A stretch of DNA of 64,000 bases. It comes from Dehalococcoidia bacterium. GTDB taxonomy: Bacteria > Chloroflexota > Dehalococcoidia > Lucifugimonadales > CBDEGW01. Shown here in pieces: positions 1 to 64,000 of this stretch. The stretch covers positions 464,218-528,217 of the forward strand of contig OZ250168.1 of the NCBI GenBank assembly GCA_965237935.1, in the 5' to 3' direction. Under the pieces are notes generated by a model. The model was given only the letters and a program-made list of their open reading frames with translations. It did no database searches and was not told the DNA's origin. The translations under genes were made by a program, and so were the position numbers. How positions within the stretch are numbered: position 1 is the first letter of the stretch; the number at the start of each line of letters is the position of its first letter.

Positions 1-400
1 GGGCCAGGTAGTTCCCGTACACCCCGAAGCCATAGACGGAGCCCTTGCACACGGGATGAATGCTGGACTGTATGCCGCGGACCGCGAGGTTGGTGAAGTG
101 CACCTCGATGACCGGGAAGCCTACCTGGTTGATGGCGTTTCGCAGCACCGACGCGCTGGTGGTGAAGCCTGCGGGGTTGATGACCGCGGCGTCGAAATCA
201 CGGTCGTGGGCGTCGTAAAGGGCGTTGGCCACCTCTCCTTCTATGTTGGAGTGGAAGGTCTCCACCTCGATGTCCAGGGTCGCAGCGTAGCCGCGTATCT
301 TGTCGTTGATCTGCTCCATGGTCTCCGAGCCGAAAAGCTCTATCTGGGTCCTGCCTCGCATGTTGAAGCCTGCGCCCTGGATCACCAGAACCTTGGTCAT
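1..400 (-). CDS. type II 3-dehydroquinate dehydratase-fold protein (AroQ-like); 3' end lies outside the window
   Basis: Absent from the ORF track because it runs off the window edge. ATG at 400..398 follows GGAGGTGA. Translation MTKVLVIQGAGFNMRGRTQIELFG..FHSNIEGE..VINPAGFTTSAS..PVIEVHFTNLAVRG follows the AroQ family layout, but catalytic positions are substituted (see findings). Confidence 0.7.
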   Translation of the reverse strand, partial: MTKVLVIQGAGFNMRGRTQIELFGSETMEQINDKIRGYAATLDIEVETFHSNIEGEVANALYDAHDRDFDAAVINPAGFTTSASVLRNAINQVGFPVIEVHFTNLAVRGIQSSIHPVCKGSVYGFGVYGNYLA

Positions 401-510
401 TAGCTCACCTCCCACGTTTGCTTTGAAGGCCCCCTTTAGCCTCGGACGCGACGACCTGATTGTAGCCCAGGAGACAGGGGTGTCAAGTGTGATCCCTGGC
501 ATAGGATGGC

Positions 511-541
511 TTGACGTTGGTATCCTTGAAAGGGATACACT
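511..541 (+). promoter_or_regulatory. putative promoter with embedded 6-bp inverted repeat, upstream of the 564..1370 cassette
   Basis: TTGACG at 511..516. GTATCC-N7-GGATAC inverted repeat at 520..538 overlaps a weak -10 (GATACA/TACACT). Confidence 0.3.
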
Positions 542-563
542 GGTTCGGCAAAGGGGGTGTGTT

Positions 564-749
564 ATGGATTCGCTGTTTCAGACATCCCGAGAGCCCAAGG
601 TCCTGGAGCTTGAGAAGACCGATGATGGTCAACTTCGGCTGATCATTACCCTTCAGAAGCTGGGGGTGGTGACAAAGCTGGAGTACTTCTTGGACCGGGA
701 TGAGGCGCTGTCGCTGAGCAGGGTGTTGGGCAAGGAGGCCACATCGTGA
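564..749 (+). CDS. hypothetical small protein (61 aa)
   Basis: ATG at 564 preceded by AAGGGGG with 6-nt spacing. It is the in-frame distal part of track ORF 300..749. I recognise no family. Confidence 0.45.
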   Translation: MDSLFQTSREPKVLELEKTDDGQLRLIITLQKLGVVTKLEYFLDRDEALSLSRVLGKEATS

Positions 750-785
750 TGGCCGGAGCCATCGCTGGGAAGAAGAGGTAGCCCG

Positions 786-1370
786 ATGATGTGGAGCACC
801 GTGTCCATTGCGGACAAACCCACAACCCTGCTGGTGGATGCCTCGCGCAACGTCCAGGGGTGGGAGGCGGAGTTCTGCGATCGCTTTTTCGCCAGTATGA
901 AGCGGCGCGATCTCTCCCTGATTGGCAGCGCGCCAATCCGAGTCGGTGATGCGGAAGAGCTAACATCATGCATGCGGCATCAGGAGGAGTTCAACTGCAT
1001 TCTGTTGTTCGGGCATGGAGAGGGAGAGAAGGACGCACCCTGGGCAAACCTTAGGAGCTACTGGGAATGGCTTAGCTCGCGAGCCGGGCTCTCTCCCAAG
1101 CTCTTCGCCGCGTGCACCTGGGAAAGCTACGACCCCGAGGTGAGCCAGGAGATCCTGGAGTCCCCAAACAGCTTCGCGCCCCGGGCGCTGGCCCCTCAAT
1201 CGGCCCTCACGCCTCGTGAGGCAGGTCTGTTTTACCTCAAGTTCTTCACCGAGCTGTACGACCACTCCATTGACAGTATCACAGGGAAGATGGCCTGGTT
1301 CTCCCACTCCAAGGCGAGGGCGCTGCCGCGTAGACGCAAGCTGCCGGGCAGCGTCGGCGTGCGATGCTAG
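786..1370 (+). CDS. hypothetical protein with minimal CHAT/caspase-like His-Cys layout
   Basis: Track ORF, 194 aa. Segments CILLFGHGEG, KLFAACTWES and LTPREAGLFYLKFFTEL resemble the order of CHAT-domain motifs (HG .. SAC .. FY..L). By-eye inference only. Confidence 0.55.
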   Translation: MMWSTVSIADKPTTLLVDASRNVQGWEAEFCDRFFASMKRRDLSLIGSAPIRVGDAEELTSCMRHQEEFNCILLFGHGEGEKDAPWANLRSYWEWLSSRAGLSPKLFAACTWESYDPEVSQEILESPNSFAPRALAPQSALTPREAGLFYLKFFTELYDHSIDSITGKMAWFSHSKARALPRRRKLPGSVGVRC

Positions 1371-1544
1371 GGCGAGGTCTCTCCTAGCCAAGCCTCGAAG
1401 TAGCTCGCCACCCCTTCCGTGTACTCCTCCGGGTACCCGCAAGCCTCATTTGATAGCACGCCTCATGGCCAACTCCACGTCAGCTTCGGGCGATTATACT
1501 AGAACCGCCAGCAATCAGCGTACAGGCATTTCGAAAGGCACCTT

Positions 1545-1799
1545 CTATTTAACAGGCGACCAGGTATCAGTCCGCGGGTCAAATACCTCCGCCAGCCGTG
1601 CTTTCCTAACTACGGACTAACTGCCTAAAACGGAACCTCCCACTACGAGAACTCTTCCATCAACCAAGAGGGTGGCGGTGTATTCGCTGCGGTTCCCTGG
1701 AGCTGTAAACGACCACTGCTCCATGGTAGGGTTCTGGAACAACACCCCACCGTTTGCGAGCAGAGTAGTGTCGAAGCTCAGGGAAAATGTCCGCCTAAG
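1545..1799 (-). pseudogene. Kelch-repeat protein gene, distal remnant
   Basis: Kelch-like DTTLLANGGVLF and YTATLLVDGRVLVVGG run to TAG at 1619..1617. The same frame then continues SVVRKARLAEVFDPRTDTWSPVK (another Kelch blade start) to a second TAG at 1547..1545. Confidence 0.6.
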
Positions 1800-3372
1800 T
1801 GTCAAGGGAAAATGTCATCTCGGTGGATTGCCATGCTAGCAGATTACGATACTTCCGACGTTGCGCGCGCCATGGGTGGTCTTTCAGCATTCATGTACTT
1901 CCTCACGGTTTCTCTATGTATGCCCAGTTCACGGGCGATCCCACGAATGGACAGCCCCTTGCGTTTCGCCTTCTGCACCGCCTTCCATCTCGCCGTCTGA
2001 AGTGGGGTGGGCTTTCTGGATCGCGGAGTCACAGTCTCGTGAACTTTTGCGGCGCCGTTGCGGTCAGCATGGTCGCGGAGTTTTTCCGCTTCGAGCATTG
2101 TGCCCATTAGCGCCACTTCGTCCTCCGACCTTCTGATTACACCGTTGGTGTAGCGGCTGGGAACAGTCGTGTGTACAGTCCTCGTGCCGAAGCTGCGCAG
2201 GATACTCGGACGGGGCGGCGCTTCCTGGGAGGCGACTATACGCCCTTCGTGTTGCACTGCCAGTCGGCCGTCCAGCCCTTCGAGTACATCCACCACCGAT
2301 CCGGCATAGCTCGGTCGACCCTTGTCGGGAAGCAACTGTAGGGTGCGCCAGCGGTACTTCACTGTGTTGTCTCGGCCAACCCTGCGCCTGTACTTCAGGC
2401 ATAGGACTGTGTCCAGGCACATCCCCGGATCCAGGACCCGATACGAGGTGTCTGCGTGCTCCGACGGCACACGAAAGCGTTCATTGAAGCGGGGAAGGAA
2501 GTCGTTGAGCACGCGGTTAGCGTCATCGATGGCGGTCGCGCCTGCGAGTCTCAGTTCCGTGACCAGCCTGTCCTGAAGTGTGCCCGCGGTGCGTTCCACC
2601 CGGCCTTTGGCTTGCGGTGACCGTGCGAATATCAGCTGTACGCCGATCTCACCCATCGCGCGCGAGAACTGGGTGGGAGCGGCGGCGGTCTCTGACGGCG
2701 GCGTGTGCTTGAAGACGGCATGACGGTCTGAATAGAGTGCGAGCGGTATACCGTAGCTCTGTATCAGATGCCGCATCAGCAGGAAGTAGCTGCGGGTGTT
2801 TTCCAACTCGCAGAACAGGGCATTGACGACACAGCCAGTAGCATCGTCCACCGCCAGCAGTAACGTGAACTGGGGTCCATCTTCTCCCAGCCATCTGTGG
2901 TAGCTGCCGTCTATCTGTATCAGCATTCCCTCGCGAGCCATCCGCTGCCGTCGAACACGATGCTTCGGCGGCCTGCGACGACGAGGACTGTTCACACCGA
3001 CGTTGGTCAGTATCTTGCGCAACGTGTTACGACCGATGTCTATGCCCTCTCGCTCCCTCAGCAGCTCACCCAGGTGCGTGTGGTTGACTCCCGCGTATCG
3101 GGTCCGCGCCAGAAGCACCACATCGTTCGCCAACGAGTCCGGCGTAGCGTTGGCCGGCCTGCGACCTCGATTGCCGTGAGCGAGTGCGGCTGCTCCTCTC
3201 TGCTCGTACGCCGCCAGGATACGCCTGGTGTGGCGCGCGCTCACTCCCATCAATGTCGCTGCCTGCTCGATGGTCATATGGTCCGCCATCAAACTGCTGA
3301 ATACCTGAAGCCTTGCTTGCTCTTTCTGCGTCAATCTCAATGTCTCCATCATGGGGACATTTTCGCTTGACA
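1800..3372 (-). mobile_element. insertion sequence, ISNCY family (IS1202-group-like)
   Basis: 17-bp terminal inverted repeats: TGTCAAGGGAAAATGTC (1800..1816) and GACATTTTCGCTTGACA (3356..3372), 16/17 matching. They start with TGT as described for the IS1202 group. One transposase gene; Kelch-coding sequence on both flanks. Confidence 0.75.
1844..3352 (-). CDS. DDE transposase (HTH + rve integrase core), ISNCY-type
   Basis: 502 aa. N-terminal HTH (MTIEQAATLMGVSARHTRRIL), DDE-core-like IQIDGSYHRWL .. LYSDRHAVF .. QAKGRVERTAGTLQDRL, and a C-terminal second HTH (GLSIRGIARELGIHRETVRKYM). Confidence 0.9.
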   Translation of the reverse strand: MMETLRLTQKEQARLQVFSSLMADHMTIEQAATLMGVSARHTRRILAAYEQRGAAALAHGNRGRRPANATPDSLANDVVLLARTRYAGVNHTHLGELLREREGIDIGRNTLRKILTNVGVNSPRRRRPPKHRVRRQRMAREGMLIQIDGSYHRWLGEDGPQFTLLLAVDDATGCVVNALFCELENTRSYFLLMRHLIQSYGIPLALYSDRHAVFKHTPPSETAAAPTQFSRAMGEIGVQLIFARSPQAKGRVERTAGTLQDRLVTELRLAGATAIDDANRVLNDFLPRFNERFRVPSEHADTSYRVLDPGMCLDTVLCLKYRRRVGRDNTVKYRWRTLQLLPDKGRPSYAGSVVDVLEGLDGRLAVQHEGRIVASQEAPPRPSILRSFGTRTVHTTVPSRYTNGVIRRSEDEVALMGTMLEAEKLRDHADRNGAAKVHETVTPRSRKPTPLQTARWKAVQKAKRKGLSIRGIARELGIHRETVRKYMNAERPPMARATSEVS

Positions 3373-4360
3373 GTTAGCAAGGACAGAATCGCTGAGCAAC
3401 AACAAGAGTAGTGTGACAATACCGCACCAGGCAAATAGAACTCGTAGCCACCCATTGCCCGCTTTCTGGATCATACACTTCAGCGTAAGTGTCGAGGAGC
3501 CCGTGCCCTCTCGCACCTCTCATGACCAACACCCGGCCGTCGGCCAGGAGGGTAGCACTTGGAAACAGCGGTGCCTGGGCCATTGAACCCGTAGCCGTCC
3601 ATTGCCCGCTTTTTGGATCATACACTTCAGCCGAAGTAAGAAACTCGAACTCTTTCCCCATACTCTCTCCCACGACACCTCCCACGACTAATACCCGGTC
3701 GTCGCCGAGGAGAGTGGCCGCGGGACCCCGCCGCTGCCGGCCCATGGAACTCGTTACCGTCCATTGCCCGCTTTTTGGATCATACACTTTAGCCGAAACT
3801 GTACCTCCTCCCACAACCAGCACTTGCCCGTCGGCCAGAAGAGTGACGGTGTGGTTACTGCGCTCTTGAGTCATAGGATCCGTAGCCGTCCACTTTTCTG
3901 TTTTTGGATTGTACACCTCCGCAGATGTGCCACCCCCTCCCATAATCAGCACACGCCCGTCAGCCAGGAGTGTCGCCGTGTGCCCCCGACGGACGCGTCC
4001 CATTGAGCCTGCGGGCGACCATGTTCCAGTCTCCGGATGATACACCTCAGCCGAAGCCGTACCTCCTCCCACAACCAGCACTCGTCCGTCGTCCAGGAGA
4101 GTAGCGGTGTGGCCACTGCGGGCCTGGGCCATCGAGCGCGTAGGCTTCAATTTCCCATTCTTGGGGTCATACTCCCCCGCAGAACCTTCGAACCTGGAGT
4201 CTCCTCCTCCCGCGACCAATACACGGCCGTCGGCCAGGAGAGTGGCAGTATGACCACTGCGCAGCGTCCTGTGCTCGAAGTCGAATTCCTGGCATCCGAG
4301 TCCCGCTGCGGCCAGCAAAGCCAATCCAAGGAGAAAGAAGCCACATTTGAATAGGGACAT
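3373..4360 (-). pseudogene. Kelch-repeat secreted/lipoprotein-like gene, proximal part, truncated by the IS
   Basis: AGGAGG then ATG at 4360. Signal peptide MSLFKCGFFLLGLALLAAAGLGC, then six to seven HTATLLxDGRVLVxGG / AEVYDPxxGxW blades. The frame runs into the IS end and stops at 3374. Confidence 0.75.
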
Positions 4361-4595
4361 GTTCTGCCTCCTAGTTCGTTGCATACGACCATCTTACGAG
4401 GCATCTGACTAACCAGTAAGTTACAGAGTAACCGTCTTTGGACGTTCTTGCGTACCAGGTTTTCATAGTGCAAATGGACTATGATTCCAGGCATCGTACA
4501 CCACTTGTGCCTCCCGTTGATGACGCGGCTCCCTCATGTAGTGATATGCTAGGCGCCAGAAGCGGCCAGCATAAGCCGATTTGGAGGCTCGCACC

Positions 4596-5564
4596 ATGGA
4601 CATCCCCACCTTCAAGGACGTTCTCCAGGCGCGACAGGTGGTCTACCAGCACGTCTCGCGGACGCCCCTCCACCACTACCCGGCCCTGAGCGCCCTGGTG
4701 GGAGCGGAGGTCTACCTGAAGCATGAGAACCACCACGCCCGTGGCTCCTTCAAAGTCCGTGGGGGCGTCAACTTCATGACTCACCTCTCGCCTGAGGAGC
4801 GTAAACGAGGCGTGATCACCTCCTCCACCGGCAATCACGGGCAGTCCATCGCCTACGCGGGGCGGGCCTTCGGCGTAAAGGCGGTCGTCGTCGTGCCGGA
4901 GGGCAGCAACCCCAACAAGCTGGAGGCCATGCGTAACCTGGACGCCGAGGTCATCGTCCACGGCTCCATGTTCGACGAGTCCCGGGCCCACGCCGAGATG
5001 CTGACCAGAGAGATGGGGTACCGGTACGTCCATGCCGCCAACGAGCCGCTGCTCATCGCGGGCGTGGCCACCTACACCCTGGAGGTCTTCGAGGACCTGC
5101 CCCAGGTGGACTACCTCTTCGTGCCCTTGGGAGGCGGCAGCGGCGCCTCTGGAGCCTGCATCGTGGCCAAGACCCTGAACCCCTCCACCCAGGTCATCGC
5201 CGTCCAGTCCGAGGCGGCGCCAGCGGGCTACCTCTCCTGGAAGGGGGGCCGCCTAGTGGAGGCGGAGATGTCCACCTTCGCCGAGGGCCTTGCCACCAGC
5301 ACTGCCTACGAGCTGCCACAGAGCATCATCCAGGATCTGCTGGACGACTTCCTTCTGGTCAGCGACGACGAGATCAAAGAGGCCATAGTCCACCTCTTGC
5401 AGCGGGCCCACACCCTGGCCGAAGGGGCAGGGGCCACCGCCCTGGCCGGCGCCATCAAGGCCCGGGACCGGCTGGCGGGCAAGAAGGTGGCGGTGGTGGT
5501 GAGCGGCGGCAACATCACTGTGCAGCAGCTTTCCGGCATCCTCCGAGAGACCCAGGTCGCCTAG
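4596..5564 (+). CDS. PLP-dependent threonine/serine dehydratase family enzyme
   Basis: GGAGG 8 nt before ATG 4596. GSFKVRGG lysine motif and SSTGNHGQS, typical of the IlvA/TdcB/serine racemase fold-type II family. Confidence 0.85.
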   Translation: MDIPTFKDVLQARQVVYQHVSRTPLHHYPALSALVGAEVYLKHENHHARGSFKVRGGVNFMTHLSPEERKRGVITSSTGNHGQSIAYAGRAFGVKAVVVVPEGSNPNKLEAMRNLDAEVIVHGSMFDESRAHAEMLTREMGYRYVHAANEPLLIAGVATYTLEVFEDLPQVDYLFVPLGGGSGASGACIVAKTLNPSTQVIAVQSEAAPAGYLSWKGGRLVEAEMSTFAEGLATSTAYELPQSIIQDLLDDFLLVSDDEIKEAIVHLLQRAHTLAEGAGATALAGAIKARDRLAGKKVAVVVSGGNITVQQLSGILRETQVA

Positions 5565-5669
5565 CCGTACCCCCCTTGACACCCTCCGCATGTACGGAGA
5601 CAATCCCACCATTGGTGAAAGTCCACCCCGTTAGAGGGGTGACGTATCCCGGGGCGCAGGAGATTCCCC

Positions 5670-7229
5670 ATGTTCGACATCCTTATCAAAGGCGGCCGCG
5701 TGGTCGATGGCACGGGCCAGACCTGGTTCAGGGCCGACGTCGGCGTGGAGGGCGACTCGCTGACGGTCCTGCGAGGGGACACCTCCGCGGTCGAAGCCGG
5801 TCGGATCATCGACGCCTCGGGATGCGTCGTCTGCCCCGGCTTCATCGACATGCACTCCCACTCGGACCTGGCCATGCTCACCAACCCCCGGCACGAAGCC
5901 AAGGTCAGCCAGGGCGTCACCACAGAGGCCCTGGGCCAGGACGGCCTCTCTTACGCTCCCATATCCCCCCAAAACCTGGAGCCCCTCCTTCACTACCTGG
6001 CCGCCGTCAACGGCCTTCCTCCCGAAGGCGTGCGATGGAGCTCCGTGAAGGAGTTCCTGGACCTCTTCGACAACCGCGCCTCATGCAACGTGGTCTTCTT
6101 CGTTCCCCACGCCTCAATACGTATCGAGGCCATGGGCTGGGAGGCTCGTCTACCCACCCCTGGTGAGTTAAAGCGTATGCAGGAGCTGGTGATCTCCGGG
6201 ATAAAGGATGGGGCCTTCGGCTTCTCCACGGGCCTTACCTACACCCCCGGCACCTACAGCGACACCAACGAACTGGTCGAGGTGTGTCGCGCCATCAGAG
6301 ACCTGGGCGGCATATACGTGACCCACTGCCGCTACTCCCTGGGAGACGGGTTGCTGGACCCCTTCCGAGAAGCCATAACCATCGGCAGAGAGAGCGGCGT
6401 CCCCGTTCATATATCCCACTACCACAACCCTCTAGACGGCATGGGGGAGAAGATGCTGACCCTGGTAGACGAGGGACGAGACGCCGGCGTGGACGTCACC
6501 TTTGATCAGTACCCCTACGCCGCCGCCAGTACCCTGCTTCTCTCTCTGATCCCTGCCTGGGTCCATGCAGGCGGGCCTCAGATGCTCCTGGAGCGCATCA
6601 AGAGCCGTCAGGTGCGGGACCAGATCAAGGATGGCGTCTATCCCCAGTGGGGCGGTGGCCTGGAGAACTACATCTTTAGCCAGATCGGCTCCCCAAAGAA
6701 CAAGGAGTGGGAGGGCAGGTCCCTGGTGGACTTGGCCAGGGCCCAGGACAAATCCATGGTGGACACCGTCTGCGACCTTCTCATCGAGGAGAACCTGAAC
6801 GTGGCCTTCGTTGCCAGGACGGGCAATCCGGACAATATCCGCACCATCATCAAGCATCCTGCCCAGATGGTGGGCAGCGACGGGCTTCTCACCGGCGAGA
6901 AACCCAACCCTCGCAGCTACGGCACCTTCCCCTTCATCCTGGGTCACATCGTGCGAGACGAGAAGCTCCTAAGTCTGGAGGATGCGGTGCGGAAGATGAC
7001 CTCCAACCCAGCCCAGCGCCTTGGCTTGAGGGACCGGGGTATCCTGAGAGATGGCATGAAGGCGGATGTGGTAGTCTTCAACCCGGACACTGTGCGGGCC
7101 ACAACCACTTACGAGGAGCCCAAGCAGCTCCCAGAAGGAATCGACTACGTTCTGGTCAACGGCAAGCTGGTCATCGACAAGGGACGGCACACGGGCGCCC
7201 TACCCGGCCGGGCTCTAAGGCACACCTGA
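5670..7229 (+). CDS. D-aminoacylase (N-acyl-D-amino-acid deacylase) family amidohydrolase
   Basis: 519 aa. MFDILIKGGRVVDGTG .. CPGFIDMHSHSD metal-binding motif and overall length typical of D-aminoacylases. Confidence 0.85.
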   Translation: MFDILIKGGRVVDGTGQTWFRADVGVEGDSLTVLRGDTSAVEAGRIIDASGCVVCPGFIDMHSHSDLAMLTNPRHEAKVSQGVTTEALGQDGLSYAPISPQNLEPLLHYLAAVNGLPPEGVRWSSVKEFLDLFDNRASCNVVFFVPHASIRIEAMGWEARLPTPGELKRMQELVISGIKDGAFGFSTGLTYTPGTYSDTNELVEVCRAIRDLGGIYVTHCRYSLGDGLLDPFREAITIGRESGVPVHISHYHNPLDGMGEKMLTLVDEGRDAGVDVTFDQYPYAAASTLLLSLIPAWVHAGGPQMLLERIKSRQVRDQIKDGVYPQWGGGLENYIFSQIGSPKNKEWEGRSLVDLARAQDKSMVDTVCDLLIEENLNVAFVARTGNPDNIRTIIKHPAQMVGSDGLLTGEKPNPRSYGTFPFILGHIVRDEKLLSLEDAVRKMTSNPAQRLGLRDRGILRDGMKADVVVFNPDTVRATTTYEEPKQLPEGIDYVLVNGKLVIDKGRHTGALPGRALRHT

Positions 7230-7251
7230 TCTCGATTTCAAGGAGGGACCT

Positions 7252-7836
7252 ATGTCAACTAACCCCAGCGGAAAGAGTCCTATCGAGCTGTACGTCAGCG
7301 CCATGGAGCGCACCAAGCGCTACGTCGCCGGCGTAAGGCCCGATCAGTGGACGGGCCCCACGCCCTGCACCGACTGGAACGTCCGACAGCTTGTGGGACA
7401 CATTGTGTCGGAAAACTTGTGGGCAGCCGAGCTCTTCAAGGAGAAGACCATGGCGGAGGTGGGCGATCGCCTGGATGGCGACCTTCTGGGCAGCGACCCT
7501 AAGGCGGCCTATGACAACTCGGTGCAGGTGGCCAAGGCCACCGTCGAGGCGCCAGGCGCTATGGAAGCGGTTTGCCACGTCTCGTATGGGGATATCTCCG
7601 GAGCGAACTATGCCGGCGACCTCTTCACCGACCTTCTCATCCACGGGTGGGATATCGCCAAGGCTACAGGCCAGGACACTACCCTGGACCCCGACCTGGT
7701 GGCCGTCTGCTATGCTAGGGTGGAGCCCATCAAAGACGATCTCCGGGCCAGCGGGGCCTTCGGGTCTGATATTCAGGTAGCCCCAGATGCGGACCTACAA
7801 ACCAAGTTATTGGCGCTGCTGGGCCGGCAGGCATAG
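7252..7836 (+). CDS. DinB/maleylpyruvate-isomerase-N-terminal-like metal-binding protein (TIGR03086-like)
   Basis: 194 aa. VRPDQWTGPTPCTDWNVRQLVGHIV motif. AAGGAGG before the ATG. Confidence 0.7.
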   Translation: MSTNPSGKSPIELYVSAMERTKRYVAGVRPDQWTGPTPCTDWNVRQLVGHIVSENLWAAELFKEKTMAEVGDRLDGDLLGSDPKAAYDNSVQVAKATVEAPGAMEAVCHVSYGDISGANYAGDLFTDLLIHGWDIAKATGQDTTLDPDLVAVCYARVEPIKDDLRASGAFGSDIQVAPDADLQTKLLALLGRQA

Positions 7837-7892
7837 GGAAGTAGAGGGGAGAGCTAAGGGGTAGATTCTATTTTTCTGGGAACATCAAGTCC

Positions 7893-7922
7893 TTGACAGC
7901 GTTGGAAGAAGGGTTCTATATT
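7893..7922 (+). promoter_or_regulatory. putative sigma70-type promoter for the zf-UBP/egtD unit
   Basis: TTGACA (7893..7898), 18-nt spacer, TATATT (7917..7922). Confidence 0.4.
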
Positions 7923-7984
7923 CACCCTGAATCGGAATCAGTGTCTGCTTTGGCGCATTAAATTGAATTGTAGGAGAGGATGCC

Positions 7985-8272
7985 ATGACTCACCCACTAG
8001 TGGACGAATCCACCATGCTGAAAACGGAATGTGAGCATTTCGCCACGCAGGTCGTGGACGAGGTGCAGCCCCTGTCCGACGTCTGCCAGGACTGCGGCCT
8101 GGACAGGCCCCTACGCATGTGCGCTACTTGCGGCTACGTCGGCTGCTGCGAGTCCAGGGCCTCCCACGACACCCTGCACTGGGAGAAGACGGGCCACTCC
8201 CTCATCCGGAGGCTGCCGCTGGCGGAAGACTCCTTCACCTACTGCTACGAGCACAAGAAGTACCTCAAGTAG
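7985..8272 (+). CDS. UBP-type zinc-finger domain protein
   Basis: 95 aa. CQDCG .. LRMCATCGYVGCC .. HDTLHWEKTGH is the zf-UBP Cys/His pattern. Confidence 0.8.
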   Translation: MTHPLVDESTMLKTECEHFATQVVDEVQPLSDVCQDCGLDRPLRMCATCGYVGCCESRASHDTLHWEKTGHSLIRRLPLAEDSFTYCYEHKKYLK

Positions 8273-8302
8273 TTTGGCCAAGCCGTAGTAGCGGAGGGAC
8301 CG

Positions 8303-9277
8303 TTGAAGCGCCTCCAGATCGACGTATACCTGAGTGACCAGGGCGTCCTCCATACGATGGCGGAAGATGTCCGACGGGGCCTCACCGCCACACCCAAAAC
8401 TCTGCCACCCAAGTACTTCTACGACGCAGAGGGCTCCGACCTCTTCGAGTGTATTACAGAGCTCCCCGAATATTATCCGACCCGAACTGAAAGAGGACTC
8501 CTGGCCTCCGTTGCCGAGGAGATCATGGGCCAGGTGTGTCCACGGGAACTGGTGGAGGTGGGCTCCGGCTCCTCTTCCAAGACACGCCTGCTGCTGGACT
8601 CCCGTAACGGCGCAGACACCCTGGCCCTCTACTTACCATTCGATATCAGCGAGGAGATGCTCCGCGCCTCTGCCGCTTCTCTGTTGGAGGAGTATCCGTC
8701 TCTCCACGTCCGGGGCGTCGTCGGAGCTTTTGAGCAACATCTTGACAACCTTCCACCACCCACAGGCCGCCGTCTGGTGGCCTTCCTGGGAAGCACCATA
8801 GGAAACCTGGACCCACCTCAACGTCACCTCCTCCTCCTTGAGTTGAGGGGTCTTCTGGAGCCCGACGGCAGGCTGCTTCTAGGCGTTGACCTGGTGAAGG
8901 ACGTCTCCATCCTGGAGGCGGCGTACAACGATTCAGCCGGAGTCACGGCCCAGTTCAATCGCAACATCCTGCGGGTGGTCAACCGTGGCCTGCAGGCCGA
9001 TTTCCAGCCTGATGCCTTCCAGCACCAGGCCTTCTTCAACCGGGAAGAGGCCCGCATCGAGATGCATCTAAGGCCGGTGTCGCCCCAGACCGTTCAGGTA
9101 AGGGACCTGGGGTTGACTATCGAGGTTACGCCCGAAGAGACCATATGGACCGAAAGCTCCTACAAATTCACCCATGATTCCGTCGCCGCCATGTTCCGGG
9201 ATGCGGGCCTAACCCTGGAGCGCTGGTACACCGACGCCGATAACCTGTTTGGGCTGGCCCTGGCGTCGCCGGCGTAG
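8303..9277 (+). CDS. egtD: L-histidine N-alpha-methyltransferase (ergothioneine biosynthesis EgtD)
   Basis: 324 aa, TTG start. RRGLTATPKTLPPKYFYDAEGSDLFECITELPEYYPTRTE is the characteristic EgtD N-terminal signature. Confidence 0.85.
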   Translation: MKRLQIDVYLSDQGVLHTMAEDVRRGLTATPKTLPPKYFYDAEGSDLFECITELPEYYPTRTERGLLASVAEEIMGQVCPRELVEVGSGSSSKTRLLLDSRNGADTLALYLPFDISEEMLRASAASLLEEYPSLHVRGVVGAFEQHLDNLPPPTGRRLVAFLGSTIGNLDPPQRHLLLLELRGLLEPDGRLLLGVDLVKDVSILEAAYNDSAGVTAQFNRNILRVVNRGLQADFQPDAFQHQAFFNREEARIEMHLRPVSPQTVQVRDLGLTIEVTPEETIWTESSYKFTHDSVAAMFRDAGLTLERWYTDADNLFGLALASPA

Positions 9278-9312
9278 CTTCACGGGCGGGTAGGTAGGAA
9301 ATAAGCGGTTGG

Positions 9313-10635
9313 CTACAAAGCTACGGTCCGGAAGCCCGCGAAGACGTTGCGCCGGTCCGGGGTGTAGAAGTTGCGCCAGGTGTTGCGAATGAGGCGGGAG
9401 CGAGTGGCCCAGCACCCTCCTCGTAGCACCCTCTGCCCTCCGAAAGAAGGCTCTGAATACTCCCTGTACGGATCCGCCACAAACCCTGGGTAGGGCCTAA
9501 AGGTGTCTGCGGTCCACTCCCAGACGTTGCCCATCATCTGGCGGCACCCAAAGGCGCTATCCCCGGCAGCCAGGGCGCGAACGTCCACGCAGTCCATGTT
9601 GGCCGCGTCAAGGTTGGCCCTTTCGGGCGTTGGTGGCTCATCGCCCCAGGGGTACCTTCGCTTGCGCCGTGATATGCCGAGGCCATCAGGCGTCGGCTCA
9701 GCGCTGGCGGCGGTTTCCCATTCAGCCTCGGTGGGCAGGCGCCGACCCGCCCACGCACAGTATGCGTCGGCCTCATACCAGTTGACGTGGATTACGGGGT
9801 TGTCAGGCTCCACCGGTACCAGGGTATCGAAGCGACACCGGTACCATCTTCCATCTGAGCCCCGCTGCCAATAGGCCGGATGCTCGGCCTTCTCTAGGGT
9901 GAGCCACTCCCAACCCTCATCGCTCCAGAGCTCCCGCTGTCGGTAACCACCCGACTCCACAAAGGCCTGGAACTGGGCGTTGGTCACCGGCGTGGCAGAG
10001 ATACGGAAGGGCGCTACCTCCACAGGATGTGCCCACTTCTCGTTGTCGAAGACAAAGGGGATGTCCGGGGTCGCCCCCAGAAGAAAGGCGCCGCCGGGTA
10101 TCTCCACATCGTGGGGTTCAAAATCAGGGTCTACCAGGACATCGGTCCCGTTGCGCCCGATAGAGGAGAGCGAGGGGCAGGGGTACCCCAGGGTCTGCCT
10201 TATGTGGGTCATGGTCTCGGTGTGCATATCCTCATGACAGATGACCAGGCGGTAGAAGTACATCTCCTCCTCGGTGGGCTCCCTGGAATCCAGCCGGCGA
10301 ATGCACTGCTCCAGCACGTCGCTAATGTACTCCAGAGTCTCCTGCCTAGTGGGGTATGACGGCGCCCATCTGCGGGCGTTGGGAATGATAAAGGAGTCGT
10401 AGAGGGAATCGGCGTAGCCCCGCAGCGATTCCGCATTGTCCAGGTTCCGCAGTATCCACTTCTCCTGGAACCAGCCAACGTGGCCCATCTCCCAAATGAG
10501 AGGTTCGATTACCGGCATGGGAGGGCCCAGCAGCTGCTCATCGGTCAGCCCGGATAGCAGCTCCAGCTCCCGAGTGCGAGCATCTGCCAGTTGTTGAATC
10601 AGCTCCGCGGCCGTAGTTGGGGTCGTAAGGTTCAC
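9313..10635 (-). CDS. egtB: hercynine sulfoxide synthase EgtB (DinB_2 + FGE-sulfatase domains)
   Basis: 440 aa, GTG start after AAGGAGG. DinB-like N-terminal half, then an FGE-type C-terminal half ending GNVWEWT .. RGG.W. Confidence 0.85.
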   Translation of the reverse strand: MNLTTPTTAAELIQQLADARTRELELLSGLTDEQLLGPPMPVIEPLIWEMGHVGWFQEKWILRNLDNAESLRGYADSLYDSFIIPNARRWAPSYPTRQETLEYISDVLEQCIRRLDSREPTEEEMYFYRLVICHEDMHTETMTHIRQTLGYPCPSLSSIGRNGTDVLVDPDFEPHDVEIPGGAFLLGATPDIPFVFDNEKWAHPVEVAPFRISATPVTNAQFQAFVESGGYRQRELWSDEGWEWLTLEKAEHPAYWQRGSDGRWYRCRFDTLVPVEPDNPVIHVNWYEADAYCAWAGRRLPTEAEWETAASAEPTPDGLGISRRKRRYPWGDEPPTPERANLDAANMDCVDVRALAAGDSAFGCRQMMGNVWEWTADTFRPYPGFVADPYREYSEPSFGGQRVLRGGCWATRSRLIRNTWRNFYTPDRRNVFAGFRTVAL

Positions 10636-10738
10636 GGCGCCTCCTTGCCGCCCTCAGCAGCTACCGAGTTCCCTCTCCTCCGCCCCTTGACGTGGTAATA
10701 GATGCGCCCGGAGGCCCTTGGGTTCCGCATCGCTCCTC

Positions 10739-11836
10739 TTATTCGGAACCTTGACTTTTGGGCTGGGCTAGCAGAGCGTGGCAGAAGCGGGCTGTGTCCA
10801 CCAGGTCGGGTATGGGCACGTACTCCCGGGTGGTGTGCATCTCCCTGGTGGACATCCCCACCACAACGCACTGTATGCCGTGACGGTTGAAGATGTTGGC
10901 GTCGGTACCGCCTCCCGAGGGCACTACGCTGGGCTGAAGCCCCAGGGTAGGCAGGACGCCGCTTACCCGCAGCACCATGGGGTCGTCTGGCGATAGGGAG
11001 TACATCTCGAACTCCACCTTTATTTCGTCGTCGATGGAAGCCTCGTGGTACTTTTGCCTGGCCGCCTCCAGAATGTCTACGACCTTGAGGCGCAGCAGGT
11101 CCAGGGTCTCGATATTCCTGCTGCGAAACTCTCCGGAGAAGGAGGCCAGCTCCGGCACGGCGTTGCGCACGGACCCACCAGAGATAGTGCCCACATTGAA
11201 GGTGGTCTCCTCATCCAGGCGACCCTGGGGAAACTGGGAGATAATGTCCGTGGCGATGCTGATGGCCGAAAGCCCCTTCTCAGGCTCGACGCCGGCGTGG
11301 GCGGCGCGGCCCGTAACGTGTACATCGAAGCTCATGTAGGTGGGGCTGGCCGAGGTAATCTTACTGACGGGGCCATTGCCATCGAAGACCACGCCCTCCC
11401 CTGCCCGCACCAGAGAGAAGTCCAGGTTCCGCGCCCCCACCAGGCCGATCTCCTCTCCACGAGTGAACACTAGCTGGACGGGTATCCTCTGGGCGCCCTC
11501 CTCCTGAATGGACTGCAGACCCTCCAGGATGGCGGCGATGCCCGCTTTGCAGTCTCCCCCTAGGATGGTGGTGCCGTCGGAGACTATGCGGTCATCTTCG
11601 ATGCGAGGCTTTATACCGCGGCCCGGCTCCACCGTGTCCATGTGGGACGAGAGCAGCAGGGGAGCGTCCCCCTCCTCCGACGCTATAAGGTTGCCATGCT
11701 GGTCCCGCTGGATGGTGAAGCCCAGGGCCACCAGGCGGGCCTGAAGCTCCTGGGCCACGGCCTCCTCCTCTCCGGAGGGGCTATCGATGCGCACCAGGTC
11801 GCAGAAGGTGTTTACCAGTCTGTCGCGGTTGATCAT
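10739..11836 (-). CDS. M20-family metallopeptidase (PepT-like)
   Basis: 365 aa. LVRIDSPSGEE .. LLLSSHMDTVEPG .. GGDCKAG motifs. 4-nt ATGA overlap with the upstream gene. Confidence 0.8.
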   Translation of the reverse strand: MINRDRLVNTFCDLVRIDSPSGEEEAVAQELQARLVALGFTIQRDQHGNLIASEEGDAPLLLSSHMDTVEPGRGIKPRIEDDRIVSDGTTILGGDCKAGIAAILEGLQSIQEEGAQRIPVQLVFTRGEEIGLVGARNLDFSLVRAGEGVVFDGNGPVSKITSASPTYMSFDVHVTGRAAHAGVEPEKGLSAISIATDIISQFPQGRLDEETTFNVGTISGGSVRNAVPELASFSGEFRSRNIETLDLLRLKVVDILEAARQKYHEASIDDEIKVEFEMYSLSPDDPMVLRVSGVLPTLGLQPSVVPSGGGTDANIFNRHGIQCVVVGMSTREMHTTREYVPIPDLVDTARFCHALLAQPKSQGSE

Positions 11837-12627
11837 GGGGTGCCTCCCCCTTCCTTACGCGCCTCCACATCGGCGACCTCCTGCAGCTCCTCCTGCATAC
11901 GCCTGATGCCGTAGCGGCGGAAGGACTCCGCGTACTGGTAGGGGAGGCCGTTCTCCTTGGCGGTTCGCCCGAACCAGGCCTTTATCCCCCGGGCGAAACC
12001 CTCCTCGCCTCCTCGGCTCTCCACCCAGTCCTGTAGCTGGCTCTTGTGAGCCAGCAGCGCCTGGATCTTCAGGTCGATGACGTCGTCGATGTTGATGAAG
12101 GTATCGGACTTCTCCTGGGAGCCCCAGAAGAAGAGCTCGTCCACGTTGTGGCCCGAGAGCCCCTGCGCTATGTGCTCCGGGTAGTGGAGGCGGTCCCGAG
12201 CGTAGGGGAAAACTGCATCCGAGGTTACCAGCCCGGCGATGCGATGGTCTCGATGGATGTAGAAGGAGGTGCGGAAGGGGTCCGTGGTAAAGGCGATGTC
12301 CGGCTTGAGCCTTCGGATGTGGTAAACCAGCTGGCTACGGAAGGCGTGGTCGTCCTCCAGCTCGCCATCGCCAAAGTCAAGGAAGACCACCTCCGACACG
12401 CCGAGGATTTGGGCGGCACGCCGCTGCTCCTCCTCCCGCGCGGACCGCAGGTACTCCGCGGACATATCCGTCTCCCTACCACCCTTGTCGCCGTTGGTGG
12501 CTACCAGATAGAAGACCTCTTTGCCGGCCTTCACCAGTTGCGCCACCGTTCCAGCGCAGCCGAACTCGGCATCGTCAGGATGGGGAGTAACCACCAGCGC
12601 TCGCTGGACCGGCTCTAAGGCCTCCAT
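11833..12627 (-). CDS. PIG-L/LmbE family N-acetylglucosaminyl deacetylase
   Basis: 264 aa. ALVVTPHPDDAEFGCAGT zinc-binding motif typical of the LmbE/BshB family. Confidence 0.8.
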   Translation of the reverse strand: MEALEPVQRALVVTPHPDDAEFGCAGTVAQLVKAGKEVFYLVATNGDKGGRETDMSAEYLRSAREEEQRRAAQILGVSEVVFLDFGDGELEDDHAFRSQLVYHIRRLKPDIAFTTDPFRTSFYIHRDHRIAGLVTSDAVFPYARDRLHYPEHIAQGLSGHNVDELFFWGSQEKSDTFINIDDVIDLKIQALLAHKSQLQDWVESRGGEEGFARGIKAWFGRTAKENGLPYQYAESFRRYGIRRMQEELQEVADVEARKEGGGTP

Positions 12628-12718
12628 AGGTCCCTCTCTTTGGCGGATTGATGCGCCACCAATGTTAGCAAATACGTATGCACCTTGCTACCGGCAACAT
12701 TGTGCTTTTTTTCACCCT

Positions 12719-12782
12719 TTGACATCGTCTATTATGGGTGCTATACTGGCGTCAAGGATTGTTGACCAAAAAGGTCAACAAT
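12719..12782 (+). promoter_or_regulatory. suf operon promoter plus perfect palindromic operator
   Basis: TTGACA (12719..12724), 17-nt spacer, TATACT (12742..12747). Followed by ATTGTTGACC-aaaaa-GGTCAACAAT (12758..12782), a perfect 10-bp inverted repeat. Confidence 0.55.
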
Positions 12783-12796
12783 TATGAGGGAGGGTT

Positions 12797-14257
<1,461 letters not shown>

Positions 14258-15064
14258 ATGAGCGGCCTGGCGAAGAATAACAGTACCCCCATGCTGGTGG
14301 TACGGGACCTCCATGTGTCCGTTGCCGACGCGGAGATATTGAAGGGCGTGAACCTGACGGTCAATGCCGGCGAAGTGCACGCCATTATGGGGCCCAACGG
14401 CTCAGGCAAAAGCACCCTGACCAATACGCTGGCTGGAAGGCCCGAATACACTGTTACCTCTGGAGAAGTCCTGTATGAAGGCCGAAACCTCCTGAAGATG
14501 CCCCCGGAGGAGCGCGCCAGAAAGGGGCTCTTCCTGGCCTTTCAGTACCCCGTGGAGCTGCCGGGGGTGCGCTACTGGCAGTTCATGAAGTCCGCCGTAG
14601 ACGCCCTCCGCACGCACCGAGGCGAGGAGGAGACGGAGGTCCGGGCCTTCAACAAGCTGTTCGAGGATAAGGTAAAGCAGATGGAGATTGAACCAGCGCT
14701 TATGAAGCGCTCCGTCAACGAGGGGTTCTCCGGAGGCGAGAAGAAGCGCAGCGAGGTTCTCCAGATGGCGCTCCTGGACCCAAAGCTGGCCCTATTGGAT
14801 GAGACCGATTCCGGCCTGGATATCGACGCCCTTAAGACGGTGGCTAAAGGTGTCAACCGCCAGCGAAGCCCCTCCAATGCAATTGTGGTGGTTACTCACT
14901 ATCAGCGCATTCTCGACTACATCACCCCGGACCATGTTCACGTGCTCATAGACGGTCGTATCGTCCAGTCCGGAGGCTCGGAGCTGGCCCTGGAGCTGGA
15001 GTCCAAAGGGTACGACTGGGTCAGGGACTCAATAGAGAGCGGAGCGCCGGCAGGCGCCTCCTAG
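14258..15064 (+). CDS. sufC: Fe-S cluster assembly ATPase SufC
   Basis: 268 aa. Walker A GPNGSGKST, ABC signature FSGGEKKR, Walker B LALLDETDSGLD. Confidence 0.95.
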   Translation: MSGLAKNNSTPMLVVRDLHVSVADAEILKGVNLTVNAGEVHAIMGPNGSGKSTLTNTLAGRPEYTVTSGEVLYEGRNLLKMPPEERARKGLFLAFQYPVELPGVRYWQFMKSAVDALRTHRGEEETEVRAFNKLFEDKVKQMEIEPALMKRSVNEGFSGGEKKRSEVLQMALLDPKLALLDETDSGLDIDALKTVAKGVNRQRSPSNAIVVVTHYQRILDYITPDHVHVLIDGRIVQSGGSELALELESKGYDWVRDSIESGAPAGAS

Positions 15065-15086
15065 CCTGGGAGCCTGCGGAGCCAGT

Positions 15087-16436
15087 ATGACTCAAGTCTT
15101 GGCAAAGGAAGATAGGTATCACGCGGATTTTAGAGCCCTTGAGGCGAGCCTGCCGGGCGGCCAGCCCGAGTGGCTGACCCAGGTGCGCCAGCAGGCCTGG
15201 ACCCGCTTCTCCGAAGTGGGGTTTCCCACGGCCAGGCGAGGCAACGAGGAGTGGAAGTACACCAGCGTCGCTCCCATAGCCAACGCCACCTTCGAGCACC
15301 CCTCTGACGCAACCCCAGGCCAGGTCAGCGCCGCCGATGTACGCCGACTAGCCCCCTGGGACGATGACTGGATAAACCTGGTCTTCGTCAATGGCCGTTA
15401 CTCCGAGGCCCTTTCGGCGACGCCCGTCGTGCCTAACGGCATCGTGGTTAAGAGTCTGGCCGAGGCTGTCATGGCAGACCGCGACCTGCTGGAAGAGCAC
15501 CTCTCGCGCCATGCACTCGTGGAGGCCAACGGGTTCATCGCCCTGAACACCGCCTTCCTCCAGGACGGGGCCTTTGTTCACGTCCCGGATGATCACGTCT
15601 CCACCAACCCTCTGCATCTGCTCTTTCTCACGACGGAAAGAGGCCGTCCCACCGCTTCACACCCGAGGACGCTCATAGTGACCGGCAGACGCAGCAAGCT
15701 GGCGGTCGTCGAGAGCTACGTCACCCTTTCAGAGGCCTCCTATTTCACCAATGCGGTTGCGGAGATAGAGCTGGGAGAGGGCGCCCAGGTTGAGCATTAC
15801 AGGCTTCTCATGGACAGCCCCGTCGCCTTTCACGTGGGGACGACCAGGGTGCATCAGAGCCAGGACAGCGCCTTCTCCTCAACCTCTTTCGCCATGGCCT
15901 CGGCCTTGGCCAGGAACGACCTCCATGTGATGCTGGATGCGCCCGGAAGCTCCTGCTCCCTCAACGGCCTGTACCTGACTGCTGGCACGCAGCACATCGA
16001 CAACCATATTGGCATAACCCATGCCAAGCCCCACACTACCAGCCACCAGTACTACAAAGGCATCCTTGGCGGAAAGTCCAGGGCCGTCTTCAGCGGAAAG
16101 GTGGTGGTGCAACCCGATGCCCAGAAGGCTTGGGCCCGGCAGACCGACCGAAACCTCCTCCTGTCGGAGGGGGCCGAGGCGGACTCCTCGCCCAGCCTGG
16201 AAATCTTAGCCGACGACGTAAACTGCACTCACGGGGCCACGACGGGCCAGATAGACGAAGATACCCTCTTCTACATGAGGAGCCGTGGCCTGGACCTGGA
16301 GACGGCCAAGGGCATGCTGATCAACGCCTTCGCCAGCGAGATCATCGATACCGTTACCCTGGCGCCCCTTCGAGCCTACCTGGAGAGGTGGATTTCTGAA
16401 GCCCTTCCAAGCCTGCAAAACGAGGCGACCTTATGA
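15087..16436 (+). CDS. sufD: Fe-S cluster assembly protein SufD
   Basis: 449 aa, SufB/D-fold C-terminal half (..DVNCTHGATTGQIDED.LFY..RG). Position between sufC and sufS. Confidence 0.9.
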   Translation: MTQVLAKEDRYHADFRALEASLPGGQPEWLTQVRQQAWTRFSEVGFPTARRGNEEWKYTSVAPIANATFEHPSDATPGQVSAADVRRLAPWDDDWINLVFVNGRYSEALSATPVVPNGIVVKSLAEAVMADRDLLEEHLSRHALVEANGFIALNTAFLQDGAFVHVPDDHVSTNPLHLLFLTTERGRPTASHPRTLIVTGRRSKLAVVESYVTLSEASYFTNAVAEIELGEGAQVEHYRLLMDSPVAFHVGTTRVHQSQDSAFSSTSFAMASALARNDLHVMLDAPGSSCSLNGLYLTAGTQHIDNHIGITHAKPHTTSHQYYKGILGGKSRAVFSGKVVVQPDAQKAWARQTDRNLLLSEGAEADSSPSLEILADDVNCTHGATTGQIDEDTLFYMRSRGLDLETAKGMLINAFASEIIDTVTLAPLRAYLERWISEALPSLQNEATL

Positions 16437-17701
16437 CGGGGGCCACACCAACCAGAGACCAGCGTGCCTCTGAAAAGCGCGCCTTTGACGTAGCCAGAAT
16501 CAGGGAGGATTTTCCCATCCTGAAGCAGCAGGTCCACGGAAAACCCCTGGTCTACCTGGACAGCGCCGCCACCAGCCAGAAGCCCCAGATGGTCATCGAT
16601 ACCCTCGTCCGGTACTACACCTCGGAGAACTCCAACGTCCACCGGGGCGTCCACTACCTGAGCGAGCGGGCCACCTTGGAGTATGAAGGCGCCCGCACCA
16701 AGATAAAACAGTTCCTCAACGCCTCGGAGGAGCGCGAGATCGTCTTCGTGCGGGGCACCACCGAGGGCATCAACCTGGTGGCCAACTCCTTTGGCCGGCA
16801 AAACATCGGAGAAGGCGACGAGATCATCATCTCTGCCATGGAGCACCACTCCAACATCGTCCCCTGGCAGATCCTGTGCCAGGAGCGGGGGGCCTTCCTG
16901 CGGGTCATTCCCATTAACGACGACGGCGAGCTGCTGGTGGAGGAGTACGAGAAGCTCCTCAGCTCTCGGACCAAGCTAGTCTCCATTGTTCACGTGTCCA
17001 ACGCCCTGGGGACCACCAACCCCATCCAGCGCATCACGGAGATGGCCCACAGCCAGGGGGTGCCGGTGCTGGTGGACGGCGCCCAGTCGGCGGCCCACTT
17101 GCCCATAGACGTCCAACAGTTGGGGTGCGACTTCTTCGTCTTCTCCGGCCACAAGCTCTTCGGGCCCACGGGCATCGGGGCCCTGTATGGCAGAGCCGAC
17201 CTGCTGGAGTCCATGCCACCCTATCAGGGCGGCGGCGACATGATAAAGTCCGTTAGCTTCGAGAAGACCATCTACAACGCCCTACCCTACAAGTTCGAGG
17301 CTGGCACGCCCCACATCGCGGGGGTTATCGGACTGGGCGCAGCCATAGATTACGTCACGGAGATTGGGCTGGACCGCATAAGCGAGTACGAGCACCAGCT
17401 CCTTGAATACGGCACTCAGCGCCTCTCGGAGATCAGCACTCTCAGGATAATTGGAACGGCCAGGGAGAAGGCCAGCATCCTCTCCTTTGTCATGGAGGGC
17501 GCGCACCCCCACGACATAGGCACTATCCTGGACTCCGAGGGCATTGCCATTCGCACCGGCCACCACTGTACTCAGCCCCTCATGGACCGGTATGGGATTC
17601 CCGCCACCGCCAGGGCCTCTCTGGCCTTCTACAACACCAGGGAGGAGATAGACGCCCTGGTCAAGGGTATAGACAAGGTGCATGAGGTCTTTGGGTTATG
17701 A
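16433..17701 (+). CDS. sufS: cysteine desulfurase SufS (class V aminotransferase)
   Basis: 422 aa. FSGHKLFGPTGIG PLP-lysine motif and RTGHHCTQP active-site Cys loop. Confidence 0.95.
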   Translation: MTGATPTRDQRASEKRAFDVARIREDFPILKQQVHGKPLVYLDSAATSQKPQMVIDTLVRYYTSENSNVHRGVHYLSERATLEYEGARTKIKQFLNASEEREIVFVRGTTEGINLVANSFGRQNIGEGDEIIISAMEHHSNIVPWQILCQERGAFLRVIPINDDGELLVEEYEKLLSSRTKLVSIVHVSNALGTTNPIQRITEMAHSQGVPVLVDGAQSAAHLPIDVQQLGCDFFVFSGHKLFGPTGIGALYGRADLLESMPPYQGGGDMIKSVSFEKTIYNALPYKFEAGTPHIAGVIGLGAAIDYVTEIGLDRISEYEHQLLEYGTQRLSEISTLRIIGTAREKASILSFVMEGAHPHDIGTILDSEGIAIRTGHHCTQPLMDRYGIPATARASLAFYNTREEIDALVKGIDKVHEVFGL

Positions 17702-18150
17702 CTGACCTTGACGAGCTCTACCAGGACATAATCATCGAGCACTACGCCAAGCCCCGCAACTTCCGGAAGCTGGAGGATGCGAACCACACCATGGAGGGCT
17801 ACAATCCCCTCTGCGGAGACAGGATCACCCTCTACCTGAAGGTGGACGGCGGCGTCATCACCGACGTTGGGTTTCAGGGCTCGGGCTGCGCCATCTCCCG
17901 GGCCTCGGCCTCCATGATGACCCAGAGCGTAAAGGGCAGGAGCAAGGCGGAGGCGCAGGAGCTATTCGACGCCTTCCACAAGATGATCACACGAGAGCCC
18001 GGCACGGACTTCGATTCCGAGAAGCTGGAGGACCTGGGAGTCCTCTCCGGCGTAGTCGACTTCCCCGTAAGAGTCAAGTGCGCCAGCCTATCCTGGCACA
18101 CCCTTCGGGCGGCCCTTGAGGGATCAGACGAGCCCGTCACCACTGAGTAG
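17698..18150 (+). CDS. sufU: SUF-system NifU/IscU-like scaffold SufU
   Basis: 150 aa. YNPLCGD .. GSGCAIS .. KCASLSW three-Cys pattern. Confidence 0.9.
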   Translation: MTDLDELYQDIIIEHYAKPRNFRKLEDANHTMEGYNPLCGDRITLYLKVDGGVITDVGFQGSGCAISRASASMMTQSVKGRSKAEAQELFDAFHKMITREPGTDFDSEKLEDLGVLSGVVDFPVRVKCASLSWHTLRAALEGSDEPVTTE

Positions 18151-18159
18151 GTTTTCCCG

Positions 18160-18186
18160 TTCGTCCTGAGCTTGTCGAAGGACGAA
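18160..18186. terminator. hairpin between the convergent suf operon and ndh
   Basis: TTCGTCCT (18160..18167) pairs with AGGACGAA (18179..18186): 8-bp stem, 11-nt loop, no clear U-tract. Confidence 0.35.
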
Positions 18187-18221
18187 TCGCTGGGTAGCAC
18201 CCGCCCAGTACCCAAGTCTCC

Positions 18222-19877
18222 TCAGGAAGACGGTTCCGGGTGGTCAGAACCGGAGAGCCGTTCCACCATCACGCCATGCAGAACCTCCCCGAAGCGTATC
18301 GATGAGTCGGCCAGAGTAGTGAAGTCCTCGCCGTTCATGGTCAGGAGGTCGACGGGAGTCAGGGCTCGCACCGATGCCGTGTGACGCACAACCCCATTTA
18401 ATAGGGACATCTCCCCAAAATACTCGCCTCTACCCAGGGTTGCCACCGCCGTCTCCTGCCCATCCTGCTGACGGAAGACCTGAACGCGTCCTTCGAGGAT
18501 AATGTAGAAGCTTCTGGCCAGCTCCCCCTGATGGAAGATAACCTGCCCCGCCTCGTAATGGACTCTGGAGAGCGCTTCACTCCTTGTGGTGCCCTGCTGA
18601 ACGATGTCGCGGGGGAAGAGCAGCGACAGGTTCCAGTCAAGGAGCACTTTTAACTTTCGGTCCAGCCGGGGCAGCTGAAGCCAGTAGTAAGTGCGATACA
18701 TCCACCATGCCAGGAATCCCGATACCTTCCACCTCAAGACCTCGGCGGCGGCGGACCTCTTTCCCAGAGGAACAAAGACCCCCAGGCTCTTGTAGGAGAA
18801 GGATCTCGGCTGGCCTCCGTTGATGACGGCCAACACGTTCCTCGCCACGTGTTTCGCCTCTCTCAGGGCGTATTGGGCCGTGGGTGGACACGTCCCGCCT
18901 TGGCGTATATCGGGGATGGCGGCGCAATCCCCAACCGCCCAGAGGCCAGGATAGTCGGGAACGGCTAGGGTCTCGTCCACCGCTAGGCGTCCCTTGGGGC
19001 CTCTAAGGCACGGCAGCCTGTCCAGCAGCCGGTTGGGAGCGGCGCCCATGGCGGCTATCAGAGTCCTGGTTGAGATTGTGGTCCCATCGCTTAAAATGGC
19101 GCTCTCTCCAGTAGCCCCCGCTATCCTGGTGTTTAGACGTATGTCTAGTCCACGCCGCTCCATCAGCCGGTGGCTGAAGGCGGCCAGACCCTCATTGAGC
19201 TCAGGCAAAATCCGGTCCCCGCCCTGAAGCAGTATGACCTTGATGTCGTTTGGGTCAATATTATTATAGCTTTTGGCTGCTTCCTGGGCGAAGTCGTGTA
19301 TCCCCGCCGCCAGCTCAACGCCGACATAGCCACCTCCCACCACCACAAAGGTCAGCAGGCTGTCCATGTGCTCCGGGTGCTCCTCTACCTCCGCCTGTTC
19401 CAGGGTGCCGATGAGGTGGTTACGCAGGAACAGTGCGTCCCACATGGTCTTGAATGGGAAGGCGTGCTCCGCCAGGCCGGGCATAGAAGAGAGGTCCGCA
19501 CTGCTGCCCACGGCAATAATCAGGTGGTCGTAGGGCAGGTAGCGGTAGTCCTGATGTCCGGGGTGGGTGATGGCGACATAGCGGCCTACCGTATCAACGC
19601 CCTCTACCTCCGCCACATAGAAGTAGGTGTGGGGGCACAGGCGCCGTATGGGATTCACGATATGGGGAGGCTCGATGTCGCCGGAGACCACCTCCGAAAG
19701 CATCGGCTGGAACAAAAAGAAGTTGTTCCGGCTCACCAGAGTGAGGTGTATCTTCCCAGCGCGAGCCGCCTTCTGCAGCTCCAGGGCTGCGTAGACCCCG
19801 CCATATCCACCCCCCAGGATCACGACCCTGGGTGGGGTCTGGCCATCGCCTTCCCTTTTTTTTGAGCGCCCGAACAT
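18222..19877 (-). CDS. ndh: type II NADH dehydrogenase (NDH-2) fused to a C-terminal cyclic-nucleotide-binding domain
   Basis: 551 aa. Two GxGxxG dinucleotide folds (ILGGGYGG, VVGGGYVG), then YFGEMSLL..RHTASVRA, a CAP/cNMP-binding-type beta-roll signature. Confidence 0.85.
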   Translation of the reverse strand: MFGRSKKREGDGQTPPRVVILGGGYGGVYAALELQKAARAGKIHLTLVSRNNFFLFQPMLSEVVSGDIEPPHIVNPIRRLCPHTYFYVAEVEGVDTVGRYVAITHPGHQDYRYLPYDHLIIAVGSSADLSSMPGLAEHAFPFKTMWDALFLRNHLIGTLEQAEVEEHPEHMDSLLTFVVVGGGYVGVELAAGIHDFAQEAAKSYNNIDPNDIKVILLQGGDRILPELNEGLAAFSHRLMERRGLDIRLNTRIAGATGESAILSDGTTISTRTLIAAMGAAPNRLLDRLPCLRGPKGRLAVDETLAVPDYPGLWAVGDCAAIPDIRQGGTCPPTAQYALREAKHVARNVLAVINGGQPRSFSYKSLGVFVPLGKRSAAAEVLRWKVSGFLAWWMYRTYYWLQLPRLDRKLKVLLDWNLSLLFPRDIVQQGTTRSEALSRVHYEAGQVIFHQGELARSFYIILEGRVQVFRQQDGQETAVATLGRGEYFGEMSLLNGVVRHTASVRALTPVDLLTMNGEDFTTLADSSIRFGEVLHGVMVERLSGSDHPEPSS

Positions 19878-21289
19878 TACAACTCCTGCGCCTTTATCAG
19901 GTTAGTCGCTCCCGGCACGCCCACGGGGACACCTGCCGTAATGACCACTTTTTGCCCACGTCGCACCAGCCCGGCTTTTAGCGCGGCAGAGAAGGCGCTT
20001 TCAATCATCTCGTCGGTGTTCCCCATGCTTTCCGACAGTATGGGCACCACGCCCCAGACCAGGGCCAGTCGGCGGTACGTCTTCTCCAGGGGCGTCGGCG
20101 CCAGGATGGTCTGTCGAGGCCTGTTCTTGGCCACCAACCGGGCGGTGCCTCCCGAATGAGTGAAGGTTATGATGCCCGCGGCGCCTATATCCTCCGCCAG
20201 GCTGCAGGCCCCGCGGCTTACCGCATCGGGAAGGGGTCTTGCGCCACCCTCCGCAAACCGCTGCCCCCACGTATCGAAGGGGAACCCCGACTCTACGTCG
20301 CTGGCGATTCTGGCCATCATAGCGACAGCCTCCACCGCGTGCTTTCCAATGGCCGTCTCCTCCGAGAGCATAACGGCATCGGTGCCATCCAAAACGGCGT
20401 TGGCTACGTCCGTCACCTCCGCACGAGTGGGCCGAGGGTTCTCCACCATGGAGCCCAACATCTGGGTGGCCGTGATGACGGGCTTGCCCGCTCGGTTGGT
20501 TTTCTCGATGAGGGTTTTCTGGACCAGGGGCACCTTCTCCATGGGGATCTCAATGCCCAGGTCGCCGCGGGCCACCATGATTCCGTCCGAAGCCTGTATG
20601 ATCTCATCCATGTTATTCAACGCTTCGTGCTTCTCAATCTTGGCGATGAGTGGTATATCGCTGCCGCGTTCCTGGATGAACCGCCTGGCCTCCAGCATGT
20701 CCGATGCGTTTCTAACGAAGGAGAGGGCCACGTAGTCCACCCCTTGCTGGATGCCGAAGGCCAGGTCGTCGCGATCCTTATCAGTCAGACTCGCTACATC
20801 AATGGAGCGTGTGGGCAGATTGATTCCCTTGCGGGAGCTTAGAGGGCCACCTATTCGCACCAGACACTTGACGTCCGTATCGGTGGTCTCCAGCACCTCC
20901 ATGTCCAGAGTGCCGTCGCTGAGCAGGAGAGTGTCCCCCGGCTGCAGCGATTTTGGGAGGTCAGGGTACGTAACGGAAACCAGATGGGCGTCGCCGGGGA
21001 CCTGCCGACTTGTCAAAGTGAACAGTGTTCCGGTTTCGAGAATGACGGAGCCGGCCGCGATAGCTCCAATTCTGACCTTGGGGCCAGCCAGGTCCTGGAG
21101 AACGGCGACGGGTTGACCCAGGCGGGCGGCGCTCTGGCGGATGAGGGCAATGACTTCGCCGTGTTCGGCCTGGGTGCCATGGGAGAAGTTCAGGCGGGCC
21201 ACGTTCATACCCTCACGGATCAGTCGCTCAAGGACCTCCGGAGACCTGGAAGCTGGGCCAATGGTGCAGACGATCTTCGTCCGTCTCAT
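19877..21289 (-). CDS. pyk: pyruvate kinase
   Basis: 470 aa. MRRTKIVCTIGPAS .. MVARGDLGIEIP. The stop overlaps the ndh start (TAATG). Confidence 0.95.
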   Translation of the reverse strand: MRRTKIVCTIGPASRSPEVLERLIREGMNVARLNFSHGTQAEHGEVIALIRQSAARLGQPVAVLQDLAGPKVRIGAIAAGSVILETGTLFTLTSRQVPGDAHLVSVTYPDLPKSLQPGDTLLLSDGTLDMEVLETTDTDVKCLVRIGGPLSSRKGINLPTRSIDVASLTDKDRDDLAFGIQQGVDYVALSFVRNASDMLEARRFIQERGSDIPLIAKIEKHEALNNMDEIIQASDGIMVARGDLGIEIPMEKVPLVQKTLIEKTNRAGKPVITATQMLGSMVENPRPTRAEVTDVANAVLDGTDAVMLSEETAIGKHAVEAVAMMARIASDVESGFPFDTWGQRFAEGGARPLPDAVSRGACSLAEDIGAAGIITFTHSGGTARLVAKNRPRQTILAPTPLEKTYRRLALVWGVVPILSESMGNTDEMIESAFSAALKAGLVRRGQKVVITAGVPVGVPGATNLIKAQEL

Positions 21290-21295
21290 AGGTTG

Positions 21296-21324
21296 AACAT
21301 ACTATCGACTTTGGGCCGTGTCAA
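21296..21324 (-). promoter_or_regulatory. putative pyk promoter
   Basis: On the minus strand: TTGACA (21324..21319), 17-nt spacer, TATGTT (21301..21296). Only 6 nt lie between the -10 and the pyk ATG, and there is no SD. Confidence 0.4.
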
Positions 21325-21429
21325 CTGTTGTGGCAGAGAGAAGCAAGGCCGCGCTGTCCGATTGGAGATAGAGAGAACAACGACAGTTTCCTGAGCCCTG
21401 GGCCCCGCCTTCTTAAACCCTCTTAAAGC

Positions 21430-22101
21430 TCAATCTTGTGTCCGCTCTTTATCCAGCAGCCCGTGCTGGGCGGCGAAGGTGGCCGCCTCGCTGCGACGTG
21501 TGAACCCCAGCTTGTCCAGAATGCGACTCACGTGATTGCGCGCGGTGTTCTCGCTGATGATGATCTTGGCCGCGATCTCCTTGTTGGTTAGTCCCTGGGC
21601 CACCAGGGCCAGCACCTCCCTCTCCCGCCCAGAGAGGAGGGCCACCTCCCGGTCCTGCTCCTTGGCCGACAGGTCTCGGATGCGGGCCAGCACGCGGCTG
21701 GTGACGGCTGGGTCCAGCAGCGATTCACCTTTGGCCGCGGACCGCACAGCGTTGAGCAAATCGGCGCGGCGAGTGTTCTTCAGCAGGTATCCAGTCGCGC
21801 CAGCCATTATCGATGCGAAAACAGCCTCCTCGTCGCTGTAGGAGGTCAGCATCACGACCCTGGTTTCCGGCAGGCTCTCCCGAAGTAGACGGCAAGCCTG
21901 GATGCCATCCATTCCCGGCATACGCACGTCCATGAGGACCACGTCGGGGCGACTGATATCGGCCTCCTGAAGGGCCGCCTGGGCATCCCCCATATCGCCC
22001 ACCAGATCTATGTCCTCCTCCTGCTCCAGGGCCGCCTTCAGCCCCAGGCGCACCACCTCATGGTCGTCCACAATCATCACCTTAATGCGCTCCATGCTCA
22101 A
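21430..22101 (-). CDS. NarL/LuxR-family response regulator
   Basis: 223 aa. Receiver domain (IMIVDDH .. DVVLMDVRMPGMDG) plus LuxR HTH (LSGREREVLALVAQGLTNKEIA). Confidence 0.9.
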   Translation of the reverse strand: MSMERIKVMIVDDHEVVRLGLKAALEQEEDIDLVGDMGDAQAALQEADISRPDVVLMDVRMPGMDGIQACRLLRESLPETRVVMLTSYSDEEAVFASIMAGATGYLLKNTRRADLLNAVRSAAKGESLLDPAVTSRVLARIRDLSAKEQDREVALLSGREREVLALVAQGLTNKEIAAKIIISENTARNHVSRILDKLGFTRRSEAATFAAQHGLLDKERTQD

Positions 22102-23335
22102 CCTCCTGTGCTGGCAGCGTCACGCTGACGCAAGCGCCCTTATCAGGCGTGCTGGATATCTCGATGCTTCCTCCCAGCTCCCCGGTCCGATGACGCATGT
22201 TTTCCAGGCCGTACCCAGGCCTTATAGACTCCGTATCAAAGCCCACGCCATCGTCTCGCACCGACAGCCGCACCCAGCCGGGCTCAAAGGCCAGCGTCAC
22301 GTCGACTTCAGAGGCGTGGGCATGTTTCAGGACGTTGGCCAAGGCCTCCTGGAGGATTCGATACAAGCCGGTGGCTACGGTCACCGACACCTGGCAGGGT
22401 TCGCCATCTATCGAGAGCTTGGTTGGCGTGCCCGCGACCATACGGAACTCCTTGACATGGTTCTCAGCAACGGCCACCAGGTCGCTCTCACCGGAGAGCA
22501 GTGGCTTCAGATCGTAAATGTAGTGGCGGGTCTCCAGAAGGGTGTTCTTGGCCAGAGGCACCAGCTTCTTAAGCTGCTCCCGTAGGGGGCCCTGCTCTCG
22601 CTCCGCCAGGTCGGCGGCCGTCTCCAGGTTGAGGCTCAGGGCGTACATGGACTGAGCAACACCGTCGTGTATCTCCCGGGCGATGCGGCTCCTCTCCTCC
22701 AGGGCGGCCAGCTCCGCCTCCTGGGTTCTCTTCTGAAGCTCCAGGTTCCTTTGAGATTGGAGGATTTCCGCCTCCACCGCCTCCCGTCGCCTGAGTCTTT
22801 CGATCTGGGTCATGAGGTTGGCCGCCACCACAACGGCGAACATGCACACCACCCTGACCGCCAGCTGCTTTTCATCGCCATCAAACAGCATCGATGTGTC
22901 CACACCGGGCTCCATGGCGACGCTCATTCCTATGTAGATTCCCGCCACAACTGTGACGACGGTAAAGCTAATTCGGCGTCGGAAAATCAGAGCAACGCCC
23001 AGGAGCGCTGGGTAGTAGAACACGAAGAAGGTGTTCTCGAACCTGCTGGTAATCAATATGCCCGCGGTGATGATGGTGAGGTCCATCAGGCTCAGCGCCA
23101 GGACATAGGGCCATGTAATGGGCCTGCCCTGGAAAATCCTCCAACTGACGTAGCCGTTGAGGAGGATTACGGCTCCACCCATGACATTGAGGTAGAGAAG
23201 GTTGGACTCATCGGAGCGGTAGTTGATGAAGGAAAGCCAGGTAATCAGGATGAACCACCGCACGACTACGGCTATACGCTGGCTGTAGCGATAGTCGTCG
23301 AAGACCGCGTAGCCGGGGAGCTCCCTCTTCTCCAC
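22082..23335 (-). CDS. membrane sensor histidine kinase (HisKA_3/NarX-type)
   Basis: 417 aa. Multi-TM N-terminus, H-box RIAREIHDGVAQS and HATPase_c region. Overlaps the regulator gene by 20 nt. Confidence 0.85.
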   Translation of the reverse strand: MEKRELPGYAVFDDYRYSQRIAVVVRWFILITWLSFINYRSDESNLLYLNVMGGAVILLNGYVSWRIFQGRPITWPYVLALSLMDLTIITAGILITSRFENTFFVFYYPALLGVALIFRRRISFTVVTVVAGIYIGMSVAMEPGVDTSMLFDGDEKQLAVRVVCMFAVVVAANLMTQIERLRRREAVEAEILQSQRNLELQKRTQEAELAALEERSRIAREIHDGVAQSMYALSLNLETAADLAEREQGPLREQLKKLVPLAKNTLLETRHYIYDLKPLLSGESDLVAVAENHVKEFRMVAGTPTKLSIDGEPCQVSVTVATGLYRILQEALANVLKHAHASEVDVTLAFEPGWVRLSVRDDGVGFDTESIRPGYGLENMRHRTGELGGSIEISSTPDKGACVSVTLPAQEVEHGAH

Positions 23336-23604
23336 AGCACCTTCCGTCAGAATATGCGAGTCAAAAGCCTATTGATTCAAGAAATCGTACCATTGCGCCC
23401 TTGAGGCGCTGCTATTCTCCACAAGTTTCCCATCAAACTAGCACAGTCACGCTATCTGGTCAAGATTACATATGCCGAGCCTGATCCTGCAGGGAACGCC
23501 TCAGCAATAGTACATCCTACCACCGAGAATTGGTGCAGATGTAACTTCTGGCATGGCTCCAACCGGTCTAGAGTGGGGGCAGCAGAAGAAAGGAGGACAC
23601 AAGC

Positions 23605-23877
23605 ATGGAAGGATACTACGCAGGAATGGCTTTGGCGTATATAGGCTTTGTGATTGTGCTGATTATCTTGGGAGTCGGGCTACTTATTGGAGTTGTTGCT
23701 CTTATCGCTGCTCTAACGGGTAGTAAACGCGATAGCCAAGCTAACAGCAGGGATACACAAGCGAGTTCTACACAGGGGTTACCTAATGACCCCGACGTAG
23801 CCGCCCAGAACAAACCCCAACCCAACGAGGAAAGCCCTTCTCTGCCATGGGACTACCAAATGAATTGTTTGTGGTGA
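23605..23877 (+). CDS. small single-pass membrane protein, hypothetical
   Basis: 90 aa. AAAGGAGG 7 nt before the ATG. One long hydrophobic helix, then a polar Pro/Gln/Ser-rich tail. Confidence 0.5.
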   Translation: MEGYYAGMALAYIGFVIVLIILGVGLLIGVVALIAALTGSKRDSQANSRDTQASSTQGLPNDPDVAAQNKPQPNEESPSLPWDYQMNCLW

Positions 23878-24135
23878 TCTTTTCAGCGTAACCGACGGTG
23901 CGGCTCTACTCTGGAGTAGACCAAAAAGGACAAAGAAAAGTTAATCATGGCAATACTCACTGTCAGCTGGAACTACCGCCAGAGCTGGGCGAGCTTGCCA
24001 GAGAGGGTTAAGAAGTCCTCAAAAGGATCAACTCCTAGAAGAGCGCGGGGGGAAACCTACTTGACGCCGTCCTCGCAGCGGGTGTAGCCTAGCTAACCTG
24101 CATCCACTTCCAACGTATATCAGGAAAACGCCATC

Positions 24136-24741
24136 GTGCCCACCAATGAAGAGCCCCTGATAATCCTCTTAGGAGGAGTCCCCGGCTCCGGGAAGACCAC
24201 CATCGCCACCGCCCTGGTCGGCGAGGACCTGGGCATCTCCCACCACATAAGCACCGGCTTCATTCGCGCCTCCATCATGCACCTGCTGTCGGGCCGGGAC
24301 GCCGAGCTGCTGAAGAGCCACTCCTTTGACGCCTATCAGTCGCTGGAGAAGATACCGGAGGGCAGGAGCCCCATCCTTGAGGGGCTTATCCAGCAGACCA
24401 GGGTGATGCTGCCCTCCATTAAAGCCTGCATAGCCCGCGCGCAACGGGAGGGGATCGGACTGGTCCTGGAGGGCAGCCACTTCGTGCCCGGCGTGGTCGA
24501 TCCAGAAGAGGTGGGGGCTACCGTACTCTGCGTGCTGGATGCCCCCGACCTGGAATCCCTTCGCGAGAGGGTCCTGGGGCCCAACCACACCAGGCGTCAA
24601 CTTTCGGAAGAGCAGATGGACCGCCTATTGCGCCTGCGAGAGGAGATCGGGGAGATGGCCCGCGTCCATCGCCAGCCCGTGGTCGTCAACAGGCACGTCG
24701 ACGAGGCCGTGGAGCAGATACGCGCCCAGGCCGGCCGGTAA
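24136..24741 (+). CDS. P-loop kinase, 2-phosphoglycerate kinase-like (COG2074-like)
   Basis: 201 aa, GTG start. GGVPGSGKTT Walker A, ISTGFIRAS and LVLEGSHFVPG resemble 2-PGK family motifs. Confidence 0.65.
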   Translation: MPTNEEPLIILLGGVPGSGKTTIATALVGEDLGISHHISTGFIRASIMHLLSGRDAELLKSHSFDAYQSLEKIPEGRSPILEGLIQQTRVMLPSIKACIARAQREGIGLVLEGSHFVPGVVDPEEVGATVLCVLDAPDLESLRERVLGPNHTRRQLSEEQMDRLLRLREEIGEMARVHRQPVVVNRHVDEAVEQIRAQAGR

Positions 24742-24826
24742 CGCCTTCTCGCGAAAACTTACGGCAAGTGGGTGGGAGAAATGCGTCCTTTGCCGAAAGG
24801 TGCCTCCATATCACTCAGCCTGCTCC

Positions 24827-24854
24827 TTGACATCGGGGGCGCAGGACTTAGAAT
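24827..24854 (+). promoter_or_regulatory. putative promoter of the sdhA-like operon
   Basis: TTGACA (24827..24832), 16-nt spacer, TAGAAT (24849..24854). Confidence 0.5.
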
Positions 24855-24898
24855 GGACTCATAGGATAGACTCACCGCCCAACGGGTAGAGGATACAG

Positions 24899-26557
24899 AT
24901 GCCGGATGTAATCGTGGTTGGAGGAGGAGTGGCCGGGCTACGGGCCGCCATTGAAGCCAAGCGAGCAGGCGCCGACGTCGTCCTCCTCTCCAAGGCCCAT
25001 CCAACCCGCAGCTACTCCATCAACATACAGGACGGCATCAACGCCGCCATCGCCGGGGGGGACTCCCGTGACAGCCACGCCGAGGACACCATCATCGCGG
25101 GGGATTTCCTGGCCGAGCAGGACAGGGTAGAACAGCTAGTTCAGGATGCGCCCCAGATCATCCGGCAACTGGACCAGATGGGCGTGCCCTTCAACCGCAA
25201 CCCTCACAAGGAGTTCGCCACCTTCCAGGCGCCGGGGGCCAGCGGGCCCCGCTGCGCTTATGTCGACGACATGTCCGGCCACGTCCTGGTGCAGGTGCTG
25301 TACGAGCAGGCCCTTCAGGCCAACGTCACCCTTCTTGAGGAGTGGTTCGTCGCCTCTCTGAACATCGATGGCTCCACCTGCCGAGGAGTAACCGCCGTGG
25401 AGCTGAGCTCCGGCAGGGTCCAGCATCTCCCGGCCAAGGCGGTGGTCCTGGCCACGGGAGGTGCCCGCAGGATCTTCGACCCGAGCACGGCTTCTCTCCT
25501 CTGCAGCGGCGACGGCATGGCTCTGGCCTACAGGGGTGGAGTACCCCTGGTGGACATGGAGTTTGTCCAGTTCCATCCCTACGTAGTCAAGGGGACTCCC
25601 CTCGCCCTGAGCGATCTGCTGGTTACCCCGGAGGCCGCCGTGGTCAACAAGGACGGCACCCGGTTCCTAGAGGCTGTCGGGCAAAAGGAGATGACCTATC
25701 GTGACGTGGGAGCCAGGGCCCTGGCCGCCGAAATCCGGGAAGGACGTGGCGAGGACGGCTCCGTAAAGCTCAAGGTCTCCATCGACCCATCCCAGAAGAA
25801 GTCGGTCTTTCACAACACCAGCACCTTCCTCTCCAGCCTGGCAAAGCTAGATCTGGTAGAGGACGGCCTCCCTGTGCGACCCGCCATGTACCGCAACCTG
25901 GGCGGCATAGACACCGACGGCCAAGGCGCCACCGCCGTCAAAGGGCTATACGCCGCCGGAGCATGCGCATGGTCGGGCATCCACGGCGCCAACCTCCTGG
26001 GCGGCGATGAGCTGATGGTCTCGGTGGCCCTGGGCGCCAAAGCAGGGACCGCCGCCGCCGAGTACGCTCGCGGCCTCTCCCCACCCACTGCAAGCGAGGC
26101 TGCCGTCTCCGACCTGGAGACCCAGGTAGACGCTCTCCTGGCCCAGGGAAAAGGCGAAGATACCATAGGCGGGCTCCTTGGCGAGCTCTCCTCCACCATG
26201 AGCGATAAGGCGGGCCTCCTCCGGGACGCCGCCGGCCTGGCGGAGGCCTCGGAGAAGCTCCCGCAGCTAAAGGAGCGATACCAGAAGATAGGCCTGACCA
26301 ACCACAAGAAAGCTTTCAATTTCGAGCTCCCGGCTCTAGTGGAGCTGGGCTTCATGCTGGACACGGCCCAGGCCATCGTTTCCAGCGCCTCGGCTCGACA
26401 GGAGAGCCGTGGCTCCCACTTCAGGAGAGACTTCCCCCAGCGTGACGACCAGCAGTGGCTCAAGCACACCCTGGCTTCATACGCCGACGGAGGTCCCAAG
26501 CTGGACTATCGCCCCGTAACCGTAACCAAATGGCAGCCCAAGCCCAGGGAGGGCTAG
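24899..26557 (+). CDS. SdhA/FrdA-superfamily FAD flavoprotein with a divergent active site
   Basis: 552 aa. VIVVGGGVAGLRAA FAD fold and overall SdhA colinearity. However RSHT is RSYS, P.xHYxMGG is PAMYRNLGG, and HGANRLG is HGANLLG. Confidence 0.85.
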   Translation: MPDVIVVGGGVAGLRAAIEAKRAGADVVLLSKAHPTRSYSINIQDGINAAIAGGDSRDSHAEDTIIAGDFLAEQDRVEQLVQDAPQIIRQLDQMGVPFNRNPHKEFATFQAPGASGPRCAYVDDMSGHVLVQVLYEQALQANVTLLEEWFVASLNIDGSTCRGVTAVELSSGRVQHLPAKAVVLATGGARRIFDPSTASLLCSGDGMALAYRGGVPLVDMEFVQFHPYVVKGTPLALSDLLVTPEAAVVNKDGTRFLEAVGQKEMTYRDVGARALAAEIREGRGEDGSVKLKVSIDPSQKKSVFHNTSTFLSSLAKLDLVEDGLPVRPAMYRNLGGIDTDGQGATAVKGLYAAGACAWSGIHGANLLGGDELMVSVALGAKAGTAAAEYARGLSPPTASEAAVSDLETQVDALLAQGKGEDTIGGLLGELSSTMSDKAGLLRDAAGLAEASEKLPQLKERYQKIGLTNHKKAFNFELPALVELGFMLDTAQAIVSSASARQESRGSHFRRDFPQRDDQQWLKHTLASYADGGPKLDYRPVTVTKWQPKPREG

Positions 26558-26643
26558 TGCCCTATTCGTCAAGTTCTAAGGTCTTGGTCGTAACCGAAAA
26601 ATTGATTAGCCTGACAGCCCACCAGGGGTAACGGAGGCAAGCG

Positions 26644-27597
26644 ATGGAAGTGAAGCTTCAAGTATATAGATACGACTCCGATAATGATGAGAAGGCCTAT
26701 CTACAGGAGTATACGGTGGACCTCCCTGAGGAGACCACCGTCCTCCAGGCCCTAAGTCACGTTCGAGACACCCAGGACGGCTCAATAGCCTTTCGGGGCA
26801 ACTGTCATCGCGGCTTCTGCGGCGACTGCACTCTCAAGGTGAACGGCAGGAGCACCTACGCCTGCATACAAACCCTGGGCCAGGCGGGCGCCAAGGGCGA
26901 AGTCAAGGTGGAGCCCATCAAGTACGTCCAGGTGCTGAAGGACCTGGTCTCCGATACCGAGAAGTTCCTATGGCGAAAGCAGAAAATGAACGCCCCCGGC
27001 ATTGTGGCCGGGGCCAATGGGACGGACGGCTTCTCCGACCAGGAGCTGCAGCAGGTCCGTGTGGCCATGCGATGCACCGTCTGCGGCCTCTGCGACGAGG
27101 GTTGCACTGTCATCGACATCGACCAGGAGTTCATGGGGCCCGCCGGCCTGACCAAGGCCTACCGTTACGCCTTCGATCCACGAGACTCCATCACAGCGCA
27201 ACGACTGAAGGATATCGGAGAGCCCAAGGGCCTCTGGGACTGCGTACACTGCTTCGAGGCCACCGAGCATTGCCCCAAGGAGATAGCCACCACCGACAAG
27301 ATCTTTGAGCTACGGGACAAGGCGGTGGCCATGGGCATCAAGTCCGGCGACAGGAACAAACGTATGGCTCGCCACTACGATAGCTTCGCCAAGTCCATCA
27401 AGAACAGCGGCTGGCTGAATGAGGCCCGACTGACCTTGGAGTCGGAGGGCATCCTGGGCATGGGTAAGTGGATCCCCATGGGGCTCAAGGCCCTGCCCAG
27501 AGGGAAGGCCCCACTGCTCCACCACAAGCGGCCAGATAGCCAAGCGATTCGCAAGATATTCGAGAAGTGGGAGGCCAAGCAGAAGGAGAAGGGATAG
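26644..27597 (+). CDS. SdhB/FrdB-like iron-sulfur subunit with C-terminal extension
   Basis: 317 aa. 2Fe-2S CHRGFCGDC..C, CTVCGLCDEGC, and CVHCFEATEHCP (extra Cys, as in type-E enzymes). Confidence 0.85.
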   Translation: MEVKLQVYRYDSDNDEKAYLQEYTVDLPEETTVLQALSHVRDTQDGSIAFRGNCHRGFCGDCTLKVNGRSTYACIQTLGQAGAKGEVKVEPIKYVQVLKDLVSDTEKFLWRKQKMNAPGIVAGANGTDGFSDQELQQVRVAMRCTVCGLCDEGCTVIDIDQEFMGPAGLTKAYRYAFDPRDSITAQRLKDIGEPKGLWDCVHCFEATEHCPKEIATTDKIFELRDKAVAMGIKSGDRNKRMARHYDSFAKSIKNSGWLNEARLTLESEGILGMGKWIPMGLKALPRGKAPLLHHKRPDSQAIRKIFEKWEAKQKEKG

Positions 27598-27692
27598 CTC
27601 CCTCTTCGATTCTCCCCCTGGATGGGGGAAGGTCAGGTAGGGGGGCACCCACTAAAGTCTATTGGACTCGTAGGTAGGGAGGGAATGTAAAA

Positions 27693-28565
27693 ATGCAACG
27701 CTTCGCACTGTACACCGGCTGTGTTTCCAAGGGAGGATGCCCGGAGCTCTACTCGGCGATAGTTAAGGTCGCCGACATGCTGGGCATCGAGTTGGAGGAG
27801 ATGAAGGACGTTGGCTGCACCGGCGCCGGGGTCCTGAGCCAGGAGGTATCGGACCCCATCAACGCCCGTACCCTGGCCAAGGCCGAGGCCATGGGGCTTC
27901 CCCTCATGACCATATGCAGCACCTGCACCGGCGTCCTGGGTATCGCCAACCATCGTCTAAAGTCGGACCCGGAGTACCGGGAGGAGATCAATCGCGAGTA
28001 TCTTGACGACATGGACCTGGAGTACAAAGGTACTACCGACGTGAAGCACTTCCTTTGGGCCCTGGTGGAGGACTTTGGCATCGACGAGCTCAAGGCTAGG
28101 GTGCAGCGACCCCTGAGCAACTTCAAGATATCCCCCTTCTACGGCTGCTACCTGCGGCGGCCCGACGAGTCCATCCAGATTCCGGCCAGAAAGCGATACC
28201 TGGAGCAGGTCATCGAGGCCGTGGGTGGAGAGGTGGTGGACATCAGCGGCAAGGGCAAGTGCTGCGGCTTCCCCATTCTTATGGCGGAGGACGAGAACGC
28301 CATGCTAATGTCCGCCAAGCATAGCGGCGAGGCCCTAGACAAGGGGGCCAACTGCATGGTGACGCCCTGCCCCCTCTGCCACCTGAACCTGGACGGGAAT
28401 CAACCCATGGCCGAGAAGGTGGCCAAGCGTGACATCGATATGCCCATTCTCCACCTTCCGCAGCTCGTGGGGCTGGCCCTGGGAGCCAGTCCCAAGGAGA
28501 TGGAGCTTCAGCGGCACATCGTCTCCACCAAGGTCCTTTCGGCCCAGGTGGATGTGCTAACGTAA
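27693..28565 (+). CDS. HdrB/SdhE-like CCG-domain subunit
   Basis: 290 aa. Second-half CCG motif GKCCGFP .. TPCPLCHLNL. The first half has the degenerate form GCTGAG .. CSTC. Confidence 0.8.
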   Translation: MQRFALYTGCVSKGGCPELYSAIVKVADMLGIELEEMKDVGCTGAGVLSQEVSDPINARTLAKAEAMGLPLMTICSTCTGVLGIANHRLKSDPEYREEINREYLDDMDLEYKGTTDVKHFLWALVEDFGIDELKARVQRPLSNFKISPFYGCYLRRPDESIQIPARKRYLEQVIEAVGGEVVDISGKGKCCGFPILMAEDENAMLMSAKHSGEALDKGANCMVTPCPLCHLNLDGNQPMAEKVAKRDIDMPILHLPQLVGLALGASPKEMELQRHIVSTKVLSAQVDVLT

Positions 28566-28589
28566 GGAGAAATTAAACCGCGTACCCTC

Positions 28590-28618
28590 TTGACAAAAGC
28601 CGCAAGATGTGGTACATT
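28590..28618 (+). promoter_or_regulatory. putative promoter with no downstream plus-strand gene
   Basis: TTGACA (28590..28595), 17-nt spacer, TACATT (28613..28618). The next annotated gene (hpt) is convergent. Confidence 0.45.
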
Positions 28619-28624
28619 GATTGC

Positions 28625-28725
28625 TGTCCCGAGAGGCAGAGCGGACCCGCAACGCGGCGGGACGGTGGTAGAAATGCCCTGGATCGCAGGCAGCGGCCAA
28701 GCGGAGGTTTCTCGGGGCGCTTTTT
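28625..28725 (+). ncRNA. candidate orphan small RNA (about 100 nt)
   Basis: Follows the promoter above. A 10-bp terminal helix (28625..28634 with 28710..28719) is followed directly by C-TTTTT. Internal GAAA-capped hairpin at 28667..28678. No ORF. The ends are estimates. Confidence 0.35.
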
Positions 28726-29698
28726 ATTCGGCGCTGGCTTCAGGCCGCAGGATCCAGATAAAGGGAAGGTTCCGGTACTTCTCCATGTAGTCCAGGCCGT
28801 AGCCCACGACAAACTCGTCGGGCACCTCGAAGCCTACGTAGTCCAGGGGTATGTCCACCAGCCGTCGGACCTTCTTATCCAGCAGGGTGCACACCTTTAA
28901 ACTGGCCGGGGCTTTACCTTCCAGATACTTTAGCAGATAGCTAAGCGTCATCCCAGTATCGACTATGTCTTCCACCATGATTACGTCCTGGCCCGCCAGA
29001 CTTGTATCCAGGTCCTTGGTGACGTGGACACCGCCATCGTCGCCTCCGGCGTAGCGGGAGATGGACATGAGGTCTACGGAGAGGGGCAGAGAGATCTCCC
29101 TCATCAGGTCGGCCATAAAACAGAGCATCCCCCTTAGGACCCCCACCAGGACCGGCTGCTTACCTGTGTAATCCTTGGAAATCTGCCGGCCCAGTTCAGC
29201 CACCCTCGACTGGATCTGGTTGGTGCTGAACAGCACTTTTTCGATACTCTGTACATCGCTGGTGGCCAGGGGGCCAAAGCCGTATTTGGCCAGCAGCCGG
29301 TGGTAGTCACGCCGGTAGAGGAGCTTTACGTTGACGTCTGGGTAGAGCTCCCTTAAGTGCCTTAGCTTGCGGTTCTTTTCGGTTACCAGGCGCTGCTGGA
29401 GGGTCGTAAGCTCCACGTAGAGGTCTAGCTGGGGCATGTAGAAGTCCGGCGTGAACATCTCCAACACCCGCTTTCCCTCCCAACGCAAAGGAAAGGAGCG
29501 GGGCTCATAGTCCCATTTCAGGCCGTAGAAGTCCAGGATGCGGGAGAATTCCTGTTCGCTGGGATGAGCGAAGTGGGCATCCTGGGAAACTTTGGCCCTC
29601 TCAACGATTTTGGGCGGGGTGTTTGCCTTGGCGGCGGTGCGGCGCCTCCGGGTTTCGACTACAGTCTTTGGGCTGGCGCCCTCCTCGACTTGGGTCAC
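28724..29698 (-). CDS. hpt: hypoxanthine phosphoribosyltransferase with an N-terminal PD-(D/E)xK-like extension of about 150 aa
   Basis: 324 aa, GTG start. The C-terminal ~175 aa are classic HPRT (VIMVEDIVDTGMTLSYL PRPP loop). The N-terminal part carries SEQEF .. TPDFYMP..LDLYVELT .. K. Confidence 0.85.
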   Translation of the reverse strand: MTQVEEGASPKTVVETRRRRTAAKANTPPKIVERAKVSQDAHFAHPSEQEFSRILDFYGLKWDYEPRSFPLRWEGKRVLEMFTPDFYMPQLDLYVELTTLQQRLVTEKNRKLRHLRELYPDVNVKLLYRRDYHRLLAKYGFGPLATSDVQSIEKVLFSTNQIQSRVAELGRQISKDYTGKQPVLVGVLRGMLCFMADLMREISLPLSVDLMSISRYAGGDDGGVHVTKDLDTSLAGQDVIMVEDIVDTGMTLSYLLKYLEGKAPASLKVCTLLDKKVRRLVDIPLDYVGFEVPDEFVVGYGLDYMEKYRNLPFIWILRPEASAE

Positions 29699-29790
29699 TA
29701 TTGCACGTTCCTATAGGTTGGCTTACAAGGACATGATACGCCCCCAAGCTATGGGGTGCAATTGCAAGCTATGACTAGAATATGGGTAGA

Positions 29791-30636
29791 TTAACGTAGC
29801 GCCCCTCTTGCCGCGTTGAACATCACCTCCAGGGGTGGCTCTAGGCCGGTCCAGAGGCGAAAGGATGCGGCGCCCTGGTAGACCAGCATGGGCAGTCCAG
29901 GTAGGATAGAGGCTCCCGCCTTGACGGCCTCCTTCAGCAACGGCGTCTCCGGTGGGCTGTACACCAGTTCCACGACCAGGGCCGACTGCGGTATCAGCTC
30001 CGCGGTCAGGGGGGTCTTCTCCGCATCGGCTCCGTGCCGCATGCCCAGAGAAGTGCAGTTGATGATGAGGTCGGACTCGGCCGCTAGGGGCTTCAGCGTC
30101 TGGGTCTCCAGAGATACGGCTTGCACCGAGGCGGCTAGGGGCTTAATCTCCTCCGCAAGCTTCCGCGCCCTATCCAGGGTGCGATTTGCGATGGCGATGC
30201 AGGCGGTCCCCTCACTGGCCAGGGTATGGGCCACGGCCCTGGCCACGCCTCCGGCTCCCAGAAGAAGGACGGCCCTGCCTTTGGGATCAAACCCGCCGTC
30301 CTCCCTAAGAGCCCGAAGAAAACCTTCAGCATCCGTATTATGACCGGTCAGAAAGCCGTCCCTGTTGACCAACGTGTTAACGGCGCCGATAAGCCGGGCC
30401 GGCTCCTCAACATGGTCCAGGAGCCGTGGCACGACCTCCTTGTGGGGCACCGTAATATTGGCCCCCAGGAAGTCGGCCTGGCGGAGGCGCTCCACCGATG
30501 CCGCTAAATCGTCGGGGTGGGTCTCCCAGGCCTCGTACCGCACATCCAGAGAGAGGTGATCAAAGGCGGCCTGCTGAAACAGCGGCGATATCGAGTGGCC
30601 AATTGGATACCCCAGGATGACAGCCTTCCTAGTCAT
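29791..30636 (-). CDS. aroE: shikimate dehydrogenase
   Basis: 281 aa. GYPIGHSISPLFQQAAF and LLLGAGGVARAV motifs. Confidence 0.9.
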   Translation of the reverse strand: MTRKAVILGYPIGHSISPLFQQAAFDHLSLDVRYEAWETHPDDLAASVERLRQADFLGANITVPHKEVVPRLLDHVEEPARLIGAVNTLVNRDGFLTGHNTDAEGFLRALREDGGFDPKGRAVLLLGAGGVARAVAHTLASEGTACIAIANRTLDRARKLAEEIKPLAASVQAVSLETQTLKPLAAESDLIINCTSLGMRHGADAEKTPLTAELIPQSALVVELVYSPPETPLLKEAVKAGASILPGLPMLVYQGAASFRLWTGLEPPLEVMFNAARGALR

Positions 30637-30729
30637 TACAGGCTGAGTATATCAGGGCGGCCTGGCAAAGGACAAAAAGACAGGGGAACCATGAGCAGGG
30701 GAAACACGTCTATAATGTAGCGCTCCTGA

Positions 30730-30746
30730 GCAAAGGGTCCCTTTGC
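30730..30746. promoter_or_regulatory. perfect palindrome downstream of a TATAAT box
   Basis: GCAAAGGG-T-CCCTTTGC, 14 nt after TATAAT (30711..30716), in the aroE/membrane-protein divergent region. Confidence 0.3.
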
Positions 30747-30829
30747 CATTGCGAGAGAAGCAAAGCATCTCAGGCAACGACCAGCGGCCGCTTCCCAGAG
30801 CGAAACCAGCACGTTAGACGACATAGGGC

Positions 30830-31672
30830 GTGATGCAGAAATCCCAAAAGGACCCCAAGGATTTCCCCTCGTTGGCCTGGACTGATAGAGACCAGGAAGC
30901 GAGTCCTCCCGGGAAGCGTGAAGAGGCGCCCGACGTAAACCAGCTCATAGAGAAGTGGCGCCCAGGAGCGTATCGTACCTCCACCCCTGGGGCACCGATC
31001 CCAAGCTCATTGCCGTCCTACTACCGGACCGCGTACACCCCTCCACCGGCCGAGGCGCCCGAGGCGCCCGAGCCAGCCCAGGCAATCGAGGCCCCGCCCG
31101 CTCCTGTGGCAAAGCCCAGGTTCGAGCTTACCCTTCGACACAAGTTAGCCGCCTTCGTCTGGTTCTCCCTCATCATGATAGTGGGTATGGTGCTGCTAAG
31201 GGACCAGATGCTGAAAATGGGTGACTGGGGCTACCTGGGGGCCTTCGTCATCAACGGTGTGAGCAGCGCCACCATAGTGCTGCCAGCGCCCGGTGGGGCG
31301 GTCGTCATGCTGATGGCCCGGGACTACAACCTCCTTCTCCTGGGGATAGCCTCAGGTCTCGGGGGCGCCGTTGGCTCCCTAACCGCCTATTGGGTGGGCG
31401 TGCAGAGCAGAAGCGCCCTGGAGGAGAAGCGTATCTACCGGGCGACAAGCCGGGTTTTCAACCGAGCCGGGCACCTAATTCTGTTTATCGGCACCTCCAT
31501 TCCCTTCATACCCATGGACTTCGCCAGTATGGTGGCCGGCGCCACCAGATACCCCATCAGGAAATACATGGTCTACCTCAGCATGGGCAGCATCGTGAAG
31601 ATGACCCTCTCTCTGTACGGCGCCGCCGCCTCCTTCGACCTAGTCGAGAAGTTTCTACGGCCCCTCTTCTAG
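30830..31672 (+). CDS. membrane protein, YqaA/DedA (VTT-domain)-like, with Pro/Ala-rich N-terminal region
   Basis: 280 aa. The hydrophobic core YLGAFVINGVSSATIVLPAPGG resembles the paralog at 37330..37935. Confidence 0.65.
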   Translation: MMQKSQKDPKDFPSLAWTDRDQEASPPGKREEAPDVNQLIEKWRPGAYRTSTPGAPIPSSLPSYYRTAYTPPPAEAPEAPEPAQAIEAPPAPVAKPRFELTLRHKLAAFVWFSLIMIVGMVLLRDQMLKMGDWGYLGAFVINGVSSATIVLPAPGGAVVMLMARDYNLLLLGIASGLGGAVGSLTAYWVGVQSRSALEEKRIYRATSRVFNRAGHLILFIGTSIPFIPMDFASMVAGATRYPIRKYMVYLSMGSIVKMTLSLYGAAASFDLVEKFLRPLF

Positions 31673-31827
31673 TCTGTGGTGCCTTGCACAAAAAGTCCAA
31701 CGCTTCTTTCCCACCCACCCGCCCAGAGGTTTTACCCAAAGGGGGACACCCCCTTGAACCCCCGACAGGGAACCTCGTTTCCCTGTACCCTCCCAGGGTT
31801 TTTGTGCAAAGCTTAGTCTGTGGTGCC
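31670..31827. mobile_element. MITE-like 130-bp element with 11-bp terminal inverted repeats, flanked by a 14-bp direct repeat
   Basis: TAGTCTGTGGTGCC at 31670..31683 and again at 31814..31827. TIRs TTGCACAAAAA (31684..31694) and TTTTTGTGCAA (31799..31809). Internal hairpins GGGGGacaCCCCC and CAGGGAA..TTCCCTG. Confidence 0.45.
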
Positions 31828-31844
31828 GCGGGAGCTCCAACCCC

Positions 31845-32480
31845 TCACAGCACTCCATAGACGTAAATGCGGTGCCAAGATTCCGGCTCCCCCTTGGGCA
31901 TGCCCTGAAAATCCGCGGTCACCTCCAGCAAGCGCCACCTGGCCGCTGATATCAAAGCCTCATGTTTCGCCTGGAACCCCCACTTCTCATAGGTGTCCTG
32001 CCGCATGCTGAACAGGATGATCCCTCCAGGTCTCGTTACCCGTACCAGTTCGTCCAGAGCGGAGGCTGGCGCATGTCCTGGGGTCAACACGCCTATGCTC
32101 ACCACTCCATCGAAGCGGTGGCTGGGGAATTCCAAGGCCTCACCTAGAGTCATGCAGTGCAGCTCCCCGTAGACCTTTTTGGCGCGAGCCTCCTCTATCA
32201 TGCCCGGGGAGAGATCGATGCCAACAAGGTTCCTATAGCCGTATTCCGACAAGAACAGCCCCACAAGACCTGTGCCCATCCCCGCCTCCAGGATGAGGCT
32301 TTTGCGGTCGGGCAGGTACTTGGCCAGCAGCTCCGCCCCTCGCTGGGGAAGGATATAGCCAAAGTCCTCCTGCATGTCTCTCTCGTAACCTTGGGCCCAT
32401 CTGTCATACCGCTCCTGGAGCTCTCGGTTGTCCTTAGGTATGTGGATCCAGGGCACGGGAAACTCCCGCCTTTCAGACAT
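31845..32480 (-). CDS. class I SAM-dependent methyltransferase
   Basis: Start moved to ATG 32480 (AAGGAG 8 nt upstream). ILEAGMGTGLVG SAM motif I. Confidence 0.8.
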   Translation of the reverse strand: MSERREFPVPWIHIPKDNRELQERYDRWAQGYERDMQEDFGYILPQRGAELLAKYLPDRKSLILEAGMGTGLVGLFLSEYGYRNLVGIDLSPGMIEEARAKKVYGELHCMTLGEALEFPSHRFDGVVSIGVLTPGHAPASALDELVRVTRPGGIILFSMRQDTYEKWGFQAKHEALISAARWRLLEVTADFQGMPKGEPESWHRIYVYGVL

Positions 32481-32612
32481 CTCTGCGACTCCTTCTAATT
32501 TCACTTCCTCAGGTAGATTGTCCGACTTTTACGTTCATAGCATGAAGCCAACCCCATTATACGGCTTCAGCCGCTTGTCAACTCTCATAGCAGATGAAGC
32601 GTACCAGTCATG

Positions 32613-32664
32613 ATTGACATCTTAGTATCAATAACCTTGACAAGATATATCAAGGTTCTATAAT
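32613..32664 (+). promoter_or_regulatory. dnaJ-hspR promoter with two tandem HAIR-like inverted repeats
   Basis: ATTGA-N10-TCAAT (32613..32632) and CCTTGA-N9-TCAAGG (32635..32655). TTGACA (32637..32642), 16-nt spacer, TATAAT (32659..32664). Confidence 0.55.
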
Positions 32665-32685
32665 AAAGACACTGAGGATTCTATT

Positions 32686-33645
32686 ATGGCCAAGGACTAT
32701 TACGAGATACTAGGCGTGCCCAGAAACGCCCCCGAAAAGGAGATACGGCAGGCCTTCCGCAAGCAGGCCCGCAAGCACCATCCGGACCTGAACCCTGGCG
32801 ATAAGACGGCCGAGGCCAAGTTCAAGGAGATCAACGAGGCCCACGAGGTCCTCTCCAACCCGGAAAGCCGCCGCAAGTACAACCAGTTCGGCGAGAACTG
32901 GAAGCACGCCGATCAGTTCCAGAGAGCCCGGCAGGGACCCTTCACGCGGAGCACCAGAACGGGAACCGGCGTTGACGATTCCCTCTTCGACTTCGACCTG
33001 GGCAGCATCTTCGACCGCTTTACAGGGGGCCGCCCCCCCAGGGCCCGGCGTCGCTCCTCTGTGGAGCATCCGGTTGAGGTCACCCTGGAGGAGGCCTTCT
33101 CGGGCGGCGCCAGACTGTTAGAAATCCCCGCCCTCGAGACCTGTAAGACCTGTAATGGGTCAGGCCGAGCGCAAAACAGGTTCTGCGTGGTCTGCGGCGG
33201 AACAGGCTCCACCGCCAAGACTCGGCGGCTGGAGGTCAAGATACCGCCTGGAGTGAACAATGGGTCCAGCATAAAGATCCCGGGGGGTTCTGGAGAGAAC
33301 ATAATCCTGAAGGTCTCCGTCAGGCCTCACAAGAGATTCGAAAGGAAGGGCAAGGACCTCAACACCCAGGTCTCCGTGGACCTCTACGATGCCATCCTTG
33401 GTGGGGAAGCAGAGGTGACCACTCTCAATGGTAAGGTCATGCTCAAACTGCCTCCGGAGACCAAGAATGGCCGTACCTTCAGGCTAAAGGGCCAGGGTAT
33501 GCCCGGCCTGAAAAAGGACGAGGGAAGGGGCGACCTGTACGCTACCGTCGAGGTGGTGCTACCTGCGAACCTCTCCGAGGAGGAGAGGCACGTATTTGAA
33601 GAGCTAAGCGCCCTTCGTAAAAAGGGGGAAGAGGTAGATGGTTAG
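32686..33645 (+). CDS. dnaJ: DnaJ-family co-chaperone (J domain, only two CxxCxGxG motifs)
   Basis: 319 aa. DYYEILGV .. HPD J domain. CKTCNGSG and CVVCGGTG only. Confidence 0.85.
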   Translation: MAKDYYEILGVPRNAPEKEIRQAFRKQARKHHPDLNPGDKTAEAKFKEINEAHEVLSNPESRRKYNQFGENWKHADQFQRARQGPFTRSTRTGTGVDDSLFDFDLGSIFDRFTGGRPPRARRRSSVEHPVEVTLEEAFSGGARLLEIPALETCKTCNGSGRAQNRFCVVCGGTGSTAKTRRLEVKIPPGVNNGSSIKIPGGSGENIILKVSVRPHKRFERKGKDLNTQVSVDLYDAILGGEAEVTTLNGKVMLKLPPETKNGRTFRLKGQGMPGLKKDEGRGDLYATVEVVLPANLSEEERHVFEELSALRKKGEEVDG

Positions 33646-33967
33646 AGATGATCTCGATGCGCCACGCTACGTTATCAGCATCGCCGCTCGCATCTTAGGC
33701 GTCCACGCCCAGACCCTCCGATACTACGAAAAGGTGGGCCTGGTGGAGCCTTCTCGCTCTTCAGGCAACATTCGACTATACTCCGCCAGGGACGTGGAGA
33801 AGCTAAGGAGGATCAAGGGCCTCCTGGATGAACTTGGTGTGAATCTGGCGGGGGTAGAAGTAATCATAGGTATGATGGAGAAGATGACCCAGATGGAGGG
33901 GGAGATACAACGGCTCACCGCAGCGGTACAGCAGCTCCGAGATAGGGCCAGAGGAGACTCCCGGTGA
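33638..33967 (+). CDS. hspR: MerR-family heat-shock regulator HspR
   Basis: 109 aa. YVISIAARILGVHAQTLRYYEKVGL MerR HTH. Overlaps the dnaJ end by 8 nt. Confidence 0.8.
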   Translation: MVRDDLDAPRYVISIAARILGVHAQTLRYYEKVGLVEPSRSSGNIRLYSARDVEKLRRIKGLLDELGVNLAGVEVIIGMMEKMTQMEGEIQRLTAAVQQLRDRARGDSR

Positions 33968-34007
33968 TGCGCTGCATCTTAACAAATCACGGCGAGGATA
34001 ATGACTC

Positions 34008-36455
34008 ATGGTTTTAAGACCAGACCAGTTTACGGAGAAGGCCCAGGAGGCCATTGTCGCCTCCCAGGAGCTGGTAAGAACGTACAAGCATAGCCAGTGG
34101 GATGTGGAGCACATACTTCTGGCCCTCCTGCAGCAGGAAGGTGGAGTGCCGGTGGAGATCCTGGGCAGCCTGGACGTGCCTATTGAGGCCGTTAGCGAGG
34201 AGCTACAAAGGGTCCTGGAGCAGACCCCCAAGACGGCCTACGAATCCTCTCAGGTCTACGTTACCCCCAGGGCAGCCCATCTCCTGGAAAACGCCAAGGC
34301 AGAGGCGGACCGCCTCAAGGACGAGTTCATCAGCACCGAGCACCTGCTGATTGCCGCCACCATGGAGCGCCAGGGGGATTCCGCCAGGATTTTGAAGCAG
34401 TACGGCATAGACCAGGAGAAGGTCTATAAGGCCCTGGCCGATATTCGGGGCGGCCACAGGGTCACGGACCCCCGGGCCGAAAGCAAATATCGCTCCCTGG
34501 AAAAGTACAGCATCGACCTTACGGCTCTGGCGCAGCAGGGGAAGCTGGACCCCGTTGTCGGCAGGGATCTAGAGGTAAAGAGGGTCATGCAGACCCTCAC
34601 CAGGCGTACCAAAAACAACCCTGTTCTCATTGGAGAGGCGGGCGTGGGCAAGACGGCCATTGCGGAAGGTCTGGCCCAGAGCATCGTGGCCGGAGACGTC
34701 CCGGAGTCCCTTAAGGGAAGGCGCCTCCTGGCCCTGGACATGGGGTCCCTAGTGGCTGGAACCAAGTTCCGGGGGGAGTTCGAGGAGCGCCTCAAGGCCG
34801 TCATGGACGAGGTGAAGGCCGCCAAAGGCGAGATTATCCTGTTTATCGACGAACTCCACACCGTGGTGGGAGCCGGAGCCGCGGAAGGCGCCATCGACGC
34901 CAGCAACATGATGAAGCCTGCCCTGGCTCGTGGCGAGCTCCAGTGCATTGGGGCCACTACCAGCGACGAGTACCAGCTGCACATCGAGAAGGATAAGGCC
35001 CTTGAGAGGCGCCTACAGCCCGTGCTGGTGGAGGAGCCGGACGTCGACACCGCCATAGAGATGCTCAAGGCATTGCGGCCTCGCTATGAGAGCCACCATA
35101 AGATTACCATTACCGACTCCGCCCTGGAGGCCGCCGCCAAGCTGAGCCACCGGTACATTACCGAGAGGTATCTGCCGGACAAGGCGGTAGACCTTATAGA
35201 CGAGGCGGCCAGCAAAATGCGTATCGACGCACAGAGCCTGCCGCCAGAGCTAAAGGAGAAGGAGAAGCGCCTCCTGCAACTACAAAACGAGGAGGAGGCC
35301 GCTTCTCAGCGGGCCGACTACCAGAGGGCGGCTGAGCTCCGCTCCGAGAGGCTCCGATTGGAGGAGGAGTACAATCCCAACAAGAGTGTCTGGCTGAAAG
35401 AGCAGAAGATAGATACGGTGGTGGATGCTGAAGATATCGCCTCCCTGATAGCCATCTGGACGGGTGTGCCCGCTGCCAGGCTCCTGGAGGGAGAATCGGA
35501 ACGGCTCCTCCAAATGGAGGAGTCCCTCCATCAACGGGTGATAGGCCAGGAGGCGGCCATCTCCGTGGTCTCGGACGCCATACGCCGGGCCAGGTCTGGC
35601 CTGAAGGACCCCAAGCGGCCAATTGGCAGCTTCATCTTTCTAGGGCCCACAGGCGTGGGCAAGACAGAGCTGGCCAAGGCCCTGGCGGAGTTCCTCTTCG
35701 ACCACGAGGAGGCCCTGGTGCGGATAGATATGTCCGAGTACATGGAGAAGCACACCGTTTCCAGGCTAATCGGCGCTCCTCCAGGCTACGTAGGTTATGA
35801 TGAAGGAGGCCATCTCACCGAGGCTGTGCGCCGTCGGCCCTTCCGCGTTATACTCTTCGACGAGATCGAGAAGGCCCACCCAGATGTGTTCAACATCCTC
35901 CTGCAGCTCATGGAGGATGGACGCCTGACGGACGGTCATGGCCACACCGTGGACTTTCGCAATACCATCGTGATAATGACCAGCAACCTGGGCACTGGGG
36001 AAGTGGGTCGCCAGGCGGTGGGCTTCCGCCGGAATGGCGGCGCCGCCAATGAACGGGAGCGTCTGCGCTCCTCTATTGAGGACGCCTTGAGGAAGGCCTT
36101 TCAGCCCGAGTTCCTGAACAGAATAGACGAGATCATCGTGTTCGACCCGCTGACCATGGAGCAGATCCAGCAGGTGGTGGGCCTGATGGTGGGCGAGGTG
36201 CAGAAGCGTCTAACCGAACGCCAGGTAACCTTCGATCTCACCGGCGAGGCCACGGAGTGGCTGGCTAAGGAGGGCTACGACCCTGTCTTTAACGCCCGGC
36301 CCCTGCGAAGATTTATCCAGCGACACCTGGAGAACCCCCTCTCCAAGAAGATCCTGGCTGGTGAGGTCCAAGAAGGGGACCATATTCAGGTAGACCTTGG
36401 GGAAGGGGAGCTGACCTTCGAAAAGAAGGCGGCGGTGGCCGAGGCAACAGTTTAG
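34008..36455 (+). CDS. clpC: Clp/Hsp100 AAA+ chaperone, ClpC-type (short M-domain, VGF-like loop)
   Basis: 815 aa. Clp_N repeats, two Walker A sites ([18 protein letters not shown]), short UVR-like linker (DYQRAAELR), and AVGF where ClpC/ClpA carry the ClpP-docking loop. Confidence 0.8.
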
Positions 36456-36477
36456 ATTAAGGTTTGGAAATGCCTAG

Positions 36478-37305
36478 ATGTTAGCCGGCGAATCCCGATA
36501 CGCCGACGTCGATGGGGTCAATACTCATTACGTAGTAGCAGGGGAGGGGCCTCCTCTGCTACTACTTCATGGCTTGGGCGCCTCCGTCATTACCTGGCGG
36601 GACAACATAGGCCCCCTATCTGAGCGTTTCCAGGTATATGCCATAGACCTGCCAGGCCACGGCGATACGGATAAGCCGAACATTGACTACTCCATGGACA
36701 CGGTGATGGATTATATGCATCGCCTGTTGGAGGTGCTAGGCCTGGAGCGGTGCTCCTTCATCGGGAACTCAACCGGTGGTGCGCTGGCCCTAAAAATGAG
36801 CCTGGACTCCCCAGAAAAGGTCGACAAGCTGGTGCTGGTGGATAGCGCCAGCCTTGGCCGGGAGCTGTCCATCTATATTCGCCTGGTCTCCCTGCCCATC
36901 CTCGGGAATATCCTGGAGAGCTCGCAGGTTGGCGGCACCAAGTTTATGCTCAAGGGAGTCTTCTATGATGAGAGGTTTGTGAGCGAGGAATTGCTGCAAG
37001 AGCTATATAGAAGCAGGCAGATGCCGGGAGCCAAGGAGGCCGTGATCAGGAGCGTGAAATACGGGGTGAGCCTCTTTGGCATGCGAAAAAGGGTTCTGTT
37101 AAACGGTCATATCAAAGGGCTTAAGCCTCCCCTCCTTCTGGTATGGGGCGCCAACGACCAGATCCTTCCGGTGTCCCATGCCTACAGAACCCTGAGAGAT
37201 GTCCCCCACGCTCAGCTCAAGGTCTTCCAGCAATGCGGGCACTGGCCTCACATGGAGAAGGCCCAGGAGTTCAACGAGCTTGTGATGGACTTCCTCTCCT
37301 CGTAA
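36478..37305 (+). CDS. alpha/beta-fold hydrolase
   Basis: 275 aa. LLLLHGLG, nucleophile elbow GNSTGG, C-terminal CGHWPHME. Confidence 0.8.
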   Translation: MLAGESRYADVDGVNTHYVVAGEGPPLLLLHGLGASVITWRDNIGPLSERFQVYAIDLPGHGDTDKPNIDYSMDTVMDYMHRLLEVLGLERCSFIGNSTGGALALKMSLDSPEKVDKLVLVDSASLGRELSIYIRLVSLPILGNILESSQVGGTKFMLKGVFYDERFVSEELLQELYRSRQMPGAKEAVIRSVKYGVSLFGMRKRVLLNGHIKGLKPPLLLVWGANDQILPVSHAYRTLRDVPHAQLKVFQQCGHWPHMEKAQEFNELVMDFLSS

Positions 37306-37329
37306 GACTTATTCTGACCAGGAGCCCTA

Positions 37330-37935
37330 ATGGAATCCATATCCAAGGACTCTTTTGGTCGCCGTCTCAGAGACCTGACCAGTCGCAGGCGAACCGAATT
37401 TCGGCTTGCCCTTCTGCTATTGGTCATCCTGGCCATGCTGAGCGTCTGGTTTCTGCGAGACCTAATCCCAGACGCCAAGACCTCCGTTGGTTATCCAGGC
37501 ATTCTACTGCTAAATTTCCTTGCCGCCTTCTCCTTCGTCGTGCCCATGCCGGCCATCGCGGCAGTGTGTGGCGGTGGACTTCTCCTGAACCCGGTGGCCG
37601 TGGCCCTGGTGGCCGGCACCGGGGAGGCCCTGGGAGAGCTATCGGGGTATGCCCTGGGCTATGGAGGCCGGTCTGTAGTCGAAAACCGCCGAGTCTATAC
37701 GATGGTGCGGAGATGGATGGAGAAACGCGGGACCCTCCTCCTCTTTCTAGCCTCGGTGATACCCAACCCCGCCTTCGATCTGCTGGGCATTGCCGCGGGG
37801 AGTCTCCGGTTCCCCCTGCGTCGTTTTCTGCTGGCGGTTTGGGCGGGTAAAGTGCTGAAGGCGCTATTAGTGGCCTACGGCTGTCTTTACTCTATCGATC
37901 TGATCTCCGACTTTTTACGTATAGATATTAACTAA
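37330..37935 (+). CDS. YqaA/DedA (VTT-domain)-like membrane protein
   Basis: 201 aa, multi-TM. GELSGYALGYGG and IPNPAFDLLGIAAG motifs. Confidence 0.7.
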   Translation: MESISKDSFGRRLRDLTSRRRTEFRLALLLLVILAMLSVWFLRDLIPDAKTSVGYPGILLLNFLAAFSFVVPMPAIAAVCGGGLLLNPVAVALVAGTGEALGELSGYALGYGGRSVVENRRVYTMVRRWMEKRGTLLLFLASVIPNPAFDLLGIAAGSLRFPLRRFLLAVWAGKVLKALLVAYGCLYSIDLISDFLRIDIN

Positions 37936-37947
37936 GACATGGCGACT

Positions 37948-37976
37948 TTGACATGGAAAAACGCGTGTGGTATCAT
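37948..37976 (+). promoter_or_regulatory. strong promoter upstream of the yacL-ispD-ispF-cysS unit
   Basis: TTGACA (37948..37953), 17-nt spacer, TATCAT (37971..37976) with an extended-10-like TG one nt upstream. Confidence 0.55.
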
Positions 37977-38140
37977 GGTTATGTAATTAAACCACCCTGC
38001 CTGCCGTCCTATAGTTCCGGGGCCTCCAAAGTATATTTACCATTTATGTGGGGAGCCTATGGTGAGGAAAATGCAGGGCAGGACAATTGGTATTATCCTT
38101 TTTTCCTATTGTCCAACGGGGGGTTGAGGAGGTGGAAACC

Positions 38141-39196
38141 GTGACGGCTGCGTGGAAAATGCGCCTGTTGGGAGCTGTCTTACTCGGGATGGGAGGTTGG
38201 GGGCTAGCCGAATACATCGTAGATGCCAGCGACTCAACGAGTCGCCTCCCATGGGTCCTGGCCCTCGCCATAGGTGGTGGGGTTCTAGGCCTGGCAGCAG
38301 CGCCTTATGTGGCTGGTTTAACCCTGGGCCGACTAGCTAAACTCCTGGCGAGCCTTCAAACTACCACTATTCTCCTGGCGACCATAGGACTTATATTAGG
38401 TCTAGTTATCGCCTTCTTCCTGTCCATTCCCTTCTCCCGCATCGCAGGATGGCCTGGAGTCGCCGCTCCCATTGGGCTGAGCCTCCTCTTTGGCTATCTG
38501 GGCATGGTGCTAATGCTATCCCGAGGAAGGGATCTCCTCAGTTTCCTCCCTCAGACCAGGATGCCCGCTGGCAATAGCAACAGCGCTCCTTCCCGCAATG
38601 GGCAAATCCTCCTGGACACCAGCGCCATCATCGACGGACGGATAGCCGACATCACTAATACGGGGTTTCTCTACGGGACCCTGGTGATTCCCCGGTTCGT
38701 GCTGGATGAGCTGAGGCATATCGCCGATTCCAGCGATGCCCTCCGCCGCAACCGCGGCAGAAGAGGGCTGGAAATGCTCAACAAGCTGCGCAAAGAGGCC
38801 GATATCCCCCTCCAAGTACTGGATCTTGACGTGAGCAACGGCGGCACCGAGGTGGACGCAAAGCTGGTGTATTTGGCCAAAGACCTGCATGCCTTCATTG
38901 TAACCACGGACTTTAACCTCAACCGGGTAGCCGAGCTCCAGGGCGTACAGGTCCTTAACATCAACGAGCTGGCCAACTCTCTCAAACCCGTGGTTCTACC
39001 TGGCGAGGAGATGGCTGTCAGGGTGATCCAGGAAGGTAAAGAGCCCGGACAGGGCGTTGGGTTCCTGGACGATGGGACCATGGTGGTGGTGGAAGGCGGC
39101 AGACGGTATATCAACTCCCATCTGGATGTCCAGGTCACCCGAGTGCTCCAGACGGCGGCGGGGCGTATAATCTTCGCACAACCCAAGGGTCTCTGA
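38141..39196 (+). CDS. PIN + TRAM domain membrane-anchored protein (YacL-like)
   Basis: Start moved to GTG 38141 (GAGGAGGTGG upstream). TM segments, PIN (ILLDTSAIIDGRI) and a C-terminal TRAM-like beta domain. Conserved position upstream of ispD. Confidence 0.8.
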   Translation: MTAAWKMRLLGAVLLGMGGWGLAEYIVDASDSTSRLPWVLALAIGGGVLGLAAAPYVAGLTLGRLAKLLASLQTTTILLATIGLILGLVIAFFLSIPFSRIAGWPGVAAPIGLSLLFGYLGMVLMLSRGRDLLSFLPQTRMPAGNSNSAPSRNGQILLDTSAIIDGRIADITNTGFLYGTLVIPRFVLDELRHIADSSDALRRNRGRRGLEMLNKLRKEADIPLQVLDLDVSNGGTEVDAKLVYLAKDLHAFIVTTDFNLNRVAELQGVQVLNINELANSLKPVVLPGEEMAVRVIQEGKEPGQGVGFLDDGTMVVVEGGRRYINSHLDVQVTRVLQTAAGRIIFAQPKGL

Positions 39197-39199
39197 TTC

Positions 39200-39922
39200 T
39201 TGAAGCCAGACCAGGGCACCGGCCCGGTCAGCTACCATGACCGTGTGGGCGCCGTTGTGGTGGCCGCGGGCAGCAGCCAACGCATGGAGGGAACAGACAA
39301 GACCTTTGCGCCGCTCCTGGGAAGACCCCTTCTTTTCTACAGCCTCATGTCACTCCACTCCTCCTCCCTGGTGAGCTACATTGTTCTGGTCCTGAGTCGA
39401 GATAACCTGGCTAAAGGCCGAGAGCTGGTCGAATCCAACCAGTGGGGCAAGGTCGATCAGCTGTGTACTGGAGGCCAGCGCCGCCAGGACTCGGTGAGCA
39501 ACGGGCTGCGTCATCTGAGCGACTGCGAGTGGGTGCTGGTACATGATGCGGCCCGGCCCCTGCTGGACGAAGGCATGATCCAACGCGGGCTCTCTGCGGC
39601 CCTGGAAGCGGGCGCAGCCGTGGCCGCCGTTCCAGTCAAAGATACTATCAAGGTAACGGACTCCCAGGGCCTGGTAGTGGACACGCCATCCAGGGACACA
39701 CTCTGGGCCGTCCAGACACCTCAAATATTCCGCAGAGACCTGCTGGAGAAGGCCCACCGCCGAATTAGTGAGACGGTAACCGACGACGCTCGAATGGTTG
39801 AGCTGATCGGGGGGCGGGTAAAGGTGTTCCACGGCTCCTACGATAACCTGAAAGTTACCACACCAGAGGACCTGACCATTGTTGAAGCCATCCTGGCTGC
39901 AAGGAGCTCGTTTCAGAGCTGA
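39200..39922 (+). CDS. ispD: 2-C-methyl-D-erythritol 4-phosphate cytidylyltransferase
   Basis: 240 aa. AVVVAAGSSQRM and VLVHDAARP motifs. The exact start is uncertain (TTG 39200 or GTG 39245). Confidence 0.85.
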   Translation: MKPDQGTGPVSYHDRVGAVVVAAGSSQRMEGTDKTFAPLLGRPLLFYSLMSLHSSSLVSYIVLVLSRDNLAKGRELVESNQWGKVDQLCTGGQRRQDSVSNGLRHLSDCEWVLVHDAARPLLDEGMIQRGLSAALEAGAAVAAVPVKDTIKVTDSQGLVVDTPSRDTLWAVQTPQIFRRDLLEKAHRRISETVTDDARMVELIGGRVKVFHGSYDNLKVTTPEDLTIVEAILAARSSFQS

Positions 39923-39991
39923 TCCTTCGGTCCCACCTCAGCGTGAGAGGCATCTATTGCCCAACTGAAGGCGGGGGTGCCAAAGTAACCG

Positions 39992-40474
39992 ATGTCTATT
40001 CGCACTGGATTTGGATACGACGTGCACGCCCTGGTGGAGGGTAGGCCCCTTATCCTGGGCGGCGTGGCCATCCCCTTTGAGAGGGGGCTGGCGGGCCACA
40101 GCGACGGCGACGTCCTCATGCACGCCATCATTGACGCCCTTCTTGGGGCAGCCTCTCTGGGAGACATCGGGGCCCACTTCCCCTCCAGCGATGAGCGCTA
40201 TCGAGACATCGCCAGCTCTCTTCTCCTGGAGGAGGTCAAAAAGTTCGTGGACCAAAATCAATGGCGTATCCTTCACCTCGATGCTACAATAGTCGCCGAA
40301 TTTCCCAAGGTAGGTCCCTACGTAAACCAGATGCGAGAGACCATCGCCAGACTCCTGGGCAAGGAGAAGGAGTCCGTCAACATCAAGGCCACCACCACAG
40401 ATGGCTTAGGCTTCACCGGCCGAGGTGAAGGCATCGCCGCCTACTGCGTCGCCACGCTGGAGGAGACGGCATGA
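39992..40474 (+). CDS. ispF: 2-C-methyl-D-erythritol 2,4-cyclodiphosphate synthase
   Basis: 160 aa. GFGYDVHAL .. GHSDGDVLMHAI motifs. Confidence 0.95.
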   Translation: MSIRTGFGYDVHALVEGRPLILGGVAIPFERGLAGHSDGDVLMHAIIDALLGAASLGDIGAHFPSSDERYRDIASSLLLEEVKKFVDQNQWRILHLDATIVAEFPKVGPYVNQMRETIARLLGKEKESVNIKATTTDGLGFTGRGEGIAAYCVATLEETA

Positions 40475-41838
40475 GGCTATACAATACCCTCTCAAGACAG
40501 AAGGAGGCGCTCACCTCCAGCGACGGCACGGTCAATATGTACGTCTGCGGCATTACGCCCTACGCCCAATCTCACATCGGCCATGCCATGTGTTATGTCG
40601 TCTTCGACGTCCTGAGGCGTTACCTGGAGTTCAAGGGGTTCCAGGTGCAACACGTGCAAAACTTCACCGATATAGACGACAAGCTCATCAATGGTGCTAA
40701 CCACCTGGGCATACCGGTGGAGGAGTTGGCGGAGCGATACATCGACGAGTATTTTCAGAATATGGACGCCCTCAATATAATGAGGGCCCACATCTATCCC
40801 AGGGCGACTCAGGAGATACCTGGGATCCTTAAAATCATTGGCTCTCTGGTGGAGAAGGGGTACGCCTATCCCTCCGATGGCGACGTTTATTACCGGGTCC
40901 AGAAGGCTCAGGGATATGGGAAGCTGGGACACCGCACCCTGGAGGGGATGATGGCCGGGGCCAGGGTAGAGCCCAGTGCCGCCAAAGAGCACCCCATGGA
41001 TTTTGCCCTGTGGAAGGGCTCGAAGCCAGGAGAGCCTTCGTGGGATAGCCCTTGGGGCAAGGGCAGGCCTGGATGGCATATCGAGTGCAGCGCCATGTCC
41101 CTGGAGTACATCGGCGCCACCGTGGACATCCACGGTGGCGGCCAGGACCTGATCTTCCCCCACCACGAGAACGAGATAGCCCAGAGCGAGGCTTACACCG
41201 GGATCGCTCCCTCCGTCAAGTTCTGGGTCCACAACGGCCTACTGCGCATGGGTGAGGACAAGATGAGCAAGTCCCTAGGCAACCTGGTGACAGTTCAGGA
41301 GGCCCTGGAACGCTACGGTCCTGATGCCCTTCGGCTCTTCTTCTTAAGCTCCCACTATCGCAGTCCTCTGACCTATTCCGAGGAGGCCATCGCGTCCCAG
41401 GAAAGGGCTGCGGAGCGCCTTCGTAACGCGGTGAGAGAGGTCACGCCCGAAGGCGATGATGCCCTGGACTCGATGCCCTATAGAGACCGCTTCCTGACCG
41501 CCATGGATGATGACCTGAACACCCCCCAGGCTTTGGCCTCCCTCTTTGACATGGCCCGAGATATCAACCGCGGCAAGGAGGAGGGTCGCAGCGTGAAGGA
41601 GGCTCAGGGGACCCTTAGGGACCTGGCTGGCCTCCTGGGCATAACCCTCACAGAAGCGGAGGCAGCCCACAAGAGGGACTCTGCTCCCTTCATCGAGCTG
41701 CTGGTGGAGACCAGGGAGACCTTGAGGACCGCCAAACGGTTCGATCTGGCAGACCTCATTCGGGACCGGCTGGCGGAGTTGGGAGTGGCCCTGGAGGACA
41801 CGCCCGGCGGCACCCTATGGAAGCTTACCCGCCCTTAG
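40471..41838 (+). CDS. cysS: cysteine--tRNA ligase
   Basis: 455 aa. HIGH motif (SHIGHAM) and KMSKS. 4-nt overlap with ispF. Confidence 0.95.
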   Translation: MRLYNTLSRQKEALTSSDGTVNMYVCGITPYAQSHIGHAMCYVVFDVLRRYLEFKGFQVQHVQNFTDIDDKLINGANHLGIPVEELAERYIDEYFQNMDALNIMRAHIYPRATQEIPGILKIIGSLVEKGYAYPSDGDVYYRVQKAQGYGKLGHRTLEGMMAGARVEPSAAKEHPMDFALWKGSKPGEPSWDSPWGKGRPGWHIECSAMSLEYIGATVDIHGGGQDLIFPHHENEIAQSEAYTGIAPSVKFWVHNGLLRMGEDKMSKSLGNLVTVQEALERYGPDALRLFFLSSHYRSPLTYSEEAIASQERAAERLRNAVREVTPEGDDALDSMPYRDRFLTAMDDDLNTPQALASLFDMARDINRGKEEGRSVKEAQGTLRDLAGLLGITLTEAEAAHKRDSAPFIELLVETRETLRTAKRFDLADLIRDRLAELGVALEDTPGGTLWKLTRP

Positions 41839-41920
41839 CCGTGGCGCAGTCTTTTATGCGTCTCTGCTATCCCTTTCGTAATACAGCCCTCAGCTATCTC
41901 CCGGTATTGGAGCTTGACCG

Positions 41921-43336
41921 ATGAAGGAACGCCTCGTCGAAGACCTGAAGGCCCTCCTGGATGGCGACTCCAAGGTGACCACTGCCCAGGAGGAGCTGGA
42001 GTTCTTCTCCGGCGATGCCCTGGGGGTCTATAGGGCCTTCCGTGCCAGGGAGAAACTGGACGCCAGGCCTGGGGTGGTGGTTCACCCCACTACCACGGAG
42101 GAGGTGTCCAGCGTCATGAGGCTGGCCAGCCAGAAAGGGGTCCCGGTGGTTCCTAGAGGCGGCGGCACCGGCGTAATGGGCGGCGCCGTCACCGTCGAGG
42201 GATGTATCGTGATAGACCTCACGGGCATGGACCGCATCAGGGATATCAGCAGGGAGGACAGGGCCGCCCGCGTAGAAGCGGGGGTGGTCCTACAGGAGCT
42301 GGAGGAGGCCCTGAACAGCGAGGGCTTGCTCTTGGGCCACGACCCCTGGAGCCTGCCCATCGCCACGGTGGGCGGGGCCATATCCACCGACGGCATGGGG
42401 TATAGAGCCGCCAAGTACGGCTCCATGGGCCAGCAGGTGCTGGGCCTTGAGGTGGTGCTGCCCAGCGGCGACGTGGTCACCACCCGAGAATTGCCCAAGC
42501 CCTTGGCGGGGCCATCCCTTCAGCAGCTCTTCATCGGCTCAGAGGGGACTCTGGGAATCATTACCAGCGCGATGGTTATGGCCTTCCCAATGCCCGAGGA
42601 GCGGATCATCAGAGCCATAGCCTTCCCCGACTTCGAGGCCGGCTTCCGGGCCGTCCAGGAGCTCTATGCCCGGGGCGTGATGCCGGCGATGGTCGATTAC
42701 GGCGAGGAGCCCCTGACAAGGGGGGAGGATGGCTCGGGCGGCGCCACTCTTTACCTGGGCTTCGAGGGTTTCCGGGAGATGGTGCGCGCCCAGGATAAGA
42801 GGACTACGAAGATATGCCAGACCCTGGGAGGCACCGACGAGGGGCAGGAGGAGGCCACGCATTTCTGGGAGACACGCCACGCCTCCGGCGAGAGGTATAA
42901 GCGAGAGGTGCTGGAGAGCCCAAGGCGCGGTGAGGCCCGCCGTAGTCGCTCCCGCTACCAGATGGACTACCTGCACGTGGCTCTGCCCGCTTCCAGGGTC
43001 CTGGAGTACAGAGGGCGCTGCCAGGAGATCCTGTCTGGGTACCCCATATCGGTGAGAGAGTGGTCCTTATGGGCCAGGCCTGAGTTCTTCTCCTTCCTCA
43101 TCGTCCCGGATGACTCTCTCGATGCCTCAGCCTCCGACGATATGGCCCAAGCAGTGGACCGGGTCCTTTCCCTGGCCCAAGACATGGGAGGCTCCATGGA
43201 ATACTGCCACGGTGTGGGGATCAAGTTTGCCCACCTCATGGAGAGGGAGCTGGGATCGGGCATGGGCCTACTGCGGCAGATCAAGAAGGCCCTGGACCCC
43301 AAGGGCATCCTGAATCCAGGGACTCTGAGACTGTAA
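41921..43336 (+). CDS. FAD-linked oxidase (GlcD/D-lactate dehydrogenase family)
   Basis: 471 aa. FAD_binding_4-type PRGGGTGVMGG and a C-terminal FAD-oxidase_C region. Confidence 0.8.
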   Translation: MKERLVEDLKALLDGDSKVTTAQEELEFFSGDALGVYRAFRAREKLDARPGVVVHPTTTEEVSSVMRLASQKGVPVVPRGGGTGVMGGAVTVEGCIVIDLTGMDRIRDISREDRAARVEAGVVLQELEEALNSEGLLLGHDPWSLPIATVGGAISTDGMGYRAAKYGSMGQQVLGLEVVLPSGDVVTTRELPKPLAGPSLQQLFIGSEGTLGIITSAMVMAFPMPEERIIRAIAFPDFEAGFRAVQELYARGVMPAMVDYGEEPLTRGEDGSGGATLYLGFEGFREMVRAQDKRTTKICQTLGGTDEGQEEATHFWETRHASGERYKREVLESPRRGEARRSRSRYQMDYLHVALPASRVLEYRGRCQEILSGYPISVREWSLWARPEFFSFLIVPDDSLDASASDDMAQAVDRVLSLAQDMGGSMEYCHGVGIKFAHLMERELGSGMGLLRQIKKALDPKGILNPGTLRL

Positions 43337-43351
43337 AACACGGAATAGCTG

Positions 43352-44182
43352 CTAGCCGCCCACCACCTCCACCATCTGCCCCACCTTCGCGCCCAGCATC
43401 GTCTGGGCATTGCCGTTCCTGACCGAGACCTCCAGATATCCGTGGCTCCCTACTATGGCCAGGAGCTCTTCCCCATGGACGTAGGAGGGGCTGATGCCCT
43501 GAATCATGCGTCCCGCCACTGCTATCCGTACTGCCCCTGCTGGTAGTCTATCGGCGGGGATGTTGCTGACCAGGTTTCCAAAGTGGTCTATGTGGATGAT
43601 GTGCCCCTCCAGCGCCTCCTCCTTCTCCACCGGGTCCGTCAGGTTCAGATAGACCAGCCTATCAACCCTCTCTCCCATCTCGTCAGGCGACCTCCCCTTG
43701 GAGAGGTGGGCGGCCACCGGGGCGAAGATATCCCTGCCGTGGAAGGTCTGGCTCACCGGATGCCGCCAAAAGTCGGGGTTGGTCAGGGCGAAGGCCGCGC
43801 AGGTGGAGGGCACCTGCACCTCCAAAGGGGCCAGAAACTCCTCCTGGTCTAGTCCTGTGGCCCCATTGGCTCTGAGCACGTAGGTCAGCAACCCATTGTC
43901 GGGGGCCAGGAACCAGGCGTCCTGGGTAGATAGCAGAATGGCCCTCCTGGAGGTGCCTACTCCCGGGTCCACAACGGCGATGTGTATGGAGCCCGGAGGG
44001 AAAAAGGGGTAGGAGGTCCCCAGCACGAAGGCGCCGTGGGCCACATCCTGGGGCGGCACGCTGTGAGAGACATCTACTAGGGAAACACCGAGGTTTATGC
44101 CCAGGATCACGCCCTTCATGGCGGCGACGTAGGCGTCCTGGCTGCCAAAGTCGGTGGTGAGAGTGATGATGGGACTACTCAT
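43352..44182 (-). CDS. SAM hydroxide adenosyltransferase family protein (DUF62 / SAM-dependent halogenase-like)
   Basis: 276 aa. IITLTTDFGSQDAYVAAMKGVI N-terminal signature. Confidence 0.8.
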   Translation of the reverse strand: MSSPIITLTTDFGSQDAYVAAMKGVILGINLGVSLVDVSHSVPPQDVAHGAFVLGTSYPFFPPGSIHIAVVDPGVGTSRRAILLSTQDAWFLAPDNGLLTYVLRANGATGLDQEEFLAPLEVQVPSTCAAFALTNPDFWRHPVSQTFHGRDIFAPVAAHLSKGRSPDEMGERVDRLVYLNLTDPVEKEEALEGHIIHIDHFGNLVSNIPADRLPAGAVRIAVAGRMIQGISPSYVHGEELLAIVGSHGYLEVSVRNGNAQTMLGAKVGQMVEVVGG

Positions 44183-44219
44183 TAGAATTTCTTCCCACCA
44201 ACCCTCGGATTGCGTCTTT

Positions 44220-44453
44220 CTAAAAGAGGCTCGGGCGAGATACGAAAAGGGCGCTCAGGATGGACAGCAGGATGAAAAGGCCCACCATGCCTATTGTGAA
44301 CTGAAATATGGTCTTTTCTATGCCTCTTCGGGACCGGAAGGAGGCCTCCGCCGAACCAAAGAAGCCAGAACCCTGGCCCTTGACCTGCATGAGGATGATA
44401 CCAATTACCATGGCGGCAACCAGGATTTGCGCAAAATTGAGAAAAGTCTCCAT
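44220..44453 (-). CDS. secG: preprotein translocase subunit SecG
   Basis: 77 aa, two TM helices. LMQVKGQGSGFFG loop typical of SecG. Confidence 0.8.
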   Translation of the reverse strand: METFLNFAQILVAAMVIGIILMQVKGQGSGFFGSAEASFRSRRGIEKTIFQFTIGMVGLFILLSILSALFVSRPSLF

Positions 44454-44492
44454 ACCTTAGTCTTCCATCATCTTTTCACCAAACAGTCCAAC

Positions 44493-45788
44493 CTAACCCG
44501 CCATTACTTTAGCCATATCTGGGTGGCCAGTCTTATTATAGCTATCATACAAGTCCATCAGCACCGATGCCAGCTTTTTGGGGTCGTGGTGCAAGCGGAA
44601 ATCCCTGTTCACCACGTCGGCTGTGACTACTGGAACCTTGCTATGGACGTCCCCGTCCAGCGGCACGGGCGAAGCTAGGAACTGGGGCCCCAGCGGAGCG
44701 ACGTTATCGTTGGCCAGTACGTAGTCCACTAGATTGGGGCCGGCGTGTCGCTGAAGGGCTTCCAGGTGGTCGGCCACGGAGAAGCCGTCGGTCTCCCCCT
44801 TCTGGGTGGCGACGTTGCAGACGAAGACTTTCATGGCCTGGGACCGACTGATAGCTGCCCCAATACCCTTGACCAGGAGGTTAGGTAGAATACTGGTGTA
44901 GAGGCTGCCCGGACCTATGATGATGAACTGAGCGTCGGCTATAGCCTGCACTGCGTCGGGATAAGCCTCCGCGTCGTCGGGCTCCAGGTACAGCCGCTTT
45001 ATCTTGCCTCCGCGCTCGGTGATACTGGACTCGCCCCGGACTATAGCTTCGTCGTCCATCTGGGCGGTGAGACTCATGCTGGCCAGGGTTGAAGGCAGAA
45101 TTTCACCCCGCACAGCCAGTACCCGGCTGGACTCATATATCGCCCTCTCAAAGCTGCCCGTGACCCCTGACATAGCCACTATGAAGAGGTTGCCAAAGCT
45201 GTGCCCCTCCAGCCCGGAACCTTTGCCAAACCGGTACTGGAAAAGCCTGGTGACCAGAGGCTCAGCGTCGGCCATAGCCACCAGGCAGTCCCGGAAGTCC
45301 CCAGGGGGAAGGATGCCCAGCTCCCGGCGCAGGCGTCCAGAGCTTCCCCCGTCATCGGCCACGGTGACGATGGCGGTGAGGTTGCTGGTGTGCTCCTTCA
45401 ATCCCCTCAGCAGAGTGGAGAGGCCCGTACCACCGCCGATGGCCACCACCAGAGGCCCCCTCTCGCGCTGGCGAAGGCTGTAGAGGGTGTGAGCCAGGCT
45501 GTCGCTACTGTGGGAGGATAGAAGCAGGGGGCCTACCGAGCGGTAGAAGCCGTAGGCGGCAACGCAGATGACCGCCAGCCCCAGAAGACCAAAAAGAAGG
45601 CCCTGGGCCCAATAGGGTAAAAGTTTGGGGAAAGGACTATCAAAGAAGCTGGTAAGAACGTACGCCACCCCCAAGGCAGCGACAACCAGCCCCACCCCTC
45701 CCAGGAGGAGCCATCGCTTGAACCGTAGGCCTGGATACAGCAGCCTAAGAGCGTCCTGGAGGCCAGAGCTTTGCTCCTTCAGGCTCAT
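44493..45788 (-). CDS. YvcK/CofD-family (gluconeogenesis factor-like) protein with N-terminal TM segments
   Basis: 431 aa. [18 protein letters not shown] signature. Confidence 0.8.
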
Positions 45789-47281
45789 CTCTCCACCATC
45801 TGGGAGAGCTTCTCCGTGATGAGGTCGTTTACCAGACCGGGGTCGGCCTTGCCCCTGGTCAGCTTCATTACCTGGCCCACCAGGAATTTAGCGGCGGTCT
45901 CCTTGCCGCCCAGGTAGTCCTGGACCGCCTGGGGGTTGCCGGCGATGGCTTCATCAACGGCGCTGGAGATGGCCCCTGTGTCCCGCAACTGGACGAGGCC
46001 CTTCTCCTCCACCACCAGGGACGGCCTGTGGCCGGTGTGGAACATCTCCTCGAAGACCGTCTTGGCCATGGTGGTGCTGAGGGTCCCGGAGTCCACCAGA
46101 TCCAGCAGCTCCACCAGATGGGGAGGTTGGACCTTCAACTGGTCCGTCTCCTGGCCGGTGGCGTTCATAAGCCGGGCCATCTCTCCCAGCATCAAGTTGG
46201 CGATGGCCTTGTATCTTCCACTATTGGCCGCCTGGCCGGACCTCCTATCGTTCTCTTCGGTGCACGTCTCAAAGAAGTCCGCCATTGCTTTGCTCAGGGT
46301 TAGCTGTCGAGCGTCGTACTCCGGCAAGCCATAATCCTCCACGAGGCGCCTACGACGCGCGTCCGGCAGCTCTGGTAGGGCTGCCCTTAGCTCCTCCACC
46401 CACTGGCGGGAGATGACAAGAGGAGGCAGGTCCGGCTCCGGGAAGTATCGATAGTCGTGAGCATGCTCCTTGGAGCGCTGCGATACTGTGACGCCCCTTT
46501 CCTCCACCCATCCCCGAGTCTCCTGAACAACGCGCTCCCCCTTCTCCAAGACCTTCTTCTGGCGCTGCACCTCGTACTCCAGGGCGCGGAACACCGAGCG
46601 GAAGCTGTTCATGTTCTTGACTTCAGCCCTAGTGGCCAGCTCTTGAGTTCCCCTGGGACGTATGCTGATGTTGGCGTCGCAACGGAAGCTACCTTCCTCC
46701 ATATTGCCAGTGCTGACCTCCAGATACCGGAGAATGGACCGCAGCTTGATCAGGTACTGGCGAGCCTCCTCTGGAGAGCGGAGGTCAGGTTCGCCGACGG
46801 TCTCCATCAGTGGCACGCCCGCTCGGTTTACATCCATCAGGGTATAGCTCTCGCCGCTGCCGTCGGCCCTGTGGAGGAGCTTGGCCACGTCCTCCTCTAG
46901 ATGGACCCTGGTGATGCCCACCCGCTTTACCTGGCCGTCCACCTCGATGTCTATCCAGCCGTTTTTGGCTATCGGCTCATCGTACTGGGAGATCTGATAC
47001 CCCTTCATCAGGTCCGGGTAGGGGTAGTTCTTGCGGTCGAACTTGGTCTGCTCCGCGATGGCGCAGTTCAGGGCCAGGCCCGTCATAATGGTGTACTCCA
47101 CGGCCCGCTTGTTGATGACGGGTAGCACTCCCGGCATTCCCAGGCACACGGGACAGACGCGGGTGTTGGGCGGAGCGTTCTGGTAGTCGGCGCCGCAGGA
47201 GCAGAACATCTTGCTCTGAGTCAGTAGCTGGGCATGGACCTCCAGCCCTATGACAGTTTCGTATTCAACCGCTACTACCAT
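45785..47281 (-). CDS. gatB: Asp/Glu-tRNA amidotransferase subunit B
   Basis: Start moved to ATG 47281 ([19 protein letters not shown] is the canonical GatB N-terminus). The 40 codons upstream in the track ORF look non-coding. Confidence 0.9.
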
Positions 47282-47523
47282 TGCTACAGTCGCCGCCCTT
47301 GGGTAAACTCGTCTAAGAATAAAGGCTCTGCTGCCTAGTATAACAATGGGTATATACAGGGACAAGCTGGCTGACCGCTCCCGAAAAAACATTCCGTCCA
47401 TAGATCCTCTGCCCCCTGGGGTCTAAGGCTGAAATCGACCGAACAATCCCTGAGCTCTGCGTTGTCCAGGGCTTCCCCTTGTGTTATATTGTGACAAAGT
47501 TATCAAACCCGGAGGCTCGTCCC

Positions 47524-48018
47524 TTGGCCACCGAGAGCGCAACCCTGAGGCTAAAGGCCAGAGAGGCCCTGGCGGCCCAGAAGCAGCCCAGCGTCACACC
47601 CTTGTCCTCCCTTCTGGCCGTACAGGACGCCCTGGGGTACCTGCCGGTGGAGGCCGTAGAAGAGGTAGCCGCCTTCACCAGCTCCACCATCAACGATGTT
47701 TGGGGAGTGGCCTCCTTTTACCTTAACTTCCGCTTTACACCGGCCCCCGAGCATACCGTAGAGGTCTGCTGGGGACCCACCTGCCACCTGATGGGCGCTC
47801 CCCGCATTCTGGAAGCCTTCCAGGAGGTCCTGGGGGTAACCGGCGAAAGTGAGACCAGCGATGGCAAGTTCGCCCTCAAGTACAACACCTGCCTCGGGGC
47901 CTGCTCACAGGCTCCCGCTATCAGCATCGACCACCACCTAGTCGGAAGGGTGGAGCCTCGACGGATCGTCGAGGGCCTGGCTAGAAGCTGGGCGCTACCC
48001 TTTATCAGAGGGAAGTAA
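47524..48018 (+). CDS. NuoE/FdsG-like 2Fe-2S subunit
   Basis: Start moved to TTG 47524 (GGAGG 8 nt upstream); the track start 47479 overlaps a -10-like TGTGTTATATT. Motifs CWGPTCHLMG .. CLGACSQAP. Confidence 0.75.
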   Translation: MATESATLRLKAREALAAQKQPSVTPLSSLLAVQDALGYLPVEAVEEVAAFTSSTINDVWGVASFYLNFRFTPAPEHTVEVCWGPTCHLMGAPRILEAFQEVLGVTGESETSDGKFALKYNTCLGACSQAPAISIDHHLVGRVEPRRIVEGLARSWALPFIRGK

Positions 48019-49748
48019 TGGCGACCTACCTGGAGCTAAAGTCCAGGGCCGACGAGACCTGGCAAGGCCTGATCCAGGGAACTACTCCCTGGATACGGGT
48101 GGGCACCGCCATCTGTGGCCAGGCGGCGGGAGCCCCAGAGGTGGTGGAGGCTCTCCGCGCTGAGCTGGAGAGACGAGGCATTCAGGCCCTGGTCACCGAG
48201 GTGGGCTGCCTCGGACTCTGCTATGCGGAGCCCCTGGTGGACATCCTGAAGCCGGGTAGCTCCCGTATCCTCTTCAAAAACGTCACCCCAGAGATGGTCC
48301 CCCAACTCGTCGAGTCCTATCTGGTCAACGACTCTCCACCTGCCGAATGGGCCCTGGGGCATCTGGGAGAGGGGAGGAATTACGGCGTACCGGACCTGGA
48401 GCAGATGCCTGTCATGAAGCTGCAGCTCCGAATCGCCCTGCGCAACGCCGGCCATATCGATCCCGGCGACATCTACCAGTACATCGCCAACGGGGGGTAC
48501 GCCGGCCTGAACAGGGCCCTCCTTCACATGGAGCGGGAGCAGGTAGTGGAGGAGGTCACCAACTCTGGACTGCGAGGCCGCGGAGGGGCGGCCTTCCCTA
48601 CGGGCACCAAGTGGAGCTTCCTGGTCCGGGCTCAGGAGCCTGTGAAATACATTCTCTGCAACTGCGAGGAGGGCGACCCCGGCGCCTTTAATGACAAAGG
48701 AATTCTGGAGAGCGATCCCCATACTCTCCTGGAGGGCATGATTATCGGAGGCTATGCCACCCTGGCCACCAAGGGATACGTCTTCATACGCCACGGCCAC
48801 GACGGCCCAATAGAGCGCACCCGCATAGCCATACAGCAGGCATACGAGGCCGGCCTCCTGGGAGAAAACATCCTGGACAGCGGCTTCAGCTTCGACATTG
48901 AAGTGGCCCTGACGGGGGACTCCTACGTCTCAGGAGAGGAGACGGCCCTCATGGAGGCCATCGAGGGGAAGCGCGCCATGCCCCGGACCAGACCTCCCTT
49001 CCCGGCCCAAGCGGGCCTGTGGGGCAAGCCCAGCAACATAAACAACGTCAAGACCCTTGCCTACATCCCTGAGATCGTTTCGAGGGGGGCCCAGTGGTTC
49101 TCCGACATCGGCGTAAACCGCAGCAAGGGGACTGCCATCCTGTGCCTTACGGGGAAAGTCGCCAGACCCGGCCTCTACGAGGTCGCCATGGGAATAACTC
49201 TGCGCCAGGTCATCGATGAAATCGCCGGGGGTGTTCCCAACGGCAAGAGCCTGAAGCTCCTCCAGACGGGAGGGCCCCTGGGAGGCGTCCTGAACGCCGA
49301 GATGGCTGACGTGCCCCTGGACTTCGAGGAGATGGCCCAGGCGGGCGCTATCCTGGGCTCCGGCGGCATAATCGTCGCCGACGAGGACACCTGCGCCGTG
49401 GACTTTACCAGGGTCCTGGTGACCTTCTGCCAGTACGAGTCCTGCGGCAAGTGCTTCCCCTGCCGCCTGGGCTTTACCCATATGACGGAGATCCTGGAGC
49501 GGATATGTCGCGGCGAAGCCCGGCCCAGAGACCTGGACCTTATGCCAGGCATAGGCCAGAGCATAGCCGGTGGCTCCCTCTGCGGCCACGGGCAGCTCGG
49601 CTACAATCCCGTGAGGTCGGCTCTGCAGTATTTCGCCGAAGACTTTAGGGTCCACGTGGAGGAGGGACGCTGTCCCACCGGAAGCTGTGGCGGCCCCATC
49701 ATCGCCCCAGCCCGGACCAGGCCTCAACCGGTGATCGTCGCAACTTAA
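48018..49748 (+). CDS. NuoF/FdsB-like NADH-binding FMN/4Fe-4S subunit with N-terminal thioredoxin-like domain
   Basis: 576 aa. GLRGRGGAAFPTG, CNCEEGDPGAF, SCGKCFPCR motifs. The N-terminal domain keeps only three Cys. Confidence 0.9.
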   Translation: MATYLELKSRADETWQGLIQGTTPWIRVGTAICGQAAGAPEVVEALRAELERRGIQALVTEVGCLGLCYAEPLVDILKPGSSRILFKNVTPEMVPQLVESYLVNDSPPAEWALGHLGEGRNYGVPDLEQMPVMKLQLRIALRNAGHIDPGDIYQYIANGGYAGLNRALLHMEREQVVEEVTNSGLRGRGGAAFPTGTKWSFLVRAQEPVKYILCNCEEGDPGAFNDKGILESDPHTLLEGMIIGGYATLATKGYVFIRHGHDGPIERTRIAIQQAYEAGLLGENILDSGFSFDIEVALTGDSYVSGEETALMEAIEGKRAMPRTRPPFPAQAGLWGKPSNINNVKTLAYIPEIVSRGAQWFSDIGVNRSKGTAILCLTGKVARPGLYEVAMGITLRQVIDEIAGGVPNGKSLKLLQTGGPLGGVLNAEMADVPLDFEEMAQAGAILGSGGIIVADEDTCAVDFTRVLVTFCQYESCGKCFPCRLGFTHMTEILERICRGEARPRDLDLMPGIGQSIAGGSLCGHGQLGYNPVRSALQYFAEDFRVHVEEGRCPTGSCGGPIIAPARTRPQPVIVAT

Positions 49749-49764
49749 TACCAAGAGAGTTAGT

Positions 49765-52533
49765 ATGCCTGAGGACATCACCCTCACTATAGACGGCAAG
49801 GAAGTCAAGACCCAGCCCGGCGTTCCGGTGCTTCAGGCGGCCCTGGACGCCGGAATCTACATACCCTACTTATGCTACTACCAAGGCCTGAAACCCTACG
49901 GCGCCTGCCGTATGTGCGTCGTGGAGGTGGAGAACCAGAGAGGCACCCCCGCCTCCTGCACCCTGCCCGCCGCCGACGGTATGGTCGTCAACAGCCTCGG
50001 CCAGGAGGTCGTCCAGCTCAGGCGCGGCGTCATGGAGCTGCTCTTATCGGAGCATCCCCACGGCTGCCTTACCTGCCATCGCGTAGACCTCTGCGGCCCT
50101 CAGGATATCTGTCTGCGGCACGTTTCGGTCACGGACCGCTGCGTCTCCTGCCCCAAGAATGAGCGTTGCGAGCTGAAGGACACGGTTCGCCACCTGGAAA
50201 TGGACCTGACCTCCCCCTTCACCTACAACTACCGCAACCTGCCCAGAGAGGTGCGGGACCCCTTCTACGACCGGGACTACAACCTCTGCATCGTCTGCGC
50301 TCGCTGCGTTCGGGCCTGCGAAGAGGTAAGGGGCGACAACGCTATCACCATGGTGGAGCGCTCCGGCGTAGCACTGGTGGGCACCTCCTTCGGCACCTCC
50401 CTTCTGGAGTCGGGCTGCGAGTTCTGCGGGGCCTGCATCGACGTTTGCCCCACGGGGGCCCTGGTGGAGCGGGACTACAAGTGGGAGAAGGCGGCCAGAG
50501 CCGTCACCACCATCTGCCCTCACTGCCCCGTGGGATGCCAGATGACCATCGAGGTGAACCAGCGGGAGAAGCTGATTCGCACCATCCCGGACCCAAACGG
50601 TCCCTCCAACCAGGGACAGGCCTGCTTCAAAGGCAAGTTCGGTATGGACTTCGTCAACCACCGCCAGCGGCTAAAGACTCCCCTAATTCGCCGCAACGGC
50701 TCCCTGGAGCCATCCACCTGGGATGAAGCCTTGGACTACTTGGCCCAGAAGCTGGCGGAGTACAAAGGCGATGCCTACGGCATAATCCTATCGCCTAGGG
50801 GCACCAATGAAGACAGCTACGCCGCCCAGAAGTTCGCCCGGGCGGTCATGGGCACCAACAACATAGACATCTCCTCCAACACCCGCCCGGAGTTGGTGGA
50901 GCCCCTCGGCGAAATGCTTGGCTATCAGGCCGCCACTAACCCCATATGGGAGCTGGAAAAGTCGGGCTGTGTGATGGTGATGGAGAGCAATGTCACCGAG
51001 GAGCATAACGTGGCCGCCGTCCCCATTAAGAAGGCGGTCCAGAAGGGCCTCAAGCTCATCGTCATCGACAGTAGAGAGACGGAGCTGACGCGCTACGCCC
51101 ACATCTGGCTGCGCCCCCGACCGGGTACCGACGTCACCCTGCTAGGCGGCATTCTCAAAGTGATAGTAGACGAGTCTCTGGAGGACGGTGAGTTCGTATC
51201 GCAGCACTGCCAGAACGAGGACGCCCTGAGGCAAAGCTTGCAGAGCGTTGACCTGGTAAAGGTCGAGGAGAGGACAGGCGTCCCCCAGGCCCTGGTTCAA
51301 GAGGCGGCCCGGATGCTGGCCCAGAACGGCCCCACCTCCATCCTCTACGCCCTGGACACCCTGCCCTCCGAAGCGGCGTCCCAATGTGTCAAGGCGCTGG
51401 CCGACCTGGCCCTTCTGACTGGCAACCTAGGGAAGCCTTCGTCCGGGCTGTACCCCCTCATTCCGGGAGCCAACGAGCAGGGGGCCAAGGACGTGGGCGC
51501 CGTTCCTCACCTGCTGCCAGGGTACCAGCCCCTTGTTAGCCCCCAAGCCCGCAGCACCTTCGAAGAGGCGTGGGGAGTCCCTCTGCCCGCCGGCAAAGGC
51601 CTACCTCTGGGCGAGATGGTCCAGGCAGCCGGAGAGGGCCGTATAAAGGCGCTGCATCTGCTGGGAGACAGTCCAAGTTTCTCCAACGGCGAGATCGAGG
51701 ATGTTTTAGAAGCCTTCAAAAAGGTTGAATTCCTTATTATGCATGACAACTTCAGGAGCGAGCTGGTGGAGATGGCCCACGTGGTGCTGCCCTCGGCCAC
51801 CTTTGCGGAGAAGGATGGGACCTACACCAACATGGAGCGCAGGGTGCAGCTACTACATCAGGCCTTGAAGCCCAAGAACGGGGAGATGCCCGAGTGGGAG
51901 ATTTTCGGCCTCCTGGCCCAGAGGATGGGTTACGCCGGCCTTCAGTACCTGAGCTCCTCTGAAGTGATGGGTGAGATCGCTGGACTAATGCCCATGTACG
52001 CGGGCGTATCTCACCAGCGGCTGGAGTCCGGCGGTATCCAGTGGCCATGCACCGGCCCGGAGGACAGCGGAACCCCCATCCTCTACGCCAGTGATGAAAA
52101 TGGCTGGAAAGCTACCATGAGTCCACTAGGCCAACGGGAAGAAAATCCAGATATCCTAGACCCCCAGTATCCCCTCGTTCTAGTCCGGGGCCGGGTCCTC
52201 CTTCAGCCGGACAGGGATATAGAGGTGATCAAGGACAACGGCGCCAACGCAATAAAGCGGGAGGAGATCATCGAGCTACACCCCTCAGACGCCGCCTCCC
52301 TGGGAATCGCCGATGGAGACCTAATAGAGGCCGTTTCAGAGGAGGAGCGCTTCAGGGGAGTGGCTCGCTTGAGGAGTCCCCACCCTGGGGTGGTCTCGGC
52401 GACCTACCTCTTCGGACAGTTGGCATCCGAGCTGGAGAAGAGCACCGAACCCGACCCCATGCTCAAGGTTCCCGGCCTGCCTCTCCTGACCGTCAGGCTG
52501 GAGAAGGTGTTGGAAAGCGCAGCCGCCGATTGA
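49765..52533 (+). CDS. FdsA/NuoG-like molybdopterin-oxidoreductase-family large subunit lacking the Cys/Sec-His pair
   Basis: 922 aa. N-terminal 2Fe-2S, several 4Fe-4S motifs, CPHCPVGC MopB cluster. At the FDH active-site position it reads GTNNIDISSNTRPELVEPLG instead of ..CAR(V/L)(C/U)H.. Confidence 0.85.
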   Translation: MPEDITLTIDGKEVKTQPGVPVLQAALDAGIYIPYLCYYQGLKPYGACRMCVVEVENQRGTPASCTLPAADGMVVNSLGQEVVQLRRGVMELLLSEHPHGCLTCHRVDLCGPQDICLRHVSVTDRCVSCPKNERCELKDTVRHLEMDLTSPFTYNYRNLPREVRDPFYDRDYNLCIVCARCVRACEEVRGDNAITMVERSGVALVGTSFGTSLLESGCEFCGACIDVCPTGALVERDYKWEKAARAVTTICPHCPVGCQMTIEVNQREKLIRTIPDPNGPSNQGQACFKGKFGMDFVNHRQRLKTPLIRRNGSLEPSTWDEALDYLAQKLAEYKGDAYGIILSPRGTNEDSYAAQKFARAVMGTNNIDISSNTRPELVEPLGEMLGYQAATNPIWELEKSGCVMVMESNVTEEHNVAAVPIKKAVQKGLKLIVIDSRETELTRYAHIWLRPRPGTDVTLLGGILKVIVDESLEDGEFVSQHCQNEDALRQSLQSVDLVKVEERTGVPQALVQEAARMLAQNGPTSILYALDTLPSEAASQCVKALADLALLTGNLGKPSSGLYPLIPGANEQGAKDVGAVPHLLPGYQPLVSPQARSTFEEAWGVPLPAGKGLPLGEMVQAAGEGRIKALHLLGDSPSFSNGEIEDVLEAFKKVEFLIMHDNFRSELVEMAHVVLPSATFAEKDGTYTNMERRVQLLHQALKPKNGEMPEWEIFGLLAQRMGYAGLQYLSSSEVMGEIAGLMPMYAGVSHQRLESGGIQWPCTGPEDSGTPILYASDENGWKATMSPLGQREENPDILDPQYPLVLVRGRVLLQPDRDIEVIKDNGANAIKREEIIELHPSDAASLGIADGDLIEAVSEEERFRGVARLRSPHPGVVSATYLFGQLASELEKSTEPDPMLKVPGLPLLTVRLEKVLESAAAD

Positions 52534-52567
52534 GGGTCCATAACTGGAGGTCAAAGCCGATTCGTCT

Positions 52568-53329
52568 ATGACGAGCGTACCTGAGACGAGACCCCGAGAG
52601 AACACACAGCCGACGCCGCCCAGATTGGCCAAAGCGACGGTGGCGGCGAGAAAGAACCTGACCGAGGACCTGTGGGCCATGTGGCTCAAGCCGGACATCC
52701 CCTATCCCTTCAAGGCGGGCCAGTACTGCACCATAGGCCTGGACGGCATAGAGAGAGCCTACTCCATAGTCTCAGCTCCTCATGAGCCTGAGCTGGAGCT
52801 TTTCATAGGGCTGATTGAACACGGGCATCTGACTCCTAAGCTTTGGCCCCTGGATGTGGGAGACCTGGTCTCCCTCCGTCCCAGGGCTAAAGGCATCTTC
52901 ACCTTTGACCCTGCGCTCCCCAACCATCTGATGGTATGCACAGTAACGGGAATCGCTCCTTTCGTAAGCATAATACGTGACTATATCCACACAGGGATGA
53001 AGGGCCACAGGTTCTACCTGCTTCAGGGCTCCAGCTACGTGGACTACTTCGCCTACGACCGGGAGATGGCGACTCTGTCGGCGGAGTACCCGGAGCTTAT
53101 CACGTACGTTCCCGCTATCAGCAGGCCCAACGACGAGAGAAACCGAGGCTGGTCCGGCGCTACGGGCCGCGTGAACAACATCGTAGATGGTCTCGCCGAG
53201 AAGTGGGGCCTGGATAGCCAGTCTACCCTGGTCTATCTGTGCGGCAACCCCGGGATGATACAGGAGGCCAAGAAGACCTTGGCCCCCAAGGAATTCAGGA
53301 TCAGAGAGGAGCGCTTCTGGAAGGAGTAG
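52568..53329 (+). CDS. ferredoxin--NADP(+) reductase-type flavoprotein
   Basis: 253 aa. RAYSIVS (RxYS FAD motif) and MVCTVTGIAPF NAD(P) motif. Confidence 0.85.
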   Translation: MTSVPETRPRENTQPTPPRLAKATVAARKNLTEDLWAMWLKPDIPYPFKAGQYCTIGLDGIERAYSIVSAPHEPELELFIGLIEHGHLTPKLWPLDVGDLVSLRPRAKGIFTFDPALPNHLMVCTVTGIAPFVSIIRDYIHTGMKGHRFYLLQGSSYVDYFAYDREMATLSAEYPELITYVPAISRPNDERNRGWSGATGRVNNIVDGLAEKWGLDSQSTLVYLCGNPGMIQEAKKTLAPKEFRIREERFWKE

Positions 53330-53426
53330 GCTGGCCCCTCTCTACCGTCCGTCCCGTCCAGTGGCCTCTTTAAGGCGTCTTTTATTCACTCTTGACAAAC
53401 CCGCCCAAGGCCACTACCCTTCCGGT

Positions 53427-53455
53427 TATATTGGTCTGACCATCTGACCAATATA
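53427..53455. promoter_or_regulatory. perfect 10-bp inverted repeat upstream of the TauE gene
   Basis: TATATTGGTC-N9-GACCAATATA. The centre contains the tandem TCTGACCA TCTGACCA. It ends 17 nt before the ATG. Confidence 0.45.
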
Positions 53456-53472
53456 GTTAGGTAGGAAGAGCA

Positions 53473-54285
53473 ATGGTCATAGCGGTTCTGGCCGCGGGAG
53501 GGCTGGTGGCCGGCACCTACGGCAGCCTCATTGGGGCGGGCGGCGGCTTCATAATGGTCCCCCTGCTGCTGTTCCTATTTCCAGACGAAAGCCCCGCCGT
53601 CATAGCGGCCACCTCACTCTTTGCTGTGCTATTCACCGGCACCTCCTCCGCCGCCGCCTACGCCTGGCTCAGAAGGATCGACTATAAAGCGGGGAGCCTT
53701 CTGGGGGCCGTGACCGTTCCCGGCGCTATTCTGGGAGTTCATCTGGTATCCCTAGTCCCCAGGGCAGCTTTTGAGATGGCGATGGGGTCTTTACTCATAT
53801 TCCTTGCCAGCTATAGCTTCATAAGAGCCCAGATGAGCCGGGGGCGTCCATTTCTGATTCATGACGTTTTTAGCTATAGAACCCTGGTAGACCGCGCGGG
53901 GACTGCCTTTGTCTACCCGGTAAGGGCCATAATGTGGTCATCGGTGGCCTTGGTAGCTGGATTTTTATCCAGCATGATGGGCATAGGCGGGGGTCTTCTA
54001 CAGGTGCCCATTCTGGTCTACATGCTTAGCATGCCCATCCAGGTAGCCGTCGCCACCTCCCAGTTTGCACTAACCGCCACCGCGCTAACAGGCACCATCA
54101 CCCATCTCACCGCCGGCAACCTAAGCATAGGGTGGTGGAATGTGAGCGCCCTGACTATCAGCGTCGTAGTCGGCGCTCAGATAGGCGCTCGACTCTCCAC
54201 CAGGTTCAGTGGCTCACGGGTGACCCAGCTTCTATCCGGGGGACTGACGGTGGTTGGCGCGCGGCTGCTCATAGCCGCAGTCTAA
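53473..54285 (+). CDS. TauE/SafE-family anion exporter
   Basis: 270 aa, about 8 TM helices with internal duplication and glycine-rich GGG motifs. Confidence 0.75.
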   Translation: MVIAVLAAGGLVAGTYGSLIGAGGGFIMVPLLLFLFPDESPAVIAATSLFAVLFTGTSSAAAYAWLRRIDYKAGSLLGAVTVPGAILGVHLVSLVPRAAFEMAMGSLLIFLASYSFIRAQMSRGRPFLIHDVFSYRTLVDRAGTAFVYPVRAIMWSSVALVAGFLSSMMGIGGGLLQVPILVYMLSMPIQVAVATSQFALTATALTGTITHLTAGNLSIGWWNVSALTISVVVGAQIGARLSTRFSGSRVTQLLSGGLTVVGARLLIAAV

Positions 54286-54350
54286 AGTCTCACTCTCCTC
54301 CGCAGTAAGCTAGGAGCGAATGATGTTTTTGGCCGTGTCTATATGATAGA

Positions 54351-54365
54351 ATTGCCGTCGGCAAT
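54351..54365. promoter_or_regulatory. palindrome just after a TATGAT box, upstream of the LLM oxidoreductase
   Basis: ATTGCCG-T-CGGCAAT, 3 nt after TATGAT (54342..54347). Confidence 0.3.
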
Positions 54366-54395
54366 GGGAAGGATCGTACCAGCGCCAGAGGAGAG

Positions 54396-55559
54396 TTGAT
54401 GAAGTTTAGCACCCTGTACGCCGGATACATAGACATGGAGGACCTGGGTGAGCACGGCGCCAAGGTCGGTGAGCGCTGGTTTTCCAACGAACAACTGGCC
54501 ACAGTGTACGACAAGAGCCTGGTCCTGGCTCAGGCCTGCGAGGAGCTGGGCTTCGACACCCTTTGGCTGGCGGAGCACCACTTCCAGCCCGAGGGCTACG
54601 AGGTCATCCCCAACCTCCTGATGCTGGCCCTTTACCTGGCCGGCCATACCAAACGAATAGAATTTGGCTGTGGTTTCAACATCACTACCATGTGGCACCC
54701 GCTGCGATTGGCCGAAGACTACGCCATGGCTGATATCCTCACCAAGTGGCGGGTGCTCTTTGGAATTGGTCGGGGCTACCACACCCGCGAGGTGGAGACC
54801 TTCGGCGTGCCAATGATGGACCAGGAGACCAATCGGGAGATCTTCGAAGAGCAGTTGGAGATCATCTTCAAGGCCTTGCAGGAGGAGAAGTTCTCCCACC
54901 AGGGTAAACACTACACCATTCCCCCTCATGTGCCTTATCGGAACTACATGCTGAAGGAGATCTCCGTGGTTCCCCGGCCCATGCACCTCTTCGAGTGCTG
55001 GCAGCCCATAGTGAGCGGCAATCCCCGGGGGCTGGAGTTCATGGCCAAGCATGGTATCAAAGGAATAGTGGGCAACGCCCTGCCTGAGATGGTGGAGGAG
55101 CGATGGCAGCAGTTCAAGGCCGCCTACACTAAGCAAGGCGTTGACCTGAAGCCCGGCGAGCGCTTCGGCGTGATCATCCCCTCCTACCTGGCAGACACCC
55201 AGGAGCAGGGTATCAAGGAGTTCCGCCCTGTTTACCAGGAGTATCAGAAATTCTTCGGCCCCTTTGGCTTCATTGGAAAGCTCACTGACGAGCAACTCAA
55301 GGCTCTGGACACCAAGGGTGGCTGGAAGGCGGCAGGTGTCCGCACCTTAGAGGAAGCCATTGCAATAGGCAGCCATTACGTGGGCCATCCCGACGGGCTT
55401 ACGGACAAAATTAAAGGAATCAAGGAGAAGTATCCGTACCTGGAGCATATCTTCTTCGGCTTTACCATGTCCGTTTCCCAGTCGGTTATGCTGCAACAGC
55501 TAACCAGGTTCTCTGAGGAAGTGATGCCAGCCTTCAAGAGTGTTCAGGTGCCTGCTTAG
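54396..55559 (+). CDS. LLM-class (luciferase-like) flavin-dependent oxidoreductase
   Basis: 387 aa. GFDTLWLAEHHF signature. Confidence 0.85.
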   Translation: MMKFSTLYAGYIDMEDLGEHGAKVGERWFSNEQLATVYDKSLVLAQACEELGFDTLWLAEHHFQPEGYEVIPNLLMLALYLAGHTKRIEFGCGFNITTMWHPLRLAEDYAMADILTKWRVLFGIGRGYHTREVETFGVPMMDQETNREIFEEQLEIIFKALQEEKFSHQGKHYTIPPHVPYRNYMLKEISVVPRPMHLFECWQPIVSGNPRGLEFMAKHGIKGIVGNALPEMVEERWQQFKAAYTKQGVDLKPGERFGVIIPSYLADTQEQGIKEFRPVYQEYQKFFGPFGFIGKLTDEQLKALDTKGGWKAAGVRTLEEAIAIGSHYVGHPDGLTDKIKGIKEKYPYLEHIFFGFTMSVSQSVMLQQLTRFSEEVMPAFKSVQVPA

Positions 55560-55629
55560 GAGCGTTAGCAGACAGCACCCATCCAGACACCTGAGCTAAT
55601 CCAAGAAGTTCACTAAGGGAGGTAACACC

Positions 55630-56085
55630 ATGGTAGAAGTTGGACAGCCGGCCCCAGACTTCACGCTGGCGGCCCATACCGGAGACAACGTCACTCTCAG
55701 CGACTACAAGGGCACTAAGAACGTGGTGCTCCACTTCCACGTGATGTCCTTCACAGGTGGTTGAACCTATCAGGTATCCGGGTTCCGGGTATTCAACAAC
55801 CAGTTCCAGGAGAAGGATACGCAGGTCTTGGGGATAAGCGTCGACAGCCGCCCCGTCCAGGCCGCCTGGTGCCAGTCTCAGGGAGGCGTATCATATCCCG
55901 TCCTGGCCGACTTCCATCCCAAGGGGAAGGTCGCCGAAGCCTTCGGTGTGTTCAACGACGAGCGGGGTACCAGCAGAAGGTCCGTCTTCATCATCGATAA
56001 AGAGGGCATCGTCAGGTACAAGCGCGTCTACGACCAGGGCCTGCCGGACCCCCAAGAGATTCTGGCAGAGGTTAATAAGCTCTAA
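55630..56085 (+). CDS. Bcp/PrxQ-type peroxiredoxin with in-frame TGA (55762..55764) at the peroxidatic position; probable selenoprotein
   Basis: AGGGAGG then ATG 55630. MVEVGQPAPDFTL..VVLHFHVMSFTGG[TGA]TYQVSGFR..VLGISVDS..RRSVFIIDKEGIV. The same frame is continuous with track ORF 55828..56085; 151 codons in total. Confidence 0.75.
55773..55793 (+). promoter_or_regulatory. SECIS-like hairpin
   Basis: GGUAUCCGG-GUU-CCGGGUAUU: 9 pairs including 3 G-U, starting 8 nt after the TGA. The apical G/U residues lie about 20 nt from the UGA. Confidence 0.55.
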
Positions 56086-56106
56086 CATCCAGCTCCAGGA
56101 GGCGAC

Positions 56107-56433
56107 ATGGCACACTATCTTATCCAGGCATCCTATACCGGTGGAGCGATATCCGACCTGGTTAAGAACCCTCAGAACCGGGCCGATGCCATCAGGCCCG
56201 TCATCGAAAAAGCAGGTGGGCGACTGGAAGCCTTCTACTTTGCCTTTGGCGACTACGATATAGTGGCCATTATCGAGATGCCGGACAACGCTAGCGCGGC
56301 GGCCCTCTCCATGGCGATATCCGCCGGCGGCGCCCTTAGCTCCCTCAAGACCACCGTCCTGCTGGACATGAGCGAGTCCGTGAACGCTATGCGCAAGGCC
56401 GGAGGAGTGGGCTACCGGCCACCAGGCGGCTAA
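56107..56433 (+). CDS. GYD-domain protein
   Basis: 108 aa. MAHYLIQASYT .. AFGDYDIVAIIEMPD matches the GYD family pattern. Confidence 0.75.
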   Translation: MAHYLIQASYTGGAISDLVKNPQNRADAIRPVIEKAGGRLEAFYFAFGDYDIVAIIEMPDNASAAALSMAISAGGALSSLKTTVLLDMSESVNAMRKAGGVGYRPPGG

Positions 56434-56447
56434 GGGGATCTGAAGCT

Positions 56448-57650
56448 TTACCCCACATGAGGGTAGCGCCCCTCCATCAGGGGCGTGTGGCTGGCAGTCA
56501 GCAGTGGGACCTCCAGTAGCGCTGGGTCCTTCTCTATCTGCCGCACTAGAGGGTTCTCCGGCGTGAGGCCGTAGAGAGTGGTGTCTTCTACGCCCTTGAC
56601 CTGCACCAGTACCCTGAAATCGCCCAGACCTCCGGGCTTTGTCAGCTCCAGTATGCCCATGCGGTTGGCGTAATACTCCCTCTGGGACAATGTCCTGCTC
56701 TTCGCTCTCAGGGCCCACAGAAGGGCCTCGGCGCCCAGGTTCCGCAGGAAGTCACGCTGCGTCACCAGACCAAGAGTCGCCAGGCCGTGCTCTTCCCCCT
56801 CCCGCGTCAGCAGGGTGAAGTCCACGTGGGCGGTGATGTCCTGGCGGCCTATGCGCTGATAGGGGCTGGCGCCCGCGGTGTGCATGTAATAGCACTGCAG
56901 TGTGCCCCTTGACCTGGCCGGGGAGTACAGCTCCTCCTCAGTATGGCCGTAATCGATGGTGGCAACAAACCCTCGTTCCAGGGCCTCGACTACTTCTCCC
57001 ATCCAGGGGCTAATAGCCAGGTTGACCTCCCCCTTAAAGCCCTCAGGCAGACGCTGCCCGAGAGCTTCGAGACGCTCCGCCAACAGTGGAGTGGAGGGCT
57101 CGTCCAGCACCTCAATGTATTCCCCTGAGCGGTAGGCTACGTACACCTCCCGGAGCTTGTCTTCCTCAACCTGGAACCTGTGGACCGGGAAGGCGTCCAC
57201 CAGCTCGTTAGAGAGGATGCAGCCCACGACCCCTCTCAGCGGGACGCCCGCCGCCGCCAGTCGTTGCGGGAAGGACTTCCCTGGGCTGGCAGCTCTCCGG
57301 TCCAGCGACAGGTAGCAGAGAGACCGGCCGAAGTCGTCGCCTAGAGTAGCGCTATAGGAGAGGATGTCCTGGGCCAGCAGGCCGCTACCGGCGCCCAGCT
57401 CCACAGCGAAGAAGGGCTTGGGAGCGCCAAGCACCTCCCACATCTGCTTTAGCTGGATGGCTAGAAGGGCCCCGAAGGCTGGATGCGCAGCGGGGCTGGT
57501 GTAGTAGTCGCCGGCGGCGCCAACCCGCTCCCCCGACGTGTAGTACCCATCGAGGGGGTGAAACAGGGCCAGCTCCATGAACCTGGCGAAGGTTATCCTC
57601 CCCTGCCGCAAGATGAGGGATTGGATGGCCTGTTCGGCGGAGGTGGTCAT
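56448..57650 (-). CDS. SAM-dependent methyltransferase, MidA/NDUFAF7 (DUF185) family
   Basis: Start moved to ATG 57650 (MTTSAEQAI..ITFARFMELALFHPLDGYY). ELGAGSGLLA SAM motif. Confidence 0.8.
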   Translation of the reverse strand: MTTSAEQAIQSLILRQGRITFARFMELALFHPLDGYYTSGERVGAAGDYYTSPAAHPAFGALLAIQLKQMWEVLGAPKPFFAVELGAGSGLLAQDILSYSATLGDDFGRSLCYLSLDRRAASPGKSFPQRLAAAGVPLRGVVGCILSNELVDAFPVHRFQVEEDKLREVYVAYRSGEYIEVLDEPSTPLLAERLEALGQRLPEGFKGEVNLAISPWMGEVVEALERGFVATIDYGHTEEELYSPARSRGTLQCYYMHTAGASPYQRIGRQDITAHVDFTLLTREGEEHGLATLGLVTQRDFLRNLGAEALLWALRAKSRTLSQREYYANRMGILELTKPGGLGDFRVLVQVKGVEDTTLYGLTPENPLVRQIEKDPALLEVPLLTASHTPLMEGRYPHVG

Positions 57651-57768
57651 GGGCTTCGTTGGGACAGCCTCCAGAAAAACAGGTTTCCCCCCTATGGGAT
57701 AGGGAGGAAACGGTTGATTACCACGTAAGGAGTAGGTTGTGAGAAGAATAAAAGACGAGGCGCCCTCT

Positions 57769-57981
57769 CTACGAGTCGCCGTCAACCATTGGCACCTTTA
57801 CCACCGGAGCGTGCCTAAGCTCCACAGACTCCCGCTCCCACCCTGAGATAGGCACCGAGTTCCTGAACTCACTCTCCACACCGCAGAGCTTACATGTGCC
57901 GGTGCTGATGGGACCGTTGGGACTGTCGATCATCCAATGGTGTATACAGGTCTCTTCGATTTCGTCATGCTGCTCTAACAA
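57769..57981 (-). CDS. small Cys/His zinc-ribbon-like protein, hypothetical
   Basis: 70 aa. TTG start with AAGGAG 6 nt upstream. C-x-HH .. C-xx-C pattern (TCIHHWMIDSPNGPISTGTCKLCG). Confidence 0.5.
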   Translation of the reverse strand: MLEQHDEIEETCIHHWMIDSPNGPISTGTCKLCGVESEFRNSVPISGWERESVELRHAPVVKVPMVDGDS

Positions 57982-58036
57982 CCTTGTCTCCTTTTATCAG
58001 AGGTTGGGTCTCAAGAGTCTCCTTGGGCTTATCGCC

Positions 58037-59173
58037 TTACCCTCTTTCGCTTATAGATACGTACTCCAGGTCCATAGGCCCGTTGTACAAAAGGAGGGGG
58101 CGAATCAGGATGTTGTTTGTTAGCTGCTCCATGACTTGGACGGTCCATCCGGGCACTCGTCCCATGGCGAAGATGGAGATAAAGAGGTCTTCAGGGATTT
58201 CCATCAGGTGATACATGGCCCCGGAGAAGAAATCAACGTTGACACAGATGCCCTTGGAGGCGTAGGGCTTCATCACCTCCTCCACCTGGGTCAGGATCTT
58301 CAGCCACTTGGGCTGGCCCTTCCTTTCACCAAGTATTCGGACCTCTTCCCTTAGGTGGACAGACCTGGGATCGACCGTTCTGTATACCCTGTGGCCGAAG
58401 CCCATGATACGCCCGCCGTCCTCCAACACCTTCTTGGTGTATGACGCCGCATTCTCCTCGGAACCGATGTCCAGGGCCATGTTCATGACCTTCTCGGCGG
58501 CGCCTCCATGCCACGGGCCTTTGAGCACACCGATACCCGCGACGACGGCGGAGTGCAGGTCAGTGAAGGTGGACGCCGCCACTCGGGCGCCAAAGGCGGA
58601 GGCGTTGGACCCATGCTCCGCATGTAGGAGGAAGTCCTTGTCCAGGAGCTTGGCCTCGAAGGGATCTGGCTCCTGGTCGAAGAGCATGTAAAGGAAGTTG
58701 GCGGCGTGGTCCAGTTCAAGGTCCGGGGTTACTGGGTCATGTCCTGTCCTGATGCGATGATGGGCTGCGACTATGGTGGGCGCCTGGGCCGTTAGCCGGG
58801 CCCCTTTGCGCAGAGTCGCTTCGATGGAGTTGTCTTCTGTCTCCGGGTCAAAGGCCCCAAGGGCGGATACCGCCGTCCGCAGAACGTCCATGGGGTGCGC
58901 GTTCTGTGTTAGGCGGATGACATCTATTACTTCCCGGGGGACCGGCCGTGCCACCTTGAGGGTGGCATCGAATTCATCAAGCTCTTTCTGAGTAGGTAAC
59001 TTGCCGTGGAGAAGCAGGTAGATGGTCTCGACGAAGTTGGACTTTTCCGCTAGGTCATCGATGTTGTATCCCCGGTAGACCAGCTTGCCCGCCGCCCCGT
59101 CTATGAAGCTGGCGCTGCTCCTGTCCAGGTATACGTCCTTCAGGCCTCGCCTCAACTCTATCTTATCCGGCAT
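58037..59173 (-). CDS. gltA: citrate synthase
   Basis: 378 aa. LHAEHGSNAS and GFGHRVY catalytic motifs. Confidence 0.95.
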   Translation of the reverse strand: MPDKIELRRGLKDVYLDRSSASFIDGAAGKLVYRGYNIDDLAEKSNFVETIYLLLHGKLPTQKELDEFDATLKVARPVPREVIDVIRLTQNAHPMDVLRTAVSALGAFDPETEDNSIEATLRKGARLTAQAPTIVAAHHRIRTGHDPVTPDLELDHAANFLYMLFDQEPDPFEAKLLDKDFLLHAEHGSNASAFGARVAASTFTDLHSAVVAGIGVLKGPWHGGAAEKVMNMALDIGSEENAASYTKKVLEDGGRIMGFGHRVYRTVDPRSVHLREEVRILGERKGQPKWLKILTQVEEVMKPYASKGICVNVDFFSGAMYHLMEIPEDLFISIFAMGRVPGWTVQVMEQLTNNILIRPLLLYNGPMDLEYVSISERG

Positions 59174-59558
59174 TGCTTCCCATCATCTCCATGTCCGCAT
59201 CAGGGCGCAGGTTCTAAGCGTGAGGACTCCGGGGCTACTCGAAATCCGGTAGAGATGCAGCGTAAATCCAAGCGGTTCCTCGGATTCAGGCCACTTGGGA
59301 ATTAGGAACTTTGCGACAGACTGTCCAGCCATAGCTTCCCCAACCATGGCTGACTATCTACGGATGCAAGTTACCCAGGAGGCCTGCCTTATTGACCCTG
59401 TTGGAGAACAGGGCCCTTCCCTAGCTGAATGATATGCCTTTGGGCACCCTTCTGTCAATCCTGCGCTCCTAGTGGAGGGTCTGCCGCCGGTGCATGTGGT
59501 TATCACACCGCGCCATGTTGTGGGATAATAGGGCAGGACCCCTAGAGCGAGAGGTTGC

Positions 59559-60707
59559 ATGGGACAGTTGGAGCGACAAGTAAAGCAGTTGGCCTTGGAG
59601 CTGGGCTTCGATATCGTCGGCCTGGCCTCGGCGGAGCCTTTTATCCGGGATCGAGAGGCCACGCTGGAGCGCGTGCGCCAGGGACTGATGGACGGCCTGC
59701 CCTGGTTCACAGAGGAGCGGGTGCTGCGCGCCAGTAACCCTGGGTCATTGCTACCCGGTGCCAGGTCCATCATCTCCGTGGCCATGAGCTATCACACAGG
59801 CGAAGCCCGGTCGGACGACGCTGAATCTCGTGGCAGAGTGGCGCGGTACGCGTGGGGAGACGACTATCACAAGGTTATGAAGAAGCGCCTGCGCCAGCTT
59901 GCCGACTCCCTCGGGGAGCGACTGGGACGACCAGTCAAGGCACGCATCTTTGTGGACGATGGCCCGATGCTGGAGAGAGCAGCCGCTGAACGAGCGGGCA
60001 TAGGCTGGTTCGGCAAGAACGCCAATATACTGACCAGTACCCACGGCTCGTGGGTCTTCCTGGGGCAGGTAATAACGGACCTGGAGCTGGAGCCCGACGA
60101 GCCGTTAAAGAAGACCTGCGGAAACTGCCGGATCTGCATCGATGAATGCCCCACCGGGGCCATTGTCGCCCCCTACGTTATAGACAACACTCGCTGCATC
60201 TCCTACCTCACCATCGAGTGCAGGGGAGCCATCCCTCGTAAGCTGAGACCCCTGGTCGGCGACTGGGTTTTCGGGTGCGATATATGCCAGGACGTCTGTC
60301 CGGTCAACAGAAAGGCCCTCCAGAGCCGGGAGACCGGGTTCCAGCAGCGCCATGGCTTCGCCGCACCTTCGCTGATTCCCCTACTCAGCCTCACCGATGA
60401 TGAGTTCAGGGAACGGTTCAGGAACAGCCCCATCAAACGCGCCAAGAGGGTGGGCCTCCAGCGGAACGTCTGCGTTGCGCTGGGCAATATTGGCGACCCG
60501 GTGGCCATCTCGCCTCTGACAGCGGCCCTGTACGGAGCGGAGCCCCTGGTCAGGGCCCACGCTGCCTGGGCCCTGGGCCGCATCGGCGGTACGGAGGCGC
60601 TCCAGGCCCTGGAGAGGGCTCTGGGGCTGGAAGAGGACCAGGGGATACGAGAAGAGATTCGTCTGGCCTTACGGGAAGCCCAAGTCGCCAGTGGCGTGGG
60701 CAGTTAA
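59559..60707 (+). CDS. queG: epoxyqueuosine reductase QueG with C-terminal HEAT-like repeats
   Basis: 382 aa. Two 4Fe-4S motifs (CGNCRICIDECP, CDICQDVCP) and a typical QueG N-terminal half. Confidence 0.9.
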   Translation: MGQLERQVKQLALELGFDIVGLASAEPFIRDREATLERVRQGLMDGLPWFTEERVLRASNPGSLLPGARSIISVAMSYHTGEARSDDAESRGRVARYAWGDDYHKVMKKRLRQLADSLGERLGRPVKARIFVDDGPMLERAAAERAGIGWFGKNANILTSTHGSWVFLGQVITDLELEPDEPLKKTCGNCRICIDECPTGAIVAPYVIDNTRCISYLTIECRGAIPRKLRPLVGDWVFGCDICQDVCPVNRKALQSRETGFQQRHGFAAPSLIPLLSLTDDEFRERFRNSPIKRAKRVGLQRNVCVALGNIGDPVAISPLTAALYGAEPLVRAHAAWALGRIGGTEALQALERALGLEEDQGIREEIRLALREAQVASGVGS

Positions 60708-60761
60708 GCCGGTACGGGCCCTGGGACATCCACAGGCGAGGAAACCCTCTTTATAAATGCA

Positions 60762-60875
60762 TTGGTCCTGGGCGGGACTCGGTTCATTGGGCTTGTTCTG
60801 GTCAGGGAGCTGCTGACTCGGGGCCATCAGGTGACGGTTCTCAACATTCAGGGACCTACGCCAGATTCGCTTTGA
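60762..60875 (+). pseudogene. 5' remnant of an NAD-dependent epimerase/dehydratase gene
   Basis: (TTG)VLGGTRFIGLVLVRELLTRGHQVTVLN is a Rossmann GxxGxxG N-terminus. The frame ends after 37 codons, inside the 3' end of the convergent hydrolase gene. Confidence 0.55.
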
Positions 60876-61545
60876 AGAAGGCCAGGGTCCGCTGCCACGA
60901 GTCCTCGGCGGCTTCCTGCCGGTAGCTGGCCCTGGCGTCGGCGAAGAAGGCGTGGGGTGCGCCGCCGTAGATGTGCACTTCGTAGGACTTGCCGGCTTTC
61001 TCCAACGCCACAGCCAAGTCGGATGCGGTAGAGGGCGGGATGCCACCGTCGGCTCCTCCGTACAGCCCCAGCACAGGCCCTCGAAGGTTCTGCACCAGGT
61101 CTATGGGGTTTGGGTTGCCGCCATAATAGATGACTGCCGCGTCCACGTCGGCGCTCTCGCAGGCAGTCTGTATCGAGAGGCCGCCTCCCATGCAGTAGCC
61201 TACGGTGCCCACCTTGCCTGAAACGAAGGGCTGGGCCTTGAGGTGCCCTGCCGCCGAGGAGATCTCCTTAACGGCCCGGGGACGGTCCAAGCCCATTGCC
61301 AGCTTTCGGGCCTCATCTGGCTCCCCGGTGACCTGGCCGTGGTATAGGTCGGGCGCCACCGCCACAAACCCCGCCCGCGCAAACCGGTCTGCTATATCCT
61401 TGATGTGAGGCTCCAGGCCCCACCACTCCTGGATGACCACTACGCCGGGCCAGCGTCCCTCTCCCGAAGGTTTGGCCAGGTGGGCGGGCACTGTACCGCC
61501 GTTGACCTGTATCTCTATCGTGCTGGTCTGAATTTGCTGGGCCAT
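60856..61545 (-). CDS. dienelactone hydrolase family protein
   Basis: 229 aa. GYCMGG nucleophile motif and C-terminal HAF. Confidence 0.85.
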   Translation of the reverse strand: MAQQIQTSTIEIQVNGGTVPAHLAKPSGEGRWPGVVVIQEWWGLEPHIKDIADRFARAGFVAVAPDLYHGQVTGEPDEARKLAMGLDRPRAVKEISSAAGHLKAQPFVSGKVGTVGYCMGGGLSIQTACESADVDAAVIYYGGNPNPIDLVQNLRGPVLGLYGGADGGIPPSTASDLAVALEKAGKSYEVHIYGGAPHAFFADARASYRQEAAEDSWQRTLAFFKANLA

Positions 61546-61595
61546 ATCTTAACCTCCTACATTCTTGCTGCAATTTGATTGAGTTTTCTTGGGCC

Positions 61596-62570
61596 CTACT
61601 CTAAGTCCATCTCCTTCTTGATCTCTTTCACCGCCGTCATCATCGCCTTGAGCTTGTCTATCGCCTCCCCCTCCTGCCTGGTCTTAAGCCCGCAGTCGGG
61701 TTTTATGTAGAGGCGCTCCGGCGGAAATACCTCCAGGGCGGAACGTATACCCGCCTTGATCTGGTCTACGCCCTCTACCAGGTGGCTGTGGACATCCAGG
61801 ACACCCAGCGCAAGGATCTTGTTCGATGGGTGAGCCCTGAACAGTTCCATCAGATCGTAGTTGCTGTTGGCCATCTCCATGTCCAGCATATCTACGGGCA
61901 AGTTAACGATATGGTCGAAGACGGCGGCGAAGTCACCGTAGCACATGTGGGTGATGGTGGTGGCCTTGAGTCCCTTGGTAACAATGCCCAGGGCCCGGGA
62001 GGCCAGCTCCATCTCCTCGGGGCGAGTAGAGAGGGCCGGCTCATCAATCTGGATGTACTGGGCGCCAGCTCTCTCCAGGTCCAGGGCTTCCTCATGAAGG
62101 GCAGAGGCCACGTCCAGAACGAAGGCCTCCCGTGTGGGATAGTACTCGTTGAAGGACCAGTCACAGATGGTGTAGGGGCCCGTCAGCATGCCCTTGACAG
62201 GCTTGCTGGTGAGGCTCTGGGCAAACTTCCATGAGTCCACGGTCAGGGGCGCGGTCCTGGTCGCGGGCCCAGTGGCTATCGGCTTTCTGTAGTAGCGGTT
62301 GCCGTAGGAGCGCACCAGCCCGCTTATGGTGAACCCGGTCATGTACTCGGAGAAGTAAGTCACCATGTCGCCCCGGTTCATCTCGCCGTCAACCAGCACA
62401 TCCATCCCAAGCTCCTCCTGGACCTGGATCCATTGGGCGGTGGCCTTCTTCTCCAGCTCCTCCAGCTCTCCCTTGGACATCTGACCTCGGGCGACGCTAT
62501 TGCGGGCAGAGATGATGTAGTCCGGCTTGGGGTAGCTTCCTACGGCGGTGGTCAGGAGTCCCCTGCTCAT
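61596..62570 (-). CDS. MetE C-terminal-domain-like (catalytic, zinc-ligand-bearing) methyltransferase
   Basis: 324 aa. THMCYG (His, Cys), EMANS (Glu) and KPDCGLK (Cys) zinc-ligand positions are all present. Confidence 0.8.
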   Translation of the reverse strand: MSRGLLTTAVGSYPKPDYIISARNSVARGQMSKGELEELEKKATAQWIQVQEELGMDVLVDGEMNRGDMVTYFSEYMTGFTISGLVRSYGNRYYRKPIATGPATRTAPLTVDSWKFAQSLTSKPVKGMLTGPYTICDWSFNEYYPTREAFVLDVASALHEEALDLERAGAQYIQIDEPALSTRPEEMELASRALGIVTKGLKATTITHMCYGDFAAVFDHIVNLPVDMLDMEMANSNYDLMELFRAHPSNKILALGVLDVHSHLVEGVDQIKAGIRSALEVFPPERLYIKPDCGLKTRQEGEAIDKLKAMMTAVKEIKKEMDLE

Positions 62571-63541
62571 ACCTTCACCTCACGGGCCTTGTTTGCCGCC
62601 TCTACCAGCCGCTCCAGCTTGGCATAGGCGTTGGGTCGCGGCAGGAACTCTAGGCCGCAGCTAGGGTTGACGTGCAGTCGCTCCAGGGGAACGACGCGCG
62701 AAATTCTACCTATAGCCTCAACCACCTCCTCCACGGGCTCCATACGGGTGTTCCGGGCGTCCAGGATGCCGAAGCCCAGCTCCTTACCCTCTGGGAAATC
62801 GGTCACGAGGTCAAAGTTGGCCTTGCCCATCACGAAGTCCAGACCTATAACGTCGAAGGGCAGCCGCAAAAAATCCGGGTACAGCCCGGAGATATCTCCA
62901 AAGTAGGTGTACACAGCCGTCCTGGTCTGGACCCCTTCCGTCAGCACCCGTGCCGCCTCCTGAAACAGCGAGAGATCTGTTTTGTGCTTCAGGATGGCGG
63001 GCTCGTCGAACTGAATTATGGGGGCGCCAGCCTCGGCCAGGCTGCGAGCCTCCTGGTTCAGCAGCGACGCCAGGTCCATGACCATATCCCTCAGGTTCTG
63101 GTAGCAGCCGCACTGGGATAGCCTGGCCAGGGTGTAGGGCCCGGTGATGACCGCCTTGACGGGCCTGGGGCTGTGCTGAGCGGCGAACAGATAGTCCTCT
63201 TTTTCGATGGGGCCCTTCCGCTCCAGCCTTGCCTCGGCAACGGGTTGCCTATAGTAGGTGTTGGTGTCGAAGTAGCGGATGAGGCCCTTGAGGGCAAAGC
63301 CCTTAATCTTGGAGGCGAAGTAGGTCTGCCCATCGTCCCAACGAATGTGGCCGTCGGTAACAATGTCCAGGCCGGCTCTTACCTGCTCGTCGATGACCTC
63401 CCTGGTCACCTCCTCTTCGACCCTCCGTAGCTCATCCTGGGTGATTCTGCCGGTGTCGAAGCGGGAGATGGCGGTGCGAAGGCTGGGCGCCTTCGAGTCA
63501 GGGGATATCTTTGGGTAGTTACCGACGACTGTGGTGATCAA
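62567..63541 (-). CDS. MetE N-terminal-domain-like protein (no zinc ligands)
   Basis: 324 aa, TTG start. Same barrel layout as its neighbour but reads YTYFGD where the neighbour has THMCYG. 4-nt overlap with the downstream gene. Confidence 0.75.
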   Translation of the reverse strand: MITTVVGNYPKISPDSKAPSLRTAISRFDTGRITQDELRRVEEEVTREVIDEQVRAGLDIVTDGHIRWDDGQTYFASKIKGFALKGLIRYFDTNTYYRQPVAEARLERKGPIEKEDYLFAAQHSPRPVKAVITGPYTLARLSQCGCYQNLRDMVMDLASLLNQEARSLAEAGAPIIQFDEPAILKHKTDLSLFQEAARVLTEGVQTRTAVYTYFGDISGLYPDFLRLPFDVIGLDFVMGKANFDLVTDFPEGKELGFGILDARNTRMEPVEEVVEAIGRISRVVPLERLHVNPSCGLEFLPRPNAYAKLERLVEAANKAREVKV

Positions 63542-63578
63542 CTGTACCTCTTCCTTACGTAGTAAGCTGGCAGGTGAG

Positions 63579-63607
63579 ATAATAGTATCTCAAGGTCCCT
63601 TGGTCAA
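63579..63607 (-). promoter_or_regulatory. putative promoter of the MetE-like pair
   Basis: On the minus strand: TTGACC (63607..63602), 17-nt spacer, TATTAT (63584..63579). Leader is only about 35-40 nt. Confidence 0.45.
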
Positions 63608-63643
63608 TGCTTGACTATCCAGTGTAAGATGGGAACCCCGCTT

Positions 63644-64000
63644 CTAGGTAGTTCTTCTGCGCACGGCCAGCGCTCGAAGTTCTAAGGTAAGCCAAACGAA
63701 AGCCGCCAATGCGAGGCCGATTGGACCACCAACCCACACGAAACGGGAAGACTTGCCTTGTCGAAATGTCGAATTACTTGGATCCTCAGGATCATACTTA
63801 ACTAATCTGGTGCCGGGCTGACCCGCGGCGATATTTGTTTTGATGCGGCTTGCGTGAGATTCGGCAGGGGTCCGCCTGTCGTAGCGTGCCACTTGTCGTG
63901 AATCCGTAACGTACGAGCGATCATTCACACTGTAGATGTACCTGACCCTTACATCGTAGTTATCGCTACTATTCCTACCTCCTGAGTTTTTGTTTACTTT
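63644..64000 (-). CDS. DUF3592-like membrane protein; 5' end outside the window
   Basis: The frame stays open upstream of the track start to the window edge (..NYDVRVRYIYSVNDRSYVTD..VKYDPEDPSNS..). C-terminal TM helix. Visibly lower GC than its neighbours. Confidence 0.5.
   Translation of the reverse strand, partial: KVNKNSGGRNSSDNYDVRVRYIYSVNDRSYVTDSRQVARYDRRTPAESHASRIKTNIAAGQPGTRLVKYDPEDPSNSTFRQGKSSRFVWVGGPIGLALAAFVWLTLELRALAVRRRTT

Follow-up and report, generated by a model that had tools for sequence, protein, structure and literature searches.

The window analysed here is a 64,000-nucleotide stretch of DNA from a Dehalococcoidia bacterium (GCA_965237935.1 OZ250168.1:464218-528217). At positions 24899-28565, three co-oriented open reading frames on the plus strand encode, in this order, a flavoprotein, an Fe-S protein and a CCG protein (Table 1), and a Shine-Dalgarno-like sequence is present 5' of each. 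The ORFs and their Pfam domains bear out the gene content given in the initial annotation, i.e., that of a type-E-like succinate:quinone oxidoreductase (SQR) or MFR, or of an unfused thiol:fumarate reductase. The Fe-S and CCG modules are encoded by separate genes with a gap of 95 nt between them. A promoter-like site is found 45 nt 5' of the flavoprotein start, and the kinase-like gene adjoins the operon both in the window and at the loci L001, L014, L097, L166, and L168. This gene is possibly accessory to the operon and is probably transcribed apart from it. No transmembrane segment was found in the predicted proteins of the operon, including the CCG subunit, and no Tat signal on the flavoprotein, the N-terminus of which reads MPDVIVVGGG. 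Housekeeping genes surround the operon, none of them a catabolic partner, and no canonical sdh/frd genes were found within the 64-kb window. Pathways for low-molecular-weight thiols are present in the genome, as seen from ergothioneine genes and a PIG-L deacetylase.

Table 1. Features of the operon and its upstream region, with positions counted from the first nucleotide of the window.
Feature	Position	Strand	Remarks
P-loop kinase-like gene	24136..24741	+	201 aa; recurrent neighbour of the operon family
Promoter-like site TTGACA-16 nt-TAGAAT	24827..24854	+	Consensus scan, 11/12 matches; pattern match alone, function not implied
SdhA/FrdA-fold flavoprotein, non-canonical active site	24899-26557	+	552 aa; Pfam FAD_binding_2 + Succ_DH_flav_C
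RSYS, Tyr39	25007..25018	+	Alignments; FrdA His44 column (8-alpha-N3-histidyl FAD ligand)
Capping-domain loop SDLLVTPEA	25610..25636	+	Alignments; ungapped against FrdA T244-EGCRGEG-G
PAMYRNLGGI, Tyr331	25880..25909	+	Alignments; FrdA His355 column
HGANLLG, Leu366	25982..26002	+	Alignments; FrdA Arg390 column, Arg in 72/72 canonical sequences
SdhB-like Fe-S subunit, C-terminal extension	26644-27597	+	317 aa; Pfam Fer2_3 + Fer4
Fe-S subunit motif II, C200-V-H-C203-F-E-A206-T-E-H-C210-P	27241..27276	+	Family signature; Cys at position 4, Ala at position 7
HdrB/SdhE-like CCG subunit	27693-28565	+	290 aa; Pfam 2x CCG

The flavoprotein was aligned at residue level by HMMER to E. coli FrdA (1kf6) and M. 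smegmatis SdhA (6lum), and the substitutions agreed with those in a MAFFT alignment of 121 sequences. Its proposed colinearity with SdhA was upheld both by the HMMER alignments and by an AlphaFold model (pLDDT 86.8, pTM 0.91), in which the four-domain fold of SdhA/FrdA (FAD-binding, capping, helical, and C-terminal domains) is recognised and which superposes on FrdA (1kf6_A) with a TM of 0.94 and 2.3 Å over about 575 columns. Because of this superposition, misalignment is an unlikely source of the substitutions, which stay at the catalytic columns in the comparison with SdhA/FrdA by profile and by structure. The replacement of the covalent-FAD His by Tyr was seen in both alignments; the same column holds Tyr in 87% of the Tyr-type clade described below and His in 97% of canonical sequences. 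The substrate His and Arg had been reported as Tyr and Leu, and these indeed stand at the His355 and Arg390 columns, both of which are invariant in 72/72 canonical relatives. The FHP His and the RDV Arg are retained as stated, FrdA His232 corresponding to His226 (QFHPY) and Arg287 to Arg268 (TYRDV). The capping-domain loop, on the other hand, is not shortened to TPEAA as the initial annotation had it, but is of equal length and substituted: FrdA T244-E-G-C-R248-G-E-G-G matches S238-D-L-L-V242-T-P-E-A without a gap up to A246, with Thr replaced by Ser238, Glu245 by Asp239, and Arg248 by Val242.

Additional changes surround these positions. Phe116 of FrdA, which we take from the Wolinella structure to be an active-site residue, is Ala111 in the window flavoprotein; Asp45, absent from the canonical site, was placed beside flavin N5; and the basic Arg332 lies beside the His355 column. 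Another new residue, Arg190, is invariant across the Tyr-type clade, and as it comes after the ATGG motif it presumably touches the ADP part of FAD and not the substrate. At a conserved FAD-proximal motif Glu355 is replaced by Ala, which might weaken flavin binding, while the other FAD-binding motifs are nearly all retained. Altogether 95/105 near-invariant family columns are kept, and the deviations concentrate at the active site.

The loss of several catalytic residues and of the FAD-proximal Glu could also be expected of a decaying, non-functional succinate dehydrogenase paralog. We regard this as highly improbable. The operon is intact, with three complete frames preceded by ribosome-binding sites, and all three genes are under purifying selection: dN/dS between two genomes was 0.14 for the flavoprotein, 0.29 for the Fe-S subunit, and 0.09 for the CCG subunit, equal to or below the values of housekeeping neighbours. 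Most near-invariant columns are retained, as noted above, and the same operon architecture is maintained over a deep and widespread clade. Nor are the active-site substitutions due to chance, because the same residues recur, with no key residue differing, in a relative of 95% identity that came from a different sample.

The Fe-S subunit carries a 2Fe-2S motif (C54..C74) and motif I (C144-x2-C-x2-C-x3-C154). In motif II, CVHCFEATEHCP, the type-E 'extra' Cys pointed out in the initial annotation is present at position 4, but the canonical third Cys at position 7, found in every classical/type-E SdhB, is replaced by Ala206. The type-E motif for the third cluster (C-x2-C-x2-C-x3-C-P) is thereby incomplete, whereas the canonical type-E loci compared all have the four Cys; the signature with Ala at position 7 was seen in only 9/150 best SdhB cluster representatives. 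In the CCG subunit the C-terminal motif is complete (C152...C190-C191-G...C226-x2-C229) and the N-terminal one is altered (C10, a new C16, C42-T43-G44, and C75-x2-C78). Accordingly, the N-terminal motif reads C-T-G in place of the first of the two complete CX(n)CCGX(m)CXXC motifs that mark SdhE (PMC2754724), and nine of the ten motif Cys of HdrB are present in addition to one that is relocated. The closest solved structure is nevertheless HdrB (PDB 5odc_B; full-length alignment, E = 4e-44), which has the same complete C-terminal motif. It differs from the window subunit in that the second N-terminal CCG Cys is Thr in the latter, where Cys16 is extra, and in that HdrB partners with HdrA/HdrC and the window subunit with SdhA/SdhB-like proteins. 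The modules of the Fe-S/CCG electron path are thus present as had been suggested, but the path is not unaltered, as one cluster Cys is missing from SdhB and the CCG subunit is changed in its N-terminal motif. These changes occur family-wide, also in the sister clade whose fumarate/succinate site is canonical, and are therefore not tied to the substrate change.

All three proteins were scored against curated family models. The flavoprotein reached 500.1 bits with TIGR01812 (SdhA/FrdA subfamily) against a cutoff of 567.3, while canonical relatives scored 685 and 762 and non-canonical ones 389-517. The SdhA/FrdA residue set H232, T244, R287, H355, and R390 is represented only in part, by H226, R268, and Ser238 (for Thr), with H355 and R390 replaced. 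Scores were far below cutoff for the MFR equivalogs (SdhA 333 vs 1100, SdhB 143 vs 600, SdhE 209 vs 500), for those of Tfr (TfrA 329 vs 718, TfrB 124 vs 385), and for HdrB (TIGR03288, CCG subunit 176 vs 345), and the best NCBIfam match of the CCG protein was MFR SdhE. L-aspartate oxidase NadB, which works as a single flavoprotein and retains the His/Arg substrate residues, was also considered and rejected (TIGR00551, 320 vs 453; SdhB/CCG partners; H355/R390 absent).

In our reading, the operon evolved from a succinate:quinone oxidoreductase/fumarate reductase of type-E-like composition. Its gene order is that of type-E SQR SdhABE(F) of Sulfolobus/Acidianus and of MFR SdhABE of Wolinella/Campylobacter (PMC2754724, PMC2680327). 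In common with these systems, the third-cluster motif of the Fe-S protein contains an additional Cys, the C-terminus of this protein is extended by a long stretch, and a CCG subunit without a transmembrane helix replaces the haem b anchor. Unlike them, the window flavoprotein is missing the covalent His and two dicarboxylate-aligning residues, SdhB has three third-cluster Cys (Ala at the canonical third) instead of four, and one Cys has been relocated in the CCG subunit, whose N-terminal motif reads CTG. MFR is moreover periplasmic with a Tat signal on SdhA, which is not seen on the window flavoprotein. The methanogen TfrAB, a soluble enzyme with a thiol pair as electron donor, likewise lacks a membrane anchor and combines SdhA-like, SdhB-like, and HdrB-like (CCG) modules. 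TfrB, however, fuses the Fe-S and CCG modules that are separate genes in the window. TfrA retains the fumarate site, and TfrAB uses CoM-SH/CoB-SH, which the Chloroflexota host of the window is not expected to make.

Phylogenetic analysis placed the operon in a clade which we call Tyr-type; both this clade and the wider operon family with SdhB'/CCG' signatures are defined in the present analysis and not published, and no description of the clade was found in the literature searched. The distinct clade with conserved substitutions that the initial annotation had proposed to look for was recovered with a bootstrap of 100 in the tree of all three subunits (A+B+C) and of 97 with SdhB+CCG alone. Its members are mostly Dehalococcoidia/SAR202 and have in common Tyr39, Asp45, Arg190, and the loss of Arg366, and the family signatures are C-x-H-C-x-E-A in SdhB and C[TS]G + G-x-C-P-E-L-Y in CCG. 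By trees, residues, and both signatures the window operon belongs to the clade, of which it is the least derived lineage, as His226, Arg268, Ser238 (for Thr), and Asp239 (for Glu) are kept. The sister clade 'HHH' (P0003, P0028, L097, and L166-L168, among others; uncultured Chloroflexota-like contigs) has the same SdhB signature, the same C[TS]G signature in a CCG subunit 63-68% identical to that of the window, and, as a neighbour of the operon, the same kinase-like gene (57-58% identity). Its flavoprotein is 47-50% identical to that of the window but has every canonical residue (H..HTTERERHR), and that of P0003 passes TIGR01812 with 685 bits. The HHH-type flavoprotein is therefore presumably a real succinate/fumarate enzyme.

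Within the family, conservation decreases in the order CCG > SdhB > flavoprotein in 66/66 pairs, as against 0/10 in canonical type-E operons. The active site of the flavoprotein is the most variable part and the CCG subunit the most conserved, the opposite of canonical complex II, which is the pattern of an operon whose electron module is conserved while the catalytic head diversifies. It could also be that the CCG subunit itself does the conserved chemistry, e.g., disulfide reduction or reaction with quinone, and that the flavoprotein only supplies or takes up electrons or is structural. The high conservation of the CCG subunit (57-78% identity in the family and the lowest dN/dS of the three), its closest solved relative being the catalytic HdrB of heterodisulfide reductase, the wide differences between subclades at the former active-site columns, and the encoded thiol pathways would all fit such a role. 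However, strong purifying selection also acts on the flavoprotein, its remodelled residues included, and new residues are conserved inside subclades (A-T-E-W in about 15 sequences; Asp45/Arg190 throughout), which suggests that the site is in use. A four-domain protein of this size would also be a costly structural element, and we find this explanation quite unlikely.

In E. coli FrdA, fumarate is aligned and activated by H232, H355, and R390 together with T244 and R287. Succinate oxidation depends on the covalent His, which lifts Em by about 100 mV, and mutation of H355 or R390 abolishes covalent flavinylation (PMC5773532). Enzymes of E. coli without the covalent ligand have intact fumarate reductase activity (PMC5773532). 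The window complex could on this basis still be a fumarate reductase, a reductive complex-II equivalent with non-covalent FAD, quinol- or thiol-dependent, and with rearranged fumarate-binding residues. The proton donor Arg268 and His226, Ser238, and Asp239 are retained, the new basic residues Arg190 and Arg332 might compensate for those lost, the sister clade is canonical, and the operon lies in a housekeeping context with no other sdh/frd within 64 kb. In contrast, His355 and Arg390 are shared by all canonical relatives and by every characterised reductase of the domain. Of the three residues with which the flavin domain aligns fumarate, they make up two (PMC5773532). Clade members without Arg287 and His232 are also hard to square with a conserved fumarate function. 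Phe116, with its presumed active-site role, is lost too, and Arg190 probably lies at the ADP part of FAD. Taken together, fumarate reduction appears unlikely, although less so than catalysis by the CCG subunit.

Changes in the flavin-domain active site have precedents in UrdA, ARD, and the methacrylate and cinnamate reductases, where they led to new substrate specificities. All characterised FAD_binding_2 reductases (fumarate, urocanate, methacrylate, and acrylate) have kept Motif I, the Arg/His/Arg carboxylate clamp, and substrate change runs via Motif II; in UrdA, Tyr even replaces a fumarate-binding His (bioRxiv 10.1101/2022.01.20.477176; PMC7921117). The window protein is of the opposite kind: its Motif II His is kept and Motif I is broken, since only the equivalent of Arg402 (Arg268) remains of the clamp of Fcc3, UrdA, and ARD. 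Furthermore, UrdA/ARD-type reductases are soluble or periplasmic members of the Fcc3 branch with FMN_bind or cytochrome domains, whereas the window protein belongs to the SdhA/FrdA branch with a C-terminal Succ_DH_flav_C domain and has SdhB/CCG partners.

Judged from sequence, the operon rather likely encodes a substrate:quinone (or thiol) oxidoreductase that has been neofunctionalised, holds FAD non-covalently, and no longer acts on succinate or fumarate. The complex would be a cytoplasmic, peripheral, three-subunit oxidoreductase, in which the presence of Tyr39 instead of the His ligand makes non-covalent binding of FAD most likely. With the carboxylate clamp gone (His355/Arg390 to Tyr331/Leu366, Phe116 to Ala111) and the proton relay apparently cut at Val242 (Arg248 in FrdA), Asp45 would be new by flavin N5 in a rebuilt pocket in which His226 and the catalytic Arg268 remain. 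The substrate is therefore most likely not succinate or fumarate, and probably less anionic than either. Electrons would pass via [2Fe-2S], [4Fe-4S], and an unusual third cluster, putatively ligated by three Cys in a C-x2-C...C arrangement, to two CCG Fe-S sites, with quinone as the probable final acceptor and a thiol/disulfide couple as the less likely one. A low-potential, non-covalent flavin would more naturally suit a reductase, or a dehydrogenase for a low-potential donor. Several observations speak against the neofunctionalised oxidoreductase. The retained His226, Arg268, Ser238, and Asp239 may allow some fumarate-reductase-like chemistry; the operon may encode the organism's only complex-II-like enzyme, because the 64 kb hold no canonical sdh/frd and the context is housekeeping; and all residues of the canonical site are present in the HHH clade, which shares the SdhB/CCG signatures and the kinase-like neighbour. 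A complex of this kind is easily mislabelled as a TCA-cycle enzyme.

In favour of the neofunctionalised oxidoreductase, the neighbourhoods of the operons vary by lineage and include MFS and formamidase-like genes, HAD and aldolase genes, an acyl-CoA dehydrogenase, and an amidohydrolase. Two non-canonical operons outside the Tyr-type clade (L031 and L035, of the R248L group) directly adjoin a canonical SdhA/B pair, and the non-canonical paralogs are therefore, at least there, not simple replacements.

The operon consists of three co-oriented open reading frames, exactly where the initial annotation had placed them, for a flavoprotein, an SdhB-like protein and a CCG subunit, the HdrB/SdhE-like third gene product. 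The gaps between them measure 86 and 95 nt, and each frame is preceded by a Shine-Dalgarno-like sequence. Transmembrane segments and signal peptides were found in none of the three subunits, which places the complex in the cytoplasm with no more than a peripheral attachment to the membrane, an arrangement also proposed for type-E SdhE (PMC2754724).

Coordinates of the operon and of associated features in the window and in related loci or contigs (L handles)
Feature	Sequence	Position	Strand	Remarks
Flavoprotein	window	24899-26557	+	552 aa; Pfam FAD_binding_2 + Succ_DH_flav_C
SdhB-like protein	window	26644-27597	+	317 aa; Pfam Fer2_3 + 4Fe-4S dicluster
CCG subunit	window	27693-28565	+	290 aa; Pfam two CCG domains (+ HdrB-like_C)
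Promoter-like site TTGACA-16-TAGAAT	window	24827-24854		near-consensus pattern match, between kinase-like gene and operon
P-loop kinase-like gene	window	24136-24741	+	201 aa; upstream of operon
P-loop kinase-like gene	L001	9239-9844
P-loop kinase-like gene	L014	883-1425
P-loop kinase-like gene	L097	11-571	-
P-loop kinase-like gene	L166	9007-9579	-
P-loop kinase-like gene	L168	9079-9660	-
CofD-family gene	window	44493-45788	-	proteins of 431-455 aa in the three sequences
CofD-family gene	L083	13763-15067
CofD-family gene	L084	13661-15028
Non-canonical operon, then canonical SdhA/SdhB pair	L031	6001-12289
Non-canonical operon, then canonical SdhA/SdhB pair	L035	6001-13285

Residues were placed by aligning the protein with HMMER to FrdA of E. 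coli and SdhA of M. smegmatis, and with MAFFT in a set of 121 sequences. The reported Tyr39 at the covalent-FAD His, Tyr331 at FrdA His355 and Leu366 at Arg390 were borne out, as was the retention of His226 (FrdA His232) and Arg268 (Arg287). An AlphaFold model of the flavoprotein (pLDDT 86.8, pTM 0.91) superposed on FrdA over the full-length fold (TM 0.94, 2.3 Å), in agreement with the colinearity described initially. HMMER, MAFFT and the superposition concurred that His and Arg are not restored at the catalytic columns, and misalignment was thus ruled out as the source of the substitutions, since the protein is a full colinear SdhA/FrdA fold. The capping loop had been described as shortened, but this was wrong: T-E-G-C-R-G-E-G-G is replaced one for one by S-D-L-L-V-T-P-E-A. 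Two further residues are invariant in the clade to which the window belongs, window included, namely Arg190 after the ATGG motif and Asp45, which turns the canonical Q-G-G into Q-D-G; this loop presumably adjoins flavin N5. Other clade-specific positions found in the window are Ala198, where canonical sequences have Asn, and Ala111, by which the equivalent of the invariant Phe116 is lost, a residue that we take to be part of the Wolinella fumarate site.

A syntenic relative with 95% identity (protein P0001, locus L001) comes from an ENA metagenome assembly. In a Nei-Gojobori test on this pair, the flavoprotein, SdhB and the CCG protein had dN/dS values of 0.14, 0.29 and 0.09, respectively, compared with 0.16-0.28 for five housekeeping neighbours. 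None of the 28 amino-acid differences between the two flavoproteins falls on a key residue. Of 105 alignment columns conserved to 90% or more among 119 relatives, the flavoprotein keeps 95, and the ten deviating columns (Glu239Asp, Gly245Glu, His331Tyr and Glu355Ala among them) cluster around the active site. A decaying pseudogene was rejected on the strength of dN/dS together with the retained invariant columns, and the pattern of changes indicates targeted remodelling rather than decay.

Among the best 120 database matches to the flavoprotein, about 60% carry the canonical pattern (His...His-Thr-Thr/Ser-Glu-Arg-Glu-Arg-His-Arg), the remainder fall into several non-canonical groups, and only P0001 has the exact residue pattern of the window. 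The species-representative genomes searched held no relative more than 46% identical, and a database look-up returned no record of the exact flavoprotein sequence. Scanning of species-representative genomes and metagenome contigs gave 63 three-gene operons, from which neighbour-joining trees with 100 bootstraps were built. The window pairs with L001 (bootstrap 100), and a distinct clade with conserved substitutions, considered possible in the initial annotation, was recovered: 13 members including the window, again with a bootstrap of 100, which we call Tyr-type (Tyr39, Asp45, Arg190 and loss of the Arg at position 366). The clade is obtained from SdhB and CCG alone with a support of 97, so the placement of the window is independent of the flavoprotein active site. 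All organism-named members (L014, L017, L018, L021, L022, L026, L034) are Dehalococcoidia, SAR202 or other Chloroflexota MAGs; the rest are metagenome contigs (window, L001, L002, L084, L085, L104), with a GatB placement in Chloroflexota for the window only. The named relatives of window GatB are exclusively Chloroflexota or Dehalococcoidia, the best outside its own lineage being 72% identical, and the host is therefore a deep-branching member of the Chloroflexota.

The Tyr-type clade is nested in a non-canonical group (support 99%) that also holds Binatia and deltaproteobacterial MAGs. Sister to this group stands a clade, termed HHH (e.g., proteins P0003 and P0028), whose site is canonical throughout. 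The two types coexist side by side in L031 and L035, a deltaproteobacterial MAG and a Binatia MAG, where a non-canonical operon of the assemblage, with Arg248 changed to Leu and Asn at the covalent-His position, is directly followed by a canonical SdhA/SdhB pair (HEHTTER[ED]RHR). The whole assemblage has signatures that are absent from canonical type-E operons: C-x-x-C-G-L-C-D-E-G-C as SdhB motif I, C-x-H-C-[FWY]-E-A-x-x-H-C-P as SdhB motif II, and in CCG a C-[TS]-G replacing C-C-G plus G-x-C-P-E-L-Y. The SdhB signature is rare, occurring in 9 of the 150 best representatives from an exhaustive search of 1.84 billion cluster representatives. In a sample of 80 metagenome loci, about half of them too short to read the upstream flavoprotein, CCG subunits at least 60% identical to that of the window pair with signature SdhB, and the flavoprotein is non-canonical in seven of the eight such loci with a readable full upstream gene. 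CCG subunits of at most 58% identity pair with four-Cys SdhB and canonical flavoproteins. The single exception to this split, L097, is a member of the HHH clade.

The window SdhB motif CVHCFEATEHCP does contain the extra Cys of type-E enzymes reported initially, but Ala206 takes the place of a Cys that serves as third-cluster ligand in classical and type-E enzymes alike. All of the 11 Cys of SdhB belong to cluster motifs (4 + 4 + 3). The third cluster would be ligated by the last Cys of motif I, Cys200 and Cys203, and might be of the [3Fe-4S] type, unusually ligated, or of the [4Fe-4S] type, in which case the fourth ligand would not be a Cys; the site is flanked by conserved His and Glu. The alignment of the CCG subunit with HdrB (5odc_B, E = 4e-44) spans the full length of the protein, and the subunit keeps a complete C-terminal CCG motif, the N-terminal one being altered to C-T-G with a new Cys16. 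The electron partner may be a quinone or a thiol/disulfide, the sequence favouring neither. Because the canonical-site sister clade has these SdhB and CCG peculiarities too, they are not part of the substrate change. Mean identity inside the family is 65% for CCG, 52% for SdhB and 46% for the flavoprotein, and CCG identity exceeds flavoprotein identity in 66 of 66 pairs, whereas canonical type-E operons conserve the flavoprotein most strongly (66% versus 56% for CCG), CCG being ahead in 0 of 10 pairs. This order would be expected for a constant electron-transfer module with a diversifying catalytic head. The neighbourhoods agree with such a head because they vary between lineages (MFS transporter and formamidase-like; HAD hydrolase and class II aldolases; acyl-CoA dehydrogenase; amidohydrolase/ADH).

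In FrdA, His232, His355 and Arg390 align fumarate, Thr244 twists it and Arg287 donates the proton; the covalent His lifts the flavin potential by ~100 mV and is required for succinate oxidation, fumarate reduction persists in enzymes without the covalent ligand, and mutation of His355 or Arg390 abolishes covalent flavinylation (PMC5773532). Reductases of fumarate, urocanate, methacrylate and acrylate have a conserved Motif I (Arg287/His355/Arg390), and Motif II (His232/Thr244) is where substrate switching happens (bioRxiv 10.1101/2022.01.20.477176; PMC7921117). In contrast to these characterised reductases of the flavin domain, the window protein shows the reverse, with the Motif II His kept and two of the three Motif I residues lost. 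Its pocket is predicted to have lost a strongly cationic character, becoming neutral or aromatic and gaining a carboxylate. The lost Motif I residues, the clade-specific positions and the changed pocket argue for a substrate other than succinate or fumarate, with non-covalent FAD, as the most likely reading and probably the correct one. That the complex is still a fumarate reductase appears unlikely in the face of these changes, and this alternative keeps weight because the window lineage retains His226 and Arg268. As to the substrate change favoured here, the earlier interpretation was partly supported: the variant is real, conserved, selected and clade-defining, and the core of the interpretation agreed with every test run; a new substrate is probable, and the function is inferred. 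A Tyr at the His44 position forming an 8-alpha-O-tyrosyl FAD bond would be a speculative and unlikely extension. No such bond is known in this superfamily, and a Tyr-linked flavin is improbable because His355 and Arg390, needed for flavinylation, are lost.

Architecturally the operon resembles type-E SQR/MFR, or a thiol:fumarate reductase with its parts unfused, but it lacks their testable defining features, i.e., the covalent His, the dicarboxylate residues, the four-Cys SdhB motif and the double CCG motif. The flavoprotein scores 500 against the TIGR01812 cutoff of 567, which canonical relatives pass, and the curated models for MFR, Tfr, HdrB and NadB all gave scores well short of their cutoffs. 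Relatives accordingly bear the NCBI names ("FAD-binding protein", "HdrB family protein"). In JGI annotation, Tyr-type flavoproteins (P0074, P0137 and many others) are named succinate dehydrogenase/fumarate reductase flavoprotein subunit, and the CCG subunit, which is haem-free, is named cytochrome b subunit; this is likely a systematic misannotation with consequences for TCA-cycle calls in Chloroflexota and SAR202. In the literature collection searched, which is no proof of absence elsewhere, there was no description of the clade, of such SdhA-like substitutions or of an SdhB C-x2-C-x2-A motif. What the operon encodes is a respiratory scaffold of known type in which the catalytic site has been rebuilt and the set of cluster ligands altered.

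Few respiratory enzymes are as conserved as the complex II flavoproteins, whose active-site residues count as textbook invariants. Here the SdhA/SdhB/CCG complex is intact and under selection yet lacks the carboxylate clamp that all characterised members of the flavin domain retain, which points to new chemistry carried out on an old respiratory scaffold. Because annotation pipelines call these genes succinate dehydrogenase, reconstructions of the TCA cycle and of respiration in Dehalococcoidia and SAR202 may be wrong. Tentatively, and with considerable doubt, one could envisage a family, widespread yet unrecognised, in Chloroflexota (among them SAR202, abundant in the deep ocean) and a few other phyla, in which a constant SdhB/CCG module serves radiating SdhA-derived heads with differing non-dicarboxylate substrates. 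If true, the family would parallel, in membrane-linked form, the arsenals of soluble 'flavin reductases' that gut bacteria possess, and many of the 'complex II' calls made in these genomes would be wrong. With its canonical sister clade, intermediates lacking only Arg248 and the fully remodelled Tyr-type clade, the family is a natural experiment, and this three-way comparison could reveal how substrate specificity and covalent flavinylation evolved and what roles the CCG subunit and the unusual third Fe-S cluster play.

No canonical sdh or frd genes lie within the 64-kb window, which is mostly housekeeping (SUF, pyruvate kinase, ClpB, CysS, GatB, citrate synthase), and an Rfam scan of it gave zero matches. 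P0028, on a contig from the sample of P0001, was rejected as a canonical copy in the same genome; the contig is probably from another organism, because its GC content (63.9 vs 59.6%) and tetranucleotide signature (correlation 0.72 vs 0.83-0.95 within the genome) differ. The kinase-like gene adjoins the operon in six family loci with the SdhB/CCG signature (51-93% identity), including ones with canonical flavoproteins. Its product is weakly 2-phosphoglycerate-kinase-like (91 bits, below cutoff), had no sequence relative in the PDB and is possibly an accessory or assembly factor. As a clue to the new substrate it was dismissed, since it also accompanies the canonical-site sister clade. Contig L168, one of those with the kinase-like gene, also carries archaeal-type flagellin (Flagellin_arch-type) genes at 1269-2911 and is similar in composition to the Chloroflexota genome of the window. 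The CofD-family gene lies beside Tyr-type operons in two contigs (L083, L084) and 16 kb away in the window. An F420 link, with the complex as a dehydro-F420 reductase, was rejected, as the CofD-family proteins are only 39-41% identical and the gene is not adjacent in the window; the proximity is probably coincidence.

Several other window genes were recorded. Converging on the operon end is a phosphoribosyltransferase gene (Hpt-like, 28724-29698, minus strand), kept in L001, whose product has an N-terminal extension of ~140 aa without a Pfam match. An EgtD-like histidine methyltransferase (Methyltransf_33; 8303-9277, plus strand) and an EgtB-like sulfoxide synthase (DinB_2 + FGE-sulfatase; 9313-10635, minus strand) suggest a capacity for ergothioneine synthesis in this genome, and a PIG-L deacetylase is encoded at 11833-12627. 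A pyridine-nucleotide-disulfide oxidoreductase fused to a C-terminal cyclic-nucleotide-binding domain (18222-19877, minus strand) is encoded immediately downstream of pyruvate kinase in the same orientation, an arrangement kept in L001. Consecutive genes at 48018-53329 (plus strand) for a NuoF-like FMN/Fe-S protein, a 922-aa molybdopterin/Fe-S protein and an NAD_binding_1 reductase resemble a soluble NAD-linked formate dehydrogenase module. Finally, a pair of MetE-like genes of half size (Meth_synt_2, 324 aa each), adjacent and overlapping, is located at 61596-62570 and 62567-63541 on the minus strand.

Follow-up and report, generated by a model that had tools for sequence, protein, structure and literature searches.

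A Dehalococcoidia gene for an AhpE-like peroxiredoxin in which an in-frame TGA very probably specifies a catalytic selenocysteine

Our analysis of a 64-kb stretch of DNA from a Dehalococcoidia bacterium, here referred to as the window, indicated that positions 55630-56085 constitute one intact peroxiredoxin gene of 151 codons, in which an in-frame TGA very probably encodes selenocysteine (Sec) as the catalytic residue. All features of the gene lie on the + strand. The frame, as read from the sequence, begins with the ATG at position 55630, which is preceded at positions 55616-55622 by the Shine-Dalgarno (SD)-like sequence AGGGAGG with a 7-nt spacer. It runs through 44 codons (55630-55761; translated as MVEVGQPAPDF...HFHVMSFTGG) to the TGA at 55762-55764 and continues through 106 further codons (55765-56082) to the true stop codon, TAA, at 56083-56085. 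This 151-codon frame and its upstream AGGGAGG had been proposed in an initial annotation of the locus, and both are present in the sequence. The N-terminal 44 codons supply H37, V38, and T42 of the H-V-x-x-F-T-G-G-U active-site motif, the TGA corresponds to position 45 (U45), and the C-terminal part contributes the putative catalytic Arg, R117 (codon 55978-55980), which is invariant. A single match to the Pfam AhpC-TSA domain (PF00578; E value of 1.1e-35) covers residues 4-130 and profile positions 1-123 of 124 and is continuous across the TGA; therefore, both open reading frame (ORF) pieces belong to one domain. No frameshifts or additional stop codons were found in the gene.

In the mechanical ORF list, the gene is split into a 44-amino-acid ORF (55630-55764) and an 85-amino-acid ORF starting with TTG at 55828. 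The same 44- plus 85-amino-acid split occurs in public gene calls on near-identical contigs, in agreement with the earlier suggestion that the gene would be mistaken for two small ORFs. In fact, every database copy that we saw was mis-called, either as fragments of 44-45 and 83-104 amino acids, as the C-terminal fragment only, or as a translation with TGA read as Trp. Calls of the last kind, made with a TGA=Trp table, show W at the Sec column in the public orthologues P0002, P0003, P0006, and P0007, and the table-4 calls P0002 and P0003 overrun the normal C terminus, via another W, into junk sequence. Within the window, TGA terminates 13 of the 51 long nonoverlapping ORFs, including genes of 922 and 538 amino acids. 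A candidate for a second TGA-interrupted gene (38087-39922) was rejected, as it is a pair of ordinary neighbouring genes that happen to share a frame, the first for a PIN/TRAM protein and the second for IspD; the remaining same-frame continuations past a TGA in the window translate as junk sequence.

The conservation of the TGA was examined in 80 orthologous loci from different species-level reference genomes of Dehalococcoidia, SAR202, and other Chloroflexota, with identities of 52-71%. All 80 orthologues carry TGA at the peroxidatic-Cys column and none carries TGC or TGT; four independent near-identical contigs also carry the TGA. At the same C terminus, the orthologues stop at TAG (49 loci), TAA (21 loci), or TGA (10 loci). 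Together with the 13 ORFs of the window, these last 10 support the proposal of the initial annotation that the recoding is local and does not reflect a variant genetic code. More distant homologues (P0019, P0041, P0052, P0116, and others) have Cys at the Sec column, and TGC is found there in a close homologue, L112 (P0001), which arose very recently from the L042 type by a change of TGA to TGC. When the window was compared with its nearest relative, L113, the dN/dS ratio was 0.14 for the N-terminal 44 codons and 0.07 downstream of the TGA (Sd of 15.5 and Nd of 4.5), and downstream ratios overall ranged from 0.07 to 0.2. Divergence at the three codon positions was 0.29/0.22/0.63 upstream and 0.35/0.19/0.64 downstream of the TGA, with third positions dominating on both sides. 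Purifying selection thus acts on both halves of the gene. At the active site, each of the 77 distinct orthologues has H at U-8, a residue of the set I/V/L at U-7 (I in 40, V in 35, L in 2, and P in none), and T at U-3.

By whole-sequence comparison, the protein appeared AhpE-like rather than a member of the Bcp/PrxQ or PrxU groups, the formal subfamily assignment being provisional. The seven best matches among PDB entries were all AhpE structures (104-111 bits), and the family that followed reached 76 bits. AhpE of Mycobacterium tuberculosis (Rv2238c; PDB 1XXU, 1XVW, and 4X0X) aligned from end to end with E values of 5e-31 to 1e-29 and is of similar size (153 versus 151 residues), while a mycobacterial peroxiredoxin of 153 amino acids (P0116) shares about 42% identity with the window protein. 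In the alignment with M. tuberculosis AhpE, U45 coincides with Cys45 of the FTGIC motif, which we take to be the peroxidatic Cys; the placement of the TGA on that residue, as claimed before, is thereby upheld. Both proteins have the F-T-G-x-C/U active site, and R117 aligns with the Arg of ANRGTF in AhpE. AhpE is a one-Cys, mycoredoxin-dependent peroxiredoxin, and, similarly, the clade formed by the orthologues has no conserved resolving Cys, with 21 of its 77 members devoid of any Cys. The clade differs from AhpE in having Sec instead of Cys, H-[IVL] instead of F-P before the active site, and U-T-x-Q...F-R instead of C-Q-G-E...L-R from the catalytic position onward.

The assignment to Bcp/PrxQ made in the initial annotation found no support in the whole-sequence comparison, since the nearest solved protein is AhpE (E value of 5e-31 versus 2e-16 for Bcp) and the corresponding models scored far below their cut-offs, with 61.5 bits for PRK09437 (Bcp; cut-off of 140) and 38.5 bits for NF053650 (PrxQ; cut-off of 260). 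Bcp structures matched with E values of 1.7e-16 to 7e-13 at best, and the clade lacks the conserved Bcp-type resolving Cys at +5. What it shares with this group is the similar small size and a local motif, G-U-T-x-Q...F-R; in the form G-C/U-T-x-Q-x-x-x-F-R, this motif presumably resembles those of Escherichia coli Bcp and plant PrxQ. Equivalence to PrxU was rejected as well: the model NF040737 scored 76.9 bits (cut-off of 270), with a match to model positions 35-170 of 233, the window protein having 151 residues. Peroxiredoxins with a TxxU motif (PF00578) are a verified selenoprotein family (PMC13188914). Their prototype is PrxU of Eubacterium acidaminophilum, and the Pro of the PxxxTxxU motif is described in a review as "highly conserved". 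The protein shares with these enzymes the AhpC/TSA fold, the T-x-x-U motif, an in-frame UGA with a stem-loop behind it, and frequent mis-annotation as fragments. It departs from them at U-7: all 77 distinct members of the clade have I/V/L there, behind an invariant His, in place of the Pro, whereas the Cys homologues keep the Pro. P0033 and P0028, which carry W in the active-site column, also keep it; they may be further Sec-peroxiredoxins that were translated with a TGA=Trp table. The Pro-less active site is a variant motif that leaves the fold and the Sec position unaffected and retains the T, U, and Arg residues.

Downstream of the UGA, the family shares a conserved stem-loop of roughly 40 nt and two stems (about +13 to +52) that starts about 9-12 nt after the UGA. 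The mean folding energy of 45-nt segments drops from about -9 to -17 kcal/mol precisely in the +9 to +12 interval downstream of the UGA, and 36 of 83 genes have their global folding-energy minimum there. The covariation score was 0.229, compared with 0.132 +/- 0.010 after shuffling; none of 500 shuffles reached the observed value and every slid register scored lower. Compensatory pairs were found at 21-51 (CG 54, UA 16), 24-48 (GC 43, AU 9), and 23-49 (CG 60, GC 7). Furthermore, the observed minimum free energy was -17.0 kcal/mol against -10.6 kcal/mol for synonymous resamples, and 73 of 78 sequences were more stable than their own null; the P values of both the covariation and the resampling analyses are overstated because related sequences were treated as independent. 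Third-position divergence is also lower at +3 to +92 than elsewhere (0.50 versus 0.63-0.64). RNAalifold returned no consensus structure for the 78-sequence alignment because the register of the upper stem varies, and it was replaced by explicit pair counting and per-sequence analyses. The Cys form L112, intended as a control lacking the hairpin, was dropped, since this recent derivative still carries it and is therefore uninformative. A scan of metagenome contigs with the single protein yielded one close relative, L085; the other matches were distant Cys forms, which were left out of the structural controls because the motif search did not place them. These data showed that RNA-level selection acts just 3' of the UGA in this family, which provides about 80 orthologous recoding hairpins within coding regions with clear compensatory evolution.

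In the window, the stretch homologous to the family two-stem hairpin, as located by alignment, pair counts, and per-sequence helix analysis, spans positions 55775-55813, its lower stem being formed by 55775-55782 with 55806-55813. Six of the eight lower-stem pairs remain there, along with only three contiguous pairs of the upper stem. RNAfold predicted instead a local hairpin at 55773-55793, GUAUCCGG-GUU-CCGGGUAU, as a candidate apical stem-loop of a Sec insertion sequence (SECIS). It comprises eight Watson-Crick or G-U pairs and an optional ninth G-U pair (55773/4 to 55792/3), and its GUU loop (55782-55784) lies 20 nt from the U of the UGA, corresponding to G21, U22, and U23 counted from that U. 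The 9-bp hairpin of the initial annotation therefore exists, with its ninth pair optional, but it is a lineage-specific variant, the family element being the longer two-stem hairpin. In the lineage of the window, the upper stem has been replaced and the element remodelled into a shorter hairpin of 8-9 bp with a GUU loop. Its energy of -9.9 kcal/mol compares with -2.5 +/- 2.0 kcal/mol for synonymous-codon resamples that leave the protein unchanged, of which it beats 99.6% (P of about 0.004). It was not significant when the 76-nt stretch was compared with its dinucleotide shuffles (z = -0.34), and the gene contains a 30-nt stretch of higher stability. Covariation support is absent for this hairpin because the only close relatives, the 94%-identical L113 and L114, have the identical sequence there. 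A scan of the window against Rfam at gathering thresholds found nothing. Like the SECIS of E. coli fdhF, whose loop has G23 and U24, the element is a stem-loop within the coding sequence directly 3' of the UGA, and in the window its apical loop presents G-U about 20 nt away. Unlike that element, it has no primary sequence in common with fdhF, and within the family the upper-stem register and the loop vary between subclades.

Searches for the Sec machinery with tblastn, ARAGORN, and Rfam found none of selA, selB, selD, and tRNA-Sec within the 64-kb window, and ARAGORN detected no tRNA-Sec in the window plus 1.09 Mb of related loci. The tblastn queries were the SelA, SelB, and SelD proteins of E. 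coli. SelA matched only in L010 and L117, and not in the window; SelB matched only GTPase domains of the EF-Tu type, and neither selB nor selD was seen in the window or the related loci. Among the 120 matches listed for SelA, none was on a contig carrying the gene of the window. In L010, SelA is encoded 5 kb from the orthologue (TIGR00474, 491.7 bits; cut-off of 267.9), and in L117, a complete chromosome of 2.34 Mb, selA lies 7.3 kb from it. In a relative with 71% identity, a member of the PrdB/GrdB selenoprotein-B family is a second gene interrupted by TGA. The genome of the window itself is presumed to encode selA, selB, selC, and selD. Metagenome-assembled genomes of Dehalococcoidia contain up to 49 selenoprotein genes (PMC13326102).

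Several other explanations of the interrupted frame were weighed against decoding as Sec. If the gene were a decaying pseudogene, or if sequencing or assembly had gone wrong, the TGA would be a nonsense mutation or a miscalled TGC/TGT in a former Cys-peroxiredoxin; TGA is a single base away from TGC or TGT, and the close homologue L112 does have TGC there. This has almost no chance of being correct, as the same TGA recurs in all 80 orthologues from independent assemblies and on the four near-identical contigs, in a gene free of frameshifts and extra stops. The initial annotation had pointed to decaying orthologues as a sign of such a history; what we found was the TGA in 80 of 80 and dN/dS ratios of 0.07-0.2 downstream of it. 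We find it just as hard to credit that TGA is reassigned throughout the genome, placing Trp (table 4) or Gly (table 25) at residue 45. The W in four public orthologue calls would fit such a code, but two of these calls read through into junk, TGA serves as the ordinary stop of 13 of 51 long window ORFs and of 10 orthologues at their normal C terminus, and with either residue in place of the peroxidatic one the enzyme would lose its catalytic activity.

That the gene is truly split, with a 44-residue peptide ending at the TGA and a C-terminal part translated from an internal start, is very improbable. Gene callers do find downstream start codons such as the TTG at 55828; however, the internal starts proposed for the orthologues are non-homologous (MGISVDS, MENRRF, MSVDS, and MTERQF), and the 21 codons between the TGA and the TTG are conserved in frame at the protein level, with T-x-Q-V-S-S-F-R. 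No SD-like sequence precedes the TTG, which encodes the Leu of VLGISVDS, consistent with the earlier remark that the downstream half has no SD or start of its own, and the peroxidatic residue would be absent from both pieces. A hairpin-stimulated, programmed read-through of the UGA, with Trp or Cys and not Sec delivered by a near-cognate or suppressor tRNA, would fit the DNA sequence and the lack of Sec-machinery genes in the window. We nevertheless regard it as very unlikely, given that the UGA falls precisely on the column of the redox-active Cys in a family for which Sec forms are known, that two relatives have selA close to the orthologue, that selenoproteins are known to abound in the class, and that Trp would be inactive; moreover, we know of no dedicated bacterial system that decodes UGA as Cys.

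In our judgement, 55630-56085 is highly likely to form one functional gene that encodes an AhpE-like peroxiredoxin of 151 residues and one domain, the UGA of which is decoded co-translationally as Sec at the peroxidatic position, U45, with Sec as the presumed inserted residue. Translation would start at the ATG at 55630, and with the UGA in the A site, the mRNA stem-loop about 9-12 nt downstream would recruit the SelB-GTP-Sec-tRNA(Sec) complex, presumably through binding of SelB. The recruiting element would be the roughly 40-nt two-stem hairpin in most orthologues and the shorter 8-9 bp hairpin with a G-U loop in the lineage of the window. After insertion of Sec, translation would proceed to the TAA at 56083. 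In the mature enzyme, the U45 selenolate, positioned by T42 and R117, would attack the peroxide, and the resulting selenenic acid would be reduced by a thiol partner. Since the clade lacks a second conserved Cys, the enzyme would be of the 1-Sec type and need an external reductant. To our knowledge, mycothiol and mycoredoxin are not to be expected in Chloroflexota, and the reductant is therefore probably different from that of AhpE. It may be glutaredoxin- or thioredoxin-like; fusions of peroxiredoxin with glutaredoxin among the Cys homologues (P0018, P0035, P0050, and P0051) hint at a reductant of the glutaredoxin type in the wider family.

We consider it conceivable, while leaning slightly against it, that the orthologues form an undescribed, essentially Sec-only clade of AhpE-like proteins, restricted to Dehalococcoidia, SAR202, and related Chloroflexota, that has lost an active-site Pro that is otherwise universal (H-[I/V/L]-x-x-F-T-G-G-U-T-x-Q) and possesses a plastic recoding element. 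If so, the clade would offer a natural series for the remodelling of SECIS elements within coding sequences and for the relaxation of active-site constraints upon the change from Cys to Sec. The case is genuine but of a known kind, as both TxxU Sec-peroxiredoxins and selenoprotein-rich Dehalococcoidia are already documented, and it leaves the knowledge of Sec decoding and peroxiredoxin chemistry unchanged. It adds to the AhpE-like branch a well-supported and widely distributed clade of Sec-peroxiredoxins whose active site is unusual in having no Pro. In practical terms, the same annotation error turns up again and again in public data: through the calls as fragments or with Trp, an abundant antioxidant enzyme of Chloroflexota from marine and groundwater habitats becomes invisible or truncated in functional surveys.

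The peroxiredoxin (Prx) gene at 55630-56085 (+) consists of 44 N-terminal codons (MVEVGQPAPDF...HFHVMSFTGG) starting with the ATG at 55630, an in-frame TGA at codon 45 (55762-55764) and 106 C-terminal codons ending with the TAA at 56083-56085. A Shine-Dalgarno-like AGGGAGG (55616-55622) lies 7 nt before the ATG, and both sequence and translation bear out this layout, which the initial annotation had proposed. With the TGA translated as Cys, Pfam identified a single AhpC-TSA domain over residues 4-130 (profile positions 1-123 of 124; E = 1.1e-35). Because this match spans the TGA, the 44-aa and 85-aa ORFs into which the mechanical ORF list splits the gene represent halves of one domain. The 'start' of the 85-aa ORF, TTG 55828, is a Leu codon within VLGISVDS, and public gene calls on near-identical contigs carry the same 44-aa and 85-aa split, in line with the earlier claim that the gene is mis-called as two ORFs. 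Among orthologues, the internal 'starts' chosen by the gene caller differ in position and are nonhomologous, and the stretch from the TGA to the internal start is kept in frame as T-x-Q-V-S-S-F-R. Upstream of the TGA, pairwise divergence at codon positions 1/2/3 was 0.29/0.22/0.63; the corresponding values for the distal part of the downstream half were 0.35/0.19/0.64. In a comparison with the 94%-identical relative L113, which has diverged by 21% at synonymous sites, 15.5 synonymous and 4.5 nonsynonymous differences fell in the 106 codons after the TGA, and dN/dS was 0.07 downstream and 0.14 upstream of the TGA. Collectively, these patterns indicate that the halves on either side of the TGA are both translated.

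Many close relatives retrieved by a protein search were just 83-104 aa long and covered only the C-terminal 55-66% of the query; the search also retrieved full-length relatives in which the TGA column is occupied by W (FTGGWT). Two of the latter continue through a second W beyond the normal C-terminus of the family, which marks them as products of translation with a TGA=Trp table. Scanning one genome per species yielded 80 orthologous loci (52-71% protein identity), 79 of them titled Dehalococcoidia, SAR202 or Chloroflexota MAGs and one (L046) Armatimonadetes. All 80 carry TGA at the catalytic column and none carries TGC or TGT. At their common C-terminus the stop codons are TAG (49), TAA (21) and TGA (10); in the last ten, therefore, the same gene reads TGA through at codon 45 and terminates at TGA about 107 codons later. 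These comparisons exclude a sequencing error and a pseudogene, since the TGA is conserved at the same column in 80/80 orthologues, as well as a genome-wide code change, since TGA ends the ten orthologues and 13 of the 51 long nonoverlapping ORFs of the window, where it had already been described as an ordinary stop. The gene is thus very probably a functional peroxiredoxin gene decoded with selenocysteine (Sec), as initially interpreted, except for the Bcp/PrxQ label. The sole Cys form within the Sec clade (P0001; locus L112:521-979) has TGC in the codon at positions 653-655, where L042 has TGA, and its downstream hairpin is otherwise near-identical to that of L042. This appears to be a Sec-to-Cys change of very recent origin, or else a variant, in which a now unnecessary SECIS-like structure is retained.

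Among solved structures, the best relatives were those of Mycobacterium tuberculosis AhpE (Rv2238c), which aligned end to end (E = 5e-31 to 7e-29), followed by 2-Cys Prx (2.6e-20) and Bcp (1.7e-16). U45 aligned with Cys45 of AhpE, placing the TGA on the peroxidatic Cys column as previously stated. All NCBIfam models scored below their cut-offs (PrxU, 76.9/270 bits; Bcp, 61.5/140; PrxQ, 38.5/260). Because the AhpE structures match best and all three models fall short, the protein is, judged by similarity, AhpE-like overall and neither a Bcp/PrxQ nor a PrxU equivalog, and the earlier Bcp/PrxQ assignment is not sustained. The local motif G-U-T-x-Q...F-R nevertheless resembles Bcp/PrxQ. In 77 distinct clade members, the motif F-T-G-G-U-T-x-Q is followed by F at +7 and R at +8, His is invariant at U-8 (77/77), and R117 is invariant as well. 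Residue U-7 is I, V or L in 77/77 members and P in none; the clade lacks the canonical Pro of the PxxxTxxC/U motif, which PMC13188914 calls 'highly conserved'. The canonical Pro was present in all Cys homologues inspected. It is also kept in P0033 (YPKDWTFTW) and P0028 (FFPQAFTPVW), a peroxiredoxin-glutaredoxin fusion; both have W at the catalytic column and may be other Sec-Prx forms whose TGA was translated as Trp. The clade has no conserved second Cys (21/77 members have no Cys at all, and 13/77 have one at U+4), and thus the enzyme is predicted to be of a one-Sec type dependent on an external reductant, whose possible identity is hinted at by fusions of Prx to glutaredoxin among the Cys homologues.

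Several lines of evidence indicate an RNA element directly 3' of the UGA. The mean 45-nt folding energy of 83 genes was about -9 kcal/mol gene-wide and fell to -17.0 when the folded segment began at +9 to +12, where 36 of the 83 genes had their global minimum. Per-sequence folds gave a common hairpin beginning at about +13, in which a lower stem pairs GUCUCCUCG with CGAGGAGA (V-S-S with F-E-E codons) and is followed by an internal loop and an upper stem pairing UUCCGN (F-R codons) with a stretch that varies in amino acids while retaining complementarity. On the ungapped 78-sequence alignment A2, this two-stem model had a covariation score of 0.229 (shuffles, 0.132 +/- 0.010; reached by 0/500) and outscored all slid registers, with compensatory pairs at 21-51 (CG 54, UA 16), 24-48 (GC 43, AU 9), 23-49 (CG 60, GC 7) and 18-54 (CG 58, UA 6). 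The mean MFE was -17.0, compared with -10.6 for a null in which synonymous codons were resampled with the protein kept fixed, and 73/78 sequences were stabler than their own null; the relatedness of the sequences inflates the p-values of both tests. Third-position divergence was lowered to 0.50 at +3 to +92. RNAalifold found no single consensus structure for the family because the upper-stem register differs among subclades.

The window and its 94%-identical relatives L113 and L114 fit the family model only in part (6/8 pairs in the lower stem and an upper helix of 3 bp), whereas the next relatives, L115 (74%) and L116 (71%), have a consensus-type hairpin; the element has therefore been remodelled in the window's lineage. 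All three are predicted to form a local hairpin, GUAUCCGG-GUU-CCGGGUAU (55773/4-55792/3, +), with outer pairing of GGUGGUUGA with UCAACAACC also predicted around it. The hairpin is present where initially reported and stabler than 99.6% of synonymous resamples (-9.9 versus -2.5 +/- 2.0 kcal/mol), but it does not differ significantly from dinucleotide shuffles (z = -0.34). Numbered from the U of UGA, its loop is G21 U22 U23, a position similar to that in the Escherichia coli fdhF SECIS, whose loop presents G23 and U24. The low downstream dN/dS argues that read-through at the window's UGA still works.

Within the 64-kb window, we found no tRNA, Rfam match or SelA, SelB or SelD homologue. In two Chloroflexota genomes, selA, encoding L-seryl-tRNA(Sec) selenium transferase, lies downstream of the Sec-Prx orthologue, with AMP-binding and HMGL-like genes in between: 5 kb downstream in the MAG locus L010 (11336-12450; TIGR00474, 491.7 bits, cut-off 267.9) and 7.3 kb from the split Prx on a complete 2.34-Mb Dehalococcoidia chromosome (L117; selA at 10001-11353). 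No selB, selD or tRNA-Sec was found within 10 kb at these two loci. The 71%-identity relative harbors a candidate second selenoprotein gene (L116:874-1848, -), a PrdB/GrdB-family gene with an in-frame TGA (FLAST-TGA-PLCNRS), publicly called as 209-aa and 93-aa fragments; its match to TIGR01918 'reductase selenoprotein B' (81.5 bits, cut-off 65.45) spans the TGA. Also in L116, the glycine-cleavage P-protein subunit GDC-P (L116:6913-8252) is called as 234 aa and 211 aa in different frames with a one-base overlap, which suggests a frameshift, either genuine or an assembly error, and not a TGA interruption.

Within the window, 38087-39922 (+) holds a 369-codon ORF with a TGA stop followed, after one codon, by a 240-codon ORF in the same frame. 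We rejected it as a recoding site, as a PIN/TRAM membrane protein and IspD are ordinary adjacent genes here; IspF is next, at 39992. The cluster at 47479-52533 (+), NADH-dehydrogenase-like with a molybdopterin oxidoreductase, encodes 2Fe-2S thioredoxin-like, 51-kDa subunit and 922-aa molybdopterin-domain products (Pfam calls on L001). No interruption occurs in the 922-aa gene, which has a TGA stop and, if a formate dehydrogenase, would not be a Sec form. Downstream of the Prx gene, a Methyltransf_28 (MidA-like) gene (56448-57785, -) and a citrate synthase gene (58037-59173, -) are conserved Sec-Prx neighbours in 46 and 43 orthologous loci, respectively; the window's directly flanking luciferase-like oxidoreductase and GYD genes have counterparts only in the 94% relatives.

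Knowledge of Sec-containing peroxiredoxins with a TxxU site goes back to PrxU of Eubacterium acidaminophilum (as cited in PMC13188914), Chloroflexi selenoproteins were counted already in 2006 (PMC1794560), and in BSepDB the ten bacteria richest in selenoproteins include two Dehalococcoidia MAGs (49 and 46 selenoprotein genes; PMC13326102). The genes described here are probably already contained in BSepDB and other large catalogues. The literature searched yielded no paper joining selenoproteins with SAR202 and no description of an AhpE-like, Pro-less Sec clade. The interest of the family is modest and lies in its Pro-less active site, its plastic recoding hairpin and its systematic mis-annotation.
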